The notes below the pieces were generated by a model. That model did not search any database. It was not told the origin of the DNA and was given only the letters and a program-made list of their open reading frames with translations. Both the position numbers and the translations under genes were made by a program. Source: Candidatus Limnocylindrales bacterium (GTDB taxonomy: Bacteria; Chloroflexota; Limnocylindria; Limnocylindrales; CSP1-4). Taken from it: a stretch of DNA of 64,000 bases. Of the stretch, positions 1 through 64,000 are shown in pieces (within the stretch, counting starts at the first letter, position 1; each line of letters opens with the position of its first letter). Location: contig DATFHO010000101.1 of assembly GCA_035248345.1 (NCBI GenBank), forward strand, positions 80,407-144,406. The letters are read 5' to 3'.

Positions 1-561
1 GAGGAGCACTGGGAGGACGGGATCCCGGACAACGTCCTCCACGTGGACGACCTCCGCGGCGTGACCCTCGAAGCCGAGATGGACCTCTGGCGCCACCTCG
101 CGCAGATGGACCTGACCGCGACGATCAAGGCGGAGACCCGGCGGGAACGCGAACCCATGCAGTGGTACCTGGCCGACGGCCGCGCGGCCCGGGTCACCGG
201 CCTCTCCGACATGCTGTGGCTCCGCATCCTCGACGTGCCCGCAATGCTGGGCAGGCGCGCCTACGAGCGCGACGGCGACCTCGTCATCGAGGTCGAGGAT
301 GCCCTCGCCGACGGTCCGGGCCCTGCAGCCGGCCGCTATCGGTTGTCGGCTCGGGATGGCGTGGCCACCTGCGAGCGAACCGACGCGGCCGCGGACCTCA
401 CGGTCGGCGTCAGCCCGTTGAGTGCCGCGGTCCTCGGCGGCACGCGGCTCGCGGATGCAACGCGCGCCGGCGGCGCGACGGAACATCGCGCCGGCGCGCT
501 CCGGGAGCTGGACCTGCTGCTCACCACGGCGGACCCGCCGTGGTGCACGACCTGGTTCTAG
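1..561 (+). CDS. GNAT-family N-acetyltransferase, Eis/UPF0256-like; C-terminal part, 5'-truncated by the window edge
   Basis: Frame +1 is open from base 1. The C-terminal sterol-carrier-like region ends in ...PPWCTTWF, typical of Eis-like acetyltransferases. GC3-rich codon usage. Confidence 0.55.
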
Positions 562-986
562 GCCTCGGCGGAAGGGGCGGCGTCGACCGCCGGCTCGCTC
601 GCGCGCGGCTCGAAGTCGAGCGACGCGGAGTTCATGCAGTAGCGCATGCCGGTGGGCCGGGGTCCATCGGGAAACAGGTGGCCGAGATGCGCGCCACACG
701 TGGCGCACGTCGCCTCGACCCTGCGCATCCCGAGGGTTCGATCCTCGTGGAGGGCAACGCGACCGGGCTCGAGCTCCGCGAAGAAGCTCGGCCAACCGGA
801 GCCGGACTCGAACTTCGTCGTCGAGTCGAACAGCGGCGTGGAGCACACGACGCAGCGGTACGTGCCCTCGTCGTGGTTGTCCCAGTAGATGCCGGTGAAG
901 GCGCGCTCGGTCTGGCCCTGCTGGGTGACCGCGTACTGGAGGGGCGAGAGCTTGGCGAGGCGGGCCTCGACGTTCGTGTTCGTCAT
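558..986 (-). CDS. msrB: Peptide-methionine (R)-S-oxide reductase MsrB
   Basis: 142 aa starting [10 protein letters not shown]. Zn-binding CxxC pairs ([10 protein letters not shown] / [12 protein letters not shown]) and the GWPSF motif. ATG at 984-986. The long upstream extension in the ORF track is discarded as Arg-rich junk. Confidence 0.85.
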
Positions 987-1056
987 GCGCGGATCATGCG
1001 CCGAACGTGTGTCGGCAGCGTGACGGCCCGTGTCGCGGAGCGTCCGGCCGCTGGCG

Positions 1057-1695
1057 TCAGCGCCTGACGATTCGGGCCAGCCAGGCGCTCGGCTCGGCAC
1101 CGGACCAGCCGCTCGCCACCGAGAACGACTCGGCGATGACGCGCTGCACGCGCCAGTCGCCCGAGAAGGTCGCCCGGAGCTCGCCCTCGGTGACGCGCCG
1201 CGGTCCGTCCGTGCCGGGCGTGAGCTCGGAGAAGCACAGCAGGTGCAGCACACTACCCGGCTCCATCACGGACGCGAGGCTCCGCGCATACAGCGGCCGA
1301 TCGGCATTCGCGAAGGTGTGGAAGCAACCAACATCGATCACCGTGTCGAACGGCGGATCGAGCCGCGGCACGCCCGACAGGTCCAGCACGTCGCCGACGA
1401 GGAACTCGGCGATGAGGCCGCGCTGGCGCGCCTTGCCCCGCGCTCGCTCGATTGCCACCTGCGACACGTCCACGCCGGTCACCTGGAGGCCCATCGTGGA
1501 TGCGAGCAGGGCGTGCTCGCCGGAGCCGCAGCCGACATCGAGGACGTGGCCCGTGAGCTCACCGGCACCCGCGACGCGCACGATCGCGGGCTGCGGGCGC
1601 CCGATATCCCAGGGCACGCGCCCGCCACGATATGCATCATCCCACGACCCCCCGGCCATTGGCAGAGCATAGGGGCGGTGGGAAGCCCCGGCCAC
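1057..1695 (-). CDS. Class I SAM-dependent methyltransferase
   Basis: SAM-binding motif [14 protein letters not shown] followed by an acidic loop VDVS. Alternative start M13 at 1659. Confidence 0.7.
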
Positions 1696-1711
1696 CCGAA
1701 CGGATGGGCCC

Positions 1712-2071
1712 CTACCGGCCGCCGGCCTCCAGGTCCGCGAGCCGCGACGCGACGAGGTCGTCGAGCACGGCGTCGGGAAGCGGCTGCTCCGGGCTGAAAT
1801 GGAGGCTGCCCTTGGTCGTCGCGTACCCGCGCAGCAGGTCCGCGTGGCGCGCCATGACGTCGTCGCGCATCGGGTACACGCTCGAGTGGCGCTTCCAGCC
1901 GGCGTACGAGATCAGGAACGTCGTTCCGAGCTTGAACGCCGGCATGCCGTAGCTGATCGTCTCGGTCGCCTGCGGCGCGAGGCTCGCGACCCGGCGGCGG
2001 AGCGCTTCGAGCTGGTCTCGCTGCGCTGCCGGCAACGTCGCCAGGTACGCGTCCACGCGGGGGTCCGTCAA
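1712..2071 (-). CDS. DUF1801 (YdhG-like) domain protein
   Basis: 119 aa with TTG start (TTG ACG GAC CCC = LTDP). Small alpha/beta protein typical of the YdhG/DUF1801 family. Confidence 0.5.
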   Translation of the reverse strand: MTDPRVDAYLATLPAAQRDQLEALRRRVASLAPQATETISYGMPAFKLGTTFLISYAGWKRHSSVYPMRDDVMARHADLLRGYATTKGSLHFSPEQPLPDAVLDDLVASRLADLEAGGR

Positions 2072-2078
2072 GGGAAAG

Positions 2079-2154
2079 TGGCTCCGGCGGTAGGACTCGA
2101 ACCTACGACCAAGTGATTAACAGTCACCCGCTCTACCAACTGAGCTACGCCGGA
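2079..2154 (-). tRNA. tRNA-Asn (anticodon GTT)
   Basis: Reverse complement reads TCCGGCG-TA-GCTC-AGTTGGTA-GAGC-G-GGTGA-CTGTTAA-TCACT-TGGTC-GTAGG-TTCGAGT-CCTAC-CGCCGGA-G-CCA. That is 76 nt with a 7-bp acceptor stem, GTT in the anticodon loop, a T-loop TTCGAGT and an encoded CCA. Confidence 0.85.
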
Positions 2155-2224
2155 ACGTGCAGCGCCGACCGCGCCGGACGGGGAGGATATCAGAGGGTCG
2201 CCGCTCGGCCGTGTTCGCCGCAGG

Positions 2225-2998
2225 TCAGCGGGCGCGGAACGCGAGGCCTCCGCCGCCACCCTGCAGCAGGAGGCGGTCGCCGTTGATCGCCGCCGCGATC
2301 GACGGCGCGCGGAGCAGCTGCACGACCGCTGCTTCGACCTGGCCGGCCGCGTCCGCGCAGGCCTTCTTGGTGAGGACGAGGTCGCTGATCTCGATGCCCG
2401 CGCCGACCGCCTTCCAGCTGCCGCCGCCGGTATTGCAGCCGTCGTCGACGTCGAGCGTCCCGTCGGCATGGAAGACCAGCGTTGCCACGACGCCGCCCGG
2501 AATGCTCGAGACGACGTCGCCCGTGGTGATCGAGTCGAGGACCCATGTCGTGCCGGCGATCGGCCGGTCCGGGTTGACGACCTTCTCGTCGCGCAGGTGC
2601 ACGACCACGTCGTCCGTGCGCACCTCCAGCTCATCGGCGGTGAGCGTCAGGTGCGGCTTCGCGGTCAGCACCCGCTGCAGCCACTCGTCCTGCGCCATCC
2701 GCGGCTGATCGCAGCCCATGTCCGTCGTGGCCAATGCGTTCGTTTCCAGCCGGTCGCCAGCCATCTGGTAGTTGCCGCTCACGGTGTTGCACCCGACCGA
2801 CGCCTTGATCGTGTCGAGCACGGAGAAATCGAGGCGAAGCGTGGTGCCCGGCACGAGCTGCTTCGGGACGCCGTTCTCGGTGATCGAGACGGACAGGAAG
2901 ACCCGTCCCCCGACCGCCGGCGCCGTAGCCTGGCAAGCGCCGAGCGTCGCCGCGGCAAGCACCCCGATGACGAGCACGGAACGAAACAGGTTGGTCAC
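2225..2998 (-). CDS. Lipoprotein with tandem META/HslJ-like (DUF306) domains
   Basis: Signal peptide plus lipobox LGAC. Two repeated ~110-aa modules of the type found in HslJ/META domain proteins. Confidence 0.55.
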   Translation of the reverse strand: MTNLFRSVLVIGVLAAATLGACQATAPAVGGRVFLSVSITENGVPKQLVPGTTLRLDFSVLDTIKASVGCNTVSGNYQMAGDRLETNALATTDMGCDQPRMAQDEWLQRVLTAKPHLTLTADELEVRTDDVVVHLRDEKVVNPDRPIAGTTWVLDSITTGDVVSSIPGGVVATLVFHADGTLDVDDGCNTGGGSWKAVGAGIEISDLVLTKKACADAAGQVEAAVVQLLRAPSIAAAINGDRLLLQGGGGGLAFRAR

Positions 2999-3046
2999 GG
3001 CGGGCTGACGGTAGCGAGCGCCACCCGGTTCCGGTAGCCTCCCCCG

Positions 3047-3949
3047 ATGGACCCCGACAGCTCACCGCTCATCAGCGTCGACCGCCTCGCCGAGTGGCTC
3101 GAAGCGTCGGTGCCGCCCATCGTCATCGACCTCCGCTGGTACCTCGGGCGACCCGGCGACGGGCGCAGGGCGTTCCTCGACGGCCACCTGCCGGGCGCGA
3201 TCTTCCTCGACCTCGATGACGATCTCGCGGATCTGAACGGGTACGGGGCCCCGGGACGCCATCCCCTCCCCTCTCCCGCCGCGTTCGCGGCCCGCATGGC
3301 CGAGGCCGGCATTGGCGACGGCCGGCGCGTCGTCGGCTACGACGACGTGGGCGGCTGGGTCGCCGCCCGCCTGTGGTGGATGCTCGACAATCTCGGCTAC
3401 GGCCGGCGCGGGATCGCCGGCGAGTGGGTCGGCGTGCTCAACGGCGGCATCGGCGCGTGGACCGCTTCGGGCCGCGCGCTCGAGACCGGCGAGCATGCGC
3501 TCCCCTCTGCGTCGGGCGGCATGCACCTCGGCGACGCCTGGCGTGGCGTCATCGATCGCGAGACGCTCAAGTCGCGACTGGGGGACGTGACGCTGCTCGA
3601 TGCCCGTGGCGCACCGCGCTACCGCGGCGAGATCGAGCCGGTCGATCCGGTCGCCGGCCACATCCCCACGGCGCTCAGCGCGCCGATCGACGGCAACCTC
3701 GATCCCTCGGGGACGCTCAAGTCGCTCGATGCGATCCGAGCACGCTACGGCGAGCTCGGGATCGTCGAGGGCGCGCCGGGCGAGGTCGTCATCTCGTGCG
3801 GCTCGGGCACGTCGGCGACGCATCACTCGCTCGCGATGCGCGCAGCGGGCCTGCCCGATCCGACGCTGTACGTCGGGTCGTATTCCGACTGGAGCCGCTC
3901 CGGCGAGCCGGTCGCTACCGGGCCCGAGCCCGGAGATCCCCCGCGCTGA
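3047..3949 (+). CDS. sseA: Thiosulfate/3-mercaptopyruvate sulfurtransferase (tandem rhodanese domains)
   Basis: Two rhodanese modules. Active-site loop VVISCGSGTSATH with the catalytic Cys near the C-terminus. Confidence 0.8.
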   Translation: MDPDSSPLISVDRLAEWLEASVPPIVIDLRWYLGRPGDGRRAFLDGHLPGAIFLDLDDDLADLNGYGAPGRHPLPSPAAFAARMAEAGIGDGRRVVGYDDVGGWVAARLWWMLDNLGYGRRGIAGEWVGVLNGGIGAWTASGRALETGEHALPSASGGMHLGDAWRGVIDRETLKSRLGDVTLLDARGAPRYRGEIEPVDPVAGHIPTALSAPIDGNLDPSGTLKSLDAIRARYGELGIVEGAPGEVVISCGSGTSATHHSLAMRAAGLPDPTLYVGSYSDWSRSGEPVATGPEPGDPPR

Positions 3950-3962
3950 TCGGAGGCCCGCG

Positions 3963-4412
3963 ATGCCCGCTACCCAGGCGATGACGCCCTCCACCGAGAT
4001 CCGCGACACGGTGCTCGAGATGTACCGGCGGATGCTGGCCGGGGAGGGCGACGCGGCGAACGACCTGATCTCACGGGACCCCGCGCTGATCTTCATCGGC
4101 TCCGCGGGCGAATGGGTCGACGACCAGGCGACGCTTCGCAGCGGGACGCAGGAGCCCGGCGAAGGTCTGGTCGCAGGCCCGAATCCCGTCGGTTACGCGA
4201 ACGGCGACGTCGGCTGGTTCGCGGATCAGCCGTCCTGGCTGTTCACGGACGGCACGCGCGCCGAGATGCGGCTGACTGCCGTGCTCCAGCGTGAGGCCGA
4301 GGGCTGGCGGATCGTCAACATGCACATGTCCGTCGCCGTGCCGGACGACCAGTGCGTGATGCTCCAGCGCCGCTGGAAGTACGGCATCCCGGCCACCGAA
4401 CCGGGCTCCTGA
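3963..4412 (+). CDS. NTF2-like / SnoaL-like (DUF4440-type) small protein
   Basis: 150 aa from ATG at 3963 (MPATQAMTPSTEIRDTVLEMYRRMLAGEGDA...). The upstream part of ORF 3600..4412 overlaps the rhodanese gene and is Arg/Ser-rich, so the downstream start was preferred. Confidence 0.5.
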   Translation: MPATQAMTPSTEIRDTVLEMYRRMLAGEGDAANDLISRDPALIFIGSAGEWVDDQATLRSGTQEPGEGLVAGPNPVGYANGDVGWFADQPSWLFTDGTRAEMRLTAVLQREAEGWRIVNMHMSVAVPDDQCVMLQRRWKYGIPATEPGS

Positions 4413-4500
4413 GCTCGCGCCGCCTGCACTGTCGATTCCGGCCTGACTCGTTCGTCGATCCATCGAAGCGGCCGATCGGTCGCGTGATGGAGGTTCGGCC

Positions 4501-4854
4501 GTGAGCAACAAGATCGTGCACGCGGAAGTGGTCGGCAAGGATGGCCCGGCGATCCAGAAGTTCTGGGGCGACCTGTTCGGGTGGAACCAGAACCACGACT
4601 TTCCGGGCGGCTACGCGATGACCGACGCCGCCGATTCGGGCATCGTCCTCGGGACCGGCCCGGCGCCCGACGGCGGCAATGGCTGGGTGACGTTCTACGT
4701 GACGGTCGATGACCTCGACGCGTCGCTCGAGCGTGCGACGGCACTCGGCGGCAGGGTCGTGGCGCCCAAGTTCAGCCCCGCCCCGGACACATACCTCGCG
4801 ATGGTTGCCGACGCCGAGGGCCACGTCGTCGGCCTCAGCCAGGGCTCGATGTAG
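4501..4854 (+). CDS. VOC/glyoxalase-family protein
   Basis: 117 aa with GTG start. A beta-alpha-beta-beta-beta glyoxalase-like pattern (IVHAEVVGKD...GWVTFYVTVDDLDASL). Confidence 0.55.
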   Translation: MSNKIVHAEVVGKDGPAIQKFWGDLFGWNQNHDFPGGYAMTDAADSGIVLGTGPAPDGGNGWVTFYVTVDDLDASLERATALGGRVVAPKFSPAPDTYLAMVADAEGHVVGLSQGSM

Positions 4855-4983
4855 CGGCAGACGGGCCGCGAACCAGTGAACGGCCCCGTCATCGGCGGGG
4901 CCGTTTGCCGGGGGCATCGACTTCGAACGCGGCCGCCTCGCCTGGTGCGACTGGGTCCTCGACCTGGGCGCGGAGCGCGCGCC

Positions 4984-5184
4984 TCAGCCCTCGGCGAGGC
5001 GAACCGCCACGCCGTAGACCTCGCCGTCCTCGGGATCGCGCCGGGGCGCGACCGTGATCCGGCGGCGACGGCCGCCGATCTCGACCCAGCCCGCAAGCGG
5101 GCGTCCCCCCTCGAGGACGCGCCCGACGATGTCGAACGCCCGTTTCGGCCACTCGGGCAGGGCCTCGGTCGCGGGCAGCCCCAC
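4984..5184 (-). CDS. Hypothetical small protein (66 aa) downstream of rpoD
   Basis: GC3-rich ORF with GTG start and no recognisable domain. It could be non-coding. Confidence 0.2.
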   Translation of the reverse strand: MGLPATEALPEWPKRAFDIVGRVLEGGRPLAGWVEIGGRRRRITVAPRRDPEDGEVYGVAVRLAEG

Positions 5185-5276
5185 GCAGCCCGCGCCGAAC
5201 TCGGCGATGAACGCCGGGTTCGCATGGACGATCCGGGAGCCGCGTCCGTAGAGGAGCGCGACTGGCTGTTGCGGAC

Positions 5277-5320
5277 CGGCTGCGCGCGGCGTCTCCGCCG
5301 CGCCGCCGGACCCGCGTCCG
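5277..5320 (-). terminator. Candidate rpoD terminator: two adjacent GC hairpins (GCGGCG-TCTC-CGCCGC and CCGGAC-GCGG-GTCCGG)
   Basis: Inverted repeats immediately 3' of the rpoD stop (5324) on the minus strand. No U-tract follows, as is common in high-GC genomes. Confidence 0.35.
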
Positions 5321-5323
5321 GGA

Positions 5324-7078
<1,755 letters not shown>

Positions 7079-7085
7079 GGCGGGC

Positions 7086-9209
7086 CTACCTCCGTACGGT
7101 GGTCAACAGATGGGTCTGGTCGCGGCGTCGGTGCAGCGACTTTCGTTGCTCGTTCATGGCCTGGCTTTCGCGCAGGTACTGGTCGATCGCGGCCCGGTCG
7201 GCGGACTGCTCCGCCTCCGCGAGCGCAGCGGCGATGTAGTCGGCGCGCTCGTCGAGCGAGCGCTCCTCGAGATCGATCGTCAGCCGCTCGATCTCGTAGG
7301 CGAGGTCCGCAGCGGACAACGCGCGCGGATTGGGCTCGCGCCGGGCGATCACCGCCTGGGCGAGCGAGGCGGTCTCGGGATCGAGCCCGGCGATGAGCGC
7401 GGTGAGGCTGAACGGCGGGTGCACGCCCTTGTCGTCCGGCTCGCGGGCGATGACGACGGCCCGGAAGAGCTCGCGCGCGACCGTGCTCGGCAGCTGGTCC
7501 GGCCCGATCGCGTCGACGACCTTCAGCTGCATCTCCGGGACGAGCAGCAGGATCCGCAGGAACTCGGCCTCCTGCGGCAGGACGCCGCGCAGGATCTCCG
7601 CGATCGGCAGGGAGTCCTGGGCAGACACGATGGACTCTGCGTTGATGCGCCCGGTGTCAACACCGGTCCCGCCCGCGGTGGCCGGCCGGACCGCGCCGAC
7701 CGGCGCCATGCCCGCGTTCGCGAGACCGGACGCGCCACCGAGGCGGGTGCCCCGGAGGACCTCGAGGAGCACGCGCTCCTCCACCCCGGACACGCGATGC
7801 ACCAGCTGGAGGTACGCGTCGCGCATGACCGGGTTCGGGACGGCGCGGATCGTGGGCATCACGGCATCGACGAAGCGGGCCTTGCCGCCGGGCGTCTTGA
7901 GGTCGTACGTCTTCGCGTAGCTGTCGACGAGGTACTCGACGATCGGCTGGGCCGTGCGGACCTCCTCGCGCCAGCGATCCGGGCTTTCACGGAGGACCTC
8001 ATCCGGGTCCTTGCCCTCGGGGAGCCGGACGACGCGGACCTCGTCCAGCTCGATGCCGCTCTCGGTCGCGGCCAGCTGGCCGATCAGGGCCTGCAGCGCC
8101 TGCACGCCGAACGTGCCGGCCTTCTGCCCGGCGGCATCGACGTCGTACGCGAGCGCGATCCGCTTCGCATAGCGGGTCAGCAGCGCGACCTGGCCCGGGG
8201 TCAGCGCCGTCCCCAGGGACGCGACGACGTTGTCGAAGCCGGCTTGGTGGGCCATCAACGCGTCCGTATAGCCCTCGACGATCACGGCCTGGCCCGTCTT
8301 GCGCATCGACGTCTTGGCCTTGTCGATGAGATACAGGGAACGGCTCTTGTCGAAGAGCGGGGTGCCCGGGGTGTTGAGGTACTTCGGGCCGGTGTCGCGA
8401 CCGCCCTCCCCTTCCTTGCCCAGGATGCGGCCGCCCATGCCCGTGGCCGCCCCGTTCTGATCGCGGATCGGCCACAGCACGCGGCCGCGGAACTTGTCGA
8501 TGACGCCGACGCCGCGCTGCGGCGATCGAGCCGGCGAGGCGAGACCGGCCTCGACCAGCTCATCGGGACGAATGCCTTTCTTCTCGACCAGCGCGCGGCT
8601 CATGACATCCCACGCGTCCGGCGCCCAGCCGAGCTGTGCCGCGGCGATCGACTCGTCGGTGAAGCCGCGGTCGTGGAGGTAGTCCAGTGCGGGCTTGCCG
8701 TGCGAGGTCGCCGTCAGCACCTGGTGGTAGAACGCGATGGCCGTCTCCATGACCTCGCGGAGGCGGGCCTTGTGCATGTCCTCGCGCTTGGTCCGCTCGT
8801 CGATCTCGACGCCGGCCTTCGCGGCGAGGACCTTCAGGGCCTCCGGGAACGTGAGGTGATCGCGCTCCATCACGAAGCTGAAGACGTCACCGCCGAGGCC
8901 GCAGCCGAAGCACTTCCAGGATTCGCGGTTCGGGGTGACCGTGAACGAGGGCGTCTTCTCGCCGTGGAAGGGGCACAGGCCCTTGAAGGTCGTGCCTGCC
9001 TTCTTCAGCTGCACCGTCTCGCCGATCACCTCGACGATGTTCAGCTTGCTCTTGACTTCTGCTGCCGCGCCGCCTGCCGTCTCGCTCGCCTCCAGGTCCT
9101 GCCAGTCATTCCTACGCCCGGAACCACGCTTTGGTTGCGAATACGCCGGACATGGCTGTCGGCCTGTCAAGTCTTGACAAGCCGTCAGGGGGCATCGTAC
9201 CCCTCCCAT
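7086..9209 (-). CDS. dnaG: DNA primase DnaG (start uncertain)
   Basis: Zn-ribbon [11 protein letters not shown]...[24 protein letters not shown] region [30 protein letters not shown]. No stop occurs upstream for a further 150 codons. The ATG at 9209 (MGGVRCPL, preceded by AAGAGG) was chosen. An in-frame TTG at 9170 is an alternative. Confidence 0.8.
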
Positions 9210-9245
9210 ACCCCTCTTGACAAGAGGGTTTGTCAATACCCCTTG
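9160..9245. promoter_or_regulatory. dnaG upstream region with two copies of TCTTGACAAG, a third TTGTCAA and a hairpin cctctt-GAC-aagagg
   Basis: gtcaagTCTTGACAAGccg ... ccTCTTGACAAGagggTTTGTCAAtac. TTGACA hexamers occur on both strands in the 196-bp interval between divergent dnaG and the BNR gene. Confidence 0.3.
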
Positions 9246-9405
9246 GGAGTATTCCGTCCGGCGCCGCCGGCGCCAACGGCTCTCACCGGTGGCCCAGACC
9301 AATTCCCGCAGGTATCGGTCATACGACCGATGACGCTCGCGCCTGCCCGGCGGAGCCTTCACGGAGAAGCGGCAGTGTCGCCGCCACGGTGGAGGCGCAA
9401 TTTCC

Positions 9406-11151
9406 ATGGCCCGACTTACGGTCCGTCCCAGGCCCGGCGCGCTGGCGTTGCTCGGCGCGCTCGCGCTGCTCGTCCCGGCAATGCCTGCGAGCGCCGTCTC
9501 GACCGACACTCGGCTCGAATTCGGCGGCAATAAGCACGTCTTCGGCCAGATGTTCGAGGACGAGCCGTCGGTCGCCCTCGACCCGGCGCACCCGAACATC
9601 CTCGCCGCCGGCGTCAACGACAACCCGGACGGTGAGGCCTGCAACGCCGGCGATCCCACGGACTGCGCCTACACCGATGGCGCCGGAGGCGCCGGCATCT
9701 CGTTCTCGACCGATGGCGGCTCGACGTGGACCGCGCCGACGTACACGGGCTGGTCGGCGCGGGGCTGCCTCGGCCCGGAGGAGTGCGTTCCCGATCCGAA
9801 CGGGCCCATCAGCACGCTGCCCTGGTACGACGACATCGACATGTACACCATCGGTGACCCGGCCCTGGCGTTCGGTCCGCGACCGGACGCACAGGGTCGC
9901 TTCTCGTGGGCGAACGGCTCGCGGCTGTACTACGCCGCGATCGCGCTGCCCTTCCTGACGAACACCTCCTTCAAGGGCCAGGATGGGATCTACGTGTCGC
10001 GGACCGATGACGTCGCCGGTGCGATGGCCGGCGCGAAGTCGGCGTGGATGGCGCCGGTCCTCGTGGGCAAGCAGAACGCAGCGGTGACCCAGGACAAGAA
10101 CCAGCTGTGGGTCGACAACGCCGCGTCGAGCCCCTTCTTCGGCAACGTCTACGAGTGCAACGTCGCCTACCGGGGCGCCGGCAAGTCCTACTACGGCAAC
10201 GGCGAACCGATCCCGGACCCGGTGGTGTTCAGCCGTTCGACCGACGGCGGCACCACCTGGTCGACCAGCCAGATCTCGTCCGCGACGAACAACAAGCAGT
10301 CCGGCGGCCGGCAGGCCTGCAGCATCCGGACGACCAGTGACGGCGTCGTCGTCGTCATCTGGATCGGACAGAGCGACACGGTGCTCAACGCGGCCAGCGT
10401 CCTCTACGAGACCCGCTCCTACGACGGCGGCATCCGCTTCGAGAAGCCCCGACCGATCGGCACGACGACCTCGATCGGTCAGCTCGATCCCATGCAGGGC
10501 ACCACATCCATCGACGGCGTCGCCGGGGCGCGTACGTGGAACGCGCCGACGATCGACATCGCCAACGGCGCCCCGAGCGGTGCCGGCGCCACGAACCGGA
10601 TCGTCGTGGCGTGGTCGGACGATCGCAACGGCACGAACCAGGAGCAGGGCTGGCTCATCGCGTCGGCCGACAACGGCGGGACGTTCGGTTCGCCCGTCGC
10701 GTTCGGCCGCGCCGGTGATCGAGTCAACCAGCCGGCCGTCGCGATCTCCCCCGACGGCGCGAATGTCTACGTGGTCTACAACGCGTTCCTCGATCCATGG
10801 CGGAGCACGACGGCCGACCCGCGGCGAATGCTCGGGGTCGTCCGACAGGCTTCGTGGGGCAGCCTCGGAACCTGGTCGACCCTCCACACGGGCACGATCG
10901 CCGACGCACGGGGCGCGTCAGCCAACCCGCTCGAGAACGAGTTCCTGGGCGACTACAACAGCGCCGTCGCGACGAACAGCGGTGTCTTCGGGGCGTGGAA
11001 CGACGCTCGCGACGCGGCCTTGTGCCCCGCGATCGACGCGTATCGCCAGTCGATCCTCGACGGGAGCCCGACGGCGGCCCCGGCGCCGCAGCAGGACTGT
11101 CCGGATACGTTCGGCGCCGCGAGCATCTACGGCGGCTGGTACACCCCGTAA
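9406..11151 (+). CDS. Secreted BNR/Asp-box repeat protein (sialidase/glycoside-hydrolase-like)
   Basis: Signal peptide MARLTVRPRPGALALLGALALLVPAMPASA. Asp-box repeats STDGGSTW, STDGGTTW and SADNGGTF. GGAGG lies 10 nt upstream of the ATG. Confidence 0.6.
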   Translation: MARLTVRPRPGALALLGALALLVPAMPASAVSTDTRLEFGGNKHVFGQMFEDEPSVALDPAHPNILAAGVNDNPDGEACNAGDPTDCAYTDGAGGAGISFSTDGGSTWTAPTYTGWSARGCLGPEECVPDPNGPISTLPWYDDIDMYTIGDPALAFGPRPDAQGRFSWANGSRLYYAAIALPFLTNTSFKGQDGIYVSRTDDVAGAMAGAKSAWMAPVLVGKQNAAVTQDKNQLWVDNAASSPFFGNVYECNVAYRGAGKSYYGNGEPIPDPVVFSRSTDGGTTWSTSQISSATNNKQSGGRQACSIRTTSDGVVVVIWIGQSDTVLNAASVLYETRSYDGGIRFEKPRPIGTTTSIGQLDPMQGTTSIDGVAGARTWNAPTIDIANGAPSGAGATNRIVVAWSDDRNGTNQEQGWLIASADNGGTFGSPVAFGRAGDRVNQPAVAISPDGANVYVVYNAFLDPWRSTTADPRRMLGVVRQASWGSLGTWSTLHTGTIADARGASANPLENEFLGDYNSAVATNSGVFGAWNDARDAALCPAIDAYRQSILDGSPTAAPAPQQDCPDTFGAASIYGGWYTP

Positions 11152-11242
11152 CGCGACGCTCGCTTCGCGATCATGGATCGGCCCCGGGCTTCCGGGGCCG
11201 ATCCCGTTTCCTCGCCGGCGAGGTGCACTACGATGCACCGCC

Positions 11243-12010
11243 ATGGACCTCGGGCTCGCGACACTGCGCGCACTCGTCACCGGCGGCTCGGACGGCCTCG
11301 GTGCCGCCGTCGCTCGGGTGCTCGCAGGGGAGGGAGCCAGGGTCGCCGCCGCGGCACGTGCGTCCGATCGGCTGACGGGCATCGCGTCGGAGACCGGTGC
11401 CCACGCGATCGCCGCCGATCTCTCGACGGCGGACGGCCCGAGGCAAGCGGTCGACTCCGCGATCGATGCCCTCGGCGGGCTCGACCTGGTCGTCGTCAAC
11501 AGCGGCGGTCCTCCGCCCGGGCGCTTCGAGGACCTGTCCGAGGAGCAGTGGCAGCAGGCGATCGACGGCACGCTCTGGAGCTCCATCCGCCTCGTCCGGG
11601 CGGCGCTCCCGCACCTGCGCGACAGCACGGCGCCGGCGATCCTCGTGATCCTCTCCTCATCGGTGCGCGAGCCGATCCAGGCGCTCATGACCTCGAACGT
11701 CCTGCGCCCCGGGCTCGCGGGCATGATCAAGGCGCTCGTACCCGAGATCGCGCCGGTCCGGATCAACGGCATCGCGCCGGGGCGCGTGTCCACGAACCGG
11801 ATCGCACGACTGGATGCCAAGCGGGCGGCGGATGGCGGCGTCCCGGTCGAGGAGATCGAGCGGCAGACGATCGCGCGTATTCCGTTGGGCCGGTACGGCG
11901 ATCCTTCGGAGGTCGGCCGGCTGGGCGCCTTCCTCTTGTCGCCCGCCGCCTCGTACGTCAACGGGGCGATCGTGCCCGTTGATGGCGGCATGGTGAAAGC
12001 GCTTCCGTGA
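11243..12010 (+). CDS. SDR-family oxidoreductase
   Basis: Gly-rich loop LVTGGSDGLG, NSGG and the catalytic region of classical SDRs. The ATG at 11243 is in frame with the long track ORF, whose upstream part is Arg/Pro-rich junk. Confidence 0.75.
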   Translation: MDLGLATLRALVTGGSDGLGAAVARVLAGEGARVAAAARASDRLTGIASETGAHAIAADLSTADGPRQAVDSAIDALGGLDLVVVNSGGPPPGRFEDLSEEQWQQAIDGTLWSSIRLVRAALPHLRDSTAPAILVILSSSVREPIQALMTSNVLRPGLAGMIKALVPEIAPVRINGIAPGRVSTNRIARLDAKRAADGGVPVEEIERQTIARIPLGRYGDPSEVGRLGAFLLSPAASYVNGAIVPVDGGMVKALP

Positions 12011-12666
12011 GCTCGCCGCGGGTCGCGGCGGTCACGATCGGCCAGACACCCCGACCGGACCTGCTCGAGCCGCTCGTCGCGCGGGCCGGAACGGATGTGG
12101 AAATCATCGAGCTCGGCGCGCTGGACGGACTGACGGCGGACGAGCTGCCGCGACGAGCGCAAGCTGCCTACCCGTTGACGACCCGACTTCGCGACGGGTC
12201 GCGTGTCACGCTCGATGAAGCGGACCTCGCGCCCCTCGTCCAGCGGGCGATCGATGGGGCCGATGCTGTCGGAGCCGGCGTCACGCTCCTCCTGTGCGCA
12301 GGCGGGTTTGCCGACGCGACGGCGCGCGGAACGCTCGTCAGGCCGTTCGAGGCGGCGGTCGCGAAGGTGATGCAGCTCGGCGCACGGCGCGTCACCGTCC
12401 TCGTCCCGTTCGAGGCACAAGCCGACCCGACGCGGCGCAAGTGGGCCGCCGCAGGTGTCGATGCCGCGCCGTTGATCGGTGATCCGGCAACCGTCGACGT
12501 CCGCTGGATCGCCGACTGCCACGCGATCGTGCTCGACTACGTCGGGCATCCGGGCCGGGCTGTCAACGCACTCCGGACCCGCACCCGGATACCGGTGATC
12601 GATCTCGGCGAGTGCGGCGCGGACGCCGCCGTCGCTGCGCTCGGGATGGGCATGGTGGCCCGGTGA
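12007..12666 (+). CDS. AroM-family protein
   Basis: ~219 aa with the AroM-like pattern (VTIGQTPRPDL...TLLLCAGGF...VTVLVP). GTG start overlaps the SDR stop (GTGA). Confidence 0.55.
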   Translation: MSSPRVAAVTIGQTPRPDLLEPLVARAGTDVEIIELGALDGLTADELPRRAQAAYPLTTRLRDGSRVTLDEADLAPLVQRAIDGADAVGAGVTLLLCAGGFADATARGTLVRPFEAAVAKVMQLGARRVTVLVPFEAQADPTRRKWAAAGVDAAPLIGDPATVDVRWIADCHAIVLDYVGHPGRAVNALRTRTRIPVIDLGECGADAAVAALGMGMVAR

Positions 12667-13562
12667 GCGCGATCGACCAGCTCCGGGGTGTCTGGAACAT
12701 CGTCCCGACGCCGTTCGCGCACGACGGGAGCCTCGATGAAGCGAGCATCGGCACGCTCGTCGACTTCGTGATCGGCACGGGCGTCGACGGCATGACCGTC
12801 CTCGGGGTCATGGGCGAGGTCGGACGGTTGTCGGACGACGAGCGGCGGCGCGTCCTCGAGCTGGCCATCAGCGCCGCCGCCGGCCGCATCCCGGTGTGCG
12901 CGGGTGTCAGCCATGCGGCAACCGATCGCGCCGTCGCGTTCGCACGCGAAGCCCAGGAGCTCGGCGCGCACTCGGTGATGCTTGCGCCGCCCGCGCTCGC
13001 GAAGCCGAACGACGAGGCCGTCCGCGCGCACTACGCGGCGGTCGCGGGCGCCATCGCGATCCCGGTCGTCGTCCAGGACCACCCGGCCAGCTCGAGCGTC
13101 TGGATGAGCACATCGGTGATCGGCTCGATCGCCTGCGCGTCACCGCTGTGCCGCGTCGTCAAGCTCGAAGAGGAGCCGTCGCCGCCCAAGATCCGGCGGC
13201 TGCTCCGCGAGTCGCCTGACCTCGTCGTGCTCGGCGGGCTCGGCGCGATGCTGCTGATCGAGGAGCTGCGTGCGGGCGCGAGCGGCACGATGACCGGCTT
13301 CGGCTATCCCGACATCCTCGTGGACATCGTGCGCCGGTGGTTCGCGGGCGACGTCGACGGCGCGCGCGCCGCCTTCTACCGCGCTGCGCCGCTCATCCGG
13401 TTCGAGAACCAGGCGGGCTTGAACCTCACGATCCGCAAGGAAATCTACCGCAGGCGTGGGGCGATTGCGTCGGCTCGCGTCCGAGCGCCGGGGAGCCAGC
13501 TCGACGCCGGCACGATCGCCGACCTCGAAGACCTGCTCGCCCACCTGGAGCTGCCGGCCTGA
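12663..13562 (+). CDS. Dihydrodipicolinate synthase (DapA)/N-acetylneuraminate-lyase-family class I aldolase
   Basis: IVPTPFAHDGSLDEASIGTLVDFVIGTGVDGMTVLGVMGE is a DapA-family signature. GTG start overlaps the AroM stop (GTGA). Confidence 0.7.
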   Translation: MSAIDQLRGVWNIVPTPFAHDGSLDEASIGTLVDFVIGTGVDGMTVLGVMGEVGRLSDDERRRVLELAISAAAGRIPVCAGVSHAATDRAVAFAREAQELGAHSVMLAPPALAKPNDEAVRAHYAAVAGAIAIPVVVQDHPASSSVWMSTSVIGSIACASPLCRVVKLEEEPSPPKIRRLLRESPDLVVLGGLGAMLLIEELRAGASGTMTGFGYPDILVDIVRRWFAGDVDGARAAFYRAAPLIRFENQAGLNLTIRKEIYRRRGAIASARVRAPGSQLDAGTIADLEDLLAHLELPA

Positions 13563-14941
13563 TGGCGGTCGATCTCCTGGTCACGGGCGGGACCGTCGTG
13601 CTGCCCGACGGGACCCGGCGGGCGAGTATCGCGGTCGAGCGCGGCCGAATCGTCGCCATCGCGAGCGAGACGGACGAGCTGCCGGAGGCGCGCGAGCGCA
13701 TCGACGCGACCGGGCTGCACGTCCTGCCGGGCGTGATCGACACGCACACGCACGCACGCGACCCAAGCGTCGACGCGCGCGAGGATTTCGGCTCTGCGAC
13801 GGCGGCCGCGGCTGCCGGCGGGATCACGACGATCCTCGAGATGCCCATTTCCACGCCGTCCGTGCACTCGACGGCGACCTTCGAGCGGCGGGTCGAGATC
13901 GTGCAGCCGAAGGCGCACGTCGACTTCGGGCTGTACGGCGCGGCTGCCGCGGACAACCTCGCGGAGATCGAGGGCCTCGCCGCGGCCGGGGTCGTCGGGT
14001 ACAAGACGTTCCGGACACCGAAGCCCGTCGGGCGCGAGCGCGAGTTCATCGGGCTGTGCGCGCCCGATGCGGCCGACTACTCCGCGGCCCTTGTCGAAGT
14101 GGCGAGGACCGGGCTCATCGGTGCCGTGCACGCGGAAGATGCGCAGCTGCTCGCCGCGAACCAGCAGGCGCTGCAGGCCGCGGGCGATCGGGCACCGATG
14201 AGCCACGCCCGATGGCGCCCCGAGGTCGTGGAGCTCGCGTCGGTGGCGCAGTCGATCGAGCTCGCCCTTGCCGCGGGTGCGCGGCTGCAGCTGGCGCACT
14301 GCTCGAACCCGACGGCGGTCGCGCTCGCGGCTGCGGCTCGCGTGCGGGGCAGCGTCACGGTCGAGACGTGTCCGCACTACCTGTTCCTCACCGAGGCGGA
14401 CATCGAGCGCCATGGGCCGTTCGCCAAGATCAATCCTGCGCTTCGCTCGACGGCGTCCGTCGAGGGCATGTGGGCGGCGATCGCCGCGGGCCAGGTGGAT
14501 GTCATCGGCTCCGACCATTCGCCATTCCTCGTCGAGGAGAAGGCGCCGTTCGCCGACGACATGTGGGGCGCGCTGCCCGGCGCACCCGGTCTCGAGTCGC
14601 TCGTGCCGCTGATGCTCACGGCCGTGGCAGACGGTCGCATCTCGATCGAGCAGGCCGCGGGGCTGACGAGCGGCAACGCCGCCCGGATTTATGGCCTCCG
14701 CGACAAGGGGCGCATCGCCATCGGTGCCGACGGGGACTTGACGATCGTCGACCTGGCGCACGAGGGGAGGATCGACACCTCAGCGTGGCTGACGCGGTCA
14801 CGCGGGACGGCCGGTGTGTGGAACGGTCGGCGAGTGCGTGCGCAGGTGCGAGCCACCGTCGTTCGAGGCCGGACGGTGTACCGCGACGGGAACCTCGTGG
14901 GCGCACCCGGCTGGGGCCGGCTGGTGCGACCCGCCGCCTGA
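13562..14941 (+). CDS. Cyclic amidohydrolase (dihydroorotase/allantoinase/dihydropyrimidinase-hydantoinase family)
   Basis: MAVDLLVTGGTVVLPDG...GLHVLPGVIDTHTHARDP gives the metal-binding HxH. VHAED, HCS and GSDHSP motifs are present. ATG overlaps the preceding stop. Confidence 0.75.
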   Translation: MAVDLLVTGGTVVLPDGTRRASIAVERGRIVAIASETDELPEARERIDATGLHVLPGVIDTHTHARDPSVDAREDFGSATAAAAAGGITTILEMPISTPSVHSTATFERRVEIVQPKAHVDFGLYGAAAADNLAEIEGLAAAGVVGYKTFRTPKPVGREREFIGLCAPDAADYSAALVEVARTGLIGAVHAEDAQLLAANQQALQAAGDRAPMSHARWRPEVVELASVAQSIELALAAGARLQLAHCSNPTAVALAAAARVRGSVTVETCPHYLFLTEADIERHGPFAKINPALRSTASVEGMWAAIAAGQVDVIGSDHSPFLVEEKAPFADDMWGALPGAPGLESLVPLMLTAVADGRISIEQAAGLTSGNAARIYGLRDKGRIAIGADGDLTIVDLAHEGRIDTSAWLTRSRGTAGVWNGRRVRAQVRATVVRGRTVYRDGNLVGAPGWGRLVRPAA

Positions 14942-14963
14942 TTCCAGGGCCGGCGGCGGCCCT

Positions 14964-15887
14964 ATGATCCCGCCCATGGCCCTGATCGACGCTGACGTCA
15001 TCCCCGCCCATATCGAGCATCGCATCACCCTCCGCGACGGCCGAACGCTCGCGGCGGCGGAATGGGGAGACCCGAACGGGCTGCCGTTGATCTCGATGCA
15101 CGGCACGCCCGGCGGCCGGATCGGCTGGTGGAAGGATCCGACCATCTACGAGCGGCACGGCCTGCGACGGATCACCTTCGACCGCGCCGGCTATGGCGAA
15201 TCGACACGACAGAAGGGCCGCAGCGTCGTCGACAACGTATCGGACGTCGAGCAGCTGGCGGACGCGCTCGGCATCGATCAGTTCGTCGCCGCCGGCGGCT
15301 CCGGTGGCGGCCCGCATGTCCTCGCGGCTGCCGCCCTCCTCCCGGATCGCGTCATCCGCTGCCAGGCTGCCGTTTCCGTGGCGCCCTACGAGGCGTTCGG
15401 GGACACGTGGGTTGTCGGCATGACCGAGGGCAACGTCATCGAGTTCAACGCCGCGCGGCAGGGCGAAGGCGCGGTCACGGAGCTCTGCACCGACCTGCGG
15501 GTCATGAACGTGAACCGGCTCATGGAAGGCCGCGTCGACTGGATGGGCGACGACTACGACCTCTCCGACGCGGATCGCGAGCAGATGCAGAAGCACTTCA
15601 TCCGGACGCGCGCGCACATCGCCAATGGGCTCGCATCGAGCCCCGATGGCTGGATCGACGACAACCTGGCGATGGTCAAGCCGTGGGGCTTCGACGTCGA
15701 ATCGATCCGGGTGCCGGTGCTGCTCACCTACGGCCGGACCGACGTCCTCGTGCCGGCGGCGCACGGCGACTGGCTCGCCGCGCACATCCCGAACGTCACC
15801 GTCTGGGTGGACGAGGAGAGCGGCCACCTCGGCGACGACGACCAGATCGAGCGCGAGCACGCCTGGCTGAGCGGCCGAACGCCGTAG
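14964..15887 (+). CDS. Alpha/beta-hydrolase fold protein
   Basis: Nucleophile elbow GGSGGG, an HG oxyanion motif (ISMHGTPGG) and a C-terminal His (ESGHLGD). Confidence 0.7.
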   Translation: MIPPMALIDADVIPAHIEHRITLRDGRTLAAAEWGDPNGLPLISMHGTPGGRIGWWKDPTIYERHGLRRITFDRAGYGESTRQKGRSVVDNVSDVEQLADALGIDQFVAAGGSGGGPHVLAAAALLPDRVIRCQAAVSVAPYEAFGDTWVVGMTEGNVIEFNAARQGEGAVTELCTDLRVMNVNRLMEGRVDWMGDDYDLSDADREQMQKHFIRTRAHIANGLASSPDGWIDDNLAMVKPWGFDVESIRVPVLLTYGRTDVLVPAAHGDWLAAHIPNVTVWVDEESGHLGDDDQIEREHAWLSGRTP

Positions 15888-15914
15888 GCGGGACAGCGCG
15901 GGGCGGCGCCGGCG

Positions 15915-16604
15915 TCAGCCCTCTGCGCGCTCGTCCGCCGTCTCGAGCCCGCGAACGCGGATCTCGCTGATCACCTCGTCGATGCCGGGGACGGACTCGG
16001 CAACCGCCACGAGCTCGTCTTCGGATTCGATGTCGTCGACGCTTCCCCGCAGGATCGCCGTTCGACCCTCGACGCCGATCGACAGGTCGTCCAGCAGGGC
16101 GCTCGTCGCGGCATTCGTCATGAGTGCCTCCATCACCCGGGTCTGGACCTCGTCGCCCGCCGTCACCGGCTCGGCGTGATGGTCGGCGTCGAAAGGCTCG
16201 TCATCGGCGCTGGTCGCGAATCCCGCCGCGATCACCGCGTCGCCCCGCGCATCCGCGACGACGGGCGGATCGGTGGGCGGGATCCACGTGAAGCCTTCCT
16301 CGGCGGCCTCGTTCGGGTCGTCGGTTTCGCCGGCGCGGAACTCGCCGGCGGCGAGGTCCTCGATGCTTCCGGCCGGGCCGTCGTCCGGCTGGTCCGAATC
16401 GGGCGCGCGGGCCTCGAGGGCGCCCTCGTAGATGCCCGTGTCCGTGATCTCGCCGAGCTCGTCGACCTCGGCGGCGTCGGGTACCGAGTCCGCACCGACC
16501 GGGCGAAGGCCCAGCAGCGACGCCACGTCGGGATCGACGTCGGCGCGGCTGTCAGGCCCGGCGCCCGTCAGGGCGTCTCGAGCCGGATCAGATCGGTCGG
16601 TCAC
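15915..16604 (-). CDS. Acidic BON-domain (OsmY-like) protein
   Basis: C-terminal BON-like module (TAILRGSVDDIESEDELVAVAESVPGIDEVISEIRV). Highly acidic N-terminal half. GTG start overlaps the stop of the upstream hemerythrin gene. Confidence 0.5.
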   Translation of the reverse strand: MTDRSDPARDALTGAGPDSRADVDPDVASLLGLRPVGADSVPDAAEVDELGEITDTGIYEGALEARAPDSDQPDDGPAGSIEDLAAGEFRAGETDDPNEAAEEGFTWIPPTDPPVVADARGDAVIAAGFATSADDEPFDADHHAEPVTAGDEVQTRVMEALMTNAATSALLDDLSIGVEGRTAILRGSVDDIESEDELVAVAESVPGIDEVISEIRVRGLETADERAEG

Positions 16605-17116
16605 CGGTCGCTCGAGTCGCCGCCCTTGAGCGCCTGGTCGGCCTTGCCGAGGACCTCGGCCATCGCGCCGCCGGCTTCACCGGCTGCCTTCGCGGCACTC
16701 ACCTTGGCGCCGGCATCCTGCAGCTTGTCCTCGCCCCACGTCTCGCGGATGAGGGGCCAGAACTGGTCCTCCTCGACGGCCATGTGCTGCTCGAGCGCCT
16801 GGCGGAGCTGCTGCACCGTCGCGAGCCACTCGCTGTCGTTCACGTCCAGCTCGCCGATCCGATCCATGAGCTGGTTGGCGTCGTGCGCCTCCTGCTCGTG
16901 CTGCGCGTGGAATGCATCAAGGCGGGTGTCGGTGTCGCCGATCTCCTCCACGACGGGGTCGTAGACGAACTTCTCCTCGATCTGCTCGTGGAGCTTCAGC
17001 GCCGCGTGGAGCTTCGCCCAGGCGCCGGCACGGTCCGTTGCGCCGCTGGTTCCGAGCTTCGCGAATTCGGTCCGAGCCTCCTCGTGCATCTGCTCGAGCT
17101 CGTCGAGTGCGTCCAT
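16601..17116 (-). CDS. Hemerythrin HHE cation-binding-domain protein
   Basis: 171 aa with H/E-rich helix pairs (LHEQIEEKF...FHAQHEQEAHDAN...EQHMAVEEDQFWP). GGAGG lies 7 nt upstream of the ATG at 17116. Confidence 0.65.
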   Translation of the reverse strand: MDALDELEQMHEEARTEFAKLGTSGATDRAGAWAKLHAALKLHEQIEEKFVYDPVVEEIGDTDTRLDAFHAQHEQEAHDANQLMDRIGELDVNDSEWLATVQQLRQALEQHMAVEEDQFWPLIRETWGEDKLQDAGAKVSAAKAAGEAGGAMAEVLGKADQALKGGDSSDR

Positions 17117-17260
17117 TGGAATGCCTCCTGCAGGGTGATGCAGCGCCAGTGGCGGCGCGGGGGAATCCGCATGCTCGGCGGCGGCGTGATTCGGGCGACC
17201 AACGGCGCGGTCGCGCGGCTTGCAGGCGCACGACAGCGCTGATCGCGTACGGTTGTCCGG

Positions 17261-17761
17261 ATGAGTCGCGAGGTCGAGGACTTCAACCGCCGCCTCCTGC
17301 GCGCGCGCGACGCGATGGACCGCGCGTACGCGGAGCCGCTCGACGTGAAGGCCGTCGCCGCCGTCGCACATGTGTCCGCCGCGCACTTCAGCCGCAGCTT
17401 CCGGGCCGTCTTCGGGGAGACGCCGCACCGATACCTGCAGCGCCGGCGAGTCGAGCGCTCGATGTTCCTGCTGCGCGAGACCGACCGCAGCATCACCGAC
17501 ATCTGCCTTGACGTCGGGTTCTCCAGCCTGGGAACGTTCAGCCGGACGTTCACCGGGATCGTCGGCGAGACGCCGTCGCAGTACCGGGCGGGCAACGGGC
17601 CGATCGTCGCGCCGCATTGCGTGCAGCTGATGGGCATGCGGCCGCGCATCGGCGCGTTCGAGGTGGAGCCCGCCGCGGGCGACGCCGACCTGGCCGCGGG
17701 CGACGCAACGCAGATGAGCAGTTTTGGAGAAGCGCTCGAGCCGATGGCGGCCGTAGGGTGA
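17261..17761 (+). CDS. AraC-family HTH protein with the HTH at the N-terminus and a short Ala/Asp-rich tail
   Basis: The AraC HTH signature (HFSRSFRAVFGETPHRYLQRRRVERSMFLLRETDRSITDICLDVGFSSLGTFSRTFTGIVGETPSQYR) occupies residues ~35-110. No ligand-binding domain is present. Confidence 0.6.
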   Translation: MSREVEDFNRRLLRARDAMDRAYAEPLDVKAVAAVAHVSAAHFSRSFRAVFGETPHRYLQRRRVERSMFLLRETDRSITDICLDVGFSSLGTFSRTFTGIVGETPSQYRAGNGPIVAPHCVQLMGMRPRIGAFEVEPAAGDADLAAGDATQMSSFGEALEPMAAVG

Positions 17762-17807
17762 TCCTCGACAACACCGACGCCGGCATCCACCTCGAGAGGA
17801 GCACCAG

Positions 17808-18269
17808 ATGATCACTCGCCTGAACGTCGCCTCGATCTACGTCCTGGACAAGGACGAGGCGCTCGACTTCTACGTCAACAAGCTGGGCCTCGAGAAGGGC
17901 AACGACGTCCGCCAGGGCGACTACCGCTGGCTCACGATCCGGGTTCCGGGCCAGGCCGGCGCAACCGAGGTCTCGCTCGAACAGCCCGGGCCGCCGCTTC
18001 ATGACGAGGCGACCGCGGCGCAGATCCGCGAGCTCATCACCAAGGGCGCGCTCGGGGGCCTGGTCTGGATCACCGATGACGCGCGGGCGCTGTTCGATCA
18101 GCTGCGCGAGCGCGGCGTGACCGACTTCACGATGGAGCCCACGGACCACTTCTACGGCACCGACATGGGTCTCCGCGACCCGTTCGGCAACCACATCCGG
18201 ATCCTCCAGCAGGGCGAGGCGACCATCCGGCGCGAATCCCGCAAGGACGCCGCGAAGGCCTCGGCCTGA
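17808..18269 (+). CDS. VOC/glyoxalase-bleomycin-resistance-family protein
   Basis: MITRLNVASIYVLDKDEALDFYVNKLGLEK... Strong RBS GAGAGGAG 7 nt upstream of the ATG. Confidence 0.65.
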   Translation: MITRLNVASIYVLDKDEALDFYVNKLGLEKGNDVRQGDYRWLTIRVPGQAGATEVSLEQPGPPLHDEATAAQIRELITKGALGGLVWITDDARALFDQLRERGVTDFTMEPTDHFYGTDMGLRDPFGNHIRILQQGEATIRRESRKDAAKASA

Positions 18270-18301
18270 CGCGGCCTCAGACGAACGAAAGGAGCACCAC
18301 C

Positions 18302-18751
18302 GTGCCGAGCAAGGCAAAGGACAACGTCTTCTCGAAGGAAGAGCGCGCCGCGGTCGCCGCGACTGCGCGCGAGCGGAAGGCCGCCTCGGGCGATCCCGAG
18401 CAGGAGCGCGCCGAAGGGCTCGCCATGCTCCAGGAGAGCCTGGCCAAGATGCCCCCGGATGACCGCGCGATGGGCGAACGGATCCACGAGCTCGTCTCGA
18501 AGGCCGTGCCCGAGCTCGTCCCCGGGACGTATTACGGCATGCCCGCATACAAGACCCCCGGCAAGAACGGCAGGACGATCGGCTTCTACAAGGCGAAGTC
18601 CAAGTTCAAGGTCCGCTACTCGACCTTCGGATTCCAGCCGGACGCGAAGCTCGACGACGGCGAGATGTGGCCGACCGAGTTCGCCGTGATCAAGCTCACG
18701 CCGGCAGTCGAGGCGAAGCTCGTCGAGCTGGTCAAGAAGGGCGCCGGTTGA
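18302..18751 (+). CDS. DUF1801-like small protein
   Basis: 149 aa with GTG start. Resembles the other DUF1801-type protein in this window (YGMPAYK vs YGMPAFK). Confidence 0.45.
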   Translation: MPSKAKDNVFSKEERAAVAATARERKAASGDPEQERAEGLAMLQESLAKMPPDDRAMGERIHELVSKAVPELVPGTYYGMPAYKTPGKNGRTIGFYKAKSKFKVRYSTFGFQPDAKLDDGEMWPTEFAVIKLTPAVEAKLVELVKKGAG

Positions 18752-19218
18752 GCGCAGGCACCGCAGTCGCTCGGTCCGGCGCCCGGCGCCGTGCCGATGC
18801 GGTCGCCCGATTCGAGGCCCGCGACGGTGACCTGTGGGTCGCGACGGGGGCCGGCGATGGCTCCGTCCATCTCGTGCCGCTGTCGTATGCATGGGACGGC
18901 GAGCACATCCTGATCGCCGTCGCGGTGGATTCGCCGACCGCGCGGAACCTCCAGGCTTCGCGGCGGGCACGGCTCGGGTTCGGACCGACACGCGACGTGG
19001 TCCTTGTCGAGGCGGAGGTCACGCGCAGCTCGCCCGTCCGGCATCCGGATGCCGTCGCGGTCGGTGCGCGATACGCCGCGCAGGCCGACTGGGACCCGCG
19101 CGAGGCGTCCGCTTCCTACCTCTTCGTGCTGCTGCGGCCGGTGCGCATCCAGGCGTGGCGGGAGGCGAACGAGCTCGCCGGGCGGCTGCTGATGCGGGAT
19201 GGCACATGGCTGACGTGA
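18748..19218 (+). CDS. Pyridoxamine 5'-phosphate oxidase-family (PPOX class, possibly F420-dependent) protein
   Basis: TTG start overlapping the upstream stop (TTGA). Split-barrel PPOX-like core (GSVHLVPLSYAWDGEHILIAV). The 3' end overlaps uvrA2 by 13 nt. Confidence 0.55.
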   Translation: MSAGTAVARSGARRRADAVARFEARDGDLWVATGAGDGSVHLVPLSYAWDGEHILIAVAVDSPTARNLQASRRARLGFGPTRDVVLVEAEVTRSSPVRHPDAVAVGARYAAQADWDPREASASYLFVLLRPVRIQAWREANELAGRLLMRDGTWLT

Positions 19219-21578
19219 CGGACTTCGGCGCGATCAAGGTTCGCGGGGCGCGGGAGAACAACCTCCGCAGCGTCGACCTCGACATCCCGAAGCGGGAGCT
19301 GACGGTCTTCACCGGCGTCTCCGGCTCCGGGAAGAGCTCACTGGTGTTCGGGACGATCGCCGCCGAATCGCAGCGGCTCATCAACGAGACATACAGCGCG
19401 TTCGTACAGGGCTTCATGCCGACGCTCGCACGGCCGGACGTTGACTCGCTGGAGGGCCTGACGACCGCGATCATCCTCGACCAGGAGCGGATGGGCGCCA
19501 ACGTCCGATCCACGGTCGGCACGGTGACCGACGCCAACGCGATCCTGCGCGTCGTCTTCAGCCGCATCGCCCAGCCGCAGATCGGCGGCCCGCAGGCGTA
19601 CTCGTTCAACATCCCGTCCGTCAGTGGGGCCGGCGCGGTCAAGTTCCAGAAGGGCGGCCAGACCGTCACGGAGCGGAAGACCTTCTCCATCGCCGGCGGC
19701 ATGTGCCCCCGCTGCGAGGGGATGGGTACGGCGAAGGACATCGACACCACCCAGCTCTATGACGCATCGAAGACGCTCTCGACCGGTGCGATCACCATCC
19801 CCGGCTTCGCGGCCGAGGGCTGGCTGGTCCAGATCCTCGAGAAGACCGGCTTCTTCGACATGACGAAGCCGATCCGTGACTTCAACAAGGCGGAGCTGGA
19901 CCACCTGCTGTACCAGCAGCCGATGAAGGTCAAGGTGAACGGCGTCAACCTGACCTACCAGGGCCTGGTGCCGCGGATCCAGCAGTCGATGCTGTCGAAG
20001 GACGTCGAGGCGCTCCAGCCCCACATCCGGGCGTTCGTGGAGCGGATCGCGACGTTCACGCCGTGTCCGGAATGCGGCGGGACGCGGCTGTCCGAAGCGG
20101 CGCGCACATCCCGCATCGAGGGCGTCAGCATCGCGGACGCGTGTGCGATGCAGATCAGCGACCTCGCCGAGTGGGTCCGCGGGCTCCAGCAACCGTCCGT
20201 TGCACCGCTGCGCGCCGCGCTCGGCGAGACCCTGGATGCGTTCGTCGAGATGGGCCTCGGCTACCTGAGCCTGGACCGGGCCTCCGGCACGCTCTCCGGC
20301 GGCGAGGCACAGCGCACGCGGATGGTCCGACACGTTGGATCGCCGCTCACGGACGTCACCTACGTCTTCGACGAGCCGACGATCGGGCTCCACGCCCACG
20401 ACGTCGAGAAGATGAACGCGCTCCTCCGGCGCCTTCGTGACAAGGGCAACACGGTCCTCGTCGTCGAGCACGATCCGGAGGTGATCCGCATCGCGGACCA
20501 CGTCGTGGACATGGGGCCGGGTGCGGGTCCGCATGGCGGAACCGTGGTGTTCGAGGGAAGCGTGGACGGCCTCGCAGGCGCCGACACCGCCACCGGCCGG
20601 CACCTCGACCAGCAGGTCTCCCTCAAGCCGACCGTGCGCACGTCCTCGGCCTCGATCGCGATCCGGCACGCGGCGCTGCACAATCTCCAGGATGTCTCCG
20701 TGGACGTCCCGCTCGGGGTCATGGTGGCGATCACCGGCGTCGCCGGGTCCGGCAAGAGCTCGCTCATCCACGGCTGCCTGCCGCGCGAAACCCCGTCGGT
20801 GACCGTCATCGACCAATCGGCGATCAAGGGCTCGCGGCGGTCCAGCCCCGCCACCTACACCGGGATCCTCGATCCCATCCGCACCGCGTTCGCCAAGGCC
20901 AACGGCGTGAAGCCGGCGCTGTTCAGCGCGAACTCCGAGGGCGCGTGCCCGGCCTGCAACGGGCTCGGCAAGATCTACACGAGCCTCGGGTTCATGGCGG
21001 AGGTGGCCAGCGTGTGCGAGGTGTGCGAGGGCCGCCGCTTCACCGATGAAGTGCTCGAGTACCGGCTGCGCGGGAAGAACATCGTCGAGGTCCTCGCGAT
21101 GCCGGTGGAGGAGGCGGCGGCGTTCTTCACCGAGACGCCGGTGAAGACGATGCTCGACCGGTTGGCCGATGTCGGGCTCGGGTACGTCTCGCTCGGGCAG
21201 GAGCTCGACACGCTCTCCGGTGGCGAGCGCCAGCGGCTCAAGCTCGCGATCGAGATGTCGTCCGACACCGAGGTCTATGTCCTCGACGAGCCGACGACCG
21301 GCCTGCACATGCGGGACGTGGACAACCTCGTGGGCCTGCTGGATCGCCTCGTCGAGAGCCGCCGCACCGTCATCGTCATCGAGCACAACCTCGACGTCGT
21401 GGCGCACGCGGACTGGGTCATCGACATGGGCCCCGGTGCCGGCCACGATGGCGGCCGGGTGGTGTTCGAAGGGCCGCCATCGGCCCTGGTCGATGCGCCG
21501 GGCTCGCTGACCGGTGAGCACCTCCGGCGGCGCCTCGAGCCCGTTCGCGCTGCGTCTGGAGCCGCCGCGCACGCCTGA
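19206..21578 (+). CDS. uvrA2: Class II UvrA-like excinuclease ABC ATPase (UvrA2; no UvrB-binding domain)
   Basis: 790 aa. Two ABC modules: Walker A GVSGSGKSSL and GVAGSGKSSL; signatures LSGGEAQR and LSGGERQR. Zn-finger pairs CPRCEGMG, CPECGGTR, CPACNGLG and CEVCEG. Too short for a class I UvrA of ~950 aa. Confidence 0.85.
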   Translation: MADVTDFGAIKVRGARENNLRSVDLDIPKRELTVFTGVSGSGKSSLVFGTIAAESQRLINETYSAFVQGFMPTLARPDVDSLEGLTTAIILDQERMGANVRSTVGTVTDANAILRVVFSRIAQPQIGGPQAYSFNIPSVSGAGAVKFQKGGQTVTERKTFSIAGGMCPRCEGMGTAKDIDTTQLYDASKTLSTGAITIPGFAAEGWLVQILEKTGFFDMTKPIRDFNKAELDHLLYQQPMKVKVNGVNLTYQGLVPRIQQSMLSKDVEALQPHIRAFVERIATFTPCPECGGTRLSEAARTSRIEGVSIADACAMQISDLAEWVRGLQQPSVAPLRAALGETLDAFVEMGLGYLSLDRASGTLSGGEAQRTRMVRHVGSPLTDVTYVFDEPTIGLHAHDVEKMNALLRRLRDKGNTVLVVEHDPEVIRIADHVVDMGPGAGPHGGTVVFEGSVDGLAGADTATGRHLDQQVSLKPTVRTSSASIAIRHAALHNLQDVSVDVPLGVMVAITGVAGSGKSSLIHGCLPRETPSVTVIDQSAIKGSRRSSPATYTGILDPIRTAFAKANGVKPALFSANSEGACPACNGLGKIYTSLGFMAEVASVCEVCEGRRFTDEVLEYRLRGKNIVEVLAMPVEEAAAFFTETPVKTMLDRLADVGLGYVSLGQELDTLSGGERQRLKLAIEMSSDTEVYVLDEPTTGLHMRDVDNLVGLLDRLVESRRTVIVIEHNLDVVAHADWVIDMGPGAGHDGGRVVFEGPPSALVDAPGSLTGEHLRRRLEPVRAASGAAAHA

Positions 21579-21589
21579 CCGCGCATACG

Positions 21590-22789
21590 ATGCCGGCGAT
21601 GGACCTCCTCGCCGCTGCCCGCGCGATCCTGCCGGAGATCGTCGATACCCGGCGCCGCATCCATCGGCACCCGGAGCTCGGCCTGGAGCTGCCCGTGACG
21701 CAGCGGCTCGTCGCCGCACGGCTGGAGGAGCTGGGGCTCGAGCCGCAACTCGGGCGGGGCCTGTCGTCGGTGACGGCGCGGATCGGGGCCGATCGACCGG
21801 GCCGCACGGTGCTCCTGCGGGCCGACATGGACGCCCTGCCGATGCCCGAGGAGACCGGGCTGGAGTTCGCGTCCGAGGTTGACGGCGCGATGCACGCGTG
21901 CGGTCACGACACGCACGTCGCGATGCTGCTCGGCGCTGCTCGGCTGCTCGTGGATGCCGCCGCCGCCGACCCGTCAGCCCTGCCGGGACCCGTCGTCCTC
22001 ATGTTCCAGCCCGGGGAGGAAGGGTTCGCCGGCTCGCGGCACATGATCGAGGAGGGCCTCCTCGAGGGGCTCGACCCCGCGACGACCCGCGCATTGGCGG
22101 TGCACATCTCCGCGAGGTACCCGTCCGGCGAGCTCCACTCCCGTCCCGGCCCGATGCAGGCGTCCGCGGACAACTTCTTCATCACGATCCACGGGCGGGG
22201 CGGCCATGCCTCCACGCCGCACCTCGCCGCCGATCCGATACCCGTGGCCGCCGAGATCGTCCTCGCGCTGCAGACGGCCGTCACGCGGTCCGTGGACGTG
22301 TTCGACCCGGCCGTGCTGACGGTGGCGCATCTCGATGCGGGCACCACGCACAACGTGATCCCCGAGCGGGCATTCCTCGAGGGCACGTACCGCTGCGTCT
22401 CCGACGTTCGGCGGGCCGCGATGCCGGAGCTCATCCGCCGCGTCGCCGAGGGCGTGGCCGCGGCGCACGGGCTCGGCGTCCACGTCCGCTTCCAGGAGAT
22501 CTACCCGGTCACGATGAACGACCCGGAGGTCTTCGAAGCGGTCCGCGCGATCGCCGTCGACCTCGTCGGCGAGACCGACGTCCACACGATGGCGGCGCCG
22601 ATCATGCCCGCCGAGGACTGGTCCTTCGTGCTCCAGCGAATCCCGGGCGTGATGGTGGACCTCGGGGCGCGGCCAAGGGATCGGGCGCTCGAGGGCTATC
22701 CGCAGAACCACTCGAGCACGGTGGTGTTCGATGAGGCCGCCATGGCCGTGGGCGCCGCCCTGTACGCGAAGGCGGCGCTCGAGCTCTAG
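21590..22789 (+). CDS. M20-family amidohydrolase (N-acyl-amino-acid / hippurate hydrolase type)
   Basis: Metal ligands HACGHD, ...GEEG... and the dimerisation domain typical of the M20D subfamily. Confidence 0.8.
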   Translation: MPAMDLLAAARAILPEIVDTRRRIHRHPELGLELPVTQRLVAARLEELGLEPQLGRGLSSVTARIGADRPGRTVLLRADMDALPMPEETGLEFASEVDGAMHACGHDTHVAMLLGAARLLVDAAAADPSALPGPVVLMFQPGEEGFAGSRHMIEEGLLEGLDPATTRALAVHISARYPSGELHSRPGPMQASADNFFITIHGRGGHASTPHLAADPIPVAAEIVLALQTAVTRSVDVFDPAVLTVAHLDAGTTHNVIPERAFLEGTYRCVSDVRRAAMPELIRRVAEGVAAAHGLGVHVRFQEIYPVTMNDPEVFEAVRAIAVDLVGETDVHTMAAPIMPAEDWSFVLQRIPGVMVDLGARPRDRALEGYPQNHSSTVVFDEAAMAVGAALYAKAALEL

Positions 22790-22817
22790 GTCGGCCGCTG
22801 CGGAGCGCGCCGGGCGG

Positions 22818-24014
22818 CTAGGGCGCGCCGGCCTGCCGGCGCTTCGTGAACCAGTACACGCTGCCCCCGACCACGCCGCCGAGGACCAGGATCCGCGCGA
22901 TCAGGATCGGCAGCGGCATGCTGCCCGTCGCGGCTGCGTCTCCGGACCCGTTGTCGAGGCCCACGATCGTGGGTGCGGGCGTTGCACCGGGCGCGAGCAC
23001 CGCCGCCTGCGTCGGTGCCGGCGTGATGACGGTGCCGTCCGACGCGATGACGTCCGTCGGTGGGGCGCTCGTCGGCGCGACACCGGTTGGCGCCGGACCT
23101 GCGCTGCCCTTGCTCGTGGGCGCCGGGGTGAGCGGCGGCGGGGTGAGCTGCGCCGTCGGAGTCGGGTTGGGTGGCCCGGAGATCGGCGGCCCGATCGAAT
23201 CGAAGACCGCCGTCGTATCGACCGGCAGCGCGGGCACGTCGAACGAGCAGACGGGGTTCGTCGACCCGTCGCACTCGCCGCCCTCCCAGCGGTTGAAGGT
23301 GCCGCCGTTCTGGGGCTCCGCGGTGAGCGTGACCGGCTCGAGCCACTCGAACCACCACGTGCAGGTGGCGCCGCAGTCGATGCCTGCGGGATCGCTCGTG
23401 ACCGTGCCCTGGCCGAGGCCGCCCAGGGTGACGTTCACGTCGACCGGCCGGTTGATGTACGACACCGTCAGCTTGAAGTCCGTGAGTCCGAAGCTCTGGA
23501 CGGCGGCGTCCGTCGTGGATGCGTTCCGCGACAGTCGGATGCCGAAGTAGTCGCCGCCGTTGCTGACCTGGTCCTGCACCTGGCCGATCACGTTGAATTG
23601 CTTCGTCGTGGTGCCTGGGCTGAACGTGGCCGCGACCGAACCGGCAAGCACGTCACCAAGGTCGTCGTTGCCGTTGCCGGCATAGATCGCGAGGTCGACG
23701 GAGCAGTCGTTGGCCGGGCATCCGGCGGTCTTCTTGAGCGCCACGACGGCCGACATGATCTTCGCGCTGCTCGGGATGTTCGACATGTCGAACTCGGCGG
23801 CGCATCGGTACTCCTGCCCGCTGGCGAGCCCGACGTCGCAGCCGTCGGTGAAGCCCCACGCGCCGCCGGGGAAGGTGTGGCCCGCCCCGACGGTCTTGAA
23901 CGCGGAGTACGTGCTCTGGCTCACCGCCAGCACGTGGCCCGGCCGGGCGAGGGTGAGCGCGGACGCGACGATGGCCAGCACGGCGACCATGAGGGCGAGC
24001 CGGTACGTCCGCAT
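22818..24014 (-). CDS. Membrane-anchored secreted protein: Cys-containing N-domain + divergent InlB-B-repeat domain + Pro/Thr linker + C-terminal TM helix
   Basis: Signal peptide MRTYRLALMVAVLAIVASALTLA. The segment VNVTLGGLGQGTVTSDPAGIDCGATCTWWFEWLEPVTLTAEPQNGGTFNRWEGGEC matches the divergent InlB B-repeat pattern. PT-rich linker. C-terminal LPILIARILVLGGVVGGSVYWFTKRRQ. GGAGG lies 9 nt upstream. Confidence 0.6.
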   Translation of the reverse strand: MRTYRLALMVAVLAIVASALTLARPGHVLAVSQSTYSAFKTVGAGHTFPGGAWGFTDGCDVGLASGQEYRCAAEFDMSNIPSSAKIMSAVVALKKTAGCPANDCSVDLAIYAGNGNDDLGDVLAGSVAATFSPGTTTKQFNVIGQVQDQVSNGGDYFGIRLSRNASTTDAAVQSFGLTDFKLTVSYINRPVDVNVTLGGLGQGTVTSDPAGIDCGATCTWWFEWLEPVTLTAEPQNGGTFNRWEGGECDGSTNPVCSFDVPALPVDTTAVFDSIGPPISGPPNPTPTAQLTPPPLTPAPTSKGSAGPAPTGVAPTSAPPTDVIASDGTVITPAPTQAAVLAPGATPAPTIVGLDNGSGDAAATGSMPLPILIARILVLGGVVGGSVYWFTKRRQAGAP

Positions 24015-24073
24015 TGGTGGTCCTCCTGCCGGAGCCCCGGGTGAGCGAGGATAGCCTCGGCGAGGGTGGACGA

Positions 24074-24958
24074 TCAGCCGCTCGTGCGCTGTTCCCAGCG
24101 GAGCGCGAGCCGCCCGGCCATCGTCTCGCCGGGCGCGAGGAACGTCACGCCGGCGGCTCGTGCCGCGGCCTCGGGCAGTGCCAGGGCATTCGGCGGCGCG
24201 GTCTGCGGCTCCACGCAGACAGCGTTCCACGGCGTGTACACGACGACCGGCGCCGGCGACGGCTCGAATGCCACGGAGAGCCGCAGGTCCGGCCACTCCA
24301 GGATCGCCGGGCTGGGCGCGCTCGCAAATGCCGTGTCCAGGCGCCGCTCGCCGAGCACGGGGCCGCTCCGCAGATCCCGGTTGCCGGTCACGGGCCGCCG
24401 GGCTCCGGTCGGGATCATCCGGCGCGTTTCGAGGACCTCGTGCGCTTCGAGCCGCAGCGTCACCGGATCCCCCGCTCGGTCGAACCACGGGTGCCATCCG
24501 ACGGCGGCCGGCATCGCGGCTCCGGCGGTGACCGACGCATCCATCGCCAGGCCGTGCTCGGTGAGCGTGAGCTCGTGGCGCACTACGCCCCCCATCGGCC
24601 ACTCGTCAGGCAGGGCGCAGGTGAGCGTGGCCGACCTGCCGGAGGACCGCTCGATCGTCCACGGCCGGTTCCACACGAGGCCGTGGATCGCGTGGCGGCC
24701 GTGCGTCCGGGGCAGCTGGATCGTCCGGCCCTGCCATGTGAACCGGCCGTTCTCGAGCCGTCCCGGCCATGGCGCCATCAGGTAGCACCCCCAGCGCATC
24801 GGCTGCGCCTCGTTCCCCTGCCGGCCGACGAGCAGCTCGCGGCTCCCGACGCGGATCGATGCCAGCCGGCCACCCGCCTCCGGGTCGATGGCCACGCGCA
24901 CGTTCGACGCCTGCAGCTCGAGCATGTCGCACGGAGGGTATGTGATAACTTCGAACAA
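24074..24958 (-). CDS. Aldose 1-epimerase (galactose-mutarotase-like) family protein
   Basis: Mutarotase-fold motifs ([16 protein letters not shown]). TTG start at 24958 with GAGGGG upstream. An alternative ATG at 24925 lacks an RBS. Confidence 0.7.
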
Positions 24959-24992
24959 ATCCCCTCACCCTCGCGTCGGGAGGCCCAGCGCC

Positions 24993-26327
24993 GTGAGCAA
25001 GCCCTTCTTCACCGACGTCCCCGACCGCGTCCGCTTCGGCGGTCCCGACAATGACGATCCCCTCGCCTATTCCGTGTACGAGCCGGACCGGCTCGTGCTG
25101 GGCAAGCGCATGGAAGAGCACCTGCGCGTCGGCGTGTGCCTGTGGCACTCGTTCGCGTGGGGCGGCACGGACATGTTCGGGGCCGGGACGTTCGACCGGC
25201 CGTGGAACGCGCCCGGACTCGATCCACTTGTCGCGGCCGAGATGAAGCTCGATGCCGCGTTCGAGTTCCTGACCAAGCTCGGCGTCCCCTACTTCTGCGT
25301 GCACGATCGGGACATCGCCCCCGAGGGCGCTGACGGCCGCGAGACGCGCCGGATCTTCGATGCGGTGATGGACATGGTCGAGGCCCGGATCGCCTCGAGC
25401 GGGATGCAGCTCCTGTGGGGCACCGCGAACCTGTTCACCCACCCCCGGTACATGTCCGGCGCAGCGACGAACCCCAATCCCGAGGTCTTCGCCTTCGCCG
25501 CTGCCCAGGTCAAGCTGATGCTCGAGACGACGCAGCGCTTCGGTGGTCGCAACTACGTGCTCTGGGGCGGCCGCGAGGGCTACGACACGCTCCTCAACAC
25601 GGACCTCAAGCGCGAGGACGACCAGCTCGCCCGGTTCCTGCACCTCGTGGCGGAGCACAAGCACAGGATCGGGTTCGACGGGCTCCTGCTCATCGAGCCG
25701 AAGCCGCACGAGCCGACGAAGCACCAGTACGACCACGACGCCGCGACCGTCCACGGCTTCCTGACGCGGCACGGCCTCGACGGCGAGTACAAGCTGAACC
25801 TGGAGGCCAACCACGCGACGCTCTCGGGCAACAGCTTCCACCACGAGGTCGCGTACGCGGTGGCGCACGGGATGCTCGGCTCGATCGATGCCAATCGGGG
25901 CGACTACCAGAACGGCTGGGACACGGACCAGTTCCCGAACTCGGTCGACGAGCTCTCGCTCGCCGTGTACGAGATCCTCAAGGGCGGCGGCCTGACCACC
26001 GGCGGCTTCAACTTCGACGCGAAGCTCCGGCGGCAGAGCATCAGCCGCACGGACCTGTTCTCGGCCCACATCGGCGCGATCGACACGCTCGCGCGGTCCC
26101 TGCTCGTCGCGGCCGACATGGTCGAGCGCGAGACGCTGTCCGCGCCGCTCGCCGAGCGCTATGCCGGCTGGGACGGCGACCTGGGACGGTCGATCATGGA
26201 CGGGTCGGCGTCCCTGGGGTCGCTTACCGAGATGGTCGAGGCCGACGATCTGGACCCGGCACCGACCTCGGGTGGCCAGGAACGGCTCGAGGGCGCGGTC
26301 AACCGCCGCATCTGGGGCGCGCACTGA
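24993..26327 (+). CDS. xylA: Xylose isomerase
   Basis: Near-colinear with class II XylA ([78 protein letters not shown]). GTG start with GGGAGG 9 nt upstream. Confidence 0.9.
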
Positions 26328-26364
26328 CCCAGCGCGCTCGGCGCGCAGGCGCGACGATGGCGCC

Positions 26365-27849
26365 GTGAGCCACGTCCTCGGCATCGACGTCTCGACGACG
26401 GCGACCAAGGCCGTCCTCGTCGACGAATCCGGGACGGTCGTCGGGATCGGGATGTCCGAGTACGGCTTCGACCAGCCGCAGCCCCTCTGGACCGAGCAGG
26501 AGCCGGCGCTGTGGTGGGACGGCGCGATCGCCGCAATCCGCCAGGTGCTCGCGACGACGCGCGTGGATGCCGGGTCGATCGCGGCGATCGGGCTGACCGG
26601 GCAGATGCACGGCCTCGTCCTGCTCGATGCGTCGGATCGCGTGCTGCGGCCGGCGATCCTCTGGAACGATCAGCGCACGGCGCACGCCTGCGACGAGATT
26701 CGCTCCGCGGTGGGCGCACGGCGGCTCATCGAGATCACGGGCAACGACGCCGTCACGGGTCTCACGGCGCCGAAGCTCGTCTGGGTCCGCGATCACGAGC
26801 CGGCCACCTGGGAGCGCGCGGCCCACGTGCTGCTGCCGAAGGACTTCGTGCGGCTCCAGCTCACCGGCGAGCACGCGCTCGACAAGGCCGACGGTGCCGG
26901 CACGCTGCTCTTCGACCTGGCGGCTCGCGACTGGTCGACCGAGGTGGTCGACGCGCTCGGAATCCCGCGCACATGGCTGCCACGGACGCACGAGGGCCCG
27001 GAGGTCACCGGCACGGTCAGCGCGAGCGCCGCCGCGGCCACGGGCCTGCGAGCCGGCACGCCCGTCGTCGCGGGCGGCGGCGATCAGGCAGCGAATGCCG
27101 TGGGCGTCGGCGTGGTCGCGCCGGGCTCAGCCGCGCTGTCCCTGGGGACATCGGGGGTGATCTTCGCGGCGACGAGCGCGCCGCTGTACGACGAGCGCGG
27201 ACGCGTGCATGCCTTCTGCCACGCCGTGCCGGATCGCTGGCATCTCATGTCGGTGATGCTGTCCGCGGCCGGCAGCCTGCGCTGGTTCCGCGACACCGTC
27301 GCGCCGGAGATCGGGTTCGGCGACCTGGTCTCGACCGCCGCGGAGGTGCAGGCAGGCAGCAGCGGTCTCCTCTTCCTCCCCTACCTCTCCGGCGAGCGCA
27401 GCCCGCACCCGGATCCGCTCGCCCGCGGCGCATTCGTTGGGCTCACGCTGGCCCACGATCGACGCCATCTCGTGCGCGCCGTCCTCGAGGGCGTGGCGTT
27501 CGGGCTCCGTGACGGACTGGACCTGATGCGCGCTGCCGGCATGCCGGGCCCGGTCACGATCCGGGCCTCTGGTGGCGGGATCGCGAGCCCGCTGTGGCGG
27601 CAGATCCTGGCGGACGTGCTGGAGGCGGAGCTCGTGACCGTCAACACCACCGAGGGCGCGGCATTCGGCGCGGCGATCCTCGCGACCGTTGCCGCAGGCT
27701 GGCACGCGTCCGTCGACGACGCGGTGGTGGCAACGGTGACCACGATCCCCTCGGCATCACCCGGCCCGGACGCCGCCCGGTATCGCGAGCTGCACGCCGC
27801 ATACCGCGAGCTCTACCCCGCGCTGGCGCCGCACTTCCACCGCGCCTGA
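26365..27849 (+). CDS. xylB: Xylulokinase (FGGY carbohydrate kinase)
   Basis: FGGY N-terminal HVLGIDVSTTATKAVLVDE and C-terminal ASGGGIASPLWRQILADVL. Immediately downstream of xylA. Confidence 0.85.
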   Translation: MSHVLGIDVSTTATKAVLVDESGTVVGIGMSEYGFDQPQPLWTEQEPALWWDGAIAAIRQVLATTRVDAGSIAAIGLTGQMHGLVLLDASDRVLRPAILWNDQRTAHACDEIRSAVGARRLIEITGNDAVTGLTAPKLVWVRDHEPATWERAAHVLLPKDFVRLQLTGEHALDKADGAGTLLFDLAARDWSTEVVDALGIPRTWLPRTHEGPEVTGTVSASAAAATGLRAGTPVVAGGGDQAANAVGVGVVAPGSAALSLGTSGVIFAATSAPLYDERGRVHAFCHAVPDRWHLMSVMLSAAGSLRWFRDTVAPEIGFGDLVSTAAEVQAGSSGLLFLPYLSGERSPHPDPLARGAFVGLTLAHDRRHLVRAVLEGVAFGLRDGLDLMRAAGMPGPVTIRASGGGIASPLWRQILADVLEAELVTVNTTEGAAFGAAILATVAAGWHASVDDAVVATVTTIPSASPGPDAARYRELHAAYRELYPALAPHFHRA

Positions 27850-27926
27850 CCGAGGCGCGGCTCACCGGGGCGCGCCCGCGCGCCGGCACCCTGCGCGCCG
27901 GCACCCCGCGCGCAGGCGCAGTGCCG
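27850..27926. terminator. Candidate bidirectional terminator between convergent xylB and xylG
   Basis: Direct repeat gcgccggcaccc (x2) embedded in the inverted repeat TGCGCGC...GCGCGCA. The interval between the two convergent stops is only 77 bp. Confidence 0.35.
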
Positions 27927-28760
27927 TCAGGCGTGGAGCTGGGCCTTCTCCTCGTCGGTGAGCTTCGTGGGCGGCTTGCCGAGGATGATCATCCCGAGCA
28001 CTTCGTCCGTGGTGACGTCGTCCTTGTTCACCGTGCCGACGAGCCGGCCGTGGTACATGACCGAGATCCGCTCGGACAGGTCGAACACGTCGTGGATGTC
28101 GTGGCTGACGAGGAAGATCCCGAGCCCTTCCTTCTTGAGCTGGCGGATGAGATCCCGGACCTGCGCCGTCTCGGCCGGCCCGAGGGCAGCCGTGGGCTCG
28201 TCCATGATCAGGACCCTCGCGTTGAACTGGATCGCCCGCCCGATCGCGACAGCCTGGCGCTGGCCGCCGGACAGGCGCATGACCGGGCTGGTGAAGTTCT
28301 TGAAGTTCGGGTTGAGCCGCCCGATGACCTTGCGCGTCGCGTCCTCCATCGCGTCGTCATCGAGCTGGCCGCGGCTCATCACCTCGCGCCCCAGGAACAC
28401 GTTCGCCGGGGCATCGAGGTTGTCCGCGAGGGCGAGGGTCTGGTAGATCGTCTCGATGCCGTACGCCTTCGCGTCGCGTGGGTTGGCGATGCTCGCGGGC
28501 TTGCCGTCGACCCAGATCTCGCCTCGGTCGGGGGGCCGCGCGCCGGACAGCGCGCGCATGAGCGTGGACTTGCCGGCGCCGTTCCCGCCGACGAGGCCGA
28601 TCACCTCGCCGGGGTGGACGTCGACGCTGACGCCCTGGACGGCCTTGACGCCACCGAAGCTCACCTCGATGTTGCGCATCTCGATCAGGGGCGTCCGTGC
28701 GGCGGCCGGTGCGGCGGCCGGCGCCGTGGCGGCATTCGTCGTGGGTTGGGACAGTGCCAT
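27927..28760 (-). CDS. Sugar ABC transporter ATP-binding protein, single NBD (half-size, xylG-like position)
   Basis: 277 aa from [10 protein letters not shown] (ATG 28760). Walker [10 protein letters not shown], signature LSGGQRQ, Walker [12 protein letters not shown]-loop. Only one nucleotide-binding domain. Confidence 0.8.
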
Positions 28761-28764
28761 CGGA

Positions 28765-30153
28765 TCAGCCCGCCCTTCTGCGGATGAGCGTGTCGAGGAA
28801 GACCGCACCGACGAGCACGATGCCCACGACGATGTCCTGGGTCGGCGAGTCGACGAGCAGCAGCGACATGCCGGAACGGAGCGACTGCATCACGACCGCG
28901 CCGAGGATCGCGCCCGGGATCGTCCCGATGCCACCCGCGAACGACGTGCCGCCGATGACGGCAGCCGAGATGACGTCGAGCTCGTTCTGGATGCCGAGGT
29001 TGGTGACGGCGCTGTTGAGCCGCGCCGTCGCCACGGAAGCGCTGATGCCGCAGAGGATCCCCATCAGCGCGAACGTCTTGAGGATCGTCCAGCGCACGTT
29101 GATGCCGCCGAGGGCCGCGGCGTCGGGGTTGCCGCCGATCGCGTAGACGTACCGGCCGAACTGCCGTCGGGTCGCGAGGAAGGTGACGGCGATGCCGACG
29201 ACGATCAGCACCAGGACCGGGATCGCGACCCCTGTGGCGAATCCACCCGGCGGGACCGGGATGCCCTTCTCGGCCGCGACGGCCTGCGCGACGTTCGTCG
29301 GCAGGAGGTAGCTGTTGGCAACGAAGACGGCGCCGAGTGCGACGATGCTCGACACGGCGGCGACCGCCACCTCGGCCCAGAGCGGCCGCGTCGGGAAGCC
29401 GTAGCGACGCTTCCTGCGGCGCGCGAAGACGAGCGACGCGATGATCGCGAGGCAGGCGAGGCCGCCGAGCACCCAGCTCCCCACGTCGCCGAGTGCGCCA
29501 ACCCGCGTGCCGACCGTGCCGCCGCCGAGCATCTGGAACGTCTGGTCCAGCGGAGCGATCGTCTGGCCCTGGGCGTACCGGAAGATGAGGCCGCGCCAGA
29601 TGAGCAGCCCGCCGAGCGTGACGATGAACGAGGGCACGCCGCCGTAGGCGACGAAGAAGCCCTGGACGCCGCCGATGACGGCACCGAGCAGCATCCCCAC
29701 GAGCACCGTGACGATCCAGATCCACGGCTGCGGCTCGGCGCCGAAGACCTGCGGGATCCATTGCGATTGGAGCATCGCCATCGTGTAGCCGATGAAGGCG
29801 AGCATCGAGCCGACGGACAGGTCGATGTTGCGGGACACGATGATCAGGACCATGCCCGTGGCCATGATCGCGATCGAGGCGCTCTGGACGGACAGGTTCC
29901 AGAGGTTGCGCGCGGTGAGGAACGTGCCATTCCCATTCAGCACGCCGTCGGAGAGGTCGCTGGCGAAGTTGAAGCCGAACCAGATGACCAGCAGCGCCAC
30001 GACCATCCCGAGGAGGCGGGTATCGACCTCGAGGATCGCGAGGCGGGTTCGGACGGGAGCGAGCACGCCGCGCAGCGCGTCCACCGCACGCCGGATCGGC
30101 GATGCGGGGCGGCCCTCGGTCGTTACCTGTGCCGGGGTCTCGGAGAGCGCCAT
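28765..30153 (-). CDS. Sugar ABC transporter permease (XylH/RbsC-type, branched inner-membrane component)
   Basis: 462 aa with about 10 predicted TM helices (my estimate from hydrophobic runs). Sits between the SBP and ATPase genes. Confidence 0.8.
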
Positions 30154-30263
30154 GAGCGTTCGCTCCTGCTGCGCGCAGCGACGACGGGAAGCCGGATAGC
30201 AAAGGCGCCCTGCCCCGCGTTCGCGGAGGCAGGGCGCTTCAGGTCAACGGATGACCAAGGTCG

Positions 30264-31364
30264 CTAGCAGCCGGTAACGGAACCGGCGGTCACGCCCTTG
30301 CAGAGTGCGTCCTTCGTGATCCAGCCCGCATCGAGGACAACGTTGAGGTTGTCCTTGGTGATGGCCTCTGGCTTCAGGAAGATCGAGCTCACGGAGTTGC
30401 CGCCCGGCGTCGTGAACGCAGCTGCGCCACTGACCTTGCTGGCATCGGGGTTGGCGCACAGCGCAACCGCTGCCTCGCCCGCTGCCTTGCCAAGCGCCCG
30501 CGCGTCCTTCCAGACGTCGACGGTCTGCGTGCCAAGGGCGACGCGGTTGAGGGCAGCGAGATCGCCATCCTGGCCGGACACCGGCACGGTGCCGGCGAGG
30601 CCCTGGGCGGTCAGCGCCGCGATGGCGCCACCGGCCATGCCGTCGTTCTCGACGAAGGCAATGTCGATCTTGTTGCTGTTCGCGGTGAGGAACTGCTCCA
30701 TCTCCGCCTGGGCCTTTGCAGGATCCCAGTTGTCGGTGTAGGTCTCACCAACGTTCTTGAGCGTGGCGCTGCTCTGGCCGGCCTCGGGGAGGCCCGCCTC
30801 GACCATGCCCGCGCGGAGGAAGTCCGCGTTGGCGTCGGCCTTGTTGCCCTTGATCACGACGAAGTTGCCCGCGTTCTTGACCTTGAGCAGGGCCTCGGCC
30901 TGGAGCTTGCCGACGAGCTTGTTGTCGAAGGTGATGTACAGCACCTTCGGGTCTTCGATGAGGCGGTCGTAGGCGATGACCGGCACGTTGGCCTGGGTCG
31001 CCGACGAGACGGCCGTCTTGATGGCCGTGCCGTCCTGCGCGAGGATGATCACGACCTTCGCGCCCTGCGAGATCAGGTTCGCGACGTTGGAGTTCTGGGT
31101 GTCGGCGGACGACTTCGCGTCGTTCGAGATGTACTTCCCGCCACCGGCCTCGATTGCGGCCTTGATCGCGGGCTCATCCCACTTCGCCCATCGCTCTTCC
31201 TGGTAGTTGTTCCACGACACGCCGATCGTGCAGCCCGTTGCCGTGCCGCCCGTGCCGGGGGCCGAAGACGCGCCACCGGGACCCGTCGTTGCGGTCCCAC
31301 CGCCACTACAGGCCGCGAAGGCCACGACGGCGACGGCCGCGAACGCCAAGAACCGTTTGTGCAT
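30264..31364 (-). CDS. xylF: D-xylose-type ABC substrate-binding lipoprotein (XylF/RbsB family)
   Basis: Signal peptide plus lipobox FAACSGG. Periplasmic-binding-protein family 2 pattern (VIAYDRLIEDP..., ...IAFVENDGMAGGAI). Strong RBS GGAGG 6 nt upstream of the ATG at 31364. Confidence 0.8.
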   Translation of the reverse strand: MHKRFLAFAAVAVVAFAACSGGGTATTGPGGASSAPGTGGTATGCTIGVSWNNYQEERWAKWDEPAIKAAIEAGGGKYISNDAKSSADTQNSNVANLISQGAKVVIILAQDGTAIKTAVSSATQANVPVIAYDRLIEDPKVLYITFDNKLVGKLQAEALLKVKNAGNFVVIKGNKADANADFLRAGMVEAGLPEAGQSSATLKNVGETYTDNWDPAKAQAEMEQFLTANSNKIDIAFVENDGMAGGAIAALTAQGLAGTVPVSGQDGDLAALNRVALGTQTVDVWKDARALGKAAGEAAVALCANPDASKVSGAAAFTTPGGNSVSSIFLKPEAITKDNLNVVLDAGWITKDALCKGVTAGSVTGC

Positions 31365-31489
31365 TTCACTCCTCCACATCGGTGCCAAGACTGGGACACC
31401 CGGTGCGCTGTGCAGGCTATCACTCTCCTCTCGGGATTCATGCACGCGTGACGGCGGGCCGGAGCCGCGTCCCGACGCAATGAGCGGCT

Positions 31490-32728
31490 TCATGCGCCGG
31501 CCGCGGTGGCGAGCTGTGCCCGGGGTCCGAGCCAGCCTGCTGGGTCGGCGACGAACGGCTCAAGTGCGAGCTCGGCCGCGCCGACGAGCGGAGCGTCGAT
31601 CCCGAGTGCGGCCGGAGCGACGCGGACCAGCCCACGCGGTCCCTTGAGCGCCATCCGGCCCAGCTCTCGATCGAGCGCCCGATCGATGAACGGATACGCC
31701 CGGGCGAACAGGCCGCCCAGGACGATCACGCGAGGATTGAGGAGGTTGACCAGTCCGGCGAGGCCGATGCCGAGCCAGCGACCGATCTCGTCGAAGGCGG
31801 TGCGGGCCTGCGGGTCACCGGCCGCGGCGGCGGCGAGGACGCGGTCGACCTCGTCGGGGCCGCCGTCGCCGGCGCGGCCCACGAGCCGCAGCAGCGCCTG
31901 CTCGCCGACCTCGGTCTCCCAGCAGCCGATGGAGCCGCAGTGGCAGGCCCGGCCGTTGGGGTTCACCGGCATGTGCCCGACCTCGCCCGCGAATCCGGCA
32001 ACGCCGGTGAGGGGCTGGCCGTCGATGATGATCCCGCCGCCGACGCCGACCTCGCCCGAGATGAACAGGAGGTCGTCTGCGCCCCGTGCGGCACCGCGGC
32101 GGAGCTCCGCCATCGCGCCGAGATCTGCTTCGTTCGCGACGAACACCGGCCGCTGCGTCCCGATCGCGACCGCGATTCGCTCGGCCAGCGGAACGTCGCG
32201 CCAGCCCAGGTTCGGGGCCATCAGCACGATCCCGTCCTGGCGACGCACCAGCCCGGCGACCGCGACCCCCACGGCGATGGGCGCCTCGCGCTCCGCGGGA
32301 GGAAGGAGCCGGTCCGTCAGGCCCGCCAGGTCCGCAACGATCGTGTCCACCGAGAGGTGCTCACGTGGCCGCGCGATGCTCGCCTGGGCGATGATCTCGC
32401 CGCCCAGCCCGACGAGGGCCGCCGCCAGCGAATCGACGCGGATCTCGAGCGCCAGCACGAAGACGTCGCGCGACCTCGGCCGGACGCGGGGCGAGGGTCG
32501 GCCCGGAGCGCCATCGGGCGCCCCGCGCTCCTCGACGAGGATGCCGCCCGCGACGAGCTCCCCGATCAGCGCCCGGATCGCGGTACGGGTGAGGCCTGTG
32601 CGCGCCACGAGCTCTGAGCGGGATTGGGGTCCGCGCAGGTGCAGCTCGCGCACGATCGCGGCGAGGTTGGCGCGACGCACGGTCCCGCTCCGCTGGCCGA
32701 TCGATTCCGGGAACAACAACGGCGTCAC
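31490..32728 (-). CDS. xylR: ROK-family transcriptional regulator (XylR-like)
   Basis: N-terminal wHTH (VRRANLAAIVRELHLRGPQSRSELVARTGLTRTAIRALIGELV). ROK sugar-kinase-like body with the zinc motif CHCGSIGCWE. Start chosen at the GTG (VTPLLF); the Pro-rich upstream extension was rejected. Confidence 0.75.
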   Translation of the reverse strand: MTPLLFPESIGQRSGTVRRANLAAIVRELHLRGPQSRSELVARTGLTRTAIRALIGELVAGGILVEERGAPDGAPGRPSPRVRPRSRDVFVLALEIRVDSLAAALVGLGGEIIAQASIARPREHLSVDTIVADLAGLTDRLLPPAEREAPIAVGVAVAGLVRRQDGIVLMAPNLGWRDVPLAERIAVAIGTQRPVFVANEADLGAMAELRRGAARGADDLLFISGEVGVGGGIIIDGQPLTGVAGFAGEVGHMPVNPNGRACHCGSIGCWETEVGEQALLRLVGRAGDGGPDEVDRVLAAAAAGDPQARTAFDEIGRWLGIGLAGLVNLLNPRVIVLGGLFARAYPFIDRALDRELGRMALKGPRGLVRVAPAALGIDAPLVGAAELALEPFVADPAGWLGPRAQLATAAGA

Positions 32729-32869
32729 CTGCTGCTGGGGTGGAACGCGAGGTCGGGGGTCGGGGTCGGGCGGCGTGAACCCGGGGTTTGTGCACCTGTC
32801 TTCCAAACCGTGCGTGCTAGCCTCATACATCCCCCGGCCGGTGTCAAGATGCGATGGAGGAACGCGACG

Positions 32870-33577
32870 ATGGGAACCCTCGACGGGCGCGTCGCGCTCA
32901 TAACCGGCGCGAGCCGCGGGATCGGCAGCGCGATCGCGCGCACGCTCGTGGACGACGGCGCGCACGTGGGGCTCGCGTCACGGAGCGGGAGCGACCTCGG
33001 CATTCCCGGAGCGTTCGCCCGGGCCTGCGACGTGCGGGACGCCGACGCCCTCGCGCAGATGGCGGATGCAACCGCGAACCGCTTCGGGGGCATCGACATC
33101 CTCGTCGTGAACGCCGGGGTCGGCGCGTACGGCCCCTTCCTCGAGCTGGATCCGGCGCACCTCGAGGAGATGATCGACGTCAACGTGAAGGGCGCGATCT
33201 ACGCGGCCCGAGCCGTGCTCCCCTACCTCCTTGAGAGCGACGCGGCGGACTTCGTGATGATTGCCAGCGAGGCGGGCCGCCGGGGCCTGCCCTTCGAGGC
33301 CGTGTACTGCGCATCGAAGTTCGCCCAGGTCGGGCTGACCGCCGCGCTCGATCATGAGCTGCGCGAGCACGGCGTGCGCTGCACGAACATCTGCCCCGGT
33401 GGCGTCGCGACGGACTTCGCGATGGGTCACGGCCGCACCCCGGACATGCCTGCGCTGGCGGGGATGATGGCGCCGCAGGACGTCGCCGATGCCGTGCAGT
33501 TCGTCGTGACCCGGCCGCGGACGCACCGGATCCTCGAGGTCGCGTTCCGCCCGGTCACCGAGGCCTCGTGGGGCTGA
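32870..33577 (+). CDS. SDR-family oxidoreductase
   Basis: MGTLDGRVALITGASRGIGSAIA and the catalytic YxxxK (YCASK). GGAGG lies 9 nt upstream. Confidence 0.75.
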   Translation: MGTLDGRVALITGASRGIGSAIARTLVDDGAHVGLASRSGSDLGIPGAFARACDVRDADALAQMADATANRFGGIDILVVNAGVGAYGPFLELDPAHLEEMIDVNVKGAIYAARAVLPYLLESDAADFVMIASEAGRRGLPFEAVYCASKFAQVGLTAALDHELREHGVRCTNICPGGVATDFAMGHGRTPDMPALAGMMAPQDVADAVQFVVTRPRTHRILEVAFRPVTEASWG

Positions 33578-33608
33578 CGGCCCGCACGGGCTGCGAGGCC
33601 AGGTAGAC

Positions 33609-34631
33609 ATGAGCGCGCGGAAGCTCCGCTGGGGCGTGCTCTCGACGGCCGACATCGGTAGGAAGAAGTGGATCCCGGGCGTCCGCCGGGCGCCCGAGCA
33701 GCGCGGCGCGGTCGTGGCGATCGCGTCGCGCGATGCGGCCGTCGCGCGCCAGGTCGCCGATGCGCTCGAGATCCCGCGCGCGCACGGGTCGTACGAGGCG
33801 TTACTTGCCGACCCGGAGGTCGACGCGGTCTACATCCCGCTGCCCAATCACCTCCACCTGGAATGGACGATCGCTGCCGCGCGCGCCGGTAAGCACGTCC
33901 TGTGCGAGAAGCCGCTCGCCCTGTCGTCCGCGGACGCCGAGCGCATGGTCGCCGCCGCGGATGCCGCGGGCGTCAAGCTCATGGAGGCGTTCATGTACCG
34001 CCTCCACCCCTCGTGGCAGGCCGTTCGCCGGCTCGTGACGTCCGGCCGGATCGGGCGGCTCCAGAGCGTCCAGAGCTGGTTCTCGTACTGGAACGACGAC
34101 CCGGCCAACATCCGCAACCGTGCCGACGCCGGCGGCGGCGCGCTCATGGACATCGGCTGCTACTCGATCAACCTCTCGCGGCTGCTCTTCGACGCAGAGC
34201 CGGTGCGCGTGGAGGCATCGATCGTGCGCGATCCCGAGATGGGCATCGACGTCGTGACGTCGGCCTTCCTCGTGTTTCCCGGAGGCGGCACGGCCACCTT
34301 CACGTGCTCGACGCGCGCCGAGACCGACCAGCGCGTCCACATCTACGGCACCGACGGGCGGATCTCGGTGGGGATCCCGTTCAACATCCCGCCGGACCTC
34401 GAGACCCACGTGTTCGTGACGCAGGGCGGTGACCCGCCGGTCGCGCCGCACACGGAGACGCTGACGTTCCCGGTTGCCGATCCGTACGGGGTCGAGGCCG
34501 ACGCCTTCGCCGCCGCCATCCTGGACGGGACGCCGCTCCCGACGCCGGCGTGGGATGGGGTCGCGAACATGCGCGTGATCGAGCAGGTGTTCGAAGCCGC
34601 GGCGCGCGGGGCATCGACGGGCCGGCCGTGA
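33609..34631 (+). CDS. Gfo/Idh/MocA-family NAD(P)-dependent oxidoreductase
   Basis: N-terminal Rossmann LRWGVLSTADIGRKK and the EKP motif HVLCEKPLA. Confidence 0.8.
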   Translation: MSARKLRWGVLSTADIGRKKWIPGVRRAPEQRGAVVAIASRDAAVARQVADALEIPRAHGSYEALLADPEVDAVYIPLPNHLHLEWTIAAARAGKHVLCEKPLALSSADAERMVAAADAAGVKLMEAFMYRLHPSWQAVRRLVTSGRIGRLQSVQSWFSYWNDDPANIRNRADAGGGALMDIGCYSINLSRLLFDAEPVRVEASIVRDPEMGIDVVTSAFLVFPGGGTATFTCSTRAETDQRVHIYGTDGRISVGIPFNIPPDLETHVFVTQGGDPPVAPHTETLTFPVADPYGVEADAFAAAILDGTPLPTPAWDGVANMRVIEQVFEAAARGASTGRP

Positions 34632-36016
34632 GCCGGCACGCGAGCGCGATCGCGCGCCTCGCCGAGATCGACCTCCCGGACTTCGGCGTCGCGGCGGAGC
34701 GGCCCGAGCTCCCCCCGGCGATCCACGAGGCCCGCCTCGAGCGGCTCCGCGAGCGCGCTGCGGCTGCGGGGTTCGACCTCCTCGTCCTGTACGCCGACCG
34801 CGAGCACAGCGCGAACGTCAGCTGGCTCACCGGGTTCGATCCGCGATTCGAGGAGGCCATCGTCATCGTCCGCCCGACGGGCCGGCCGACGATCCTCGTC
34901 GGCAACGAGTGCTGGGGCATCGCGGGCGATGCACCCCTGCCGATGGACCGGGTGCTCCACCAGGACCTCAGCCTGCCGAGCCAGCCGCGAGGCCGTTCGC
35001 GGTCGCTCCGCGACGAGCTGCGCGACGCCGGGGTTGCGCCCGGCACGAAGGTCGGCGTCGTCGGCTGGAAGTCGTTCGGTGATCCCGCGTGGCTGGACGT
35101 CCCCGCCTACCTCGCGGACACGATTCGTGGCCTGGCGGGCGCGACCGGCACGGTTGCCAACGCGGCCGGCCTCCTCATCGATGCCGGAACGGGCCTCCGC
35201 GTCGTGAACGAGCTCGAGCAGCTCGCGGCCTTCGAGGCCGCCTCGACCAGAACCTCCAGCGGCGTCCTGCACCTGCTGCGCAACCTCCGGCCCGGCCTCC
35301 GGGAGCGCGACGCGGTTGCCCTTCTCGGCTGGGACGGCTCCCCGCTGTCGTGCCACCTGATGCTGACTGCAGGCCCCCGTGCCCGGTTCGGGTTGTACAG
35401 CCCGAGCGACCGGGCGATGGAGGCAGGCGACCCGTTCACGACGGCCTTCGGCGTGTGGGGCGCGCTCACCTGCCGGGCCGGATGGCTCGTCGACGACGCG
35501 GCGGCACTGCCCGACGGCATCCGCGATTACGTCGACCGACTCGTCGCGCCGTACTTCGCCGCGATCGCCGCCTGGTACCGCGCACTGCAGGTCGGGCAGA
35601 CGGGCGGCGTCCTCGACGACGTCATCGCGGCGCGCCTCGGTGATCCCTTCTTCGGGATCTTCCTGAACGCCGGCCACCAGATCTCGCTCGACGAGTGGGT
35701 CAACTCCCCGATCGGCCCCGGGTCCACGACCGAGCTGCGGTCCGGCATGTACCTCCAGGCCGACGTGATCCCGGCGACCGGGACGCCCTACTTCACGACG
35801 AACATCGAGGACGGCGTCGCGCTGGCCGACGAATCGCTCCGTGCTGCGTTCCGGGCGCGCTATCCCGAGGCGTGGGCACGGATCGAACGCCGGCGCGCGT
35901 TCATGGCAACGCACCTTGGCATCGAGCTGCACTCGGACGTGCTGCCCTTCTCCAACATCCCCGCCTGGCTGCCGCCGTTCCTGCTGGATACCGGGCGCGC
36001 GATGTCGCTCGCCTGA
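34628..36016 (+). CDS. M24-like (creatinase/prolidase N-terminal + pita-bread) family protein
   Basis: N-terminal domain pattern RLERLRERAAAAGFDLLVLYADREHSANVSWLTGFDP. GTG start overlaps the previous stop (GTGA). Metal ligands were not verified. Confidence 0.55.
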   Translation: MSRHASAIARLAEIDLPDFGVAAERPELPPAIHEARLERLRERAAAAGFDLLVLYADREHSANVSWLTGFDPRFEEAIVIVRPTGRPTILVGNECWGIAGDAPLPMDRVLHQDLSLPSQPRGRSRSLRDELRDAGVAPGTKVGVVGWKSFGDPAWLDVPAYLADTIRGLAGATGTVANAAGLLIDAGTGLRVVNELEQLAAFEAASTRTSSGVLHLLRNLRPGLRERDAVALLGWDGSPLSCHLMLTAGPRARFGLYSPSDRAMEAGDPFTTAFGVWGALTCRAGWLVDDAAALPDGIRDYVDRLVAPYFAAIAAWYRALQVGQTGGVLDDVIAARLGDPFFGIFLNAGHQISLDEWVNSPIGPGSTTELRSGMYLQADVIPATGTPYFTTNIEDGVALADESLRAAFRARYPEAWARIERRRAFMATHLGIELHSDVLPFSNIPAWLPPFLLDTGRAMSLA

Positions 36017-36032
36017 GCGGCCTGTGAAGGAG

Positions 36033-37727
36033 ATGGCGCGGGGCAGGAACGGCCGCCCGCTGCTGCTCGGCGCATCGGCGCTGATCCTCGTCGGCGTCAT
36101 CGCTGCCGTGGCCACCGTCGCGGGCATCGCGCCGTGGCTGCCGGGCGCATCCGCGGAGGCCGTCCCGGTCCCGCACTTCGTGGACGAGACGAGCTCCTCC
36201 GGCCTCGCGTTCACCTCGGGCGGCGAGTTCACCTATGCGGTCGGTGGCGGCGTCGCGGTGTTCGACTGCAACGACGACGGCCGCCCGGACATCTACTTCG
36301 CCGGGGGCCAGGATCCGGCCGCGCTGTTCCGCAACGACAGCCCGATCGGTGGCGAGCTCCGGTTCACGCGACTCGCCGGCACGACGACCGACCTTGCGGC
36401 GGTCAACGGCGCCTATCCGATCGACATCGACGGCGACGGCCGCGTCGATCTTGCAGTCCTGCGCAACGGCGAGAACGTCGTCCTGCGGGGGCTGGGCGAC
36501 TGTCGGTTCGAGCGCGCGAACGAGCGGTGGGGTCTCGATGGGGGCGGCGAGCTGACCGAGGCATTCAGCGCGACGTGGGAGCGCGGCGCCACGTGGCCGA
36601 CGCTGGCGTTCGGGAACTACGTCGACCCCGCGCCGGTCGATCCGTCGAAGTGGTGCCAGCCGAACGTGCTGGTCCGCCCGGCGGCCCGCGGCGCGAGGTT
36701 CGCCACGCCGCTCGAGCTCAACCCGAGCTATTGCGCGCTGTCGATGCTCTTCAGCGACTGGGACGGCTCCGGCCGGACGGACCTGCGCGTCAGCAACGAC
36801 CAGCACTACTACCCGCCGACGCTCGGCGAGGAGCAGCTCTGGCGGGTCGAGCCCGGGGTTGCGCCCCGGCTGTACACGAGCAGCGACGGCTGGCAGGCGG
36901 TCCGGATCCAGGGCATGGGCATCGCAAGCCAGGACCTGACCGGTGACGGCCTGCCCGAGATCTACCTCACCAGCCAGGCAGCGAGCCGGCTGCAGACGCT
37001 CGCCAACGGCCCGGCGCAACCCGACTACGCCGACATCGGCGGCGCGCGGAAGGCGAACGTTGCGCAGCCGTTCGCGGGCGGCGAGCACCTGCCGTCGACG
37101 GCGTGGCACCCGCAGTTCGAGGACGTCAACAACGACGGTCGCTTCGACCTCTTCGTCTCGAAGGGCAACGTCACGACCCAGCCCGACTACGCCCAGAAGG
37201 ATCCAAGCAACCTCCTGCTCGGCCTGTCCGACGGCACGTTCCGGGAGGTCGCGGATGTCGCGGGCATCCTCTCGTTCGATCGCGGGCGCGGCGCTGCCCT
37301 CGCCGACTTCAACCTCGACGGCTGGCTCGACCTCGTCGAGGTCAACTACGGCGCACCGGTCCGGATCTGGCGCAGCGCGGGCGCGGTTGCCGCCGGCGGG
37401 AGCGCGGAGGCAGGGCATTGGGTCGGGGTTCGCGTCCGGCAGGCGGCGCCCAATGTCGACGCGATCGGGGCCGTGCTCGAGGTGCGCGTCGGCGGCCCGG
37501 ATGGTTCGGTCGTTCGGCGCGAGCTGACCATCGGGGGCGGGCACGCCGGCGGGCAGCTCGGCTGGGTCCATGTCGGCCTCGGTGACGCGACGAGCGCGGA
37601 GCTCCGCGTCCAGTGGCCCGATGGCACCGAAGGCCCGTGGCAATCGGTCCCGCTCGACACCTTCGCCATCATCGATCGAGATGCGGCCGCCGTGCAGCCC
37701 TGGACGCCGGGGACGCCCCTGCCCTGA
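36033..37727 (+). CDS. CRTAC1-family protein (FG-GAP/VCBS repeats + ASPIC/UnbV C-terminal domain) with N-terminal membrane anchor
   Basis: N-terminal TM (LLLGASALILVGVIAAVATVAGIA). Repeated Dx[DN]xDGxxD Ca-binding loops (CNDDGRPDIY, DIDGDGRVDL, DLTGDGLPEIY, NNDGRFDLF, NLDGWLDLV). C-terminal UnbV_ASPIC-like segment GHWVGVRVRQ...VGLGDATSAELRVQWPDG. Confidence 0.65.
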   Translation: MARGRNGRPLLLGASALILVGVIAAVATVAGIAPWLPGASAEAVPVPHFVDETSSSGLAFTSGGEFTYAVGGGVAVFDCNDDGRPDIYFAGGQDPAALFRNDSPIGGELRFTRLAGTTTDLAAVNGAYPIDIDGDGRVDLAVLRNGENVVLRGLGDCRFERANERWGLDGGGELTEAFSATWERGATWPTLAFGNYVDPAPVDPSKWCQPNVLVRPAARGARFATPLELNPSYCALSMLFSDWDGSGRTDLRVSNDQHYYPPTLGEEQLWRVEPGVAPRLYTSSDGWQAVRIQGMGIASQDLTGDGLPEIYLTSQAASRLQTLANGPAQPDYADIGGARKANVAQPFAGGEHLPSTAWHPQFEDVNNDGRFDLFVSKGNVTTQPDYAQKDPSNLLLGLSDGTFREVADVAGILSFDRGRGAALADFNLDGWLDLVEVNYGAPVRIWRSAGAVAAGGSAEAGHWVGVRVRQAAPNVDAIGAVLEVRVGGPDGSVVRRELTIGGGHAGGQLGWVHVGLGDATSAELRVQWPDGTEGPWQSVPLDTFAIIDRDAAAVQPWTPGTPLP

Positions 37728-37741
37728 CCGTCAGGCGGGCG

Positions 37742-39328
37742 TCAGGCGGGCGGCAGCACCGCGACGAGCAGCCAGCGATCGCCCGTGGCACGCCGAACCG
37801 CGAACACCTTGTCCAGCGGCGACTCCTGCGTGGCGATGACGGCGCCCGTGGCGTCGCGCGTCTGCACGACCTGCGTGCCCGTCATGTGGAAGCCGAGGCT
37901 GAACCCGTCCTGCTTGCCGAACGGGATGAGCAGCGAGACGGCGCCCTTGTCGAAGCGGTAGGTCGTCAGCACGGTCCGACCCGCTGCCTGTGCTGCGACC
38001 AGCCGCTCGTTCATCTCGGCGAGGCGGTCGCCGTGGTCGGACGCCGCGAGGAGCGAGCCGTCCGCGTGGAGCATCGCTTCGTTCTCGATGGCGAGGTTCT
38101 GCGCCAGCGTGATGAGCACGTCGTTGATGCCCGGGCCGGCGAGCGACGGGTCGAAGTCCGCGACGTCCTGCCCGACCGTGATCGGCGGCAGCGTTCCGGG
38201 GTCGACCTGGGTCGGGAGGCGATTCAGGACCTCGGCCGAGACCGGCAGCGTCGCGTTCCGCGCGGGCGTCCCGGCGAGGACCACGCCGCCGCCAACGAGA
38301 ACGACCGCGACCACCGCGGCGATGGCGGCACTCGCCCGACGTGCCGCACCCGCCGCGGCATTGCCGCCGGTGGCGATCCGCTCGACGAAGGCGCGAAGGC
38401 GGTCCGCCGCGGACTTCGGCTCGGGCAGGATCCGCTCGAGGAGCGGTCGGGCCGCGCAGACCACGACGAGGCCGGACAGGAGCCCGACCTTCGCCCCGAA
38501 CTCGGTCGTCTGCGGCGCGATCAGCAGCGTGCTCACGACGCCGACGAGGAGCCCGAACACCACGCGCCCGACGCGCCCGCCGGGCACCGTCTTCGGGTCG
38601 GTGATCATGAAGAACAGGAAGATGAGGATCTCCGGCGACGTCACGATGGAGCGCCAGAAGTCGACACCGCAGACGGGCGCGAACGACCAGCGGGTGACCA
38701 TGCAGTGCCCGGACGCGGCCAGGAGGCCGAGCCCGGCCGCAAGCGTGAGCCAGAACGTGGCCCCGAGGATCAGCAGGTGCAGGCGCCGCGTGATCAGCGT
38801 GCCACCGACCAGGATCACCGCGTACGCCAGGATCATCGCCGGGTTCGTCAGGGGCGCCCACCAGAAGTCCAGCGGCTCCACGCGCGCCGAGCCGAGGATC
38901 ACGAACGCCAGGACCAGCCCGAGGTTGGCCGGGTTGAACACGTGGGAGCCGCGGTACCGGATCACGTACTTCGAGAGCAGCGACAGCGCCGCGACCCCGG
39001 CGAACAGCCACCACGCATAGCTCGTCCAGTGGTCACCCGGCGCCGTGCCGACCACCCGCATGATCAGCGCCACGGCGCTGCCGGTGAGCATCGCGCTCGC
39101 GGGCCAGACGAGCTGCTTCGTCTGCCAGAACGTGATCCCGACCTCCAGGACGAAGCACGTGCCGATCGCGGCAACGATCTGCGGCACGCTCACCCAGAAC
39201 CCGAGCCCGACCTGGCCGAGCACATGGACGGTCAGGACGACCACCGCGACGTGCAGCCGCGGGTCGCGGACGTTCGGGAGGACGAGCGGGTACGTCCCGC
39301 GGCCGATCGTGAGCGTCCTCGCGGTCAT
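37742..39328 (-). CDS. RnfD/NqrB-family-like polytopic membrane protein with an additional ~190-aa C-terminal domain
   Basis: GSHVFNPANLGLVLAFVILG parallels the RnfD (QNPFNPAMIGYVVLL) motif. FFMITDPKT parallels FFILTDPVT. The canonical flavinylation site SGAT is replaced by VTSP. After the last TM (AAIAAVVAVVLVGGGVVLAG) there is a soluble extension. Confidence 0.5.
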   Translation of the reverse strand: MTARTLTIGRGTYPLVLPNVRDPRLHVAVVVLTVHVLGQVGLGFWVSVPQIVAAIGTCFVLEVGITFWQTKQLVWPASAMLTGSAVALIMRVVGTAPGDHWTSYAWWLFAGVAALSLLSKYVIRYRGSHVFNPANLGLVLAFVILGSARVEPLDFWWAPLTNPAMILAYAVILVGGTLITRRLHLLILGATFWLTLAAGLGLLAASGHCMVTRWSFAPVCGVDFWRSIVTSPEILIFLFFMITDPKTVPGGRVGRVVFGLLVGVVSTLLIAPQTTEFGAKVGLLSGLVVVCAARPLLERILPEPKSAADRLRAFVERIATGGNAAAGAARRASAAIAAVVAVVLVGGGVVLAGTPARNATLPVSAEVLNRLPTQVDPGTLPPITVGQDVADFDPSLAGPGINDVLITLAQNLAIENEAMLHADGSLLAASDHGDRLAEMNERLVAAQAAGRTVLTTYRFDKGAVSLLIPFGKQDGFSLGFHMTGTQVVQTRDATGAVIATQESPLDKVFAVRRATGDRWLLVAVLPPA

Positions 39329-39347
39329 GGTCGGGCATCATAGGTGC

Positions 39348-39974
39348 ATGGCACGAGACGAAGAACGAGTCGCGCGGGCGCAGCAGGACCCTATCGTCGG
39401 CGGGTTGCCCGATGTCCAGGGCATCGGCGTGGCAATGCGCCTGACGCCCGGTCTCGGCGTGCACCTCCGCGGCCTCGCGGACGAGGTGCTCGTCCACGAC
39501 TTCCCGGGCGCCACGCTCCGCCGTGACCAGCGCGAGATCCTGGCGACGGCGGTCTCTGCCGCGAACGACTGCTTCTTCTGCATGGACTCGCACGGCGCGT
39601 TCGTGGCCGCGCTCCTGGACAAGCACGGCGCGCACGAGCTCATGCCGCTGATCGACGTCGCGAAGGCGGGGTCATCGGACGGGTTCGATCCGAAGATGCA
39701 GGCGCTCCTGCACATCGCGCGGACGGTTCGGCGCGATGCGCTCGCGCTCACGGAGGGTGACGTCACGGCGGCGCACGAGGCGGGCGCCACCGAGGCGGAC
39801 GTGCAGCTCGCCGTGCTCATCGCGTCCGCGTTCTCCATGTACAACCGGCTCGTCGACGGGTTCCGCGCCCGCACCTCGCCGTCGACGGAGGCGTACCGGG
39901 AGCGCGCCGCCGAGATCGCCGACAACGGCTACAGCGCACCGTCCGGCCTCACGGCCGCACCGACGCGAGGCTGA
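39348..39974 (+). CDS. Carboxymuconolactone-decarboxylase (AhpD-like, peroxidase-related) family protein
   Basis: AhpD-core motif CFFCMDSHG, about 208 aa. Divergent from the RnfD-like gene with only ~19 bp between the start codons. Confidence 0.7.
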   Translation: MARDEERVARAQQDPIVGGLPDVQGIGVAMRLTPGLGVHLRGLADEVLVHDFPGATLRRDQREILATAVSAANDCFFCMDSHGAFVAALLDKHGAHELMPLIDVAKAGSSDGFDPKMQALLHIARTVRRDALALTEGDVTAAHEAGATEADVQLAVLIASAFSMYNRLVDGFRARTSPSTEAYRERAAEIADNGYSAPSGLTAAPTRG

Positions 39975-40063
39975 GGCCCGGCCGATCGGCGCGCGCTCGG
40001 AGGCGCCAATTCGTCGCCGGCCTCTCAGCCGATTCGAAGAAACGGCGGCGAGCATGGCTGCCA

Positions 40064-40420
40064 ATGAACCCATCGACTCGCCCGACCACCACGCGGGAGC
40101 GCGACCGCGCGCTGCAGCGCCTCCGTTCGATCACCGCCGGGATCGCCGTCCTCGGAACGGCCGCCACCGCCGGCTTCGGAGCGCTTGCGGCGGTCACGTG
40201 GTCCGGCTCCGCCGGTACCGCGGGCGATGACACCGCGGCTGCTGCCGATCCCACCGCGAACGCCTGGTTCACCAATGCCGATGAGGACTCGGATCTCCTG
40301 ACGGGCGCCGAGCAGTCGACCCCGGCACCCAGCGAAGCGGCCGCGCCGATCCAGCCGAATCCCACCCCGCTCGCAACGACGCGGAAGAAGCCCAGGGTCA
40401 CCAGCGGCGGTTCCGGGTGA
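40064..40420 (+). CDS. Small single-pass membrane protein with Ala/Thr/Pro-rich extracytoplasmic tail
   Basis: 118 aa. TM ITAGIAVLGTAATAGFGALAAV, then a low-complexity tail. Its stop overlaps the apbE GTG start (GTGA), suggesting translational coupling. Confidence 0.35.
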   Translation: MNPSTRPTTTRERDRALQRLRSITAGIAVLGTAATAGFGALAAVTWSGSAGTAGDDTAAAADPTANAWFTNADEDSDLLTGAEQSTPAPSEAAAPIQPNPTPLATTRKKPRVTSGGSG

Positions 40421-41382
40421 TCCGCTGGCGGGCGCTCGGGACGCACGTCGACCTGCTCGTCCATCGGGGCGATCACCGCGCCGCTCGCGCCGCTGTCGAG
40501 GCGGTGCTGGAGCGCGTCGATCGCACCTACAGCCGCTTTCGACCCGACAGCGAGCTCGTGGTGCTCAATGCCCGCGCCGGCACGACCGTCTCACTGAGCC
40601 CGCTGCTCGCCGACGCCCTCGGGGCGGCGATCCAGGCAGCGGGCCAGACGGATGGGCTGTGCGACCCGACGATCGGGCGCGCCCTGCTGCGGATCGGCTA
40701 CGACGCGGACTTCGCGACGGTCGCGACGGGCACCGCCGCCATCGAGCTGCGCATGGAGCGCGTCGCCGGCTGGCAGTCGCTTCGCTTCGACCCGGTCGCG
40801 CGCACGATCCGCGTCCCCGCCGGCGTGGAGCTGGACCTCGGCTCGACCGGCAAGGCGCTGGCCGCTGACCTCGCCGCGACTGCCGCCGCGGAGGCAATGG
40901 GTCGCGGTGGCGTGCTGGTGAGCCTCGGCGGTGACCTCGCGATCGCCGGTGACGTGCCCGAGGACGGCTGGCCGGTTCTCGCGGCGGACGACAGCAGCAT
41001 CGAGCCGCGGCGCGGTGGCGAGGTGATCGCCGTTCGCGGCGGCGCGATCGCGACATCGAGCACCACCGTGCGCACCTGGCGACGCGCGTCCGTTGTCGTG
41101 CATCACCTCATCGACCCGCGAACCGGGCTTCCTGCGCGAAGCCCATGGCGAACCGTGTCCGTGGCCGCGGCCACCTGTGTCGATGCCAACGCCGCCGCGA
41201 CCGCCGGGCTGATCCGCGGCGCGGACGCGCCTGCGTGGCTCGACGGCCTCGGGCTCGCTGCGCGGCTCGTCTCCACCGACGGCGACGTCATCCGCGTCGG
41301 TGGCTGGCCCGTGCCGGAGCCGGCGCGGGAGCGGGACCGATCTCGCGAGCACGACCCGGCCCGCGCAGGAGCGGCGGCATGA
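40417..41382 (+). CDS. apbE: ApbE-family FAD:protein FMN transferase
   Basis: 321 aa. ApbE hallmarks: SRFRPDSEL, the FAD-binding segment LDLGSTGKALAADL, and SLGGDLAIAG. Confidence 0.8.
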   Translation: MIRWRALGTHVDLLVHRGDHRAARAAVEAVLERVDRTYSRFRPDSELVVLNARAGTTVSLSPLLADALGAAIQAAGQTDGLCDPTIGRALLRIGYDADFATVATGTAAIELRMERVAGWQSLRFDPVARTIRVPAGVELDLGSTGKALAADLAATAAAEAMGRGGVLVSLGGDLAIAGDVPEDGWPVLAADDSSIEPRRGGEVIAVRGGAIATSSTTVRTWRRASVVVHHLIDPRTGLPARSPWRTVSVAAATCVDANAAATAGLIRGADAPAWLDGLGLAARLVSTDGDVIRVGGWPVPEPARERDRSREHDPARAGAAA

Positions 41383-41981
41383 GCACGCAGGTGCTGTGGT
41401 TCGCGACCCGGGGCTCGGGCATCGTCTCGATGCTCCTCTTCAGCCTCGTCGTCGTCCTCGGCATCCTCACGACGATGCGCTGGCAGTCCGCCGGTTGGCC
41501 GCGCTTCCTGACCGTCGAGCTCCACCGGACGACCTCGCTCCTGTCGGTGGCGTTCATCGTCGCCCACATCCTCACGTCGATCCTCGATCCGTTCGCGAAG
41601 CTCGGTATCGACGCGGCGCTGATCCCCTTTGCCTCGTCGTATCGACCGCTGTGGGTCGGCCTCGGCGTCCTGTCGATGGACATCGGGATCGCGGTCCTCG
41701 TCACGAGCCTGCTCAAGGCCCGGATCGGGCAGCGGGCCTGGCGCCTCGTCCACTGGCTCGCCTACGCGTCATGGCCGCTCGCGATCCTCCACACGATCGG
41801 GTCCGGGTCGGACAACGGCGCGCCGTGGATGTTCGCGCTCGACGTCGTGTGCATCGGCTCCGTCTGCCTCGCGCTCATCTGGCGGATCCTCGCGGCCCGC
41901 GGGCCGAACACCGACGCCCTCGAGGCCGTCGCAGGAGGCGTCCAGCGCGTCCAGCGCGTCCACCGCTCGACGCCGCGATGA
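41379..41981 (+). CDS. Ferric-reductase-like transmembrane domain (FRD/MsrQ-type, putative di-heme b) membrane protein
   Basis: ~200 aa, about 6 TM helices (my estimate). Conserved His residues in TM helices (ELHRTT, VAHILTS, LVHWLAY, ILHTIGS). ATG overlaps the apbE stop (ATGA). Confidence 0.6.
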   Translation: MSTQVLWFATRGSGIVSMLLFSLVVVLGILTTMRWQSAGWPRFLTVELHRTTSLLSVAFIVAHILTSILDPFAKLGIDAALIPFASSYRPLWVGLGVLSMDIGIAVLVTSLLKARIGQRAWRLVHWLAYASWPLAILHTIGSGSDNGAPWMFALDVVCIGSVCLALIWRILAARGPNTDALEAVAGGVQRVQRVHRSTPR

Positions 41982-43243
41982 ACGGCGCGCGGGTTCTCGC
42001 CGGGCCACCGCTCGCATCCGGAGCCGAACCGTTCGAGGACCACCGGGCACGCCTGGGGCCATTGCCCCGTGGCGGGCGGTCCGCCGTCATCCACGAGCTG
42101 GAGCAGAGCGGGCTCCTCGGCCGCGGTGGCGCCGGGTTCCCGGTCGGCCGCAAGTGGCGGTCCGTCGCCGAACGCTCGGATGGCCGCGGGGCGGTCGTGC
42201 TGGTCAACGGCGCCGAGGGCGAGCCGCTCTCGCACAAGGACCGCACCCTCCTCGCCCTCCGGCCCCACCTCGTCCTCGACGGCGCCCAGCTGGCGGCGGA
42301 CGCCGTCGGCGCGGACGAGGTCATCCTGTACGTGGGTGAGGCACACGACGGCGCCGTGGAGGCGCTCCAGCGTGCCGGCGCGGAGCGCATCGCGGCGCGC
42401 GCCGGGTTCCCCGTGCCGGTTCGGATCTCGCGCGCGCCGGATCGGTACGTCGCCGGCGAAGAATCGGCGGCCGTCCACTTCGTGAATGCCGGTGATGCGC
42501 GCCCCATCACCACGCCGCCGCGACCGTACGAGCGGGGTGTCGCGGGCCTGCCCACGCTGGTCCAGAACGTGGAGAGCCTCGCGCACGCGGCCCTCATCGC
42601 GCGCAGGGGCGCCGCCTGGTACCGCGAGGCCGGCCGGGGCGAGACGCGCGGCACGGCGGTCATCACGGTGACGGCCCCGGGCGGACGGCCTCGCGTTCGC
42701 GAGATCGAGCTTGGACAGACGATCGGTGAGGTCGCGGCCACGGACGTCGCCGGCGAGGCGGCGCCGAGGCTGGAAACGACGCAGGCGGTCCTCCTGGGCG
42801 GCTATTTCGGGCGATGGGTCGGCGCCGAGCGCGCATGGGACCTGCAGCTCGATCCCGCGCAGCTGCGCGCCGACGGCCTCGCGCTCGGGGCCGGCATCGT
42901 CGCCTTTCTGTCGAACGCCACGTGTCCCATCATCGCCACAGCCCGCATCGCGGAGTACATGGCGGCGCAGAGCGCGGCCCAATGCGGGCCGTGCGTCTTC
43001 GGGCTGCGCTCGATCGCCGACGCGATGGGCCGGCTGGCGCGGCTCGAAGCGCATCGAGACGACTGGGACAACGTCGAACGGTGGGCGGCGCAGGTCAGGA
43101 ATCGGGGCGCCTGCCGCCATCCCGACGGCGCCGTGGGCATGCTCGAGAGCGCCCTCATGACGTTCGACGGCGAGCTCGAGCGGCACTGGCGCACGAAGCG
43201 CTGCGCATTCGCGGCGATCGCGGGATCCGGCAAGGCGGCGTGA
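41978..43243 (+). CDS. NuoF-like (NADH-dehydrogenase 51-kDa-type) FMN/Fe-S flavoprotein
   Basis: SGLLGRGGAGFPVGRKW is the NuoF FMN-site glycine loop. C-terminal Cys motif CPIIATARIAEYMAAQSAAQCGPCVFG. ATGA overlap with the FRD gene. Confidence 0.65.
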   Translation: MNGARVLAGPPLASGAEPFEDHRARLGPLPRGGRSAVIHELEQSGLLGRGGAGFPVGRKWRSVAERSDGRGAVVLVNGAEGEPLSHKDRTLLALRPHLVLDGAQLAADAVGADEVILYVGEAHDGAVEALQRAGAERIAARAGFPVPVRISRAPDRYVAGEESAAVHFVNAGDARPITTPPRPYERGVAGLPTLVQNVESLAHAALIARRGAAWYREAGRGETRGTAVITVTAPGGRPRVREIELGQTIGEVAATDVAGEAAPRLETTQAVLLGGYFGRWVGAERAWDLQLDPAQLRADGLALGAGIVAFLSNATCPIIATARIAEYMAAQSAAQCGPCVFGLRSIADAMGRLARLEAHRDDWDNVERWAAQVRNRGACRHPDGAVGMLESALMTFDGELERHWRTKRCAFAAIAGSGKAA

Positions 43244-43488
43244 TGGCGACGGAGATCGCCCCTGCCCACGGCAGGCCACTGGCGAAGGCGGAGACGCGCC
43301 TCGAGGTCGATCGCATCCTGTGCGACGGATATGGCATGTGCGCCGAGCTCCTCCCGGAGCTCATCGAGCTCGATGATTGGGGCTATCCGATCGTCCACTC
43401 CCTGGTGCCGCGACGGCTCGAGGGGGTTGCCCGGAAGGCCGTCGAGGTCTGTCCGGTCCTTGCCCTGCGACTCCGCACGGGACGCTGA
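43243..43488 (+). CDS. Small ferredoxin (CxxYxxC...CP, 3Fe-4S/4Fe-4S single-cluster type)
   Basis: 81 aa. CDGYGMCAELLPE...VEVCPV. TGATG overlap with the NuoF-like gene. Confidence 0.65.
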   Translation: MATEIAPAHGRPLAKAETRLEVDRILCDGYGMCAELLPELIELDDWGYPIVHSLVPRRLEGVARKAVEVCPVLALRLRTGR

Positions 43489-43527
43489 GCGAGGCGCGAA
43501 TCGCGCGTCCTTGGCACGATTCCCGCC

Positions 43528-44925
43528 ATGACGACAACGACGAGCGCGCTCCAGGACCAGCTCCAGCGCCTGCGGGCCGAGATCAGCGGCCGGGTCATCG
43601 AACCTGCCGACCCGGACTACGACACGCTCCGCTCCGTGATGTACGGCGGGGTCGATCGGCATCCCGCCGCTGTCGTTCGCGTGGCGAACGTCGACGATGT
43701 TCGCGCCGTGATCGCCTTCGCCCGGGAAACCGGCGCGCAGCTCGCGATCCGCAGCGGCGGGCACAGCGCCAAGGGCGACAGCACGACCGAGGGCGGCATC
43801 GTCCTCGACCTGAGGGAACTCCGTGCGATCGACATCGACGTCGACGCGCGGACGGGCTGGTTCGAGACCGGCCTCACGGCCGCCGACGTGTCCCAGGCGG
43901 CTGCAGCGCATGGCCTCGCGATCGGCTTCGGCGACACCGGCTCGGTCGGCATCGGCGGGATCACGACAGGCGGCGGCATCGGCTATCTCGTGCGCAAGCA
44001 CGGCATGACGATCGACAACGTCCTGGCCGCGGACGTCGTGACGGCCGACGGCCAGCTCCTGCGAGCCGACGCGTCCACGAACCCGGACCTGTTCTGGGCG
44101 ATCCGTGGTGGCGGTGGCAACTTCGGCGTCGTCGTGCGCGTGCAGTACCGCCTCGTGGAGCTGCCCGGGATCGTGGGCGGCATGCTCTTCCTGCCGGCAA
44201 CCGCGGAGACGGTCGAGCGGTTCATCGCGCTGGCAGGCGAGGCACCGGAGGAGCTCTCGACGATCGCCAACGTGATGCCCTGCCCGCCGATGCCGATGGT
44301 GGACGCGGCGTGGCACGGCAAGCTCGTGATCTTCGGGCTCATGTGCTACGCCGGGCCGGCCGAGGAGGGCGCCAATGCGCTCCAGCCGTTCCGCGACCTT
44401 GCGAAGCTCGCTGGGCTCGACGCGCCGATCGCGGACCTGGTGAAGCCGATGACCTACCCGGAGATGTTCCCGCCCGAGGACCCCGACTACCACCCGCTCG
44501 CGGTGAGCCTGAACCTCATGCTCGATCGCGTCGATCGCGGGACCGCGGAGACGATCATGTCGTTCCTCGAGTCATCGGACGCCTCGCTTCGCGCTGCCCA
44601 GATCCGGGTGCTCGGCGGCGCGATGGCGCGCGTGCCGGTCGACGCCACCGCGTATGCCCATCGGGCCAGCCCGATCATGGTCAACATCGCCGTCTTCTAC
44701 ACGGACGAGGAGGACCGCAAGCGCCGGCTCGCCTGGGCGACGGACTTCTTCAACGCGATCCGCCAGGGCGACGAGGGCGCGTACGTCGGCTTCGTCGGTG
44801 ACGAGGGCGAGGCGCGCATCCACGCCGCGTACCCGGGCGCCACCTACCAGCACCTCGCCGAGGTCAAGCGCCGCTATGACCCGACGAACCTGTTCCGCCT
44901 GAACCAGAACATCCCGCCCGCCTGA
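43528..44925 (+). CDS. FAD-linked oxidase (PCMH-type FAD-binding domain + BBE-like C-terminus)
   Basis: AIRSGGHSAKGDS, GIGGITTGGGIGYLVRKHGMTIDNV, RGGGGNFGVV, and a C-terminal KRRYDPTNLFRLNQNIPP BBE motif. Confidence 0.8.
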   Translation: MTTTTSALQDQLQRLRAEISGRVIEPADPDYDTLRSVMYGGVDRHPAAVVRVANVDDVRAVIAFARETGAQLAIRSGGHSAKGDSTTEGGIVLDLRELRAIDIDVDARTGWFETGLTAADVSQAAAAHGLAIGFGDTGSVGIGGITTGGGIGYLVRKHGMTIDNVLAADVVTADGQLLRADASTNPDLFWAIRGGGGNFGVVVRVQYRLVELPGIVGGMLFLPATAETVERFIALAGEAPEELSTIANVMPCPPMPMVDAAWHGKLVIFGLMCYAGPAEEGANALQPFRDLAKLAGLDAPIADLVKPMTYPEMFPPEDPDYHPLAVSLNLMLDRVDRGTAETIMSFLESSDASLRAAQIRVLGGAMARVPVDATAYAHRASPIMVNIAVFYTDEEDRKRRLAWATDFFNAIRQGDEGAYVGFVGDEGEARIHAAYPGATYQHLAEVKRRYDPTNLFRLNQNIPPA

Positions 44926-44958
44926 CGGGGCGGCTCGGCGCGCGGCACAATCGGGCGC

Positions 44959-45225
44959 ATGCCCGACGGGATTCTCGGCTGGATCATCATCGGCCTGCTC
45001 GCAGGCTCGATCTCGGGCTGGTTCGTGCGCGGCACCCGCAGCGTCCAGGGTTGCCTGCCGACGATCGTCGTCGGCGTGCTGGGCGGCGTGATCGGCGGCT
45101 GGCTCGCCCAGCAGATGAACGGCCAGCCGGTGACCGGGTTCATCGGGGCGCTCGTCTTCGCGATCATCGGGTCGATGCTGGTGCGGATCGTGCTGAAATC
45201 CCTGGAGGGCGACCGCAAGCGCTGA
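44959..45225 (+). CDS. GlsB/YeaQ/YmgE-family small membrane stress protein
   Basis: 88 aa. GWIIIGLLAGSISGWFV...ALVFAIIGSMLV is typical of the transglycosylase-associated (GlsB) family. Confidence 0.7.
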   Translation: MPDGILGWIIIGLLAGSISGWFVRGTRSVQGCLPTIVVGVLGGVIGGWLAQQMNGQPVTGFIGALVFAIIGSMLVRIVLKSLEGDRKR

Positions 45226-45280
45226 GCCCCGATGTCCGGCGCGTTGTCGGGCGCGCTGCCGAGCTCGTTCTCCAGTCCGG

Positions 45281-46015
45281 TCAGCGCCAGTCGATCGTGA
45301 CCACCTCGACCGGCTCGGAGAACCCCTTCAGCAGCTCGCTGCGGGGTGCCGACGTCGGGTAGGCATCGCCCGCCGTCGCGACGCTCGCGACGATCTCGTT
45401 GCCGCCGGCGATCGAGGCGATCCGCGATGCCTCGTGGACGCCACGGCCGCGGAAGTTCTCGCCGACCTGGTTCGCGTCCGCGGCGTGGATCCCGATCCTG
45501 ATGGGCGGCGCGAAGCCTGCCTTCTGGCGGTGCTCGGCGAGCCGGCGCTGGATCGCCACGGCTGCCGCCACCGCCTGCTCCGGCGAGTCGAAGCCGACGA
45601 AGAAGCCGTCGCCGGTCGTCGAGATCTCCTTGCCCTGATGCGCGGTGAAGACCTCCCGGAGCGTGGCGTCGTGCCAGCGCAGCAGCGTGTCCCACGCTTC
45701 GTCGCCCATCACCTCGACCAGGTTGGTGGAACCGACGACGTCCGTGAACATGAAGGTCTTGAGGACGCGGCGCTTGGGCTCGGCCTTGCCACGGAGCTGC
45801 CACGGCAGGAGCTCGGCGACATCCTCGATCCAGATCGCCGCGGTCGGGCACGCGAAGGCAGCCTCGCGAACGAGCTCGTCCTCCACGCTGTCCGGATCGA
45901 CGACGTCGGCCTTCGCGAAGTCACCTCGGAGCCAGTCGAACGCCGTGGGCGCGATCGTGATGCAGTTGCCGGCACCGATGCATTTGTGCCGGTCGACGCC
46001 GACGCGCAGCGGCAT
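45281..46015 (-). CDS. Ferredoxin-like domain fused to class III adenylate/guanylate cyclase catalytic domain
   Basis: N-terminal VDRHKCIGAGNCITIAPTAFDW...AFACPTAAI is a CxxAxxC...CP cluster motif. C-terminal CHD: FMFTDVVGSTNL...TTGDGFFVGF...IRIGIHAADA...GRGVHEASRI. The start codon (46013-46015) overlaps the stop of the LAL regulator (46015-46017) by 1 nt. Confidence 0.7.
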   Translation of the reverse strand: MPLRVGVDRHKCIGAGNCITIAPTAFDWLRGDFAKADVVDPDSVEDELVREAAFACPTAAIWIEDVAELLPWQLRGKAEPKRRVLKTFMFTDVVGSTNLVEVMGDEAWDTLLRWHDATLREVFTAHQGKEISTTGDGFFVGFDSPEQAVAAAVAIQRRLAEHRQKAGFAPPIRIGIHAADANQVGENFRGRGVHEASRIASIAGGNEIVASVATAGDAYPTSAPRSELLKGFSEPVEVVTIDWR

Positions 46016-49000
46016 CAGCCGGCCCCCGCGGGTTGGGCGCCGCCTGAAGCCGCCACCAGGCCGGCGGTCCCGCCGAGGCCACGGAACGCGAGCGTCGTGG
46101 CCTCCGCCCGGCTCGACGCGCCGAGGCCGGCGTAGACGCGGGTCAGCCGCTGGGCGAGATCGGCCTCGGACATCCCGAGCGCCGCCGCCATCTCGCTGTT
46201 CGTCTGGCCTTCGGTCAGGAGCTTGGCGATGCGTCGATCCGTGTCGTCGAGCCCGCCCGCGCCGCTCGGCGCGGCGGGTTGCGTGGCTGCGGCGGCGCCG
46301 CCGGCAACCGCGGGCTCGAAGGCGCCCGCGAGGCCTACCAGCTCGCGACCGAGCGGGCTTCGGAGCCAGCGCACGCGGACGTGGTCATCAACCGTTGCCT
46401 GCGCGATCCGCGACAGCGTGAGGCGCAGCCAGTCGCGGACCTGCTCCTGCATGTCCGGCGGTGCGCCGGAGAGCACGCCGCGACTCGCGGACAGGACCGC
46501 CTCGAGGTGCACGTCCTCCGTGATCGCATCCTGGAGGGCCTGCATCACGGCAGCGCCTGCGGCTGCCGCAGCTTCCAGATCGCCGTGGGCCAGCGCAATC
46601 TCCGCCTTGGCGGCGTCCGCATATGCCGGCCATGGGCTGTGGCCGGGCAGCGTCGCCGCGATCGCGGTCGCCTGGTCCGCGGATTCCCGGGCCATCGCAA
46701 GGAGCGGCTCCGCGTCGATGTGTGTCCGGGCGGCAAGCCGTGCGCTGGTGAGCGCGACCCACGCCGCGGTCTCGCACCGAGCCGCTGCGCCTGCTCGCGA
46801 TGCGAGGAGCTGCGCCTGCTCGAAGTGACGGCGCATCCCGGCCACGTCGTCGGCGATCGCGCGGACCCTGCCGCGCATGAGCTCCAGCTGCCGGGTGCGC
46901 AGCGGAGTGAGCGCGGTGGCGGCCAGCGGCGCCGCGATATCGAGCCAGCGATCCGCGTCGGCGACCTCGCCGAGGTCGAGGTGCGTCAGCGCCACGCCGG
47001 CAGCGGCGCTGAACTCCGTCGACTGGTCGCCATCGATGCGCGCGGCGCGGTATGCCTCCTCGCCGCGGCTCAGCGCGAGATCCGGGACGACCTTGGCGCG
47101 CGCATACACGTGGACGCCCATGAGCAGGTGCAGCTCCTGGCGCGCGCGCTCGCTCTCGGTGACGAGGTCCTGCTGGCGCGCGATGACGCGCCGAATCTCC
47201 TCGAGGTGGCGCGCGGACGACGTCAGGTGGATCGTCGGGGCGTAGTTGAGATACGCCATCAGGATCACCGTTGACATCACGCCGGTGCGATCCCCGAGTC
47301 GCTCGTAGATCTCGAGCGCCCGCTCGCAGTGGTCGCGCGTCTCCATGACGATGGGCGCGATCGGTGTCTCGCGGAGGAGATCCTCGACGTCCTCGCCCGC
47401 GAGCACGCGCGTCGCGACGCCGAAGATCGCGCCGGCCCGCACCTGCTCGACGAACCACGCACGCACCTTGGAGACGGACATCGCACCGGCCTCGCGCTCG
47501 GCGGCGGCAAGGGCTCGCTCGTCCCCGAGCTCGCGGGCAAGCTCGATCGCCCGCTCGAACGCCGCCTCCGCCGCGTCGATGTCGACCTCGACACCGGACA
47601 CGCCGAACCCTTCGCCGATCGGCGTCTTCGTCAGCGCCTGGCCCAGCTCGAGCGTTGCCCGGAGCTCCGTGGCGCGATCGCCGAGCGCGGCTGCGCGGCC
47701 GATCACGCGTCGTGCCAGCTCGGCCGCCGCTTCCTCGTCGTGGGCCGCCCGGAATGCGGCGGCGCGCCGGACCTGCACGTCCAGCTCCAGCGTCGGGTCG
47801 CGCAATGCCTCCGCGAGCGCGCCGAGCTCGGCGAGCCCGTCGATGCGATCCGACGTCCGTCGCAACGCGGCGTACGCGTCGTCGCGCGTCGACAGCAGGA
47901 CGCGCCGCTCCGCGGGCGAGGACACCACCGGCAGCGCCGCGTCGACCAGCCGCAACGCCTCTTCCGGTGCGTTCGACCGGAGCGCCGCTGCCGCGGCCTC
48001 GATCGAGAACCGGGCAGCACGGGTGTTGTCGCCGGCCGAGAGCGCGTGCTGGGCGAGCATGGGCAGGCCCTCGGCGGGCGGCTCGCCGGCCTCGAGTAGC
48101 AGATCGACCACCCGACCGTGCACCTCGCGCCGGCGGGCATTGGACAGCCGCGACACGGCGAAGTCGCGGACCTGCTCGTGCGTGAACGTGTAGTCGGCCG
48201 CGTCACCCTGCGGGTGCGGCAGGAGGAGGCCGGCCTCGACGGCCGGTGCCAGCGCGGCCGCGATCCCGTCGCCGGTCCGTGCCGCGCCCGAGCCCGAGCC
48301 CGAGGCGACGCCGGAGCCCGCGGTCGACCCGGAGCCGATCGCGACGAGGTCGCGCACGCTGAAGCTCCGGCCAAGGACGCCCGCATCCCCGAGCAGCGCC
48401 AGGGCGTCGCCCGGCAGCCGGGCGGCACGTCGCGAGATGAGCGTGCGCACGGCCGACGGCACCAGCCGCGCGGCGTTCCGCCCGAGCCGCCATTCGCCGC
48501 CGGACTGCTGCAGCGTCCCGGCATCCCGATGCGCCTGCGCGAGCTCCTCGACGATGAACGGCACGCCCTCGGACTGGGCATGCATTGCTGCGATCGACTG
48601 GCCCTCGACCGGCGCGCCGAGCACCTGCTGGAGGAGCAGGCCCGTCTCCGTCGCGCCGAACCGCGCCACCCGCAACCGCCGGACGAGTCCCATCCGCTCC
48701 ATGTCGGCCAGGAAGTTCGTCGCCTCGACATTCTTCGCGAGCTCCACCTGGCGGAACGTCAGGAAGAGGAACACCGGCCGATCGGCGACGCTGCGAACGA
48801 CGTACCGGAGCATCCGGAGGGTGTCGTCGTCGGCCCACTGCACGTCATCGAGCAGCAGCGCGATCGGCTTGACGCCCGCGAGCTCCTGGATCGCGATCCC
48901 GGCGAGGTCGAACGTCCGCAGGAGCTTCGCGTCAGCCGAGAGCTGCTCGAAGCCCGGCTCGTCGCGTCCGGCAAGCGCTCCGGCGACTCGGCGAACCGCG

Positions 49001-49374
49001 GATTCCGCGCGGGTGCCGACGGCGAGCTCGCGAAGCGCGCCGTTTCCGAACACCGAGCGCGCGACCAGGAACGGCCCGCGGATCTCCTCGTCGGCAGTGA
49101 TCGCGACGGTGGTGAAGCCCGCCGCCTCGGCCATCTCGGCGGCTGCGACCAGCAGCCGGGTCTTGCCGATGCCGGGCTCGCCTTCGAGGGTGACCGCGGC
49201 GAGCCGAGACTTCGCTTCGCGGATCCCGTGCTCGATCGCCTGGAGCTCAGTGCTGCGACCGACGATCGATCCGGTCGCGCGCCGCAGCTGCACCGACAGG
49301 GAGCACTGGGGCTGGACCAGCGGGTCCAGCGCCTCGCCATCGAGGAGGCGCACGGGTCCAGCTTCTGCAACCAT
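46015..49374 (-). CDS. LAL-type regulator (AAA ATPase + TPR-like region + C-terminal LuxR HTH)
   Basis: P-loop EGEPGIGKTRLL and Walker B LLLDDVQWADDDT. A long helical repeat region. C-terminal DDTDRRIAKLLTEGQTNSEMAAALGMSEADLAQRL LuxR HTH. Start chosen at MVAEAGPVRLL (ATG 49374). Confidence 0.75.
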   Translation of the reverse strand: MVAEAGPVRLLDGEALDPLVQPQCSLSVQLRRATGSIVGRSTELQAIEHGIREAKSRLAAVTLEGEPGIGKTRLLVAAAEMAEAAGFTTVAITADEEIRGPFLVARSVFGNGALRELAVGTRAESAVRRVAGALAGRDEPGFEQLSADAKLLRTFDLAGIAIQELAGVKPIALLLDDVQWADDDTLRMLRYVVRSVADRPVFLFLTFRQVELAKNVEATNFLADMERMGLVRRLRVARFGATETGLLLQQVLGAPVEGQSIAAMHAQSEGVPFIVEELAQAHRDAGTLQQSGGEWRLGRNAARLVPSAVRTLISRRAARLPGDALALLGDAGVLGRSFSVRDLVAIGSGSTAGSGVASGSGSGAARTGDGIAAALAPAVEAGLLLPHPQGDAADYTFTHEQVRDFAVSRLSNARRREVHGRVVDLLLEAGEPPAEGLPMLAQHALSAGDNTRAARFSIEAAAAALRSNAPEEALRLVDAALPVVSSPAERRVLLSTRDDAYAALRRTSDRIDGLAELGALAEALRDPTLELDVQVRRAAAFRAAHDEEAAAELARRVIGRAAALGDRATELRATLELGQALTKTPIGEGFGVSGVEVDIDAAEAAFERAIELARELGDERALAAAEREAGAMSVSKVRAWFVEQVRAGAIFGVATRVLAGEDVEDLLRETPIAPIVMETRDHCERALEIYERLGDRTGVMSTVILMAYLNYAPTIHLTSSARHLEEIRRVIARQQDLVTESERARQELHLLMGVHVYARAKVVPDLALSRGEEAYRAARIDGDQSTEFSAAAGVALTHLDLGEVADADRWLDIAAPLAATALTPLRTRQLELMRGRVRAIADDVAGMRRHFEQAQLLASRAGAAARCETAAWVALTSARLAARTHIDAEPLLAMARESADQATAIAATLPGHSPWPAYADAAKAEIALAHGDLEAAAAAGAAVMQALQDAITEDVHLEAVLSASRGVLSGAPPDMQEQVRDWLRLTLSRIAQATVDDHVRVRWLRSPLGRELVGLAGAFEPAVAGGAAAATQPAAPSGAGGLDDTDRRIAKLLTEGQTNSEMAAALGMSEADLAQRLTRVYAGLGASSRAEATTLAFRGLGGTAGLVAASGGAQPAGAG

Positions 49375-49384
49375 CGGGCCGATT

Positions 49385-50509
49385 ATGCGCGAGCACGAGG
49401 CGAACGCGGTCGACATCCATCTCGACGCCGACGGCGAAAGCCGGCTGCATCGCGCGCTGCGCGGGTGCTGGCAGCCCGTCTGCCGCGTTGCGGACCTCGG
49501 CGACAAGCCCATTCCGGTGATGCTGCTCGAGGAGCAGCTCGTCGTCGTCCGCCTCGGGAACGAGATCGCGTGCTTCCCGGACCTGTGCGTCCACCGCGGC
49601 ACGGCGCTGTCGCTTGGCTGGATCGACGACGGGTCCCAGCCGGCCCCTGACGGCTCGGCCACGCTCGGCGAGCCGTGCCTCGTGTGCCCGTACCACGGCT
49701 GGAGCTACGACCGGCGCGGCGTGGTCCGGCGCATACCAGCGGTCCACGGCCGGGCCATCCCGAATCGCGCTCGCGTGACCCGCTACGCGACCGCAGAGGC
49801 GCTCGGCCTCGTGTGGGTGCTGCTCGACCCCGGCCCGGGCGGGTGGGAGCAGCCGAGCGCCGCGTATCCCCTGCCCCGGGCAGACGGGTGGTGGGACCGC
49901 GAGGGCTTCCGGACGATCCCCATCGAGACGTACGACTGGGCGTGCTCGGCGGCGCGGCGCGTGGAGAACTTCGTGGACTTCAGCCACTTTCCGTGGGTCC
50001 ATCCGGACGTCCTCGGCGATCGATCGAAGCCGCTGTCGCCCGACCACGAGGTCATCGACGATGGCACGACGATCTCGTTCGACATCGCGCTCGAGGAGCC
50101 CCAGGCGTCGGTCAAGGGCGATGTTGCGCCGGGCGTGAAGGTGCAGCGCGATCCGACGACGTACACGCTCCACCTCCCGCTCTCGGTGACGCTCGACCAG
50201 CGCCTGCCGCCATCATCGGAACGGCCCGACGGCAACCGGTTCATCCTCTTCCTGGCCGTCTCACCGCTCACGGCGCGGCGCTGTCGCTCGTTCACGTGGA
50301 ACGCGCGGACGTACAACCTCGATCCGTCGGCGGACACGGAGCTCGCCTCGTTCCAGGCGCTCATCCTCGACCAGGACCGCCCGATCGCGGAATCGCAGCG
50401 CCCGGAAGCGCTGCCCGTCGACCTCTCGCAGGAGCTCCACATCGCCGGCCCGGACAAGGCATCGATCCAGTACCGGCGCCGCCTGGCCGAGCTCGCCGCA
50501 GGCGGCTGA
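49385..50509 (+). CDS. Rieske [2Fe-2S] non-heme-iron oxygenase alpha-subunit-like (VanA/ring-hydroxylating family)
   Basis: Rieske motif CVHRGTALSLGW...CPYHGWSY. C-terminal catalytic domain with His residues (FSHFPWVHPD). Only ~10 bp separate it from the divergent LAL start. Confidence 0.7.
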   Translation: MREHEANAVDIHLDADGESRLHRALRGCWQPVCRVADLGDKPIPVMLLEEQLVVVRLGNEIACFPDLCVHRGTALSLGWIDDGSQPAPDGSATLGEPCLVCPYHGWSYDRRGVVRRIPAVHGRAIPNRARVTRYATAEALGLVWVLLDPGPGGWEQPSAAYPLPRADGWWDREGFRTIPIETYDWACSAARRVENFVDFSHFPWVHPDVLGDRSKPLSPDHEVIDDGTTISFDIALEEPQASVKGDVAPGVKVQRDPTTYTLHLPLSVTLDQRLPPSSERPDGNRFILFLAVSPLTARRCRSFTWNARTYNLDPSADTELASFQALILDQDRPIAESQRPEALPVDLSQELHIAGPDKASIQYRRRLAELAAGG

Positions 50510-50524
50510 CGTGGGCCCCGGGTT

Positions 50525-51523
50525 TCAGCTCGTGACGTACCGCGCGACGAAGCCGGCCTCGACGAGCGCCCGATCGACGTCGAGCTCGTGGCTGTCATCG
50601 GCGGGCACGACGAGCGAGGCGTGCGAGCCCGGCCACGGAGCATTCGCCTTCGAGGCGAACCGGACCGGCACCTCGGAGCCGTCTGGCCGGGCGAGGACGT
50701 AGGGTCCCTGCGCCGAGCCATCCTGGACGAACCGTTCGAAGGCCTCCGGCACGAGTGGGCGCTCTGCGGCTCGCGTGATGTCCTCCACCCGCATCGTGAG
50801 GAGGCGCGCCAAAGGTCGGCCGCTGAGCTGTGCGGCGGCAGGCGTCGCGTGGACGTAGCGGCGCCGGTCGTCGGTCAGGAACAGCGCCGGCGCGTCAGGC
50901 CTCGGATCGACCGCGGTGAGCGCATCGAAATGCTCGATCGACGGATCGGCCGCCCAGAACTGTGCGAGCTCCGCCCCGCCCATCGGACGGTCGAGGTCGG
51001 CGCCGGCAACGTCGCGGAGGGCCGCCTCGTCCTGCCAGAGCATCGCCGCGACGATGTCATCCTGCCGACCGACGATCCTGCGCCCGAGGGTGAAGGCAAT
51101 GAGACCCGAGTCGTCCATCAGCCGGTCCGCCCACTTGCGAACTGCCGCGTAGTACGCCGATTCGGCATTCGGCTTGATCGGGATCCGGATGAGCCGCAGC
51201 TTCGCCTGGCGCAGTGGCATGGCCCGGGCCTCGCCGAGGACCAGCTCGTAGTGCTCGGCTCGCGGGCTGTCGAGCATCGAGCCGGCGCCCGGAAGCGAGA
51301 GGGGCTGGTCGAGATCCGTGCCGGCAGCCGTCATCTCCTCGAACCCCGCCCACGTCGAGACGATGACGAGCTCCGACCCGGCCTCGGTCTCGCGAACGGC
51401 GGGCTGCAGCGACAGCAGGCCGGGCACCGCGAGGGCGTTGGCAACGGCTTCGTCGCGGATGAATCGGAGCAGGCGCGGCGACTCGCCAGCGACGACGCGC
51501 GCCCGAAGTACTCGAAGGATCAT
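50525..51523 (-). CDS. Protein with two ABM/Dabb-like alpha+beta-barrel modules and a C-terminal PAS-like domain
   Basis: MILRVLRARVVAGESPRLLRFIRDEAV... and MPLRQAKLRLIRIPIKPNAESAYYAAVRKW... resemble ABM folds. C-terminal ALFLTDDRRRYVHATPAAAQLSGRPLARLLTMRVEDI is PAS-like. An alternative upstream ATG lies at 51610. Confidence 0.45.
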   Translation of the reverse strand: MILRVLRARVVAGESPRLLRFIRDEAVANALAVPGLLSLQPAVRETEAGSELVIVSTWAGFEEMTAAGTDLDQPLSLPGAGSMLDSPRAEHYELVLGEARAMPLRQAKLRLIRIPIKPNAESAYYAAVRKWADRLMDDSGLIAFTLGRRIVGRQDDIVAAMLWQDEAALRDVAGADLDRPMGGAELAQFWAADPSIEHFDALTAVDPRPDAPALFLTDDRRRYVHATPAAAQLSGRPLARLLTMRVEDITRAAERPLVPEAFERFVQDGSAQGPYVLARPDGSEVPVRFASKANAPWPGSHASLVVPADDSHELDVDRALVEAGFVARYVTS

Positions 51524-51743
51524 TGGGGTCCCTGGCTCAACTGATCCCGTGGACCGCCACAGTACGGCATCGTCGCGCGGTTGTCGCGTGTTTGCGATGT
51601 TGCAAATCATTGGTTGATGGGTTCGCGATTCCGCAACGCTCCCGTTGGCTGCCTGCAACCCCCGGCCTTCGGTCGGCCGGCTTCCGGCAACCCCTTCGCG
51701 GTCAGCATTCCGGGGTGTCCATCCCCCACGAGTCAGACGACCC

Positions 51744-52391
51744 GTGCGAACGCGCCGGTTGCGTCCGCGTCGTCGCGCGCTCCTTCCGCTCCTCGTCGCC
51801 GGCGCACTGAGCCTCGGCGCAACCGCCGCTGCCGGCCTCCAGCCGTCGTCACCGGGTCCGATCGCCGATTCCGCGTTCGTGCCCGTGACCCTCGACGCCA
51901 TCGATGCGTCGGGGCTCCCGCCTGCGCGGGGCGGCGGGCCCGCGCGTGCGCCGGAGACGGCGCCGATCGCGGACCCCTGGTTCCTCGTCACGCCGCCGGC
52001 TGATCGCGCACGACCGAAGCTCCCGGCTTCGGGCCCGATCGTCATCCAGCGGCCGTCGTCAACCGCCGGTTCCTCGACTGGCTCGACGTCTGTCGCCTCG
52101 ACCAGGCACTCGATCTCCGGTCGAGCGTCGTGGTACTGCGACGCCGGTATCTCGGCATGCACGACGAACCATCCGGATACCTCCGGCTTCGACGCTTACG
52201 CGGCGGCCGGACCGAAGCTTCGTGCCGCGATCGGGTCGAATTGGCGCGGCATGGTGGTCACCGTCGACGGCATCCGGGTGAAGCTCATCGACTGGTGCCA
52301 GTGCTACAAGGGCGAGTCGAACGAGAAGCTCCTCGACCTGTACCACGACGTCTACCTGCGGACCGGATCGCCCGTCACGATCCGCTGGTAG
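51744..52391 (+). CDS. Secreted RlpA-like double-psi beta-barrel (DPBB) domain protein
   Basis: Arg-rich n-region plus hydrophobic signal (RRLRPRRRALLPLLVAGALSLGATAAA), an Ala/Pro/Ser-rich linker, and C-terminal GRASWYCDAG...GMVVTVDGIRVKLIDWCQCYKG...LDLYHDVY DPBB motifs. Start (GTG 51744 or TTG 51759) is uncertain. Confidence 0.5.
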   Translation: MRTRRLRPRRRALLPLLVAGALSLGATAAAGLQPSSPGPIADSAFVPVTLDAIDASGLPPARGGGPARAPETAPIADPWFLVTPPADRARPKLPASGPIVIQRPSSTAGSSTGSTSVASTRHSISGRASWYCDAGISACTTNHPDTSGFDAYAAAGPKLRAAIGSNWRGMVVTVDGIRVKLIDWCQCYKGESNEKLLDLYHDVYLRTGSPVTIRW

Positions 52392-52413
52392 CGCGGCGCC
52401 GGAACGGCCACCG

Positions 52414-53679
52414 TCAGGCTCGGTTCGCGCCGCCGCTGGGGGCCCGGCTCCGGAGCGCGTAGCTCGCGCTTGCGTGGAGCGACTTGCGGGTCATCTCCGG
52501 CATCGGGGCACTCCAGCGGGCATCCTCGGCCTTCAGCTCCGCGACCAGCCCCTGGAGCACCGGGTCGTTGCCGGCGTAGGCCGCGATCCGTTCCGCGACG
52601 GCACGGACTCCGCCGGCGGCGCGCTTGAGATCACCGTGCCGGTTGAGCTGCACCGCATCCTGGCGAGCCCGCGCTGCGAACAGCTTCGCGACGGCCCGAT
52701 CGACGACCCGGTCGCGAGCCTGCCCGTCGTTCGTCCGGTCGTCCGCGAACTCCCAACCGACTGCCGCCGGCTGCGGCATCGACGCCGCGAGCGCACCGTC
52801 GCGGTCAACGGCCGCGACGAGCAGCCCGACATCCTGGCCCACCGGCCCGTAGCCGAACTTCACCCGCAGCACGACCTCCAGGCGCTGCTCGGCAACGAGG
52901 TCTCCGACGAGCACCTGGAGCCGGTTGCCGCGCCGCTCGAGCGGGTACGGTGACAGCGTCGAGATGGCGACGCTCTCCGGCGCCGTGATCTCGAGGACAG
53001 CCTCGCGCGCGACCACCTGGAGCAGCTCCCCCACCTCGGTCGCGATGTGGTCCGGGATCTGGGCGGCGTTCTCGATGAAGTAGAAGTGGCCGCCACCGGC
53101 GTCCGCCATCGACTGCAGCAGCGCTTCGTCGAAGTCCGCGCCGACTCCGAACGTCGTCGTCGTCACGCCGCGTGCCCGCAGCTCACGGGCGTGCCGCGCG
53201 AGTTCCTGCGGGTCGACGATGCCCACGTTCGCAAGCCCGTCGGTCAGGACGAGCGTGCGGTTCACGCCGGTGGGCGCCATCGACAGGGCAACCTGTTCGG
53301 CGCCGCGCAGCCAGCCACCGGCAAGGTCGGTCGAGCCGCGCGCGTCGATCGCGCGAAGGCGGTCGATGGCGTTCGTCTTCGCCTCGCGGGAGGCAGGCGT
53401 TGCCTCCACGACGACGTCGATCCGGTCGTCGTAGCAGACGATGGCGAACCGGTCCTGCGGCAGCAGCCGGTCAACCGCGGTCTCGATCGCCTGCTTGGCG
53501 AGGGCCAGCTTGTCGCCGGACATCGAGCCCGATCGATCGAGCACGAAGGCGAGGTTCACGGGGTCGCGCTGCGTCTGTCGTGGCGCCGGGGGGGCCTCGA
53601 GCTCGACGAGCACGAACCGCTCGCTGCGGTGGGCCGAACGGACATAGCGGCGATCCGATCGCGCGCGAAGGTTGGTCAT
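52414..53679 (-). CDS. von Willebrand factor type A (VWA) domain protein, cytoplasmic
   Basis: Intact MIDAS (VLDRSGSMSG = DxSxS, plus downstream T and D). No signal peptide. GGAGG lies 8 nt upstream. The ATG overlaps the MerR stop (ATGA). Confidence 0.7.
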   Translation of the reverse strand: MTNLRARSDRRYVRSAHRSERFVLVELEAPPAPRQTQRDPVNLAFVLDRSGSMSGDKLALAKQAIETAVDRLLPQDRFAIVCYDDRIDVVVEATPASREAKTNAIDRLRAIDARGSTDLAGGWLRGAEQVALSMAPTGVNRTLVLTDGLANVGIVDPQELARHARELRARGVTTTTFGVGADFDEALLQSMADAGGGHFYFIENAAQIPDHIATEVGELLQVVAREAVLEITAPESVAISTLSPYPLERRGNRLQVLVGDLVAEQRLEVVLRVKFGYGPVGQDVGLLVAAVDRDGALAASMPQPAAVGWEFADDRTNDGQARDRVVDRAVAKLFAARARQDAVQLNRHGDLKRAAGGVRAVAERIAAYAGNDPVLQGLVAELKAEDARWSAPMPEMTRKSLHASASYALRSRAPSGGANRA

Positions 53680-54398
53680 GGCTGTTCCTCCTTGAGGACC
53701 TGGCGGGCGATCGTGATGAGGCGCTCGACCCGTTTCTGCTCGAGCCGGCCGAGCGGCCGGCGGACGTGGAGCTCGAGATTGGGCCCGAGCGAGAGGCGCT
53801 CCCACTGGGAGCGTTCGATGGATGGGGACGTGGCCGCCTGGGGGGCGGCCTGGGCGGCGGCCAGAGCGGCTGCCGCCACCGGTGGCGCCGCGGGCAGATC
53901 CGGGTCCGCCGCGGCTGTACTAAGTCGCGTCGTGAACGGCAGGTCGATCCGGCGAAGGGACCGCCCGACGACCGGCGCGTCGCGCATGGCCGGCATTGCG
54001 GGCGGCGGCATTGCCTGCGCCGGAGCGGCCACCGGCGGGACCGGCGACGGCTGCGGTGGCACCGGCGTCCGGTTCGAGCCGGCAATGACCGATCGCACGT
54101 AGTCGAGCGCCGACGTCGCGGGCTCGGTGACCACGTCCGATGCCGCCGCGAGCGACGTGGCCTCGTCATCTCGCAGCGACGCGAGGCGCGCCCGAATCTC
54201 GGCGAGCGGCAGGTGCTGTTGCTGCAGGCGACGCACGAGGCGCAGCCTGGCGAGGTGGCCCTCCCCGTAGTGCGCGCCGGGCCCGGATTCTCCGGATGCC
54301 GGGATCAGCCCCTGGGCGAGGTAATAGCGGATCGTGCGGACACTGAGGCCGGTAAGCCCCGCGAGGTCGCTGATCGTGTAAGATGCGTCATTTGCCAC
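53676..54398 (-). CDS. MerR-family transcriptional regulator with long Pro/Ala-rich C-terminal region
   Basis: N-terminal MerR HTH YTISDLAGLTGLSVRTIRYYLAQGLI, a coiled-coil, then a PPQPSPVPPVAAPAQAMPPPAMPAM linker and a C-terminal domain. Confidence 0.7.
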   Translation of the reverse strand: MANDASYTISDLAGLTGLSVRTIRYYLAQGLIPASGESGPGAHYGEGHLARLRLVRRLQQQHLPLAEIRARLASLRDDEATSLAAASDVVTEPATSALDYVRSVIAGSNRTPVPPQPSPVPPVAAPAQAMPPPAMPAMRDAPVVGRSLRRIDLPFTTRLSTAAADPDLPAAPPVAAAALAAAQAAPQAATSPSIERSQWERLSLGPNLELHVRRPLGRLEQKRVERLITIARQVLKEEQP

Positions 54399-54454
54399 CG
54401 CATAAATATACAGTCGACAGTCCGACTGTCAAGACCGTCAGCAGGGCGGCGCCG

Positions 54455-55405
54455 TCAGGAGCGCCCGTCCACCATCGGGACCACCTCGCCGATCCAGCGC
54501 TCGATCGTCTCCTCGTCGTACGGTGCCGCGAGCTCCGCGAGGAAGGTGTGGAAGCCCAACGAGGTGACCTCGTCCATCTTCTCGGCAATGAGCTCCGGGG
54601 TCCCGACCCAGAACGTGTCGTCATCGAGGACGTCGGACATCGGCGTGCGGTTGTTCGCCATCTGCGCCTCCCAGACGCGCCGCGCCTCCTCGACGGTGTT
54701 GCGGATGATCGGCTTGCAGCCGCCGGTGAACTCGATGTCGGCGATGCGCCGGCCGACCTCGTCGCAGTGCCGCTGGAGGATCTCGATCTTGCGCTGCAGG
54801 AACTCCCGAGTGCCCATCGCGTTCCACATGTCCGCGTGGCGCGCCACGGACCGGAGCGTCTTCTTCTCCCCGGAGCCGCCGATCATGATCGGGAGCCGCG
54901 GCTGGACGGGCGCCGGAAGGAGGGCGAAGTCGTCGAGCTGGTAGTGCGCGCCGGGCGGCGACGTGTACCGCTTCCCTGCGAACAGCGTCTCGAGCGCGTC
55001 GGCCGTCTCCTCCATCCAGTCGAGGCGTTCGCCGAAGCCCGACCCGAAGTCGATGCCCGCGGCCTGGTGCTCGAGCTCCATCCACGCGCCGCCGATGCCC
55101 GCGATCGCGCGCCCGCCGCTCGCGTGGTCGATCGTCGTGAGCATCTTCGCGACGACGGCGGGATTGCGGAAGGTGTTCGCGCCGACGAGCAGCCCGAGTC
55201 GAACCCGCTTCGTCATGCCCGCCCACGCGGCAAGGCTCGTGTAGCCCTCGAAGATCGGCTGGTACGGGTCGCCGAAGATCGCGTACAGGTGGTCCCAGGC
55301 GAGGAGGTAGTCGTAGCCGAGCTCGTCGATGCGGCGCGCCGCCTTCTCGTAGGCGGCCCAGTCGCTGGCCTGGTTCCAGAGCAGGATGCCGAGCTTGGTG
55401 GTCAC
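54455..55405 (-). CDS. LLM-class (luciferase-like) flavin/F420-dependent oxidoreductase
   Basis: TIM-barrel LLM pattern (LGYDYLLAWDHL, ...GANTFRNPAVVAKM...). GTG start overlaps the MFS stop (GTGA). Confidence 0.7.
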   Translation of the reverse strand: MTTKLGILLWNQASDWAAYEKAARRIDELGYDYLLAWDHLYAIFGDPYQPIFEGYTSLAAWAGMTKRVRLGLLVGANTFRNPAVVAKMLTTIDHASGGRAIAGIGGAWMELEHQAAGIDFGSGFGERLDWMEETADALETLFAGKRYTSPPGAHYQLDDFALLPAPVQPRLPIMIGGSGEKKTLRSVARHADMWNAMGTREFLQRKIEILQRHCDEVGRRIADIEFTGGCKPIIRNTVEEARRVWEAQMANNRTPMSDVLDDDTFWVGTPELIAEKMDEVTSLGFHTFLAELAAPYDEETIERWIGEVVPMVDGRS

Positions 55406-56607
55406 GTGGTCGTCTCCGAAGCTGGTATAGGTGCTCGACTGTACCGGGCGGGACCGCTCGATCTCACCGCGAAGGCGACGATGAGCATTGCACCCACGCC
55501 GAGGCCGGCAGCAAGGGCGAACAGCCCCTGGAGTCCCGCGAGCGCGGCGATCGCGCCGCCGCCGGCGGCGGCCGTAACCTGGGCGAGGCTGCTCCCCACG
55601 CCCTGGAAGATCCCCTGGGCGGTGGCGGCGAGCTCGGGTGGCACGTGGGTGGACACGTAGACGACGCCCGCAACGAGGAACAGCGCGTACCCGAAGCCCG
55701 CGAACACCGAGGCCGCGAGGAGCAGCTCCGGGCTCGTCGCGAGCGCCGCCACGATCGAGCGCGCCATCAGGAAGAACGCGCCGGCGATGAGCAGGCGATT
55801 CGCACCCACCCGTGTCGCGAGGAGCGGGAACAACAGCATGAGCGGCACCTCGATCCCCGCCGCGATCGCGCCGCCCAGGCCGATGATCGTCGCCCCGGCG
55901 TGGAGCTCATCGAACCGGAGTGGCGTGAAGCTGAGCACGAGCTGCATGCCGAGCCAGGCAAGGAACGACCCGAGCACGAACACGCCGAGCCCTCGCGGCC
56001 CGAAGAGCCGTCCGGCATCGCGGAGCGGGCTGCCGTAGCGGCGGGCGCTCGCGGCCGGCGGGCGGAGCGTCAGGCCGATCGCGGCGGTGGCCACGAAGAA
56101 GATGGCCTGCACGATCAGCAGGGAGCGCGGGCTCGTGGCCTGGACGAGCGCGCCCGTCGCCAGCGCCGAGATGACATAGCCCACGGAGCCCCAGGCGCGC
56201 AGCGGGCCGTAGCCGTTCCGAGCGGCGCCCGCGGTCTCGAGCGCGCGGGCATCGATGATCGGCAGCGTGCCCGCGATGCCGCAGCCCAGCAGCCCGGCTC
56301 CGATCGGCACCGCGAAGCCCGTGGAGCCCAGCAGGCCGGGCCCGAACGCGAGCAACGCCGTTCCGGCGAGCGATGTCCCAACCGCCGCAACGAGCACGTA
56401 CGGCGAGCCTCGCCGCCGATCCGACAGCGAGCCCCATACGGGCGCGGACACCAGGCCCACGAACGACGCGATGGCGAGCAGGCCGCCGATCTCGCCCAGC
56501 TGGAAGCCCAGCTCGCGGTAGTACAGGGTGAGGTACGGGACCCACGCACCGGCGGCCGCGAAGAATGCGGCATACGCCAGGGCAGCGCGGACCTTCGGCG
56601 GAATCAC
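55402..56607 (-). CDS. MFS transporter
   Basis: About 12 TM segments (my estimate). GTG start chosen at VIPPKVRAALAY; the Arg/Cys-rich upstream extension was rejected. Confidence 0.65.
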   Translation of the reverse strand: MIPPKVRAALAYAAFFAAAGAWVPYLTLYYRELGFQLGEIGGLLAIASFVGLVSAPVWGSLSDRRRGSPYVLVAAVGTSLAGTALLAFGPGLLGSTGFAVPIGAGLLGCGIAGTLPIIDARALETAGAARNGYGPLRAWGSVGYVISALATGALVQATSPRSLLIVQAIFFVATAAIGLTLRPPAASARRYGSPLRDAGRLFGPRGLGVFVLGSFLAWLGMQLVLSFTPLRFDELHAGATIIGLGGAIAAGIEVPLMLLFPLLATRVGANRLLIAGAFFLMARSIVAALATSPELLLAASVFAGFGYALFLVAGVVYVSTHVPPELAATAQGIFQGVGSSLAQVTAAAGGGAIAALAGLQGLFALAAGLGVGAMLIVAFAVRSSGPARYSRAPIPASETTT

Positions 56608-56668
56608 GAGGTCCGAATCATCGCAGCAGGCGCCGTGATGCCCTGCGCCGGATCCGACGGGCGATGGT

Positions 56669-57967
56669 TCAGCCCGGATCCCGCGGGAAGAACCTGGGCA
56701 GATGGCCGCGATTGGCCTCGAGCAGAGCGGGCAGCAGCGGCTCTGCGATGGACCACCGGGCGACGAGCGGGTTCGCGAGCAGTGCCTGCATCGCGATGCC
56801 CCGATCCCCGGAGCGGGCGGCCGCCACCGCAAGCTCCTCGTACGCCTTCATCGACTGGACGAGGCCGCGCATGCCCGGCTGGAGCGCTTCCTGGGGCATG
56901 ATCTCGGCGCCGTCGCGCGTGATGCGCGCGGGCACTTCGACGACCGCGTGGTCGGGCAGCTCCGGGAGGGCGCGGGCGCCCGTCCCGTCACCGTTGCGGA
57001 TGTCGACGACCTGGACATCGCCCCGCCCATCGTGGAGCGACGCGATCAGCTGCGCGGCCGCCTCGGAGTAGAAGGCGCCGCCGCGGCGCTCGAGGAGCTT
57101 CGGCTTCTCGTCGAGATTGGGGTTCCGGTACATGTCGAGGAGCTCGCCTTCGATGTCCATGACCTGCGATGCGCGCGTCTCGGCGCCCTCGAGCTGGTCG
57201 TGGAGCACCTTGTCGAAGGCGTAGTAGTACTTGAGGTAGTAGCTCGGGATCGAGCGCGTGAGCCGGATCAGGTCCGCGGACGTGCCGACGTCCTGCGCCA
57301 GCGCATCGGCATGCAGCTCGAGGATGTTCGGCAGGCGGTCCTCACCGTCGACCTTGACCGAGCGGATCCACGACAGGTGGTTGAGCCCGACGTGGCCCAG
57401 CTCCACCCGCTCGGGCTCGACGTGGTTTCGCTCCGCGAACCGCCGCTGGAACCCGATCGCCACGTTGCACAGCCCGATCGCGCGGTGGCCGTCGTCGAGC
57501 AGGGCCTGGGTGACGATGCCGACCGGGTTCGTGAAATCCACGATCCAGGCGCCGGGCGCCGCGCGGCGGGCCGTCCGCTCCGCGATGTCGAGCACGACCG
57601 GCACCGTGCGGAGCGCCTTGGCGAACCCGCCTGCGCCCGTTGTCTCCTGGCCGATCGTGCCGAACTTCGGCGGCAGCGTCTCGTCGACGAGGCGTGCGGC
57701 CTGCCCGCCAACGCGGAGCTGGATGAGCACGAAGCTCGCGCCGTCGATGGCGGCGTCGGTGTCACTGGTCAGCGTCAGCCGGCCGGGCCAGCCGAGGCGC
57801 CGGAGCATCCGGCTCGCGAGTCCACCGACGATCTCGAGCCGCTCGGGGTCGATATCGAGGAGGACGAGCTCGTCGACCGGAAGTCGATCCGAGCGCCGTG
57901 CGATCCCTTCGATCAGCTCAGGCGTGTACGTGCTGCCGCCGCCGACCACCGCGAGCTTCACGCCCAA
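56669..57967 (-). CDS. Glycoside hydrolase family 4 (6-phospho-glucosidase, CelF/ChbF-like)
   Basis: N-terminal NAD Rossmann KLAVVGGGSTYTPEL, FTNPVGIVTQAL, and GLCNVAIG with the catalytic Cys. TTG start at 57967; GTG at 57961 is an alternative. Confidence 0.8.
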   Translation of the reverse strand: MGVKLAVVGGGSTYTPELIEGIARRSDRLPVDELVLLDIDPERLEIVGGLASRMLRRLGWPGRLTLTSDTDAAIDGASFVLIQLRVGGQAARLVDETLPPKFGTIGQETTGAGGFAKALRTVPVVLDIAERTARRAAPGAWIVDFTNPVGIVTQALLDDGHRAIGLCNVAIGFQRRFAERNHVEPERVELGHVGLNHLSWIRSVKVDGEDRLPNILELHADALAQDVGTSADLIRLTRSIPSYYLKYYYAFDKVLHDQLEGAETRASQVMDIEGELLDMYRNPNLDEKPKLLERRGGAFYSEAAAQLIASLHDGRGDVQVVDIRNGDGTGARALPELPDHAVVEVPARITRDGAEIMPQEALQPGMRGLVQSMKAYEELAVAAARSGDRGIAMQALLANPLVARWSIAEPLLPALLEANRGHLPRFFPRDPG

Positions 57968-58067
57968 TCGCCGCCTCGCTTTCCCGTCTTGACATCGGGT
58001 CGATTGCTTATAACGTTATCAACTCTCGCGCGGGAAACAAGGGGCTACTGGAGGAGACCGGCGACCC

Positions 58068-58853
58068 GTGGCGCGCTACCGGCTGGAGCTGGGTCCTGTT
58101 CCGCTGCACCACCAGGTCTACCTCGACCTGCGCGCGGCGATGGACTCGGGTGAGCACCCGGTCGGCGACCGGCTGCCTCCCGAGCGCGAGCTCGCGCGCC
58201 GCTACGGCTGCAGCCTGATCACGGTCCGCCGCGCGCTCGACGAGCTGTCACGCGAGGGCCGGCTCCAGCGCCACCAGGGCCGCGGCACGTTCGTGCTCCC
58301 GCCCCGGCTGGATCGCGACATCGGCGCGGCGCTCTCCTTCACCGACGAGATGCAGCGGCGTGGCCTCGATCCGGAGACGCGGCTCGTCGCGGCGCGTCCC
58401 GAAGCCGCGGTGGAGTCCGTAGCCGCCGCGCTGGCGCTGGAGATCGGCTCCCCCACGCTGTACCTCGAACGGCTCCGCCTCGCCGGCGGCGAGCCTCTGC
58501 TGCTCGAGATGGTCCACCTGCCTGCGGAGCGGTTCCCGGGCCTGCTGGCCAGCGACCTCGAGCACGACTCGCTCTACGACGTCCTCACCGAGCGGTACGG
58601 AACGCCGGTGGTTCGCGCCCGGGAGGCGCTCGAGCCGGTGCTCCTCCCGGCCCGCGAAGCACGCCTCCTCGGGCTCGAACCGCGGAGTCTCGCGCTGCTC
58701 GTGGAGGGCGTCGCATTCACCCGGGATGACACACCCGTCGAGTTCGGGCGGACGTTCGTCCGTGGGGATCGGACTCGGTATTACGTCGAACGGGTCCACG
58801 TCCGGTCCGGCATGAGCCGGGTCCGGGAAGCAGGGCCGGCGCTCGCCGGCTGA
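58068..58853 (+). CDS. GntR/HutC-family transcriptional regulator (wHTH + UTRA effector domain)
   Basis: GntR HTH (LPPERELARRYGCSLITVRRALDELSREGRL) and a UTRA-like C-terminal domain. DasR/NagR-type architecture. Confidence 0.8.
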   Translation: MARYRLELGPVPLHHQVYLDLRAAMDSGEHPVGDRLPPERELARRYGCSLITVRRALDELSREGRLQRHQGRGTFVLPPRLDRDIGAALSFTDEMQRRGLDPETRLVAARPEAAVESVAAALALEIGSPTLYLERLRLAGGEPLLLEMVHLPAERFPGLLASDLEHDSLYDVLTERYGTPVVRAREALEPVLLPAREARLLGLEPRSLALLVEGVAFTRDDTPVEFGRTFVRGDRTRYYVERVHVRSGMSRVREAGPALAG

Positions 58854-58869
58854 TCGAGAGGAGGCGCTC

Positions 58870-60327
58870 GTGCACTCGAGATCCCGCATCACGGGGCTGC
58901 TGGCGACGATGGCGATCGTCGCCTCGGCTTGCAGTGGCAACACTGCGTCACCCGCTGCGACGGGCAGCGGCGCGACCCAGCCCGCGGCGACGACCGCCGC
59001 GACCCAGGCGGCGGAAGCCACGCTCACGCCGTTCTCGTTCCCGCCTGCGGACCTGCGCTGGTACTGCTGCCTCGGCACGGGTCAGGACGCGACGCAGGTG
59101 CCGGTCGAGAACCAGGTCGCCGCCGACTTCTCCAAGAAGGCGCCGGGCAGCACCCTCAAGTTCGAGGCGGTGACGTACGACCAGGCGCGCGACACGCTGT
59201 CGACGCAGCTCGGCGGCGGGAACGCACCGGACATCGTCGGCCCGAACGGCTTCGGCGGGTTCAACGCCTTCGAAGGCCAGTGGCTCGACCTCGCGCCGTA
59301 CATCGCGAAGTCGAACTACGACCTGACCCAGTTCGACCAGTCGACCGTGGACTTCTACAAGTCGGCGGATGGCCAGATCGGCATCCCGTTCGACGTCTAC
59401 CCCTCGGTCCTTTGGTACAAGAAGGACATGTTCACGGAGGCCGGCCTCGCCGAGCCCCCGCACAAGTACGGCGACAAGTACACGATGCCGGACGGCTCCC
59501 AGGTCGAGTGGAACTACGACACGCTCAAGCAGATCGCGCTCATCCTGACCGTCGACAAGAACGGCAAGGACGCGACCCAGGCAGGGTTCGACCCCAAGAA
59601 CGTCGTCCAGTACGGCTTCGAGCCGCAGCGCGATGACCTTCGCGGGCTGGCGGCCTACTGGGCGCCGGGCAGCCTCGTCGGCTCCGACGGCAAGACGGTC
59701 ACGATCCCCGACGCCTGGAAGGTGGCGTGGAAGTACTTCTACGACGGCATGTGGACCGACCACTTCATCATGACCGACGCGGTCTTCCAGTCCGACAAGT
59801 TCGGAGGCGGTGAGTACGCGTTCTTCTCGGGCAACGTGGCCATGAGCGAGAACTTCCTCTGGACCACGTACGGCGTCGCAAATGCAGGCACCGATTGGGA
59901 CCTCGCTGCGATCCCGGCCTACAACGGCGTCGCGACCGCCCCGCTCAATGCGGATTCGTTCGCGATCCCGAAGCACTCGAAGAACCCGGACACGGCGTTC
60001 GCGGCGCTCACGTACCTGCTGGGCGATGCGTCGGACACGCTGCTCAACATCTATGGCGGCATGCCCGCCCGACCCGACAAGCAGGACGCCTTCCTGGCGC
60101 AGCTCGGCAAGTCCGAGGGCTTCCCGGCCAAGGTGGACTGGCAGGTCGCGAAGGACAGCCTGTCGCACGCGGACATCCCGAACTTCGAGTCCCCGATGCC
60201 GCAGTACAACAAGACCCTCGACATCCTGATCAAGTACCGGACCAAGTGGACGACCACGCCGGGCCTGAACATGGACGCCGAGTTCGATGCCATGGCGGCG
60301 GAGATCCAGGCAGCCTGGAACAGCTGA
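58870..60327 (+). CDS. ABC transporter substrate-binding lipoprotein (solute-binding family 1, oligosaccharide type)
   Basis: Lipobox IVASACSGN. SBP_bac_1 pattern. GAGAGGAGG RBS 7 nt upstream of the GTG. Confidence 0.8.
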   Translation: MHSRSRITGLLATMAIVASACSGNTASPAATGSGATQPAATTAATQAAEATLTPFSFPPADLRWYCCLGTGQDATQVPVENQVAADFSKKAPGSTLKFEAVTYDQARDTLSTQLGGGNAPDIVGPNGFGGFNAFEGQWLDLAPYIAKSNYDLTQFDQSTVDFYKSADGQIGIPFDVYPSVLWYKKDMFTEAGLAEPPHKYGDKYTMPDGSQVEWNYDTLKQIALILTVDKNGKDATQAGFDPKNVVQYGFEPQRDDLRGLAAYWAPGSLVGSDGKTVTIPDAWKVAWKYFYDGMWTDHFIMTDAVFQSDKFGGGEYAFFSGNVAMSENFLWTTYGVANAGTDWDLAAIPAYNGVATAPLNADSFAIPKHSKNPDTAFAALTYLLGDASDTLLNIYGGMPARPDKQDAFLAQLGKSEGFPAKVDWQVAKDSLSHADIPNFESPMPQYNKTLDILIKYRTKWTTTPGLNMDAEFDAMAAEIQAAWNS

Positions 60328-60454
60328 CCTGACCTCGCTCCTCCTCGCAGCGGGCGGCCCGCGATGACCTCGGGGCCGCCCGCTCGCTTCCTTCCTCGCT
60401 TTCCTTTTCGCCCGCTCCCCGCCCACCGCACCGACTGAACACAGGAGCCGACGG

Positions 60455-61447
60455 TTGGACCACGTCCCGGCGATGCTCGGTCCCAGCGCCACCACTGCCG
60501 TCCGGCCGGCCCGCACTCGGCGATTCGGCCGGCCGCATTGGCCGAAGCTGTCGCCGCTCGCACGTCGCGAGGCGCGGCTCGGCTACCTCTACATCTCGCC
60601 CTGGATCATCGGGTTCGTCGCCTTCACGGCGCTGCCGATGCTGGCGACGTTCGGCTTCACCTTCCTCAACCTCACGCTGGCGCAGAAGGAGCCGCTGCAG
60701 TTCGTCGGGCTCGACAACTACGCCCGCCTGGCGAAGGACGGCCAGGTCTGGGAATCGCTGTCGGTCACGTTGCGGTTCGCGCTCCTGTGGCTGCCCATCT
60801 CGATCATCGTCCCGTTCCTGGTCGCGCTCGGCCTCAACAGCAAGCTGCTGAAGGGCGCCGCGATCATGCGGAGCCTGTTCTTCCTGCCGTACGTCGTGCC
60901 CTTCGTGGCCGGCGTGCTGGTCTGGGAGCAGATGCTGTCAGATAGCGGCTGGCTGAACGGCGTCCTCCGGCTCGTCGGCATCTCCGACCCCCCGTCCTGG
61001 CTGTTCAGCCAGACGTTCATCTACCCGGCCCTGGTCGCGATCGGGATCTGGGGCATCGGCGCCGGGATCGTGATCAATCTCGCCGGCCTGCGCGGCATCC
61101 CGACGGAGCTCTACGAGGCCGCCCGGATCGATGGCGCGGGCGCGTGGGCCCAGCTGCGGAACGTGACGATCCCGATGATGTCGCCGATTCTCTTCTACAC
61201 GCTGATCCTCGGCGTCGTCGATGTCCTCCAGTACTTCCTCGTGCCGCTGGTCCTCAAGAACGGGACCGGCGAGCCGGGTGGGCAGACGCTCTTCTACAAC
61301 CTCTACCTCTACAAGACGTTCTTCACGTACCAGGAGCTGTCGTACGGGGCGACGCTCGCCTGGCTCCTGTTCGCGATCACGCTCGTGATCACGCTGCTGC
61401 TCTTCGCGCTCAGCCGGCGCTGGGTCTACTACGCGGGCGAGCGATGA
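60455..61447 (+). CDS. Carbohydrate ABC transporter permease (MalF/UgpA-type)
   Basis: EAA loop region (AARIDGAGAWAQLRNVTIP), 6 TM. TTG start with AGGAG 8 nt upstream; an internal ATG lies at 60473. Confidence 0.8.
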   Translation: MDHVPAMLGPSATTAVRPARTRRFGRPHWPKLSPLARREARLGYLYISPWIIGFVAFTALPMLATFGFTFLNLTLAQKEPLQFVGLDNYARLAKDGQVWESLSVTLRFALLWLPISIIVPFLVALGLNSKLLKGAAIMRSLFFLPYVVPFVAGVLVWEQMLSDSGWLNGVLRLVGISDPPSWLFSQTFIYPALVAIGIWGIGAGIVINLAGLRGIPTELYEAARIDGAGAWAQLRNVTIPMMSPILFYTLILGVVDVLQYFLVPLVLKNGTGEPGGQTLFYNLYLYKTFFTYQELSYGATLAWLLFAITLVITLLLFALSRRWVYYAGER

Positions 61448-62538
61448 GCGCCGGGAGCGTCATGCGCGAAAGCGCCGGCTCGACCCCACCGCGGCGGAAC
61501 CGCGTGCGCCGGTCGGCTGCGGAATGGACGCGGATGGGCGTCCTCACGTCCCTGTTCGTGGCCATCCTCATCGCGTTCCTCTCCCCGCTCGCCTACAGCT
61601 TCATCGTCTCCCTCAAGACGCCGGACCAGATCACCGCGCCGAACGCGCCGATCCTCCCGTCCGACCCTGCGACGTACGACTACAACGGCAAGACGGTCAA
61701 TGTCTACAACGTCCCGATGCCCGACGGCTCGATCCGCCAGCTGGCGATCATCAAGCCCGGCCGGACGCAAAGCGACTTCATCGATCCCGCGAACCCCAGC
61801 GCGCCGCCGATCACATGGCAGGGCTCGTGGCGCACGCTGACGCAGCCGTGGCAGGTGGCGCCCCACCCGGAGAACTACTCGACGGTCTGGGACCTCATCA
61901 ACTTCCCCCTGCTGCTGCGGAACACGATCCTGCTGTCGGCGATCGGGACGTTCGGGACGGTGCTGTCGTGCACGCTCGTCGCGTACGGCTTCGCCCGCTT
62001 CCGCTTTCCGGGCCGGGGCCTGCTGTTCACCATCCTCCTCGCGACGATCTTCCTGCCGGGGGCGGTCACCCTCATCCCGACATACGCGATCTTCAACAAG
62101 ATCGGCTGGGTCGGCACGTGGCTGCCGTTGCTCGTGCCCACGTTCTTCGCGAACGCCTACGACGTCTTCCTGTTGCGCCAGTACCTCATGACGATCCCGC
62201 GCGACCTCGACGAGGCCGCGGCGATCGACGGCGCGGGCTCGTTCCGGATCCTCCGGTCGGTCATCCTGCCGCAGGCGTGGCCGGTGCTGGTCGCGGTGTT
62301 CATCTTCAGCTTCGTGTACTCGTGGAACGATTTCTTCGGGCCGCTCATCTACCTCGCCGGGCATGCGGATCTCGTGCCGCTGCAGGTTGGACTGGCGTCG
62401 TTCCATGGCATCTACTACACGAACCCGGCCTACATCCAGGCCGGCAACCTCATGACGCTGCTCATCCCGGTGCTCCTGTTCGTGATCTTCCAGCGCGTCT
62501 TCATCCGCGGCGTCGTGATCACCGGCGTCGAGAAATAG
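61444..62538 (+). CDS. Carbohydrate ABC transporter permease (MalG/UgpE-type)
   Basis: EAA loop AAAIDGAGSFRILRSVILP. ATGA overlap with the preceding permease. Confidence 0.8.
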   Translation: MSAGSVMRESAGSTPPRRNRVRRSAAEWTRMGVLTSLFVAILIAFLSPLAYSFIVSLKTPDQITAPNAPILPSDPATYDYNGKTVNVYNVPMPDGSIRQLAIIKPGRTQSDFIDPANPSAPPITWQGSWRTLTQPWQVAPHPENYSTVWDLINFPLLLRNTILLSAIGTFGTVLSCTLVAYGFARFRFPGRGLLFTILLATIFLPGAVTLIPTYAIFNKIGWVGTWLPLLVPTFFANAYDVFLLRQYLMTIPRDLDEAAAIDGAGSFRILRSVILPQAWPVLVAVFIFSFVYSWNDFFGPLIYLAGHADLVPLQVGLASFHGIYYTNPAYIQAGNLMTLLIPVLLFVIFQRVFIRGVVITGVEK

Positions 62539-62554
62539 GCGTAGGGTCGACGCC

Positions 62555-63211
62555 GTGACAGCCGCCGACTCCCCCTTCCGCGTCGCCCTGACCTTCGATG
62601 CCGAGCATCCGGACCGGCCGGCGCGGCTCGGCAACGACGCGCGGCTGCTCAACGCGCTGCAGCATGCCGACGTGCGGGCCACGGTCTTCATCCAGGGCCG
62701 CTGGGCCGAGGCGCACCCCGAGGTCGCGCGGCGCGTCGCGACGGACGGCCACCTCGTGGGCCACCACTCGCACTACCACGTCCGGATGATCGGCCTGAGC
62801 GCGCACGGGCTGCAGAGCGACATCGCCCGCGGCGAGGAAGCCATCCTCGAGGCGACCGGGGTCGATCCGCATCCGTGGTTCCGCTGCCCGTTCGGCTCCG
62901 GAGACAACGATCCCCGGGTGCAGCGCGCCATCCGCTGGGCCGGCTACCGGCACGTGGGCTGGAACGTCGCCGGCATCGACTGGGAGTCCGATCGAACGGC
63001 CCGCGATGTGGAGAACACGGTCGTCGACGCGTCGGTCGCGCACGGGGACGGCGCGGTCGTCCTGCTCCACAGCTGGCCGGACCAGTCCGTCGGCGCGGTG
63101 GCGGGGATCGTGCGGCGGCTTCGCGCACGCGGCGCCACCTTCGTGACCGTCGACGAGCTCCCGGTTCGATCCGTCCCCCGGCGGGACGTCTCGGTCGGCA
63201 TCGAGGCGTGA
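62555..63211 (+). CDS. Polysaccharide deacetylase (NodB-homology, CE4) family protein
   Basis: ALTFDAEHPDR (the metal-binding Asp motif region) and HSHYH (His-His). GTG start. Confidence 0.7.
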   Translation: MTAADSPFRVALTFDAEHPDRPARLGNDARLLNALQHADVRATVFIQGRWAEAHPEVARRVATDGHLVGHHSHYHVRMIGLSAHGLQSDIARGEEAILEATGVDPHPWFRCPFGSGDNDPRVQRAIRWAGYRHVGWNVAGIDWESDRTARDVENTVVDASVAHGDGAVVLLHSWPDQSVGAVAGIVRRLRARGATFVTVDELPVRSVPRRDVSVGIEA

Positions 63212-64000
63212 CGACCGCCGCGGTCCTCGCCGTCGACGGCGGCAACTCCAAGGCCGACGTTGCCCTCGTTGCCGCCGACGGAACGCTCCTCGCCGCGATC
63301 CACGGCCCCTCGATCTCCCATCAGGCTGTCGGGCTCGAGGCCGGGATGGCGAACCTGCTCGGGATCGCGAGGCAGGCAGCCGTGGCCGCCGGGTTTCCGG
63401 CGGACCAGCCGCCCTTCGCCGAGGCGGGCATGTACTGCCTCGCCGGCGCGGACTATCCCGAGGACGTCCACCTCCTGGCGCGATCCATCGGGGCGCTCGG
63501 ACTGACCGCGCAGCTCGACGTCCGGAACGACACGCTCGGTGCGCTGCGTGCCGGCACGCACCGGCCGTGGGGCGTGGCGCTGATCTGCGGCCGCGGCGTG
63601 AACGGCGCCGGTGTGGCGCCGGGCGGTCGCACGATCCGGTTCGACGGCGTCGGGACGTACAGCGGCGACTGGGGCGGTGGCGGCGGCATCGGGCTGGCAG
63701 CCATCGCCGCCGCGGTTCGGAGCCGGGACGGGCGCGGCCCGTGGACCCGCCTCGAGGCCAGCGTGCCCGCCTTCTTCGGCGTCGCCTCGCCGCCGGAGCT
63801 GACGAAGGGCCTGTACCTCCAGCAGCTCTCGGAGCATCGGATCACGGAGCTCGCGCCACTCGTGTTCCAGGCGGCTGCGGACGGTGACGAGGTCGCGCGC
63901 GGGATCCTCGACCGCCTCGCGGACGAGCTCATCGCCATGGCGGGCGCGCTCGTTCGCCGGCTCGGGCTGGAGCTGCTGGAGCCAGAGGTCGTGCTCGCCG
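63208..64000 (+). CDS. BadF/BadG/BcrA/BcrD-type ATPase (N-acetylglucosamine-kinase-like), 3'-truncated by the window edge
   Basis: LAVDGGNSKADVAL is the ASKHA N-terminal phosphate loop. GTG start overlaps the deacetylase stop (GTGA). The ORF is still open at 64000. Confidence 0.65.
   Translation, partial: MTTAAVLAVDGGNSKADVALVAADGTLLAAIHGPSISHQAVGLEAGMANLLGIARQAAVAAGFPADQPPFAEAGMYCLAGADYPEDVHLLARSIGALGLTAQLDVRNDTLGALRAGTHRPWGVALICGRGVNGAGVAPGGRTIRFDGVGTYSGDWGGGGGIGLAAIAAAVRSRDGRGPWTRLEASVPAFFGVASPPELTKGLYLQQLSEHRITELAPLVFQAAADGDEVARGILDRLADELIAMAGALVRRLGLELLEPEVVLA

Follow-up and report, generated by a model that had tools for sequence, protein, structure and literature searches.

We identified a two-gene module in which a ferredoxin domain fused to a class III cyclase homology domain (CHD), here termed Fdx-CHD, is encoded directly behind a LAL/STAND-type transcriptional regulator. 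Across Chloroflexota, Actinomycetota, and Dormibacterota metagenome-assembled genomes (MAGs), some with megabase-sized contigs, the domain architecture recurs, the catalytic and cluster-ligand residues are intact and under purifying selection, and the two genes stay paired and coupled. The reading that we favor, and to which we give about an even chance, is that an Fe-S-gated cyclase would serve the STAND regulator as its dedicated partner, with the two forming one self-contained signaling module.

The gene pair and its conservation

The window (the whole 64,000-nt stretch analyzed, from a Candidatus Limnocylindrales genome of the Chloroflexota) carries the pair as follows:

45281..46015, (-) strand: Fdx-CHD gene, 244 aa plus stop codon (open reading frame list, Pfam, codon GC)
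46015..49374, (-) strand: LAL/STAND regulator gene, 1119 aa from ATG 49374
46013..46017, (-) strand: TGATG junction, regulator stop and Fdx-CHD start with one base in common

The junction reads ...GGC TGA TGC CG..., with the regulator TGA at 46017-46015 and the Fdx-CHD ATG at 46015-46013, which bears out the 1-nt overlap of the cyclase and AAA-LuxR genes claimed in a preliminary description of this DNA. The TGATG overlap is the geometry that would be expected of translational coupling; it is identical in 38 of 78 scorable loci, 4-nt overlaps occur in 3 (TGATG or ATGA/GTGA in 41/78 altogether), and nearly all other gaps are 0-16 nt. None of the scored loci (78 scorable) has an uninterrupted reading frame fusing LAL and Fdx-CHD. 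The Fdx-CHD ATG is the earliest possible start past an upstream in-frame stop, and GC at codon positions 1/2/3 is 0.68/0.48/0.92 for the whole frame and 0.69/0.48/0.88 for its ferredoxin part. Between 73 orthologous loci, the ferredoxin segment differs 631/510/1930 times at codon positions 1/2/3, a third-position bias which shows that this segment is translated and under purifying selection, as the preliminary start assignment had assumed.

At least 80 species of uncultured soil bacteria have the module, and every member comes from an uncultured organism. Among the database relatives listed, the ferredoxin-CHD fusion was present in 120/120, and 83/83 loci had a LAL orthologue (45-85% identity) immediately upstream and in the same orientation, so the arrangement is not due to chance; a reverse search starting from LAL returned one locus only. 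Since no other neighboring gene family occurred in more than 11 of 84 loci, the conserved unit is the gene pair rather than the neighborhood. The proposal that the cyclase is genetically tied to a transcription factor gene is thus upheld by co-occurrence and tight spacing. Such linkage proves co-expression, not physical or ligand coupling, and from the gene arrangement we infer a functional link between Fdx-CHD and the regulator.

Conservation of the pair also bears on the idea that the role of the ferredoxin domain is ordinary electron delivery to a divergent Rieske/VanA-like oxygenase, with its fusion to the cyclase being incidental. The Rieske/VanA_C gene runs on the other strand, its start 10 nt away from that of LAL, and the window also encodes a NuoF-like protein, ApbE, and a second ferredoxin. 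However, just 2 of the 83 loci have a Rieske gene along with the module (L005, 90% identity; L057, 44%), the other redox genes of the window recur only in L005, and loci that lack the oxygenase and redox genes still keep the fusion together with LAL. We therefore give this idea almost no credence.

The regulator and its promoter

Five features mark the regulator gene and its upstream region:

48766..49266, (-) strand: AAA_16 NTPase domain, residues 37-203 (Pfam E 3.5e-13)
49159-49182, (-) strand: Walker A GEPGIGKT, residues 65-72
48844-48849, (-) strand: D176-D177 of Walker B LLLDD (orthologue conservation)
46087..46239, (-) strand: LuxR/GerE-type helix-turn-helix (HTH), residues 1046-1096 (Pfam, BLASTP)
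49382..49387, (-) strand: -10 promoter hexamer CATAAT, a conserved box 7 nt 5' of the LAL start codon

The protein begins with an AAA_16 nucleotide-binding oligomerization domain and ends in a LuxR-type HTH, with a long helical region between them; NCBIfam TIGR03903 matches its STAND region. In 55 orthologues, 224 positions are at least 98% conserved, among them E64-L75 (except residue 69) and D176/D177. The Pfam GerE match of the 1119-aa protein is below threshold (E 3.6e-4, 20.5 bits against a cutoff of 23.5) and the HTH weakly matches the DosR/DevR C-terminal domain (E 0.011); by BLASTP, residues 1041-1107 align with residues 924-989 of the STAND-CHD fusion P0232, spanning a strong GerE domain (68 bits). 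STAND proteins work by multimerization dependent on inducer and ATP (PMC4381067, PMC6468293). We found no cyclic-nucleotide-binding motif in the regulator or anywhere in the 64,000-nt window.

The LAL start is supported because orthologue alignments extend to residues 1-10 and because of the conserved -10 box upstream. Of 65 loci, 54 have a [CG]AT[AG][AC]T hexamer ahead of the LAL ATG/GTG, at a distance of 6-7 nt or, rarely, 8-9 nt; in the remaining upstream sequence, ATAAT has a frequency of 0 per kb. Positional information in 51 non-redundant upstream regions is confined to the hexamer and start codon, and no conserved operator upstream of the operon was found. A box this close to the start indicates that the LAL mRNA is probably leaderless. 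Read on the other strand, the hexamer is ATTATG, which includes the ATG (49385) taken as the start of the divergent Rieske/VanA-like gene.

The ferredoxin domain and linker

The N-terminal part of Fdx-CHD contains the following:

45821..46006, (-) strand: complete mono-cluster ferredoxin domain, residues 4-65 (Fer4_13, Fer4_15)
45962-45982, (-) strand: cluster motif C12xxA15xxC18 (ferredoxin alignments, orthologue conservation)
45845-45850, (-) strand: cluster motif C56-P57 (ferredoxin alignments, orthologue conservation)
45758..45820, (-) strand: interdomain linker, residues 66-86
45788-45811, (-) strand: linker motif L69-L-P-W-Q-L-R-G76 (orthologue conservation)

Pfam places Fer4_13 (residues 7-61, E 2.7e-9, 38 bits, cutoff 24.5), Fer4_15 (E 2.5e-7), and Guanylate_cyc in one 244-aa frame, as expected from the proposed fusion of an N-terminal ferredoxin module to a CHD. 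The predicted three-cysteine motif is equally well founded: it reads C12-I-G-A15-G-N-C18 ... C56-P57, with no cysteines elsewhere in the protein, and an alignment with the ferredoxins of Thermotoga maritima, Desulfovibrio africanus, and Pyrococcus furiosus covers the domain over its full length, placing C12, C18, and C56 on the cluster cysteines of these proteins and A15 on the second cysteine. All five motif residues (C12, A15, C18, C56, and P57) are kept in 83/83 loci. [3Fe-4S] ferredoxins are marked by CxxA/GxxC(x)nCP (PMC6237146), and, judging from this pattern, the domain most likely carries such a cluster.

All 83 loci share the linker core L70-R75 (LPWQLR), and the adjoining L69 and G76 are nearly invariant. 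Over these loci, the linker has a mean identity of 82%, the ferredoxin domain 75%, and the CHD 72%; the ferredoxin domain is thus conserved at least as well as the CHD. In the AF2 model, the ferredoxin domain has low confidence (pLDDT 36-64), so interdomain geometry cannot be read from it.

The cyclase homology domain

The C-terminal part of Fdx-CHD contains the following, the single residues being placed by residue-level PDB sequence alignment:

45284..45757, (-) strand: class III CHD, residues 87-244 (Pfam Guanylate_cyc)
45740-45742, (-) strand: metal Asp D92
45608-45610, (-) strand: metal Asp D136
45434-45436, (-) strand: H194, in place of the usual transition-state Asn
45422-45424, (-) strand: R198

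The Guanylate_cyc match covers residues 87-208 (E 3.5e-7, 30.4 bits, cutoff 21.9), its PDB sequence matches are Ma1120 (E 4.5e-21) and Rv1900c (E 2.3e-18), and the AF2 model of this domain (pLDDT about 80-95) superposes on both CHDs in Foldseek at TM 0.85-0.91. D92, D136, H194, and R198 are kept in 83/83 loci, which secures the metal-binding Asp pair of the preliminary description. The wider CHD subfamily, sampled by 139 representatives, keeps both metal Asp in 139, the Arg in 138, and the His in 128, near-invariance that speaks for genuine enzymes and against decay of the domain. The attempt to tell adenylyl from guanylyl cyclase by residues ended with neither fitting: S132 and N187 occupy the base-specifying Lys/Asp positions (S/V/G and D/N/S across orthologues), and these non-canonical, variable residues point to no particular substrate or product.

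The lack of the canonical Lys/Asp or Glu/Cys pair and of the canonical Asn, a weak Pfam score of 30 bits, and the absence of a cyclic nucleotide receptor from the window could also mean that the CHD is a pseudo-cyclase binding a nucleotide or protein partner, and that Fdx-CHD is a redox-dependent accessory regulator of LAL. MalT, by analogy, has protein inhibitors. We consider this improbable: the catalytic residues are invariant or nearly so, Rv1900c, whose CHD is the best NCBIfam match and is named there an adenylate cyclase (LipJ), has His at the H194 position, and Ma1120, which carries Ala there, has cyclase activity (PMC4215837).

A further idea is raised by weak hits of the CHD to PycC in PADLOC (E 1e-5 to 2e-4): an anti-phage defense module in which a STAND sensor would be joined by a Pycsar-like cyclase making a signal nucleotide. 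STAND NTPases often act as phage sensors (PMC13581612). However, the PycC matches are no better than generic CHD homology, no gene for an effector with a cNMP-binding domain lies alongside, the STAND protein terminates in a DNA-binding HTH, and the module, 68-99% identical, sits in varied housekeeping or metabolic neighborhoods rather than variable defense islands. We regard a defense role as very unlikely.

Relatives and origin

At 50-60% identity, the nearest relatives of the CHD form the C termini of STAND proteins with SARP-AAA_16-TPR-CHD, AAA_16-TPR-CHD, or AAA_16-TPR-GerE-CHD architectures, and on sequence grounds the CHD of Fdx-CHD belongs to this STAND-associated subfamily, for which a C-terminal position is normal. 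In five such fusions (P0232, P0146, P0136, P0139, and P0133), the CHD is 53-60% identical to that of the module. P0232 (1175 aa) and P0146 (1158 aa), both uncharacterized AAA_16-TPR-GerE-CHD proteins, share the module's order of NTPase, sensor, HTH, and CHD. They are, however, single polypeptides with a low-complexity HTH-CHD linker of 25-40 residues, and they lack the ferredoxin; the LLPWQLRG motif is absent from the STAND-fused CHD relatives compared. Thus, the split form of the preliminary description holds at the module loci, but fused counterparts exist without the ferredoxin. The module looks like a split AAA_16-TPR-GerE-CHD architecture with a ferredoxin inserted at the junction, and fused STAND-CHD proteins would most likely be its evolutionary source.

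These relatives also give substance to an alternative in which the cluster is structural rather than a sensor, the ferredoxin domain being a folding, docking, or dimerization module and the cyclase a detachable effector switched on only by ATP- and ligand-driven oligomerization of the regulator. Some DNA repair enzymes carry structural Fe-S clusters. The covalently fused relatives, presumed to be switched on by STAND oligomerization, have the same order without a ferredoxin, so STAND-to-CHD coupling needs no Fe-S domain; the universal pairing with the regulator fits as well, and the invariant linker could serve as a docking motif. Yet a complete electron-carrier-type ferredoxin, in its three-cysteine (Ala15) form at every locus, exceeds docking needs, and 3Fe-4S-type clusters are redox-active in every characterized relative (PMC6237146). 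We hold this alternative to be unlikely, though worth keeping in view.

Proposed mechanism

In the Fe-S-gated module that we favor, the -10 box would drive a leaderless bicistronic mRNA carrying both genes. The first gene would encode a transcription factor of the STAND/LAL type, its Walker A/B NTPase followed by a helical sensor region and a LuxR HTH; translation of the second gene would be coupled to that of the first and yield a class III nucleotidyl cyclase with a three-cysteine ferredoxin at its N terminus. The state of the cluster (oxidized versus reduced, present versus lost, or 3Fe/4Fe interconversion) would pass through the LLPWQLRG linker to the CHD, setting formation of the active homodimer and hence cyclic nucleotide output, with cAMP as the default guess despite the non-canonical specificity residues. 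Fdx-CHD could then be a detachable effector or co-sensor subunit replacing the covalent C-terminal CHD of the STAND relatives, or it could supply a nucleotide sensed by the regulator.

Comparison with known systems

The CHDs of Rv1900c (PDB 1YBT/1YBU) and Ma1120 (4WP3-4WPA), at about 33% identity the best matches in sequence and fold, share with Fdx-CHD a small CHD, the FxFTDxxxST and GDGF metal-Asp motifs, and the Arg. They differ in the N-terminal partner, which is an alpha/beta hydrolase in Rv1900c, a short extension in Ma1120, and a ferredoxin here; Ma1120 has the canonical Lys101/Asp157 in place of Ser/Asn, and neither is reported to be paired with a STAND regulator. The mycobacterial "CHD+LuxR" proteins Rv0386, Rv1358, and Rv2488c (PMC3466318), set beside the module by domain make-up rather than by CHD subfamily, also combine a class III cyclase, a STAND-type ATPase, and a LuxR HTH, but as single polypeptides with the CHD N-terminal, whereas the module has two genes, the CHD last, and an added ferredoxin. 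Rv0386 is, in a study cited there, an active cyclase with non-canonical substrate selection. The reversed order noted in the preliminary description therefore stands relative to mycobacteria, but it is no oddity, being shared by P0232 and P0146.

The actinobacterial Fer4_13/Fer4_15 [3Fe-4S] ferredoxins of M. tuberculosis (PDB 8AMP) and M. marinum (PMC6237146) have the same domain length as that of Fdx-CHD and, likewise, a CxxXxxC(x)nCP motif with a non-Cys second position. They are free-standing P450 electron carriers or are fused to a P450 (8AMQ), whereas the partner domain in Fdx-CHD would catalyze a non-redox reaction, which argues for sensing over electron delivery; we infer redox sensing by Fdx-CHD. 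Soluble guanylate cyclase with its heme H-NOX domain and the BLUF/LOV photoactivated cyclases follow the same logic, an N-terminal cofactor sensor, a conserved linker, and a dimeric CHD, and in Fdx-CHD the cofactor would be an Fe-S cluster. The preliminary description knew of no Fe-S ferredoxin-CHD fusion, and the literature that we searched likewise gave no account of the fusion or module and no CHD with an Fe-S cofactor. Set against these systems, the ferredoxin-CHD and STAND pair points to a route, not described before, by which redox or iron state would reach gene expression through a second messenger.

A conserved two-gene locus

The window, whose G+C content is 68-74% throughout, encodes a 244-aa protein (Fdx-CHD) in which an N-terminal ferredoxin is joined by a linker to a C-terminal cyclase homology domain (CHD), and, directly upstream, an AAA_16/LuxR regulator of the STAND class (LAL). 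The two genes, together referred to here as the module, and the hexamer preceding them are arranged as follows.

49382-49387 (-): CATAAT, putative -10 box, conserved hexamer upstream of the LAL start
46015-49374 (-): LAL gene, 1119 aa counted from the ATG at 49374
45281-46015 (-): Fdx-CHD gene, 244 aa

The junction between them reads GGC TGA TGC CG, with one base common to the LAL stop and the Fdx-CHD ATG, and the preliminary description of a ferredoxin::CHD fusion overlapping a LAL gene by 1 nt proved accurate in every checkable detail. Judged from its sequence, the ferredoxin segment is coding, because its G+C per codon position (0.69/0.48/0.88) resembles that of the remainder of the gene, because nucleotide differences over residues 4-65 number 631/510/1930 at codon positions 1/2/3 among 73 ungapped orthologues, and because, after an upstream in-frame stop, the ATG at 46015 is the earliest possible start; this settles the earlier concern that the segment might be untranslated.

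Upstream of LAL, positional conservation among 51 non-redundant sequences is limited to the start codon and the hexamer [CG]AT[AG][AC]T (mostly CATAAT), which in 54 of 65 loci precedes the start codon by 6-7 nt, and ATAAT is absent elsewhere in these G+C-rich regions. This implies a candidate -10 box of a leaderless operon mRNA, in Chloroflexota and Actinomycetota metagenome-assembled genomes (MAGs), and the position of the hexamer just before the start codon independently supports the LAL start at 49374. The same 51 sequences revealed no conserved operator or -35 element, a generic sigma-70 scan returned nothing, and no intrinsic terminator was found. A divergent gene for a Rieske [2Fe-2S]/VanA_C-type oxygenase occupies 49385-50509 (+); its presumed ATG (49385) lies in ATTATG, the reverse complement of the putative -10 box, and the two start codons are 10 nt apart.

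Within LAL, AAA_16 matches residues 37-203 (Pfam, E 3.5e-13), and the Walker A (GEPGIGKT) and Walker B (LLLDD) motifs are, apart from Ile69, at least 98% conserved among 55 orthologues; the protein is likely a working STAND NTPase. The GerE/LuxR match at residues 1046-1096 is weak (20.5 bits vs a Pfam cutoff of 23.5), as is that of the LAL C-terminus to the C-terminal domain of DosR (E 0.011). By BLASTP, this C-terminus also aligns with residues 924-989 of P0232, a cluster representative from public protein collections, spanning the strong GerE domain of that protein. Pfam returned no TPR match in LAL itself; TPR_12 matches occur in related STAND-CHD proteins.

The ferredoxin and cyclase domains

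Three Pfam families match Fdx-CHD, all over their curated cutoffs: Fer4_13 at residues 7-61 (profile positions 1-56 of 58; E 2.7e-9; 38 bits vs 24.5), Fer4_15 (E 2.5e-7; 31.7 bits vs 22.4), and Guanylate_cyc (PF00211) at residues 87-208 (E 3.5e-7; 30.4 bits vs 21.9). Residues 4-65 align end to end with solved mono-cluster ferredoxins from Thermotoga maritima (1ROF/1VJW), Desulfovibrio africanus (1DWL, 1DAX/1FXR), and Pyrococcus furiosus, which bears out the proposed N-terminal CxxAxxC...CP module, and the domain also matches 8AMP, an entry named 'Possible ferredoxin'. C12, C18, and C56, the only three cysteines in Fdx-CHD, align with cluster-ligand cysteines of the solved ferredoxins, and A15 stands at the second cysteine of the CxxCxxC motif. 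All 83 loci examined keep the pattern C12xxA15xxC18...C56P57, along with D92, D136, H194, R198, and the linker L70-P-W-Q-L-R75, so both the cysteine pattern and the metal-binding Asp pair anticipated in the preliminary description are conserved in each of these orthologues. The motif CxxXxxC(x)nCP typifies ferredoxin clusters, with Ala or Gly at X being indicative of the [3Fe-4S] type (PMC6237146), from which we infer that the predicted cluster of Fdx-CHD is probably 3Fe-4S. In the AlphaFold2 model, the ferredoxin part is of low confidence (pLDDT 36-64), and interdomain geometry was therefore not read from it.

The CHD is modeled at pLDDT ~80-95 and superposes on Mycobacterium avium Ma1120 and M. 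tuberculosis Rv1900c/LipJ with TM 0.85-0.91 (Foldseek). These are also its best solved relatives (phmmer vs PDB, E 4.5e-21 and 2.3e-18, respectively), and its top NCBIfam match is the LipJ cyclase region. D92 (FTD) and D136 (GDG) match the metal-binding aspartates of Ma1120 and Rv1900c in the alignment, and the transition-state arginine is R198. At the usual position of the transition-state Asn stands H194. Rv1900c, an active adenylyl cyclase, shares this His in the alignment. Ma1120, also an active enzyme, carries Ala there (PMC4215837). Assignment as adenylyl or guanylyl cyclase from specificity residues, as envisaged earlier, failed: the base-specifying positions (Ma1120 Lys101 and Asp157) are Ser132 and Asn187 in the window protein, and the pair in Fdx-CHD fits neither the Lys/Asp signature of adenylyl cyclases nor the Glu/Cys-type signature of guanylyl cyclases. 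Across the 83 orthologues, position 132 is S in 70, V in 8, and G in 4, and position 187 is D in 44, N in 29, and S in 7. The catalytic core thus appears intact, with a product that is not assignable from sequence, and the reading in which the CHD is non-catalytic, weakened by the invariance of this core, is quite improbable.

Distribution and constraint

A search of 5.8 billion proteins returned 2324 matches to Fdx-CHD, the best 120 of which share its architecture, are 77-100% identical, and measure 243-248 aa (all except two exactly 244). The sources label such proteins 'class 3 adenylate cyclase', 'ferredoxin [Candidatus Limnocylindrales bacterium]', or 'adenylate/guanylate cyclase domain-containing protein'. 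In a set limited to a single genome for each GTDB species, relatives are encoded in 314 stretches, and the best 80 of these cover residues 1-244 (or 3-244) at 68-99% identity; some of the remaining 234 may be plain ferredoxins, because both search patterns fall in the ferredoxin domain. Hosts of the best 80 are mostly Chloroflexota (Limnocylindria/Limnocylindrales and 'uncultured Chloroflexia'), the others being Actinomycetota, among them Gaiellaceae contigs (167-215 kb) and a 3.45-Mb chromosome, and a few Dormibacterota. For the window itself, the match is a Candidatus Limnocylindrales MAG at 99% identity. Without exception, the Fdx-CHD members are from MAGs or metagenomes, and a tblastn search of a plasmid collection found no Fdx-CHD fusion in any record, the CHD-only matches being below 37% identity. 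Measured against the window protein over the 83 loci, mean identity is highest in the linker (82%), followed by the ferredoxin (75%) and the CHD (72%); therefore, the ferredoxin and linker are no less constrained than the enzyme, and purifying selection is strong on all three alike.

Strict pairing with the LAL gene

In 83/83 loci, the gene directly preceding Fdx-CHD on its strand is a LAL orthologue (45-85% identity). The one-base TGATG overlap is identical in 38 of the 78 scorable junctions, three have a four-base overlap, and almost all others have gaps of 0-16 nt; overall, the spacing varies from -4 to +47 nt, and in frame, among orthologues. A stop codon always separates the genes, with no open fused LAL/Fdx-CHD frame in any of the 78 loci. 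Programmed -1 frameshifting at TGATG, as a route to a fusion protein, was rejected, given the lack of a slippery heptamer and the variable frame and length of the junction. In an all-against-all clustering of flanking ORFs, any other family was present in 11 of 84 loci at most, and the conserved unit is therefore exactly the LAL and Fdx-CHD genes. Across at least two phyla, this pairing appears obligate and translationally coupled. As a query in a metagenome scan for LAL orthologues that lack the cyclase, the LAL C-terminus returned one locus only.

Several database entries (P0122, P0123, P0124, P0126, P0127, P0130, and P0211) join the Fdx-CHD gene to LuxR C-termini or to a downstream oxidoreductase, with wrong-frame stretches in P0123, P0124, P0126, P0127, and P0130. 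As LuxR-Fdx-CHD fusions, P0123, P0124, P0126, P0127, and P0211 were rejected as out-of-frame stretches or fragments, the former being alternative-frame translations of the Fdx-CHD gene (e.g., 'GDLDDRRRLL'). Such entries are probably assembly (indel) or gene-calling artefacts that confirm synteny only, and they could mislead domain-architecture censuses.

The surroundings of the module in the window comprise the following features.

37742-43488: redox/flavin gene cluster, syntenic only in L005, the locus of the closest relative
within 37742-43488: RnfD/NqrB-like membrane protein (weak match) and CMD-family protein
40417-41382: ApbE flavin transferase
within 41300-43243: NuoF-like FMN/4Fe-4S protein
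43243-43488: second small Fer4_15 ferredoxin, motif CxxYxxC...CP
43528-45225 (+): FAD_binding_4/BBE oxidase and 88-aa Transglycosylase-associated (GlsB/YeaQ-like) membrane protein, convergent with the Fdx-CHD gene
50525-52162 (-): ORF of up to 545 aa with a sub-threshold ABM monooxygenase match and third-position G+C of 0.81; its counterpart in L005 is 51% identical

The BBE oxidase and GlsB/YeaQ-like protein are found near the module, at varying distance, in L001, L004, L005, L006, and L012, and the Rieske/VanA-like gene adjoins it only in L005 (90% identity) and, weakly, L057. The Rieske/VanA-like oxygenase, BBE oxidase, NuoF-like protein, second ferredoxin, and ApbE of the window recur only in the closest relatives. 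A role for the ferredoxin as a plain electron carrier for the neighboring oxygenase is contradicted by this synteny and seems to us barely credible.

Probable origin of the cyclase domain

Searched exhaustively with HMMER, 1.84 billion cluster representatives yielded 325 proteins at E <=1e-30. A few Fdx-CHD clusters aside, the nearest CHDs, at 47-60% identity, each form the C-terminal domain of a larger protein, and the architectures among sixteen scanned include SARP(BTAD)-AAA_16-TPR-CHD, AAA_16-TPR-CHD, TPR-CHD, SARP-CHD, and FHA-FtsK-CHD. Two of these relatives, P0232 (1175 aa; AAA_16-TPR-GerE-CHD) and P0146 (1158 aa; AAA_16-GerE-CHD), have their parts in the same order as the LAL and Fdx-CHD operon; unlike the module, they are single polypeptides with a short low-complexity linker and without a ferredoxin. 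As to fused versus split forms, which the preliminary description proposed to search for, fused STAND-CHD proteins lack the ferredoxin, and no fusion of LAL to Fdx-CHD occurs in 78 loci. Among 139 aligned representatives of the subfamily, both metal-binding Asp are present in all, the Arg in 138, and the His in 128, while the base-specifying positions vary widely (D/K/N/S and D/G/N/A). The cyclase subfamily to which the CHD belongs is associated with STAND proteins and has kept its catalytic core. The module cyclase probably descends from STAND-attached cyclases, and the ferredoxin with its LLPWQLRG linker is a feature unique to the Fdx-CHD family.

Possible function

Beyond anatomy and conservation, what can be said of the module is inference. 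Class III cyclases require dimerization for activity, their active sites lying at the dimer interface. In the reading that we favor, and to which we give an even chance, the ferredoxin would be a sensor whose cluster state is relayed to the CHD through the invariant linker, and the cyclase would act specifically with the co-translated LAL. This joint action could take two forms. First, Fdx-CHD may be a detachable effector or co-sensor subunit that replaces the covalent CHD of the fused relatives. Second, the cyclase may be the source of the LAL inducer. Alternatively, the cluster could be purely structural and the cyclase controlled by LAL alone, which we regard as somewhat unlikely.

Two studies describe inducer binding as switching STAND proteins from ADP-bound monomers to ATP-bound multimers (PMC4381067, PMC6468293). 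A more speculative extension of the sensor reading, which we consider unlikely, is a closed redox-to-transcription circuit, in which a [3Fe-4S]-gated cyclase would make the inducer of ATP-dependent LAL multimerization; given the non-canonical specificity residues, that product may not be cAMP. If true, this would be the first Fe-S-controlled CHD and the first cyclic-nucleotide-induced STAND transcription factor, operating in abundant uncultured soil Limnocylindria, Gaiellales-like Actinomycetota, and Dormibacterota.

More generally, if the cluster controls catalysis, then redox, oxygen, nitric oxide, or iron status would be linked directly to a cyclic nucleotide. The presence of the module in at least 80 species-level genomes from uncultured phyla that dominate soils makes physiological importance there likely. 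The strict LAL pairing offers a simple two-gene system for the long-open question of what cyclase domains attached to STAND/LAL proteins do, including those of the Rv0386 group, and Fdx-CHD, being small (244 aa, three cysteines), suits heterologous study. As a possible cyclic-nucleotide signal under Fe-S control in soil bacteria that are abundant yet uncultured, the module is a clear candidate and can be tested.

Comparison with known systems

Each part of the module belongs to a known family, and the sequence family is already labeled by annotation pipelines; what appears to be new is the recognition of its Fe-S input domain, of its obligate partnership with a STAND protein, and of its leaderless operon. 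Known inputs to class III cyclases are haem, flavin, bicarbonate, pH, and GAF, PAS, and membrane receptor domains. Our full-text literature searches found no report of an Fe-S ferredoxin as such an input, in agreement with the earlier impression that no ferredoxin-CHD fusion had been described, and no system matching the module's combination of parts.

Two known systems were considered and rejected. The Pycsar anti-phage system places PycC beside a cNMP-binding effector; PycC matches of the CHD are weak (E 1e-5), and a PROSITE-type pattern found no cNMP-binding motif in six frames of the window. A defence module is in our view highly improbable, a reading weakened by an output that is an HTH, by sequences that are highly conserved, and by the lack of any effector. 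The Rv0386-type fusion is a single polypeptide with an N-terminal CHD, while LAL lacks a CHD, its AAA_16 domain begins at residue 37, and in 83/83 loci the CHD is encoded by its own gene, downstream of LAL. In one locus (L015), a convergent gene downstream of the module, at 6654-10703 (-), encodes a zinc ribbon, a CHD (74 bits, a strong Pfam match), and an AAA_16 STAND region in the Rv0386-like order, cyclase first, and has homologues in 10 other loci; both CHD/STAND orders thus stand side by side in these genomes. The preliminary description had regarded the module's order as the reverse of the mycobacterial one; the CHD does come last, and as a separate gene, but such an order is the norm for its CHD subfamily. 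The mycobacterial CHD+LuxR proteins share the module's elements and differ from it in their order, in the gene split, and in the ferredoxin (PMC3466318).

Follow-up and report, generated by a model that had tools for sequence, protein, structure and literature searches.

How would a bacterium supply a phosphate-dependent GH4 glycosidase with substrate when the gene cluster around it includes no PTS gene, and which sugar would such a cluster serve? This question is raised by a locus at the end of the window, the 64,000-nucleotide stretch of DNA from a Candidatus Limnocylindrales bacterium (Chloroflexota) analyzed here. A preliminary description of this DNA named nine proteins, all of which are present and exceed Pfam gathering scores, and the same genes appear in the public calls for the source contig (ENA ERZ27257121 k141_1794950). 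By its closest homologues, the organism belongs to Chloroflexota (Candidatus Limnocylindria-like) and is no actinobacterium. The span it gave, 56669-64000, holds from the GH4 gene to the kinase gene, but its MFS and LLM genes lie outside that span, at 54455-56607. These two minus-strand genes encode an F420-type luciferase-like oxidoreductase (LLM/Bac_luciferase; 54455-55405; Pfam and NCBIfam) and an MFS transporter (MFS_1_like/LacY; 55402-56607; Pfam). They overlap by 4 bp, and the MFS gene lies 61 bp downstream of the GH4 gene. Their inclusion in the locus is not borne out by conservation, as an MFS homologue adjoins GH4 in only three related loci and a close LLM homologue follows it only in L003 and L039; both are best regarded as accessory genes. 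The sole chitinase-family gene nearby, a GH18 gene, is found roughly 5.4 kb downstream along the contig.

The GH4 gene (56669-57967, minus strand) encodes an NAD+/Mn2+-dependent glycosidase with the Pfam GH4 N- and C-terminal domains. It is 432 amino acids long from a TTG start, and the public call gives 430 amino acids from 57961, annotated as '6-phospho-beta-glucosidase'. Its best PDB matches are the 6-phospho-beta-glucosidases 1S6Y and 5C3M (E 1e-100 to 1e-102), with BglT at E 1e-68 and AglA-type enzymes at E 1e-11 to 1e-14. Residues C167 and H197 align with Cys162 and His192, the Mn ligands of BglT (PMC10755693). Furthermore, R85, R92, N168 and R295-G-G are common to E. coli ChbF (35-37% identical overall), the Geobacillus enzyme and BglT, but are replaced in the non-phospho enzyme MelA. 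Judged by its sequence, the protein belongs to the 6-phospho-beta-glucosidase branch, as was originally proposed on the premise of a phospho-type enzyme. Assignment as an AglA- or MelA-type enzyme is ruled out by the PDB E-values and the phospho-enzyme Arg/Asn positions. Characterized members of this branch need a 6-phospho substrate (PMC10628242).

The importer genes are all on the plus strand. A lipoprotein solute-binding protein of the CUT1 type (58870-60327; Pfam SBP_bac_1), with an N-terminal signal peptide and lipobox (VASAC), is followed by permease 1 (MalF/UgpA-like; 60455-61447) and permease 2 (MalG/UgpE-like; 61444-62538, from the source-contig gene call), both matching Pfam BPD_transp_1 and overlapping by 4 bp. 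Directly 3′ of the binding-protein gene is a GC-rich hairpin with a 12-bp perfect stem (60349-60384, plus strand), and a strong hairpin of different sequence occupies the same position in most related loci with an intergenic gap of at least 50 nt. The cluster contains no ABC ATPase gene, either in the window or in any of the roughly 30 relatives that share its synteny. Because those relatives lack it as well, the absence is genuine rather than an artefact of assembly. The earlier suggestion that the importer borrows a shared ATPase in trans agrees with the published arrangement in which CsnEFG uses MsiK.

CsnEFG is part of the csnREFGHK system of Streptomyces lividans and S. coelicolor (SCO2657-2662), also known from other actinomycetes, which imports chitosan oligosaccharides and responds to chitosan oligomers. 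Like the window locus, it combines a CUT1 importer lacking its own ATPase with a GH4 enzyme and a sugar kinase in one repressor-controlled cluster. Streptomyces loci with the gene set ROK-SBP-permease-permease-GH4-BadF, which is the published csnREFGHK architecture, encode proteins identical to those of the window at 63% (GH4), 43% (the csnK-position kinase), 35% (csnF-position permease versus permease 1) and 41% (csnG-position permease versus permease 2). In contrast, the binding protein shares just 23% identity with the protein in the csnE position and is not its orthologue, and the regulator is of the GntR/HutC family with its own 24-bp palindrome rather than the ROK repressor CsnR. The GH4 gene is divergent instead of lying between permease and kinase genes, a CE4 deacetylase gene has been added, and the hosts are Chloroflexota rather than Actinomycetota. 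This type, with its HutC regulator, other binding protein and added CE4, is found in about 30 Chloroflexota genomes. The locus is a variant of csnREFGHK, and the system type is not new. The pairing of GH4, ABC importer and kinase, initially considered unusual, is in fact invariant in all 53 complete loci from two phyla and corresponds to the published csnREFGHK architecture.

The kinase gene (63208 to the window end at 64000, plus strand; Pfam BcrAD_BadFG) encodes a sugar kinase of the BadF/BcrAD family (ASKHA). Its GTGA start overlaps the stop of the CE4 gene, and the reading frame, incomplete in the window, ends on the contig at window coordinate 64218 to give 336 amino acids. Among the related loci with enough flanking DNA, drawn from Chloroflexota and Actinomycetota, a BadF kinase gene lies within 10 kb of GH4 in 53 of 53, whatever the transporter type. 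The best solved relative of the kinase is the MurNAc/GlcNAc kinase MurK (E 1e-24) and a curated relative is NagK_SO3507, both of which are monosaccharide kinases. These relatives would suit a reversed order, in which GH4 first hydrolyzes an unphosphorylated amino-disaccharide and the resulting GlcN or GlcNAc monomers are the substrates of the kinase. In the Streptomyces literature, where the functions of CsnH and CsnK are presumptive, hydrolysis is likewise placed before phosphorylation. We consider this order unlikely, because the GH4 falls among enzymes that depend strictly on a 6-phospho group and retains the positions setting them apart from MelA, and because a kinase for hexosamines in general would hardly be linked to GH4 in every locus. 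Moreover, a separate ROK kinase has been added in some loci. The variant loci L014 and L019 encode both a BadF and a ROK kinase, in keeping with a division of labor in which one acts on the disaccharide and the other on the monosaccharide set free by cleavage. We found no biochemical demonstration in the literature of a kinase-then-GH4 order for any system.

In a chemically similar route, the beta-glucoside kinase BglK phosphorylates a beta-glycoside with ATP and a GH4 enzyme such as BglT of Thermotoga maritima then cleaves it, with no PTS involved. BglK is a ROK-family kinase, whereas the kinase in the window is of the BadF/BcrAD family, and the context of the window locus points to amino sugars, unlike that of the BglK/BglT route. 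The 6-phosphates made with BglK are substrates of BglT in vitro (PMC10628242).

The predicted CE4 (NodB-fold) deacetylase (62555-63211, plus strand; Pfam Polysacc_deac_1) has no signal peptide, and its slot between the permease 2 and kinase genes is kept in about 30 genomes, which argues that it is a cytoplasmic member of a catabolic operon and not a cell-wall enzyme. The preliminary description had likewise tied it to sugar catabolism. That description had also named two findings that would speak against its reading, a GH4 of the non-phospho type and a peptidoglycan-type CE4; with the GH4 in the phospho branch and the CE4 inside the operon, neither was found. Its logic of deacetylation before cleavage agrees with published data on ChbG and ChbF. 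In the E. coli chbBCARFG system, ChbF cleaves only glucosamine-6P-glycosides, once ChbG has deacetylated them, and the products are GlcN-6-P and GlcNAc. This limitation provides a reason for a cytoplasmic deacetylase inside the operon. Both systems pair a GH4 of the same branch with such a deacetylase, but E. coli employs the YdjC-family ChbG rather than a CE4, the AraC-type ChbR rather than a HutC-type regulator, and PTS uptake and phosphorylation by ChbBCA in place of the proposed ABC importer and ATP-dependent kinase.

The cluster might alternatively recycle peptidoglycan, using a kinase akin to MurK and a CE4 of the peptidoglycan type to process GlcNAc-MurNAc-type disaccharides. MurK is indeed the best solved kinase relative, and the top NCBIfam matches of the CE4 are the peptidoglycan deacetylase families PdaB, PgdA and PdaA, all far under their cut-offs. 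However, peptidoglycan deacetylases work outside the membrane, the homologous Streptomyces system answers to chitosan oligomers, and none of the loci has a MurQ etherase gene within it or close by. A tandem-SIS protein, whose gene lies within the cluster or next to it in 14 loci although not in the window itself, resembles NagB-II and GlmS (E 1e-64 to 1e-65) much more closely than MurQ (E 1e-7 to 1e-8). We therefore regard peptidoglycan recycling as highly improbable. The best NCBIfam match of the SIS protein, under the cut-off, is the glucosamine-6-phosphate deaminase NagB-II (E 7e-65), and this neighbor points to GlcN-6-P as the likely product.

The regulator (58068-58853, plus strand; Pfam GntR and UTRA) combines a winged HTH with a UTRA effector domain, and among solved structures it is closest to the amino-sugar repressors DasR (E 4e-38) and NagR/YvoA (E 1e-37) of the HutC subfamily. 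Its gene is divergent from GH4 in 36 loci. A DasR-type dre operator had been anticipated, but no dre-like site (ASTGGTCTAGACCAST, with up to three mismatches) occurs anywhere in the window. Instead, a different 24-bp palindrome (58003-58026; ATTGCTTATAACGTTATCAACTCT in the window, consensus ATTGCTGATAACGTTATAAGCAAT) occurs in 38 loci as a single copy each, in every case immediately upstream of GH4 and, wherever a regulator gene is called, between the two genes. It appears nowhere else in the window or on the contig, ROK-type loci lack it, and it is the predicted operator of the HutC regulator. A TTGACA hexamer (57989-57994, plus strand; TGTCAA in the GH4 orientation), read from the sequence, flanks the palindrome in the majority of about 30 orthologous intergenic regions. 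It resembles a −35 element facing the regulator/transporter operon and may act as a promoter element; scanning revealed no consensus −10 for it.

Alternatively, the locus might take up an O-acetylated beta-glucoside or a cello-, xylo- or manno-oligosaccharide instead of an amino sugar; the CE4 would then be an acetyl esterase, and the kinase and GH4 would form a cellobiose-kinase/6-phospho-beta-glucosidase pair. The public GH4 annotation and the description of its nearest solved relatives as phospho-beta-glucoside enzymes are in keeping with this idea, as are the BglK-made BglT substrates and the CE4 matches to the S. lividans acetylxylan esterase 2CC0, one of the top hits, and the 'xylanase/chitin deacetylase' 7Y51. 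Set against these are the affinities of the regulator to DasR/NagR and of the binding protein to the amino-sugar-specific UspC (PMC4929945), its best solved relative, albeit a weak match (E 1e-10). The csn homology, the NagB-II/GlmS-isomerase-like gene of 14 loci and a DegT-type sugar aminotransferase gene adjoining GH4 in five loci also argue for amino sugars, and we judge a substrate of another kind quite unlikely.

From the observed gene content, family assignments, synteny, operator footprint and csnREFGHK homology, we infer a substrate, an order of steps and an effector. With moderate confidence, we favor a repressor-controlled pathway for beta-1,4-linked GlcN/GlcNAc disaccharides or short oligomers from chitin or chitosan. 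The amino-sugar component of this reading is supported by the regulator, the binding protein, the csn homology and the NagB-II-like neighbor, and the kinase-dependent component by the phospho-branch GH4, the lack of a PTS gene and the BadF kinase in every complete locus. Several points count against it: the window itself lacks the NagB-II-like gene, the binding protein is remote from both CsnE and UspC, the CE4 family also holds O-acetyl esterases, and the GH18 gene has neither conserved synteny nor an operator. In addition, the first CE4 motif is non-canonical (TFDAEHPD; (L/M)T(F/I/L)DxEHPD is conserved among orthologues with a called N-terminus), and deacetylase activity is a prediction.

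In the favored pathway, the binding protein and two permeases would import the sugar with an ATPase encoded elsewhere, and the cytoplasmic CE4 would remove the N-acetyl group from the non-reducing sugar. The BadF-type kinase would then use ATP to phosphorylate the 6-hydroxyl of that sugar, and GH4 would split the 6-phospho-beta-glycoside by NAD+/Mn2+ redox-elimination into glucosamine-6-phosphate and a free hexosamine. The HutC-family repressor would bind the palindrome lying between its own gene and the divergently transcribed GH4 gene and would presumably be released by a phosphorylated amino sugar. In sum, this soil Chloroflexota cluster probably serves the use of disaccharides from chitin or chitosan, which would enter through an ABC system, be deacetylated and phosphorylated in the cytoplasm, and then be split by GH4.

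An open reading frame (ORF) listing combined with Pfam and NCBIfam scans places the GH4 glycosidase gene on the minus strand (56669-57967), divergent from a series of plus-strand genes. These encode a GntR+UTRA (HutC-type) regulator (58068-58853), an SBP_bac_1 lipoprotein that serves as the binding protein (58870-60327), two BPD_transp_1 permeases (60455-61447 and 61444-62538), a CE4 polysaccharide deacetylase (62555-63211), and a BadF/BcrAD-family ATPase, or kinase, whose gene starts at 63208 in a GTGA overlap and runs past the window end. On the minus strand, the listing also includes genes for an MFS transporter (55402-56607) and an F420-type luciferase-like oxidoreductase (LLM; 54455-55405). 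Every gene named in the preliminary description is present, but the MFS and LLM genes fall outside the span of 56669-64000 to which it assigned them. Because homologues of these two genes occur near GH4 in only a few related loci, we consider them accessory genes rather than core members.

Searching for the exact CE4 protein sequence identifies the source contig, which is 78 kb long and of metagenomic origin (ENA ERZ27257121 k141_1794950; L001 in our locus set), and on which independent public gene calls agree with our ORF listing of the cluster. The kinase is 336 aa long on this contig, and the next gene downstream encodes an ECF sigma factor, so the operon carries no further sugar genes. On the same strand, some 5.4 kb further downstream and past the window end, there is a gene of the GH18 chitinase family (L001 17054-18403, equal to window 69608-70957). 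It was rejected as a conserved partner because it is near GH4 on this contig only. It has no copy of the operator described below. Elsewhere in the window, tblastn gives weak matches at 21171-21503 (+), 28038-28688 (-), and 31559-31888 (-), with 27-33% identity for an ABC ATPase and 33% for a ROK protein. An Rfam scan of 54000-64000 returned nothing at gathering score. Close homologues of the cluster's GH4 (80-93% identity) all come from soil metagenomes and from Chloroflexota or Candidatus Limnocylindria MAGs.

Very probably, this locus represents a version of the csn-type GH4-kinase cluster from Chloroflexota. The csnREFGHK genes of Streptomyces encode the ROK repressor CsnR, the ABC transporter CsnEFG, the GH4 hydrolase CsnH, and the putative saccharide kinase CsnK; they are retained in many actinomycetes and have a role in the uptake of chitosan-derived glucosamine oligosaccharides (PMC6097792; bioRxiv 2023.09.20.558697; PMC6520443; PMC5635096). 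As in csnREFGHK, a GH4 hydrolase is encoded beside a sugar kinase, and a binding protein and two permeases make up the CUT1 importer, for which the cluster encodes no ATPase. CsnEFG is energised by MsiK (bioRxiv 2023.09.20.558697). Unlike the E. coli chb operon, the cluster genes include no chitobiose-specific PTS EIIA, EIIB, or EIIC component.

As an architectural representative of csnREFGHK we used a Streptomyces cellulosae locus (L081), which has the same make-up and whose kinase belongs to the BadF/BcrAD family by Pfam. Identity to the L081 proteins is 63% for GH4, 43% for the kinase, 35% and 41% for the permeases, and 23% for the binding protein. The last value extends over 247 residues (E 1e-5), and the two binding proteins fall into separate protein clusters (c5 and c11); the binding protein of the cluster is not orthologous to CsnE. 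The likeness of L081 to SCO2657-2662 is one of architecture, and exact orthology was not confirmed by motif or box searches. Specifically, the L081 kinase lacks the partial motif Q-x2-RE-x2-AA that has been described in SCO2662 (PMC6520443), and a guessed CsnR-box pattern had no match upstream of the L081 ROK gene. The csnK-position kinase of L081 (11277-12329) has no ROK match, and CsnK is termed a 'ROK-family kinase' in a 2023 preprint (bioRxiv 2023.09.20.558697).

A scan based on the GH4 alignment, limited to one genome per species, yielded 80 loci to which the window proteins were mapped by tblastn. All genes in these loci were called with a codon-usage caller and then clustered. On L001 this caller matches the public calls except that it overlooked the ECF sigma factor gene and placed some starts differently; it also missed some regulator and kinase genes elsewhere, and counts were cross-checked by tblastn. 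Four arrangements emerge. Type A, that of the window, has the order kinase, CE4, permease, permease, binding protein, and HutC regulator with GH4 divergent, and is found in about 30 Chloroflexota genomes. Type B (ROK, binding protein, permease, permease, GH4, kinase) is the published csnREFGHK architecture and occurs in Streptomyces, Angustibacter, and Actinoallomurus. Type C, from other Actinomycetota, combines a ROK gene and an Opp-type (SBP_bac_5) ABC system with two ATPases, followed by GH4 and kinase. Type D, from Acidimicrobiia, is reduced to a divergent kinase/GH4 pair.

Of the 53 loci in which GH4 is flanked by 7 kb or more of sequence on each side, every one has a BadF-kinase homologue within 10 kb of GH4, while CE4 is found in 23 and the HutC regulator in 27. 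The invariant core is the GH4-kinase pair, and the transporter and regulator are interchangeable. The preliminary description regarded the pairing of GH4 with an ABC system as unusual, but the csnREFGHK architecture already joins a GH4, an ABC importer, and a kinase, and this combination is neither rare nor new. Relative to csn, the novelty lies in the phylum, in the HutC regulator, in a binding protein that is not orthologous, in a gene order with GH4 divergent, and in the presence of CE4.

Two HutC-type variant loci lack CE4 (L014 108-10616 and L019 371-11745). Both contain a csnE-like binding protein, a NagB-II-like SIS gene, and a 660-690 aa clan-A glycosidase with weak GH5/GH35/GH42 matches, and both encode a ROK-family kinase after GH4 in addition to the BadF kinase. 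Separately, a DegT/DnrJ/EryC1-type sugar aminotransferase gene adjoins GH4 in five actinobacterial loci (L015, L023, L030, L037, and L040).

The GH4 protein carries both the N-terminal Rossmann domain (PF02056, 158.8 bits) and the C-terminal domain (PF11975, 157.5 bits) of the CAZy family, each well over its cut-off. When compared with all PDB sequences, it scores highest with Geobacillus 6-phospho-beta-glucosidases (346 and 340 bits, E 1e-102 and 1e-100), followed by Thermotoga BglT (234 bits), 6-phospho-alpha-glucosidases (125-138 bits), and AglA-type alpha-glucosidases (46-56 bits). By sequence, its closest characterised counterparts are thus 6-phospho-beta enzymes rather than 6-phospho-alpha or non-phospho members of the family, and its identity to E. 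coli ChbF, the GH4 of the chb operon, is 35-37%. The motif Cys-Asn-(Val/Ile)-Pro marks the active site of the GH4 6-phospho-beta-glucosidase branch (BglT, ChbF/CelF, LicH type). The cluster enzyme has C167-N168-V169 followed by Ala in place of Pro, and the non-phospho alpha-galactosidase MelA has C-H-S. This CNVA version is shared by all 21 close relatives and by actinobacterial csnH-type enzymes, and its difference from the CNVP of solved enzymes is the sole departure from the phospho-enzyme features compared.

An alignment of eight enzymes (window, ChbF, Geobacillus, BglT, three actinobacterial relatives, and MelA) shows that the GxGS dinucleotide motif (G9-G-G-S12), C167, and H197 are invariant in all eight. 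C167 and H197 align with Cys162 and His192 of BglT, which have been named as its metal ligands (PMC10755693). R85, R92, N168, and R295-G-G are common to all of the phospho-enzymes aligned, and MelA differs at each position. R85, R92, and R295-G-G provide indirect support for the possibility that the cluster GH4 needs 6-phospho substrates, as reported for GlvA and BglT (PMC10628242). An alternative raised at the outset was that the protein might group with the AglA-type glucosidases or the galactosidases; both the PDB scores and the alignment residues place it with the phospho type instead. The window enzyme and its closest relatives also carry a five-residue insertion, D-G-T-G-A, at about residues 326-330 (window 56980-56994), which is missing from the actinobacterial, E. 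coli, Geobacillus, and Thermotoga enzymes.

The kinase belongs to the NagK/MurK-type group of BadF/BadG/BcrA/BcrD (ASKHA) proteins by both domain and motif. It matches PF01869 (BcrAD_BadFG) with 72.6 bits, carries the N-terminal DGGxxK phosphate-binding motif as V-D-G-G-N-S-K at residues 9-15, and aligns with MurK over 303 residues. It is not a NagK orthologue because its score of 55 bits is far under the 370-bit cut-off of the NagK_SO3507 equivalog.

The predicted deacetylase has a Polysacc_deac_1 domain (85.9 bits) and was compared with the NodB-fold reference motifs TFDDG, H(S/T)xxH, RxP(Y/F), and LxH. The last three are present as H-S-H-Y-H, R-C-P-F, and L-L-H. Motif 1 reads TFD-AEHP-D(-R) rather than TFDDG (residues 15-22, window 62597-62620), such that a four-residue insertion parts its two Asp residues, and this insertion is kept in orthologues with a called N-terminus. 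A peptidoglycan-type CE4 unrelated to sugar catabolism had to be weighed, but the protein has no signal peptide, its gene overlaps that of the kinase by 4 bp, and its position is kept in about 30 genomes, all of which argue for a catabolic enzyme. E. coli ChbF cleaves glucosamine-6P-glycosides only, and thus ChbG has to remove one acetyl group from diacetylchitobiose-6P beforehand (PMC12791066; PMC9402603). This order of events gives a cytoplasmic deacetylase beside a ChbF-type GH4 a clear rationale. ChbG is a YdjC-family protein; the CE4/Polysacc_deac_1 protein of the cluster is non-homologous to it but could be its functional analogue.

Several observations suggest that the substrate is an amino sugar. 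A tandem-SIS protein is encoded inside or directly beside the cluster in 14 loci, and in nine of these, all type A, its gene directly follows GH4. Its best matches are the NagB-II glucosamine-6-phosphate deaminase (220 bits, under the 430-bit cut-off) and the GlmS isomerase domain. The closest solved relative of the binding protein, a weak match at E 1e-10, is UspC, which has been described as amino-sugar-specific (PMC4929945). The csn homology, the ChbF logic, and the regulator, whose closest solved relatives are DasR and NagR/YvoA, are all consistent with such a substrate.

The preliminary description called the regulator DasR-like and suggested a search for dre operators. No match to dre (A[CG]TGGTCTAGACCA[CG]T; searched as ASTGGTCTAGACCAST) was found with up to 3 mismatches in the whole 64 kb window, and we set aside a DasR regulon. 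The 16-bp gap at 58854-58869, one of the two regions suggested for that search, holds a ribosome-binding site only. Instead, the 100-bp intergenic region between GH4 and the regulator gene contains an AT-rich palindrome (58003-58026) that is unique in the window. Its consensus, ATTGCTGATAACGTTATAAGCAAT, occurs with up to 5 mismatches exactly once per locus in 38 loci, always immediately upstream of GH4 and between GH4 and the regulator gene wherever the latter was called. It is absent from all ROK-type loci. This strong phylogenetic footprint makes the palindrome the predicted operator of the HutC regulator, which takes the place here of the ROK repressor CsnR that heads csnREFGHK and of the ROK regulators that lead the actinobacterial loci.

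Beside the palindrome is a conserved TTGACA hexamer that points to the regulator operon. A sigma-70 scan called no consensus -10 or promoter in this intergenic region, and the candidate promoter is assigned from the conserved hexamer only. Right after the binding-protein gene there is a perfect 12-bp GC-rich hairpin (60349-60384), and an equivalent strong hairpin of different sequence is present in most of the related loci where the gap between the genes is of similar size. Elements that stabilise mRNA or cause attenuation are common in ABC operons, and the hairpin probably represents one of these. On the minus strand beyond the cluster, a near-consensus promoter (TTGACA, 16 nt, TATATT; 11/12 matches) at 54405-54432 (L001 1851-1878) overlaps an inverted repeat and is directly upstream of a MerR-family gene (53676-54398) beside a VWA-domain gene.

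These features can be combined in a five-step model, drawn from sequence comparisons, toward which we lean modestly. The ABC importer, energised by an ATPase supplied in trans, would take up the sugar, and CE4 would then N-deacetylate it. The BadF kinase would then 6-phosphorylate the non-reducing sugar, GH4 would cleave the product to GlcN-6-P plus GlcN or GlcNAc, and the GlcN-6-P would be deaminated by a NagB-II-like enzyme encoded elsewhere in the genome. The kinase is placed before the hydrolase because GH4 is of the phospho type, no PTS gene is present in the cluster, and the GH4-kinase linkage is invariant. The reverse order, with the hydrolase acting before the kinase, is the one given in the Streptomyces literature (bioRxiv 2023.09.20.558697), and we found no paper that tests the kinase-first order. 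If the liberated monomer has to be phosphorylated by a separate enzyme, the additional ROK kinase of the variant loci is what one would expect, which supports the kinase-first order. The biochemical logic of the preliminary interpretation holds, while its points on rarity, dre operators, and MFS and LLM do not.

We give roughly even chances to a more specific joint reading, in which the BadF kinase would be a dedicated disaccharide 6'-kinase for GlcN-GlcN(Ac) and the CNVA GH4 a 6-phospho-beta-glucosaminidase. The two would form an ATP-driven, PTS-independent cleavage module, held constant throughout Chloroflexota and Actinomycetota but combined with at least three different transporters. The TFDxEHPD CE4, though unrelated to ChbG, would take over its function as an N-deacetylase of chitobiose in the cytoplasm. 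We found no published biochemical test of disaccharide 6'-kinase, CNVA GH4 glucosaminidase, or CE4 chitobiose-deacetylase activity.

Current views are not overturned by these findings, and their importance is moderate. They extend the csn-type pathway of Streptomyces to abundant, uncultured soil Chloroflexota, and they show that conservation centres on the GH4-kinase pair rather than on the transporter or regulator. The action of the kinase first and then GH4 is a testable mechanism for two central enzymes whose roles published work has so far only 'presumed'. The extra CE4 hints at an adaptation of the chitosan-type route to N-acetylated, chitin-derived substrates, and the conserved operator provides a handle for regulon mapping in Limnocylindria genomes. 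The main value of the analysis is that it isolates a conserved GH4-kinase module and offers testable predictions for uncharacterised enzymes.
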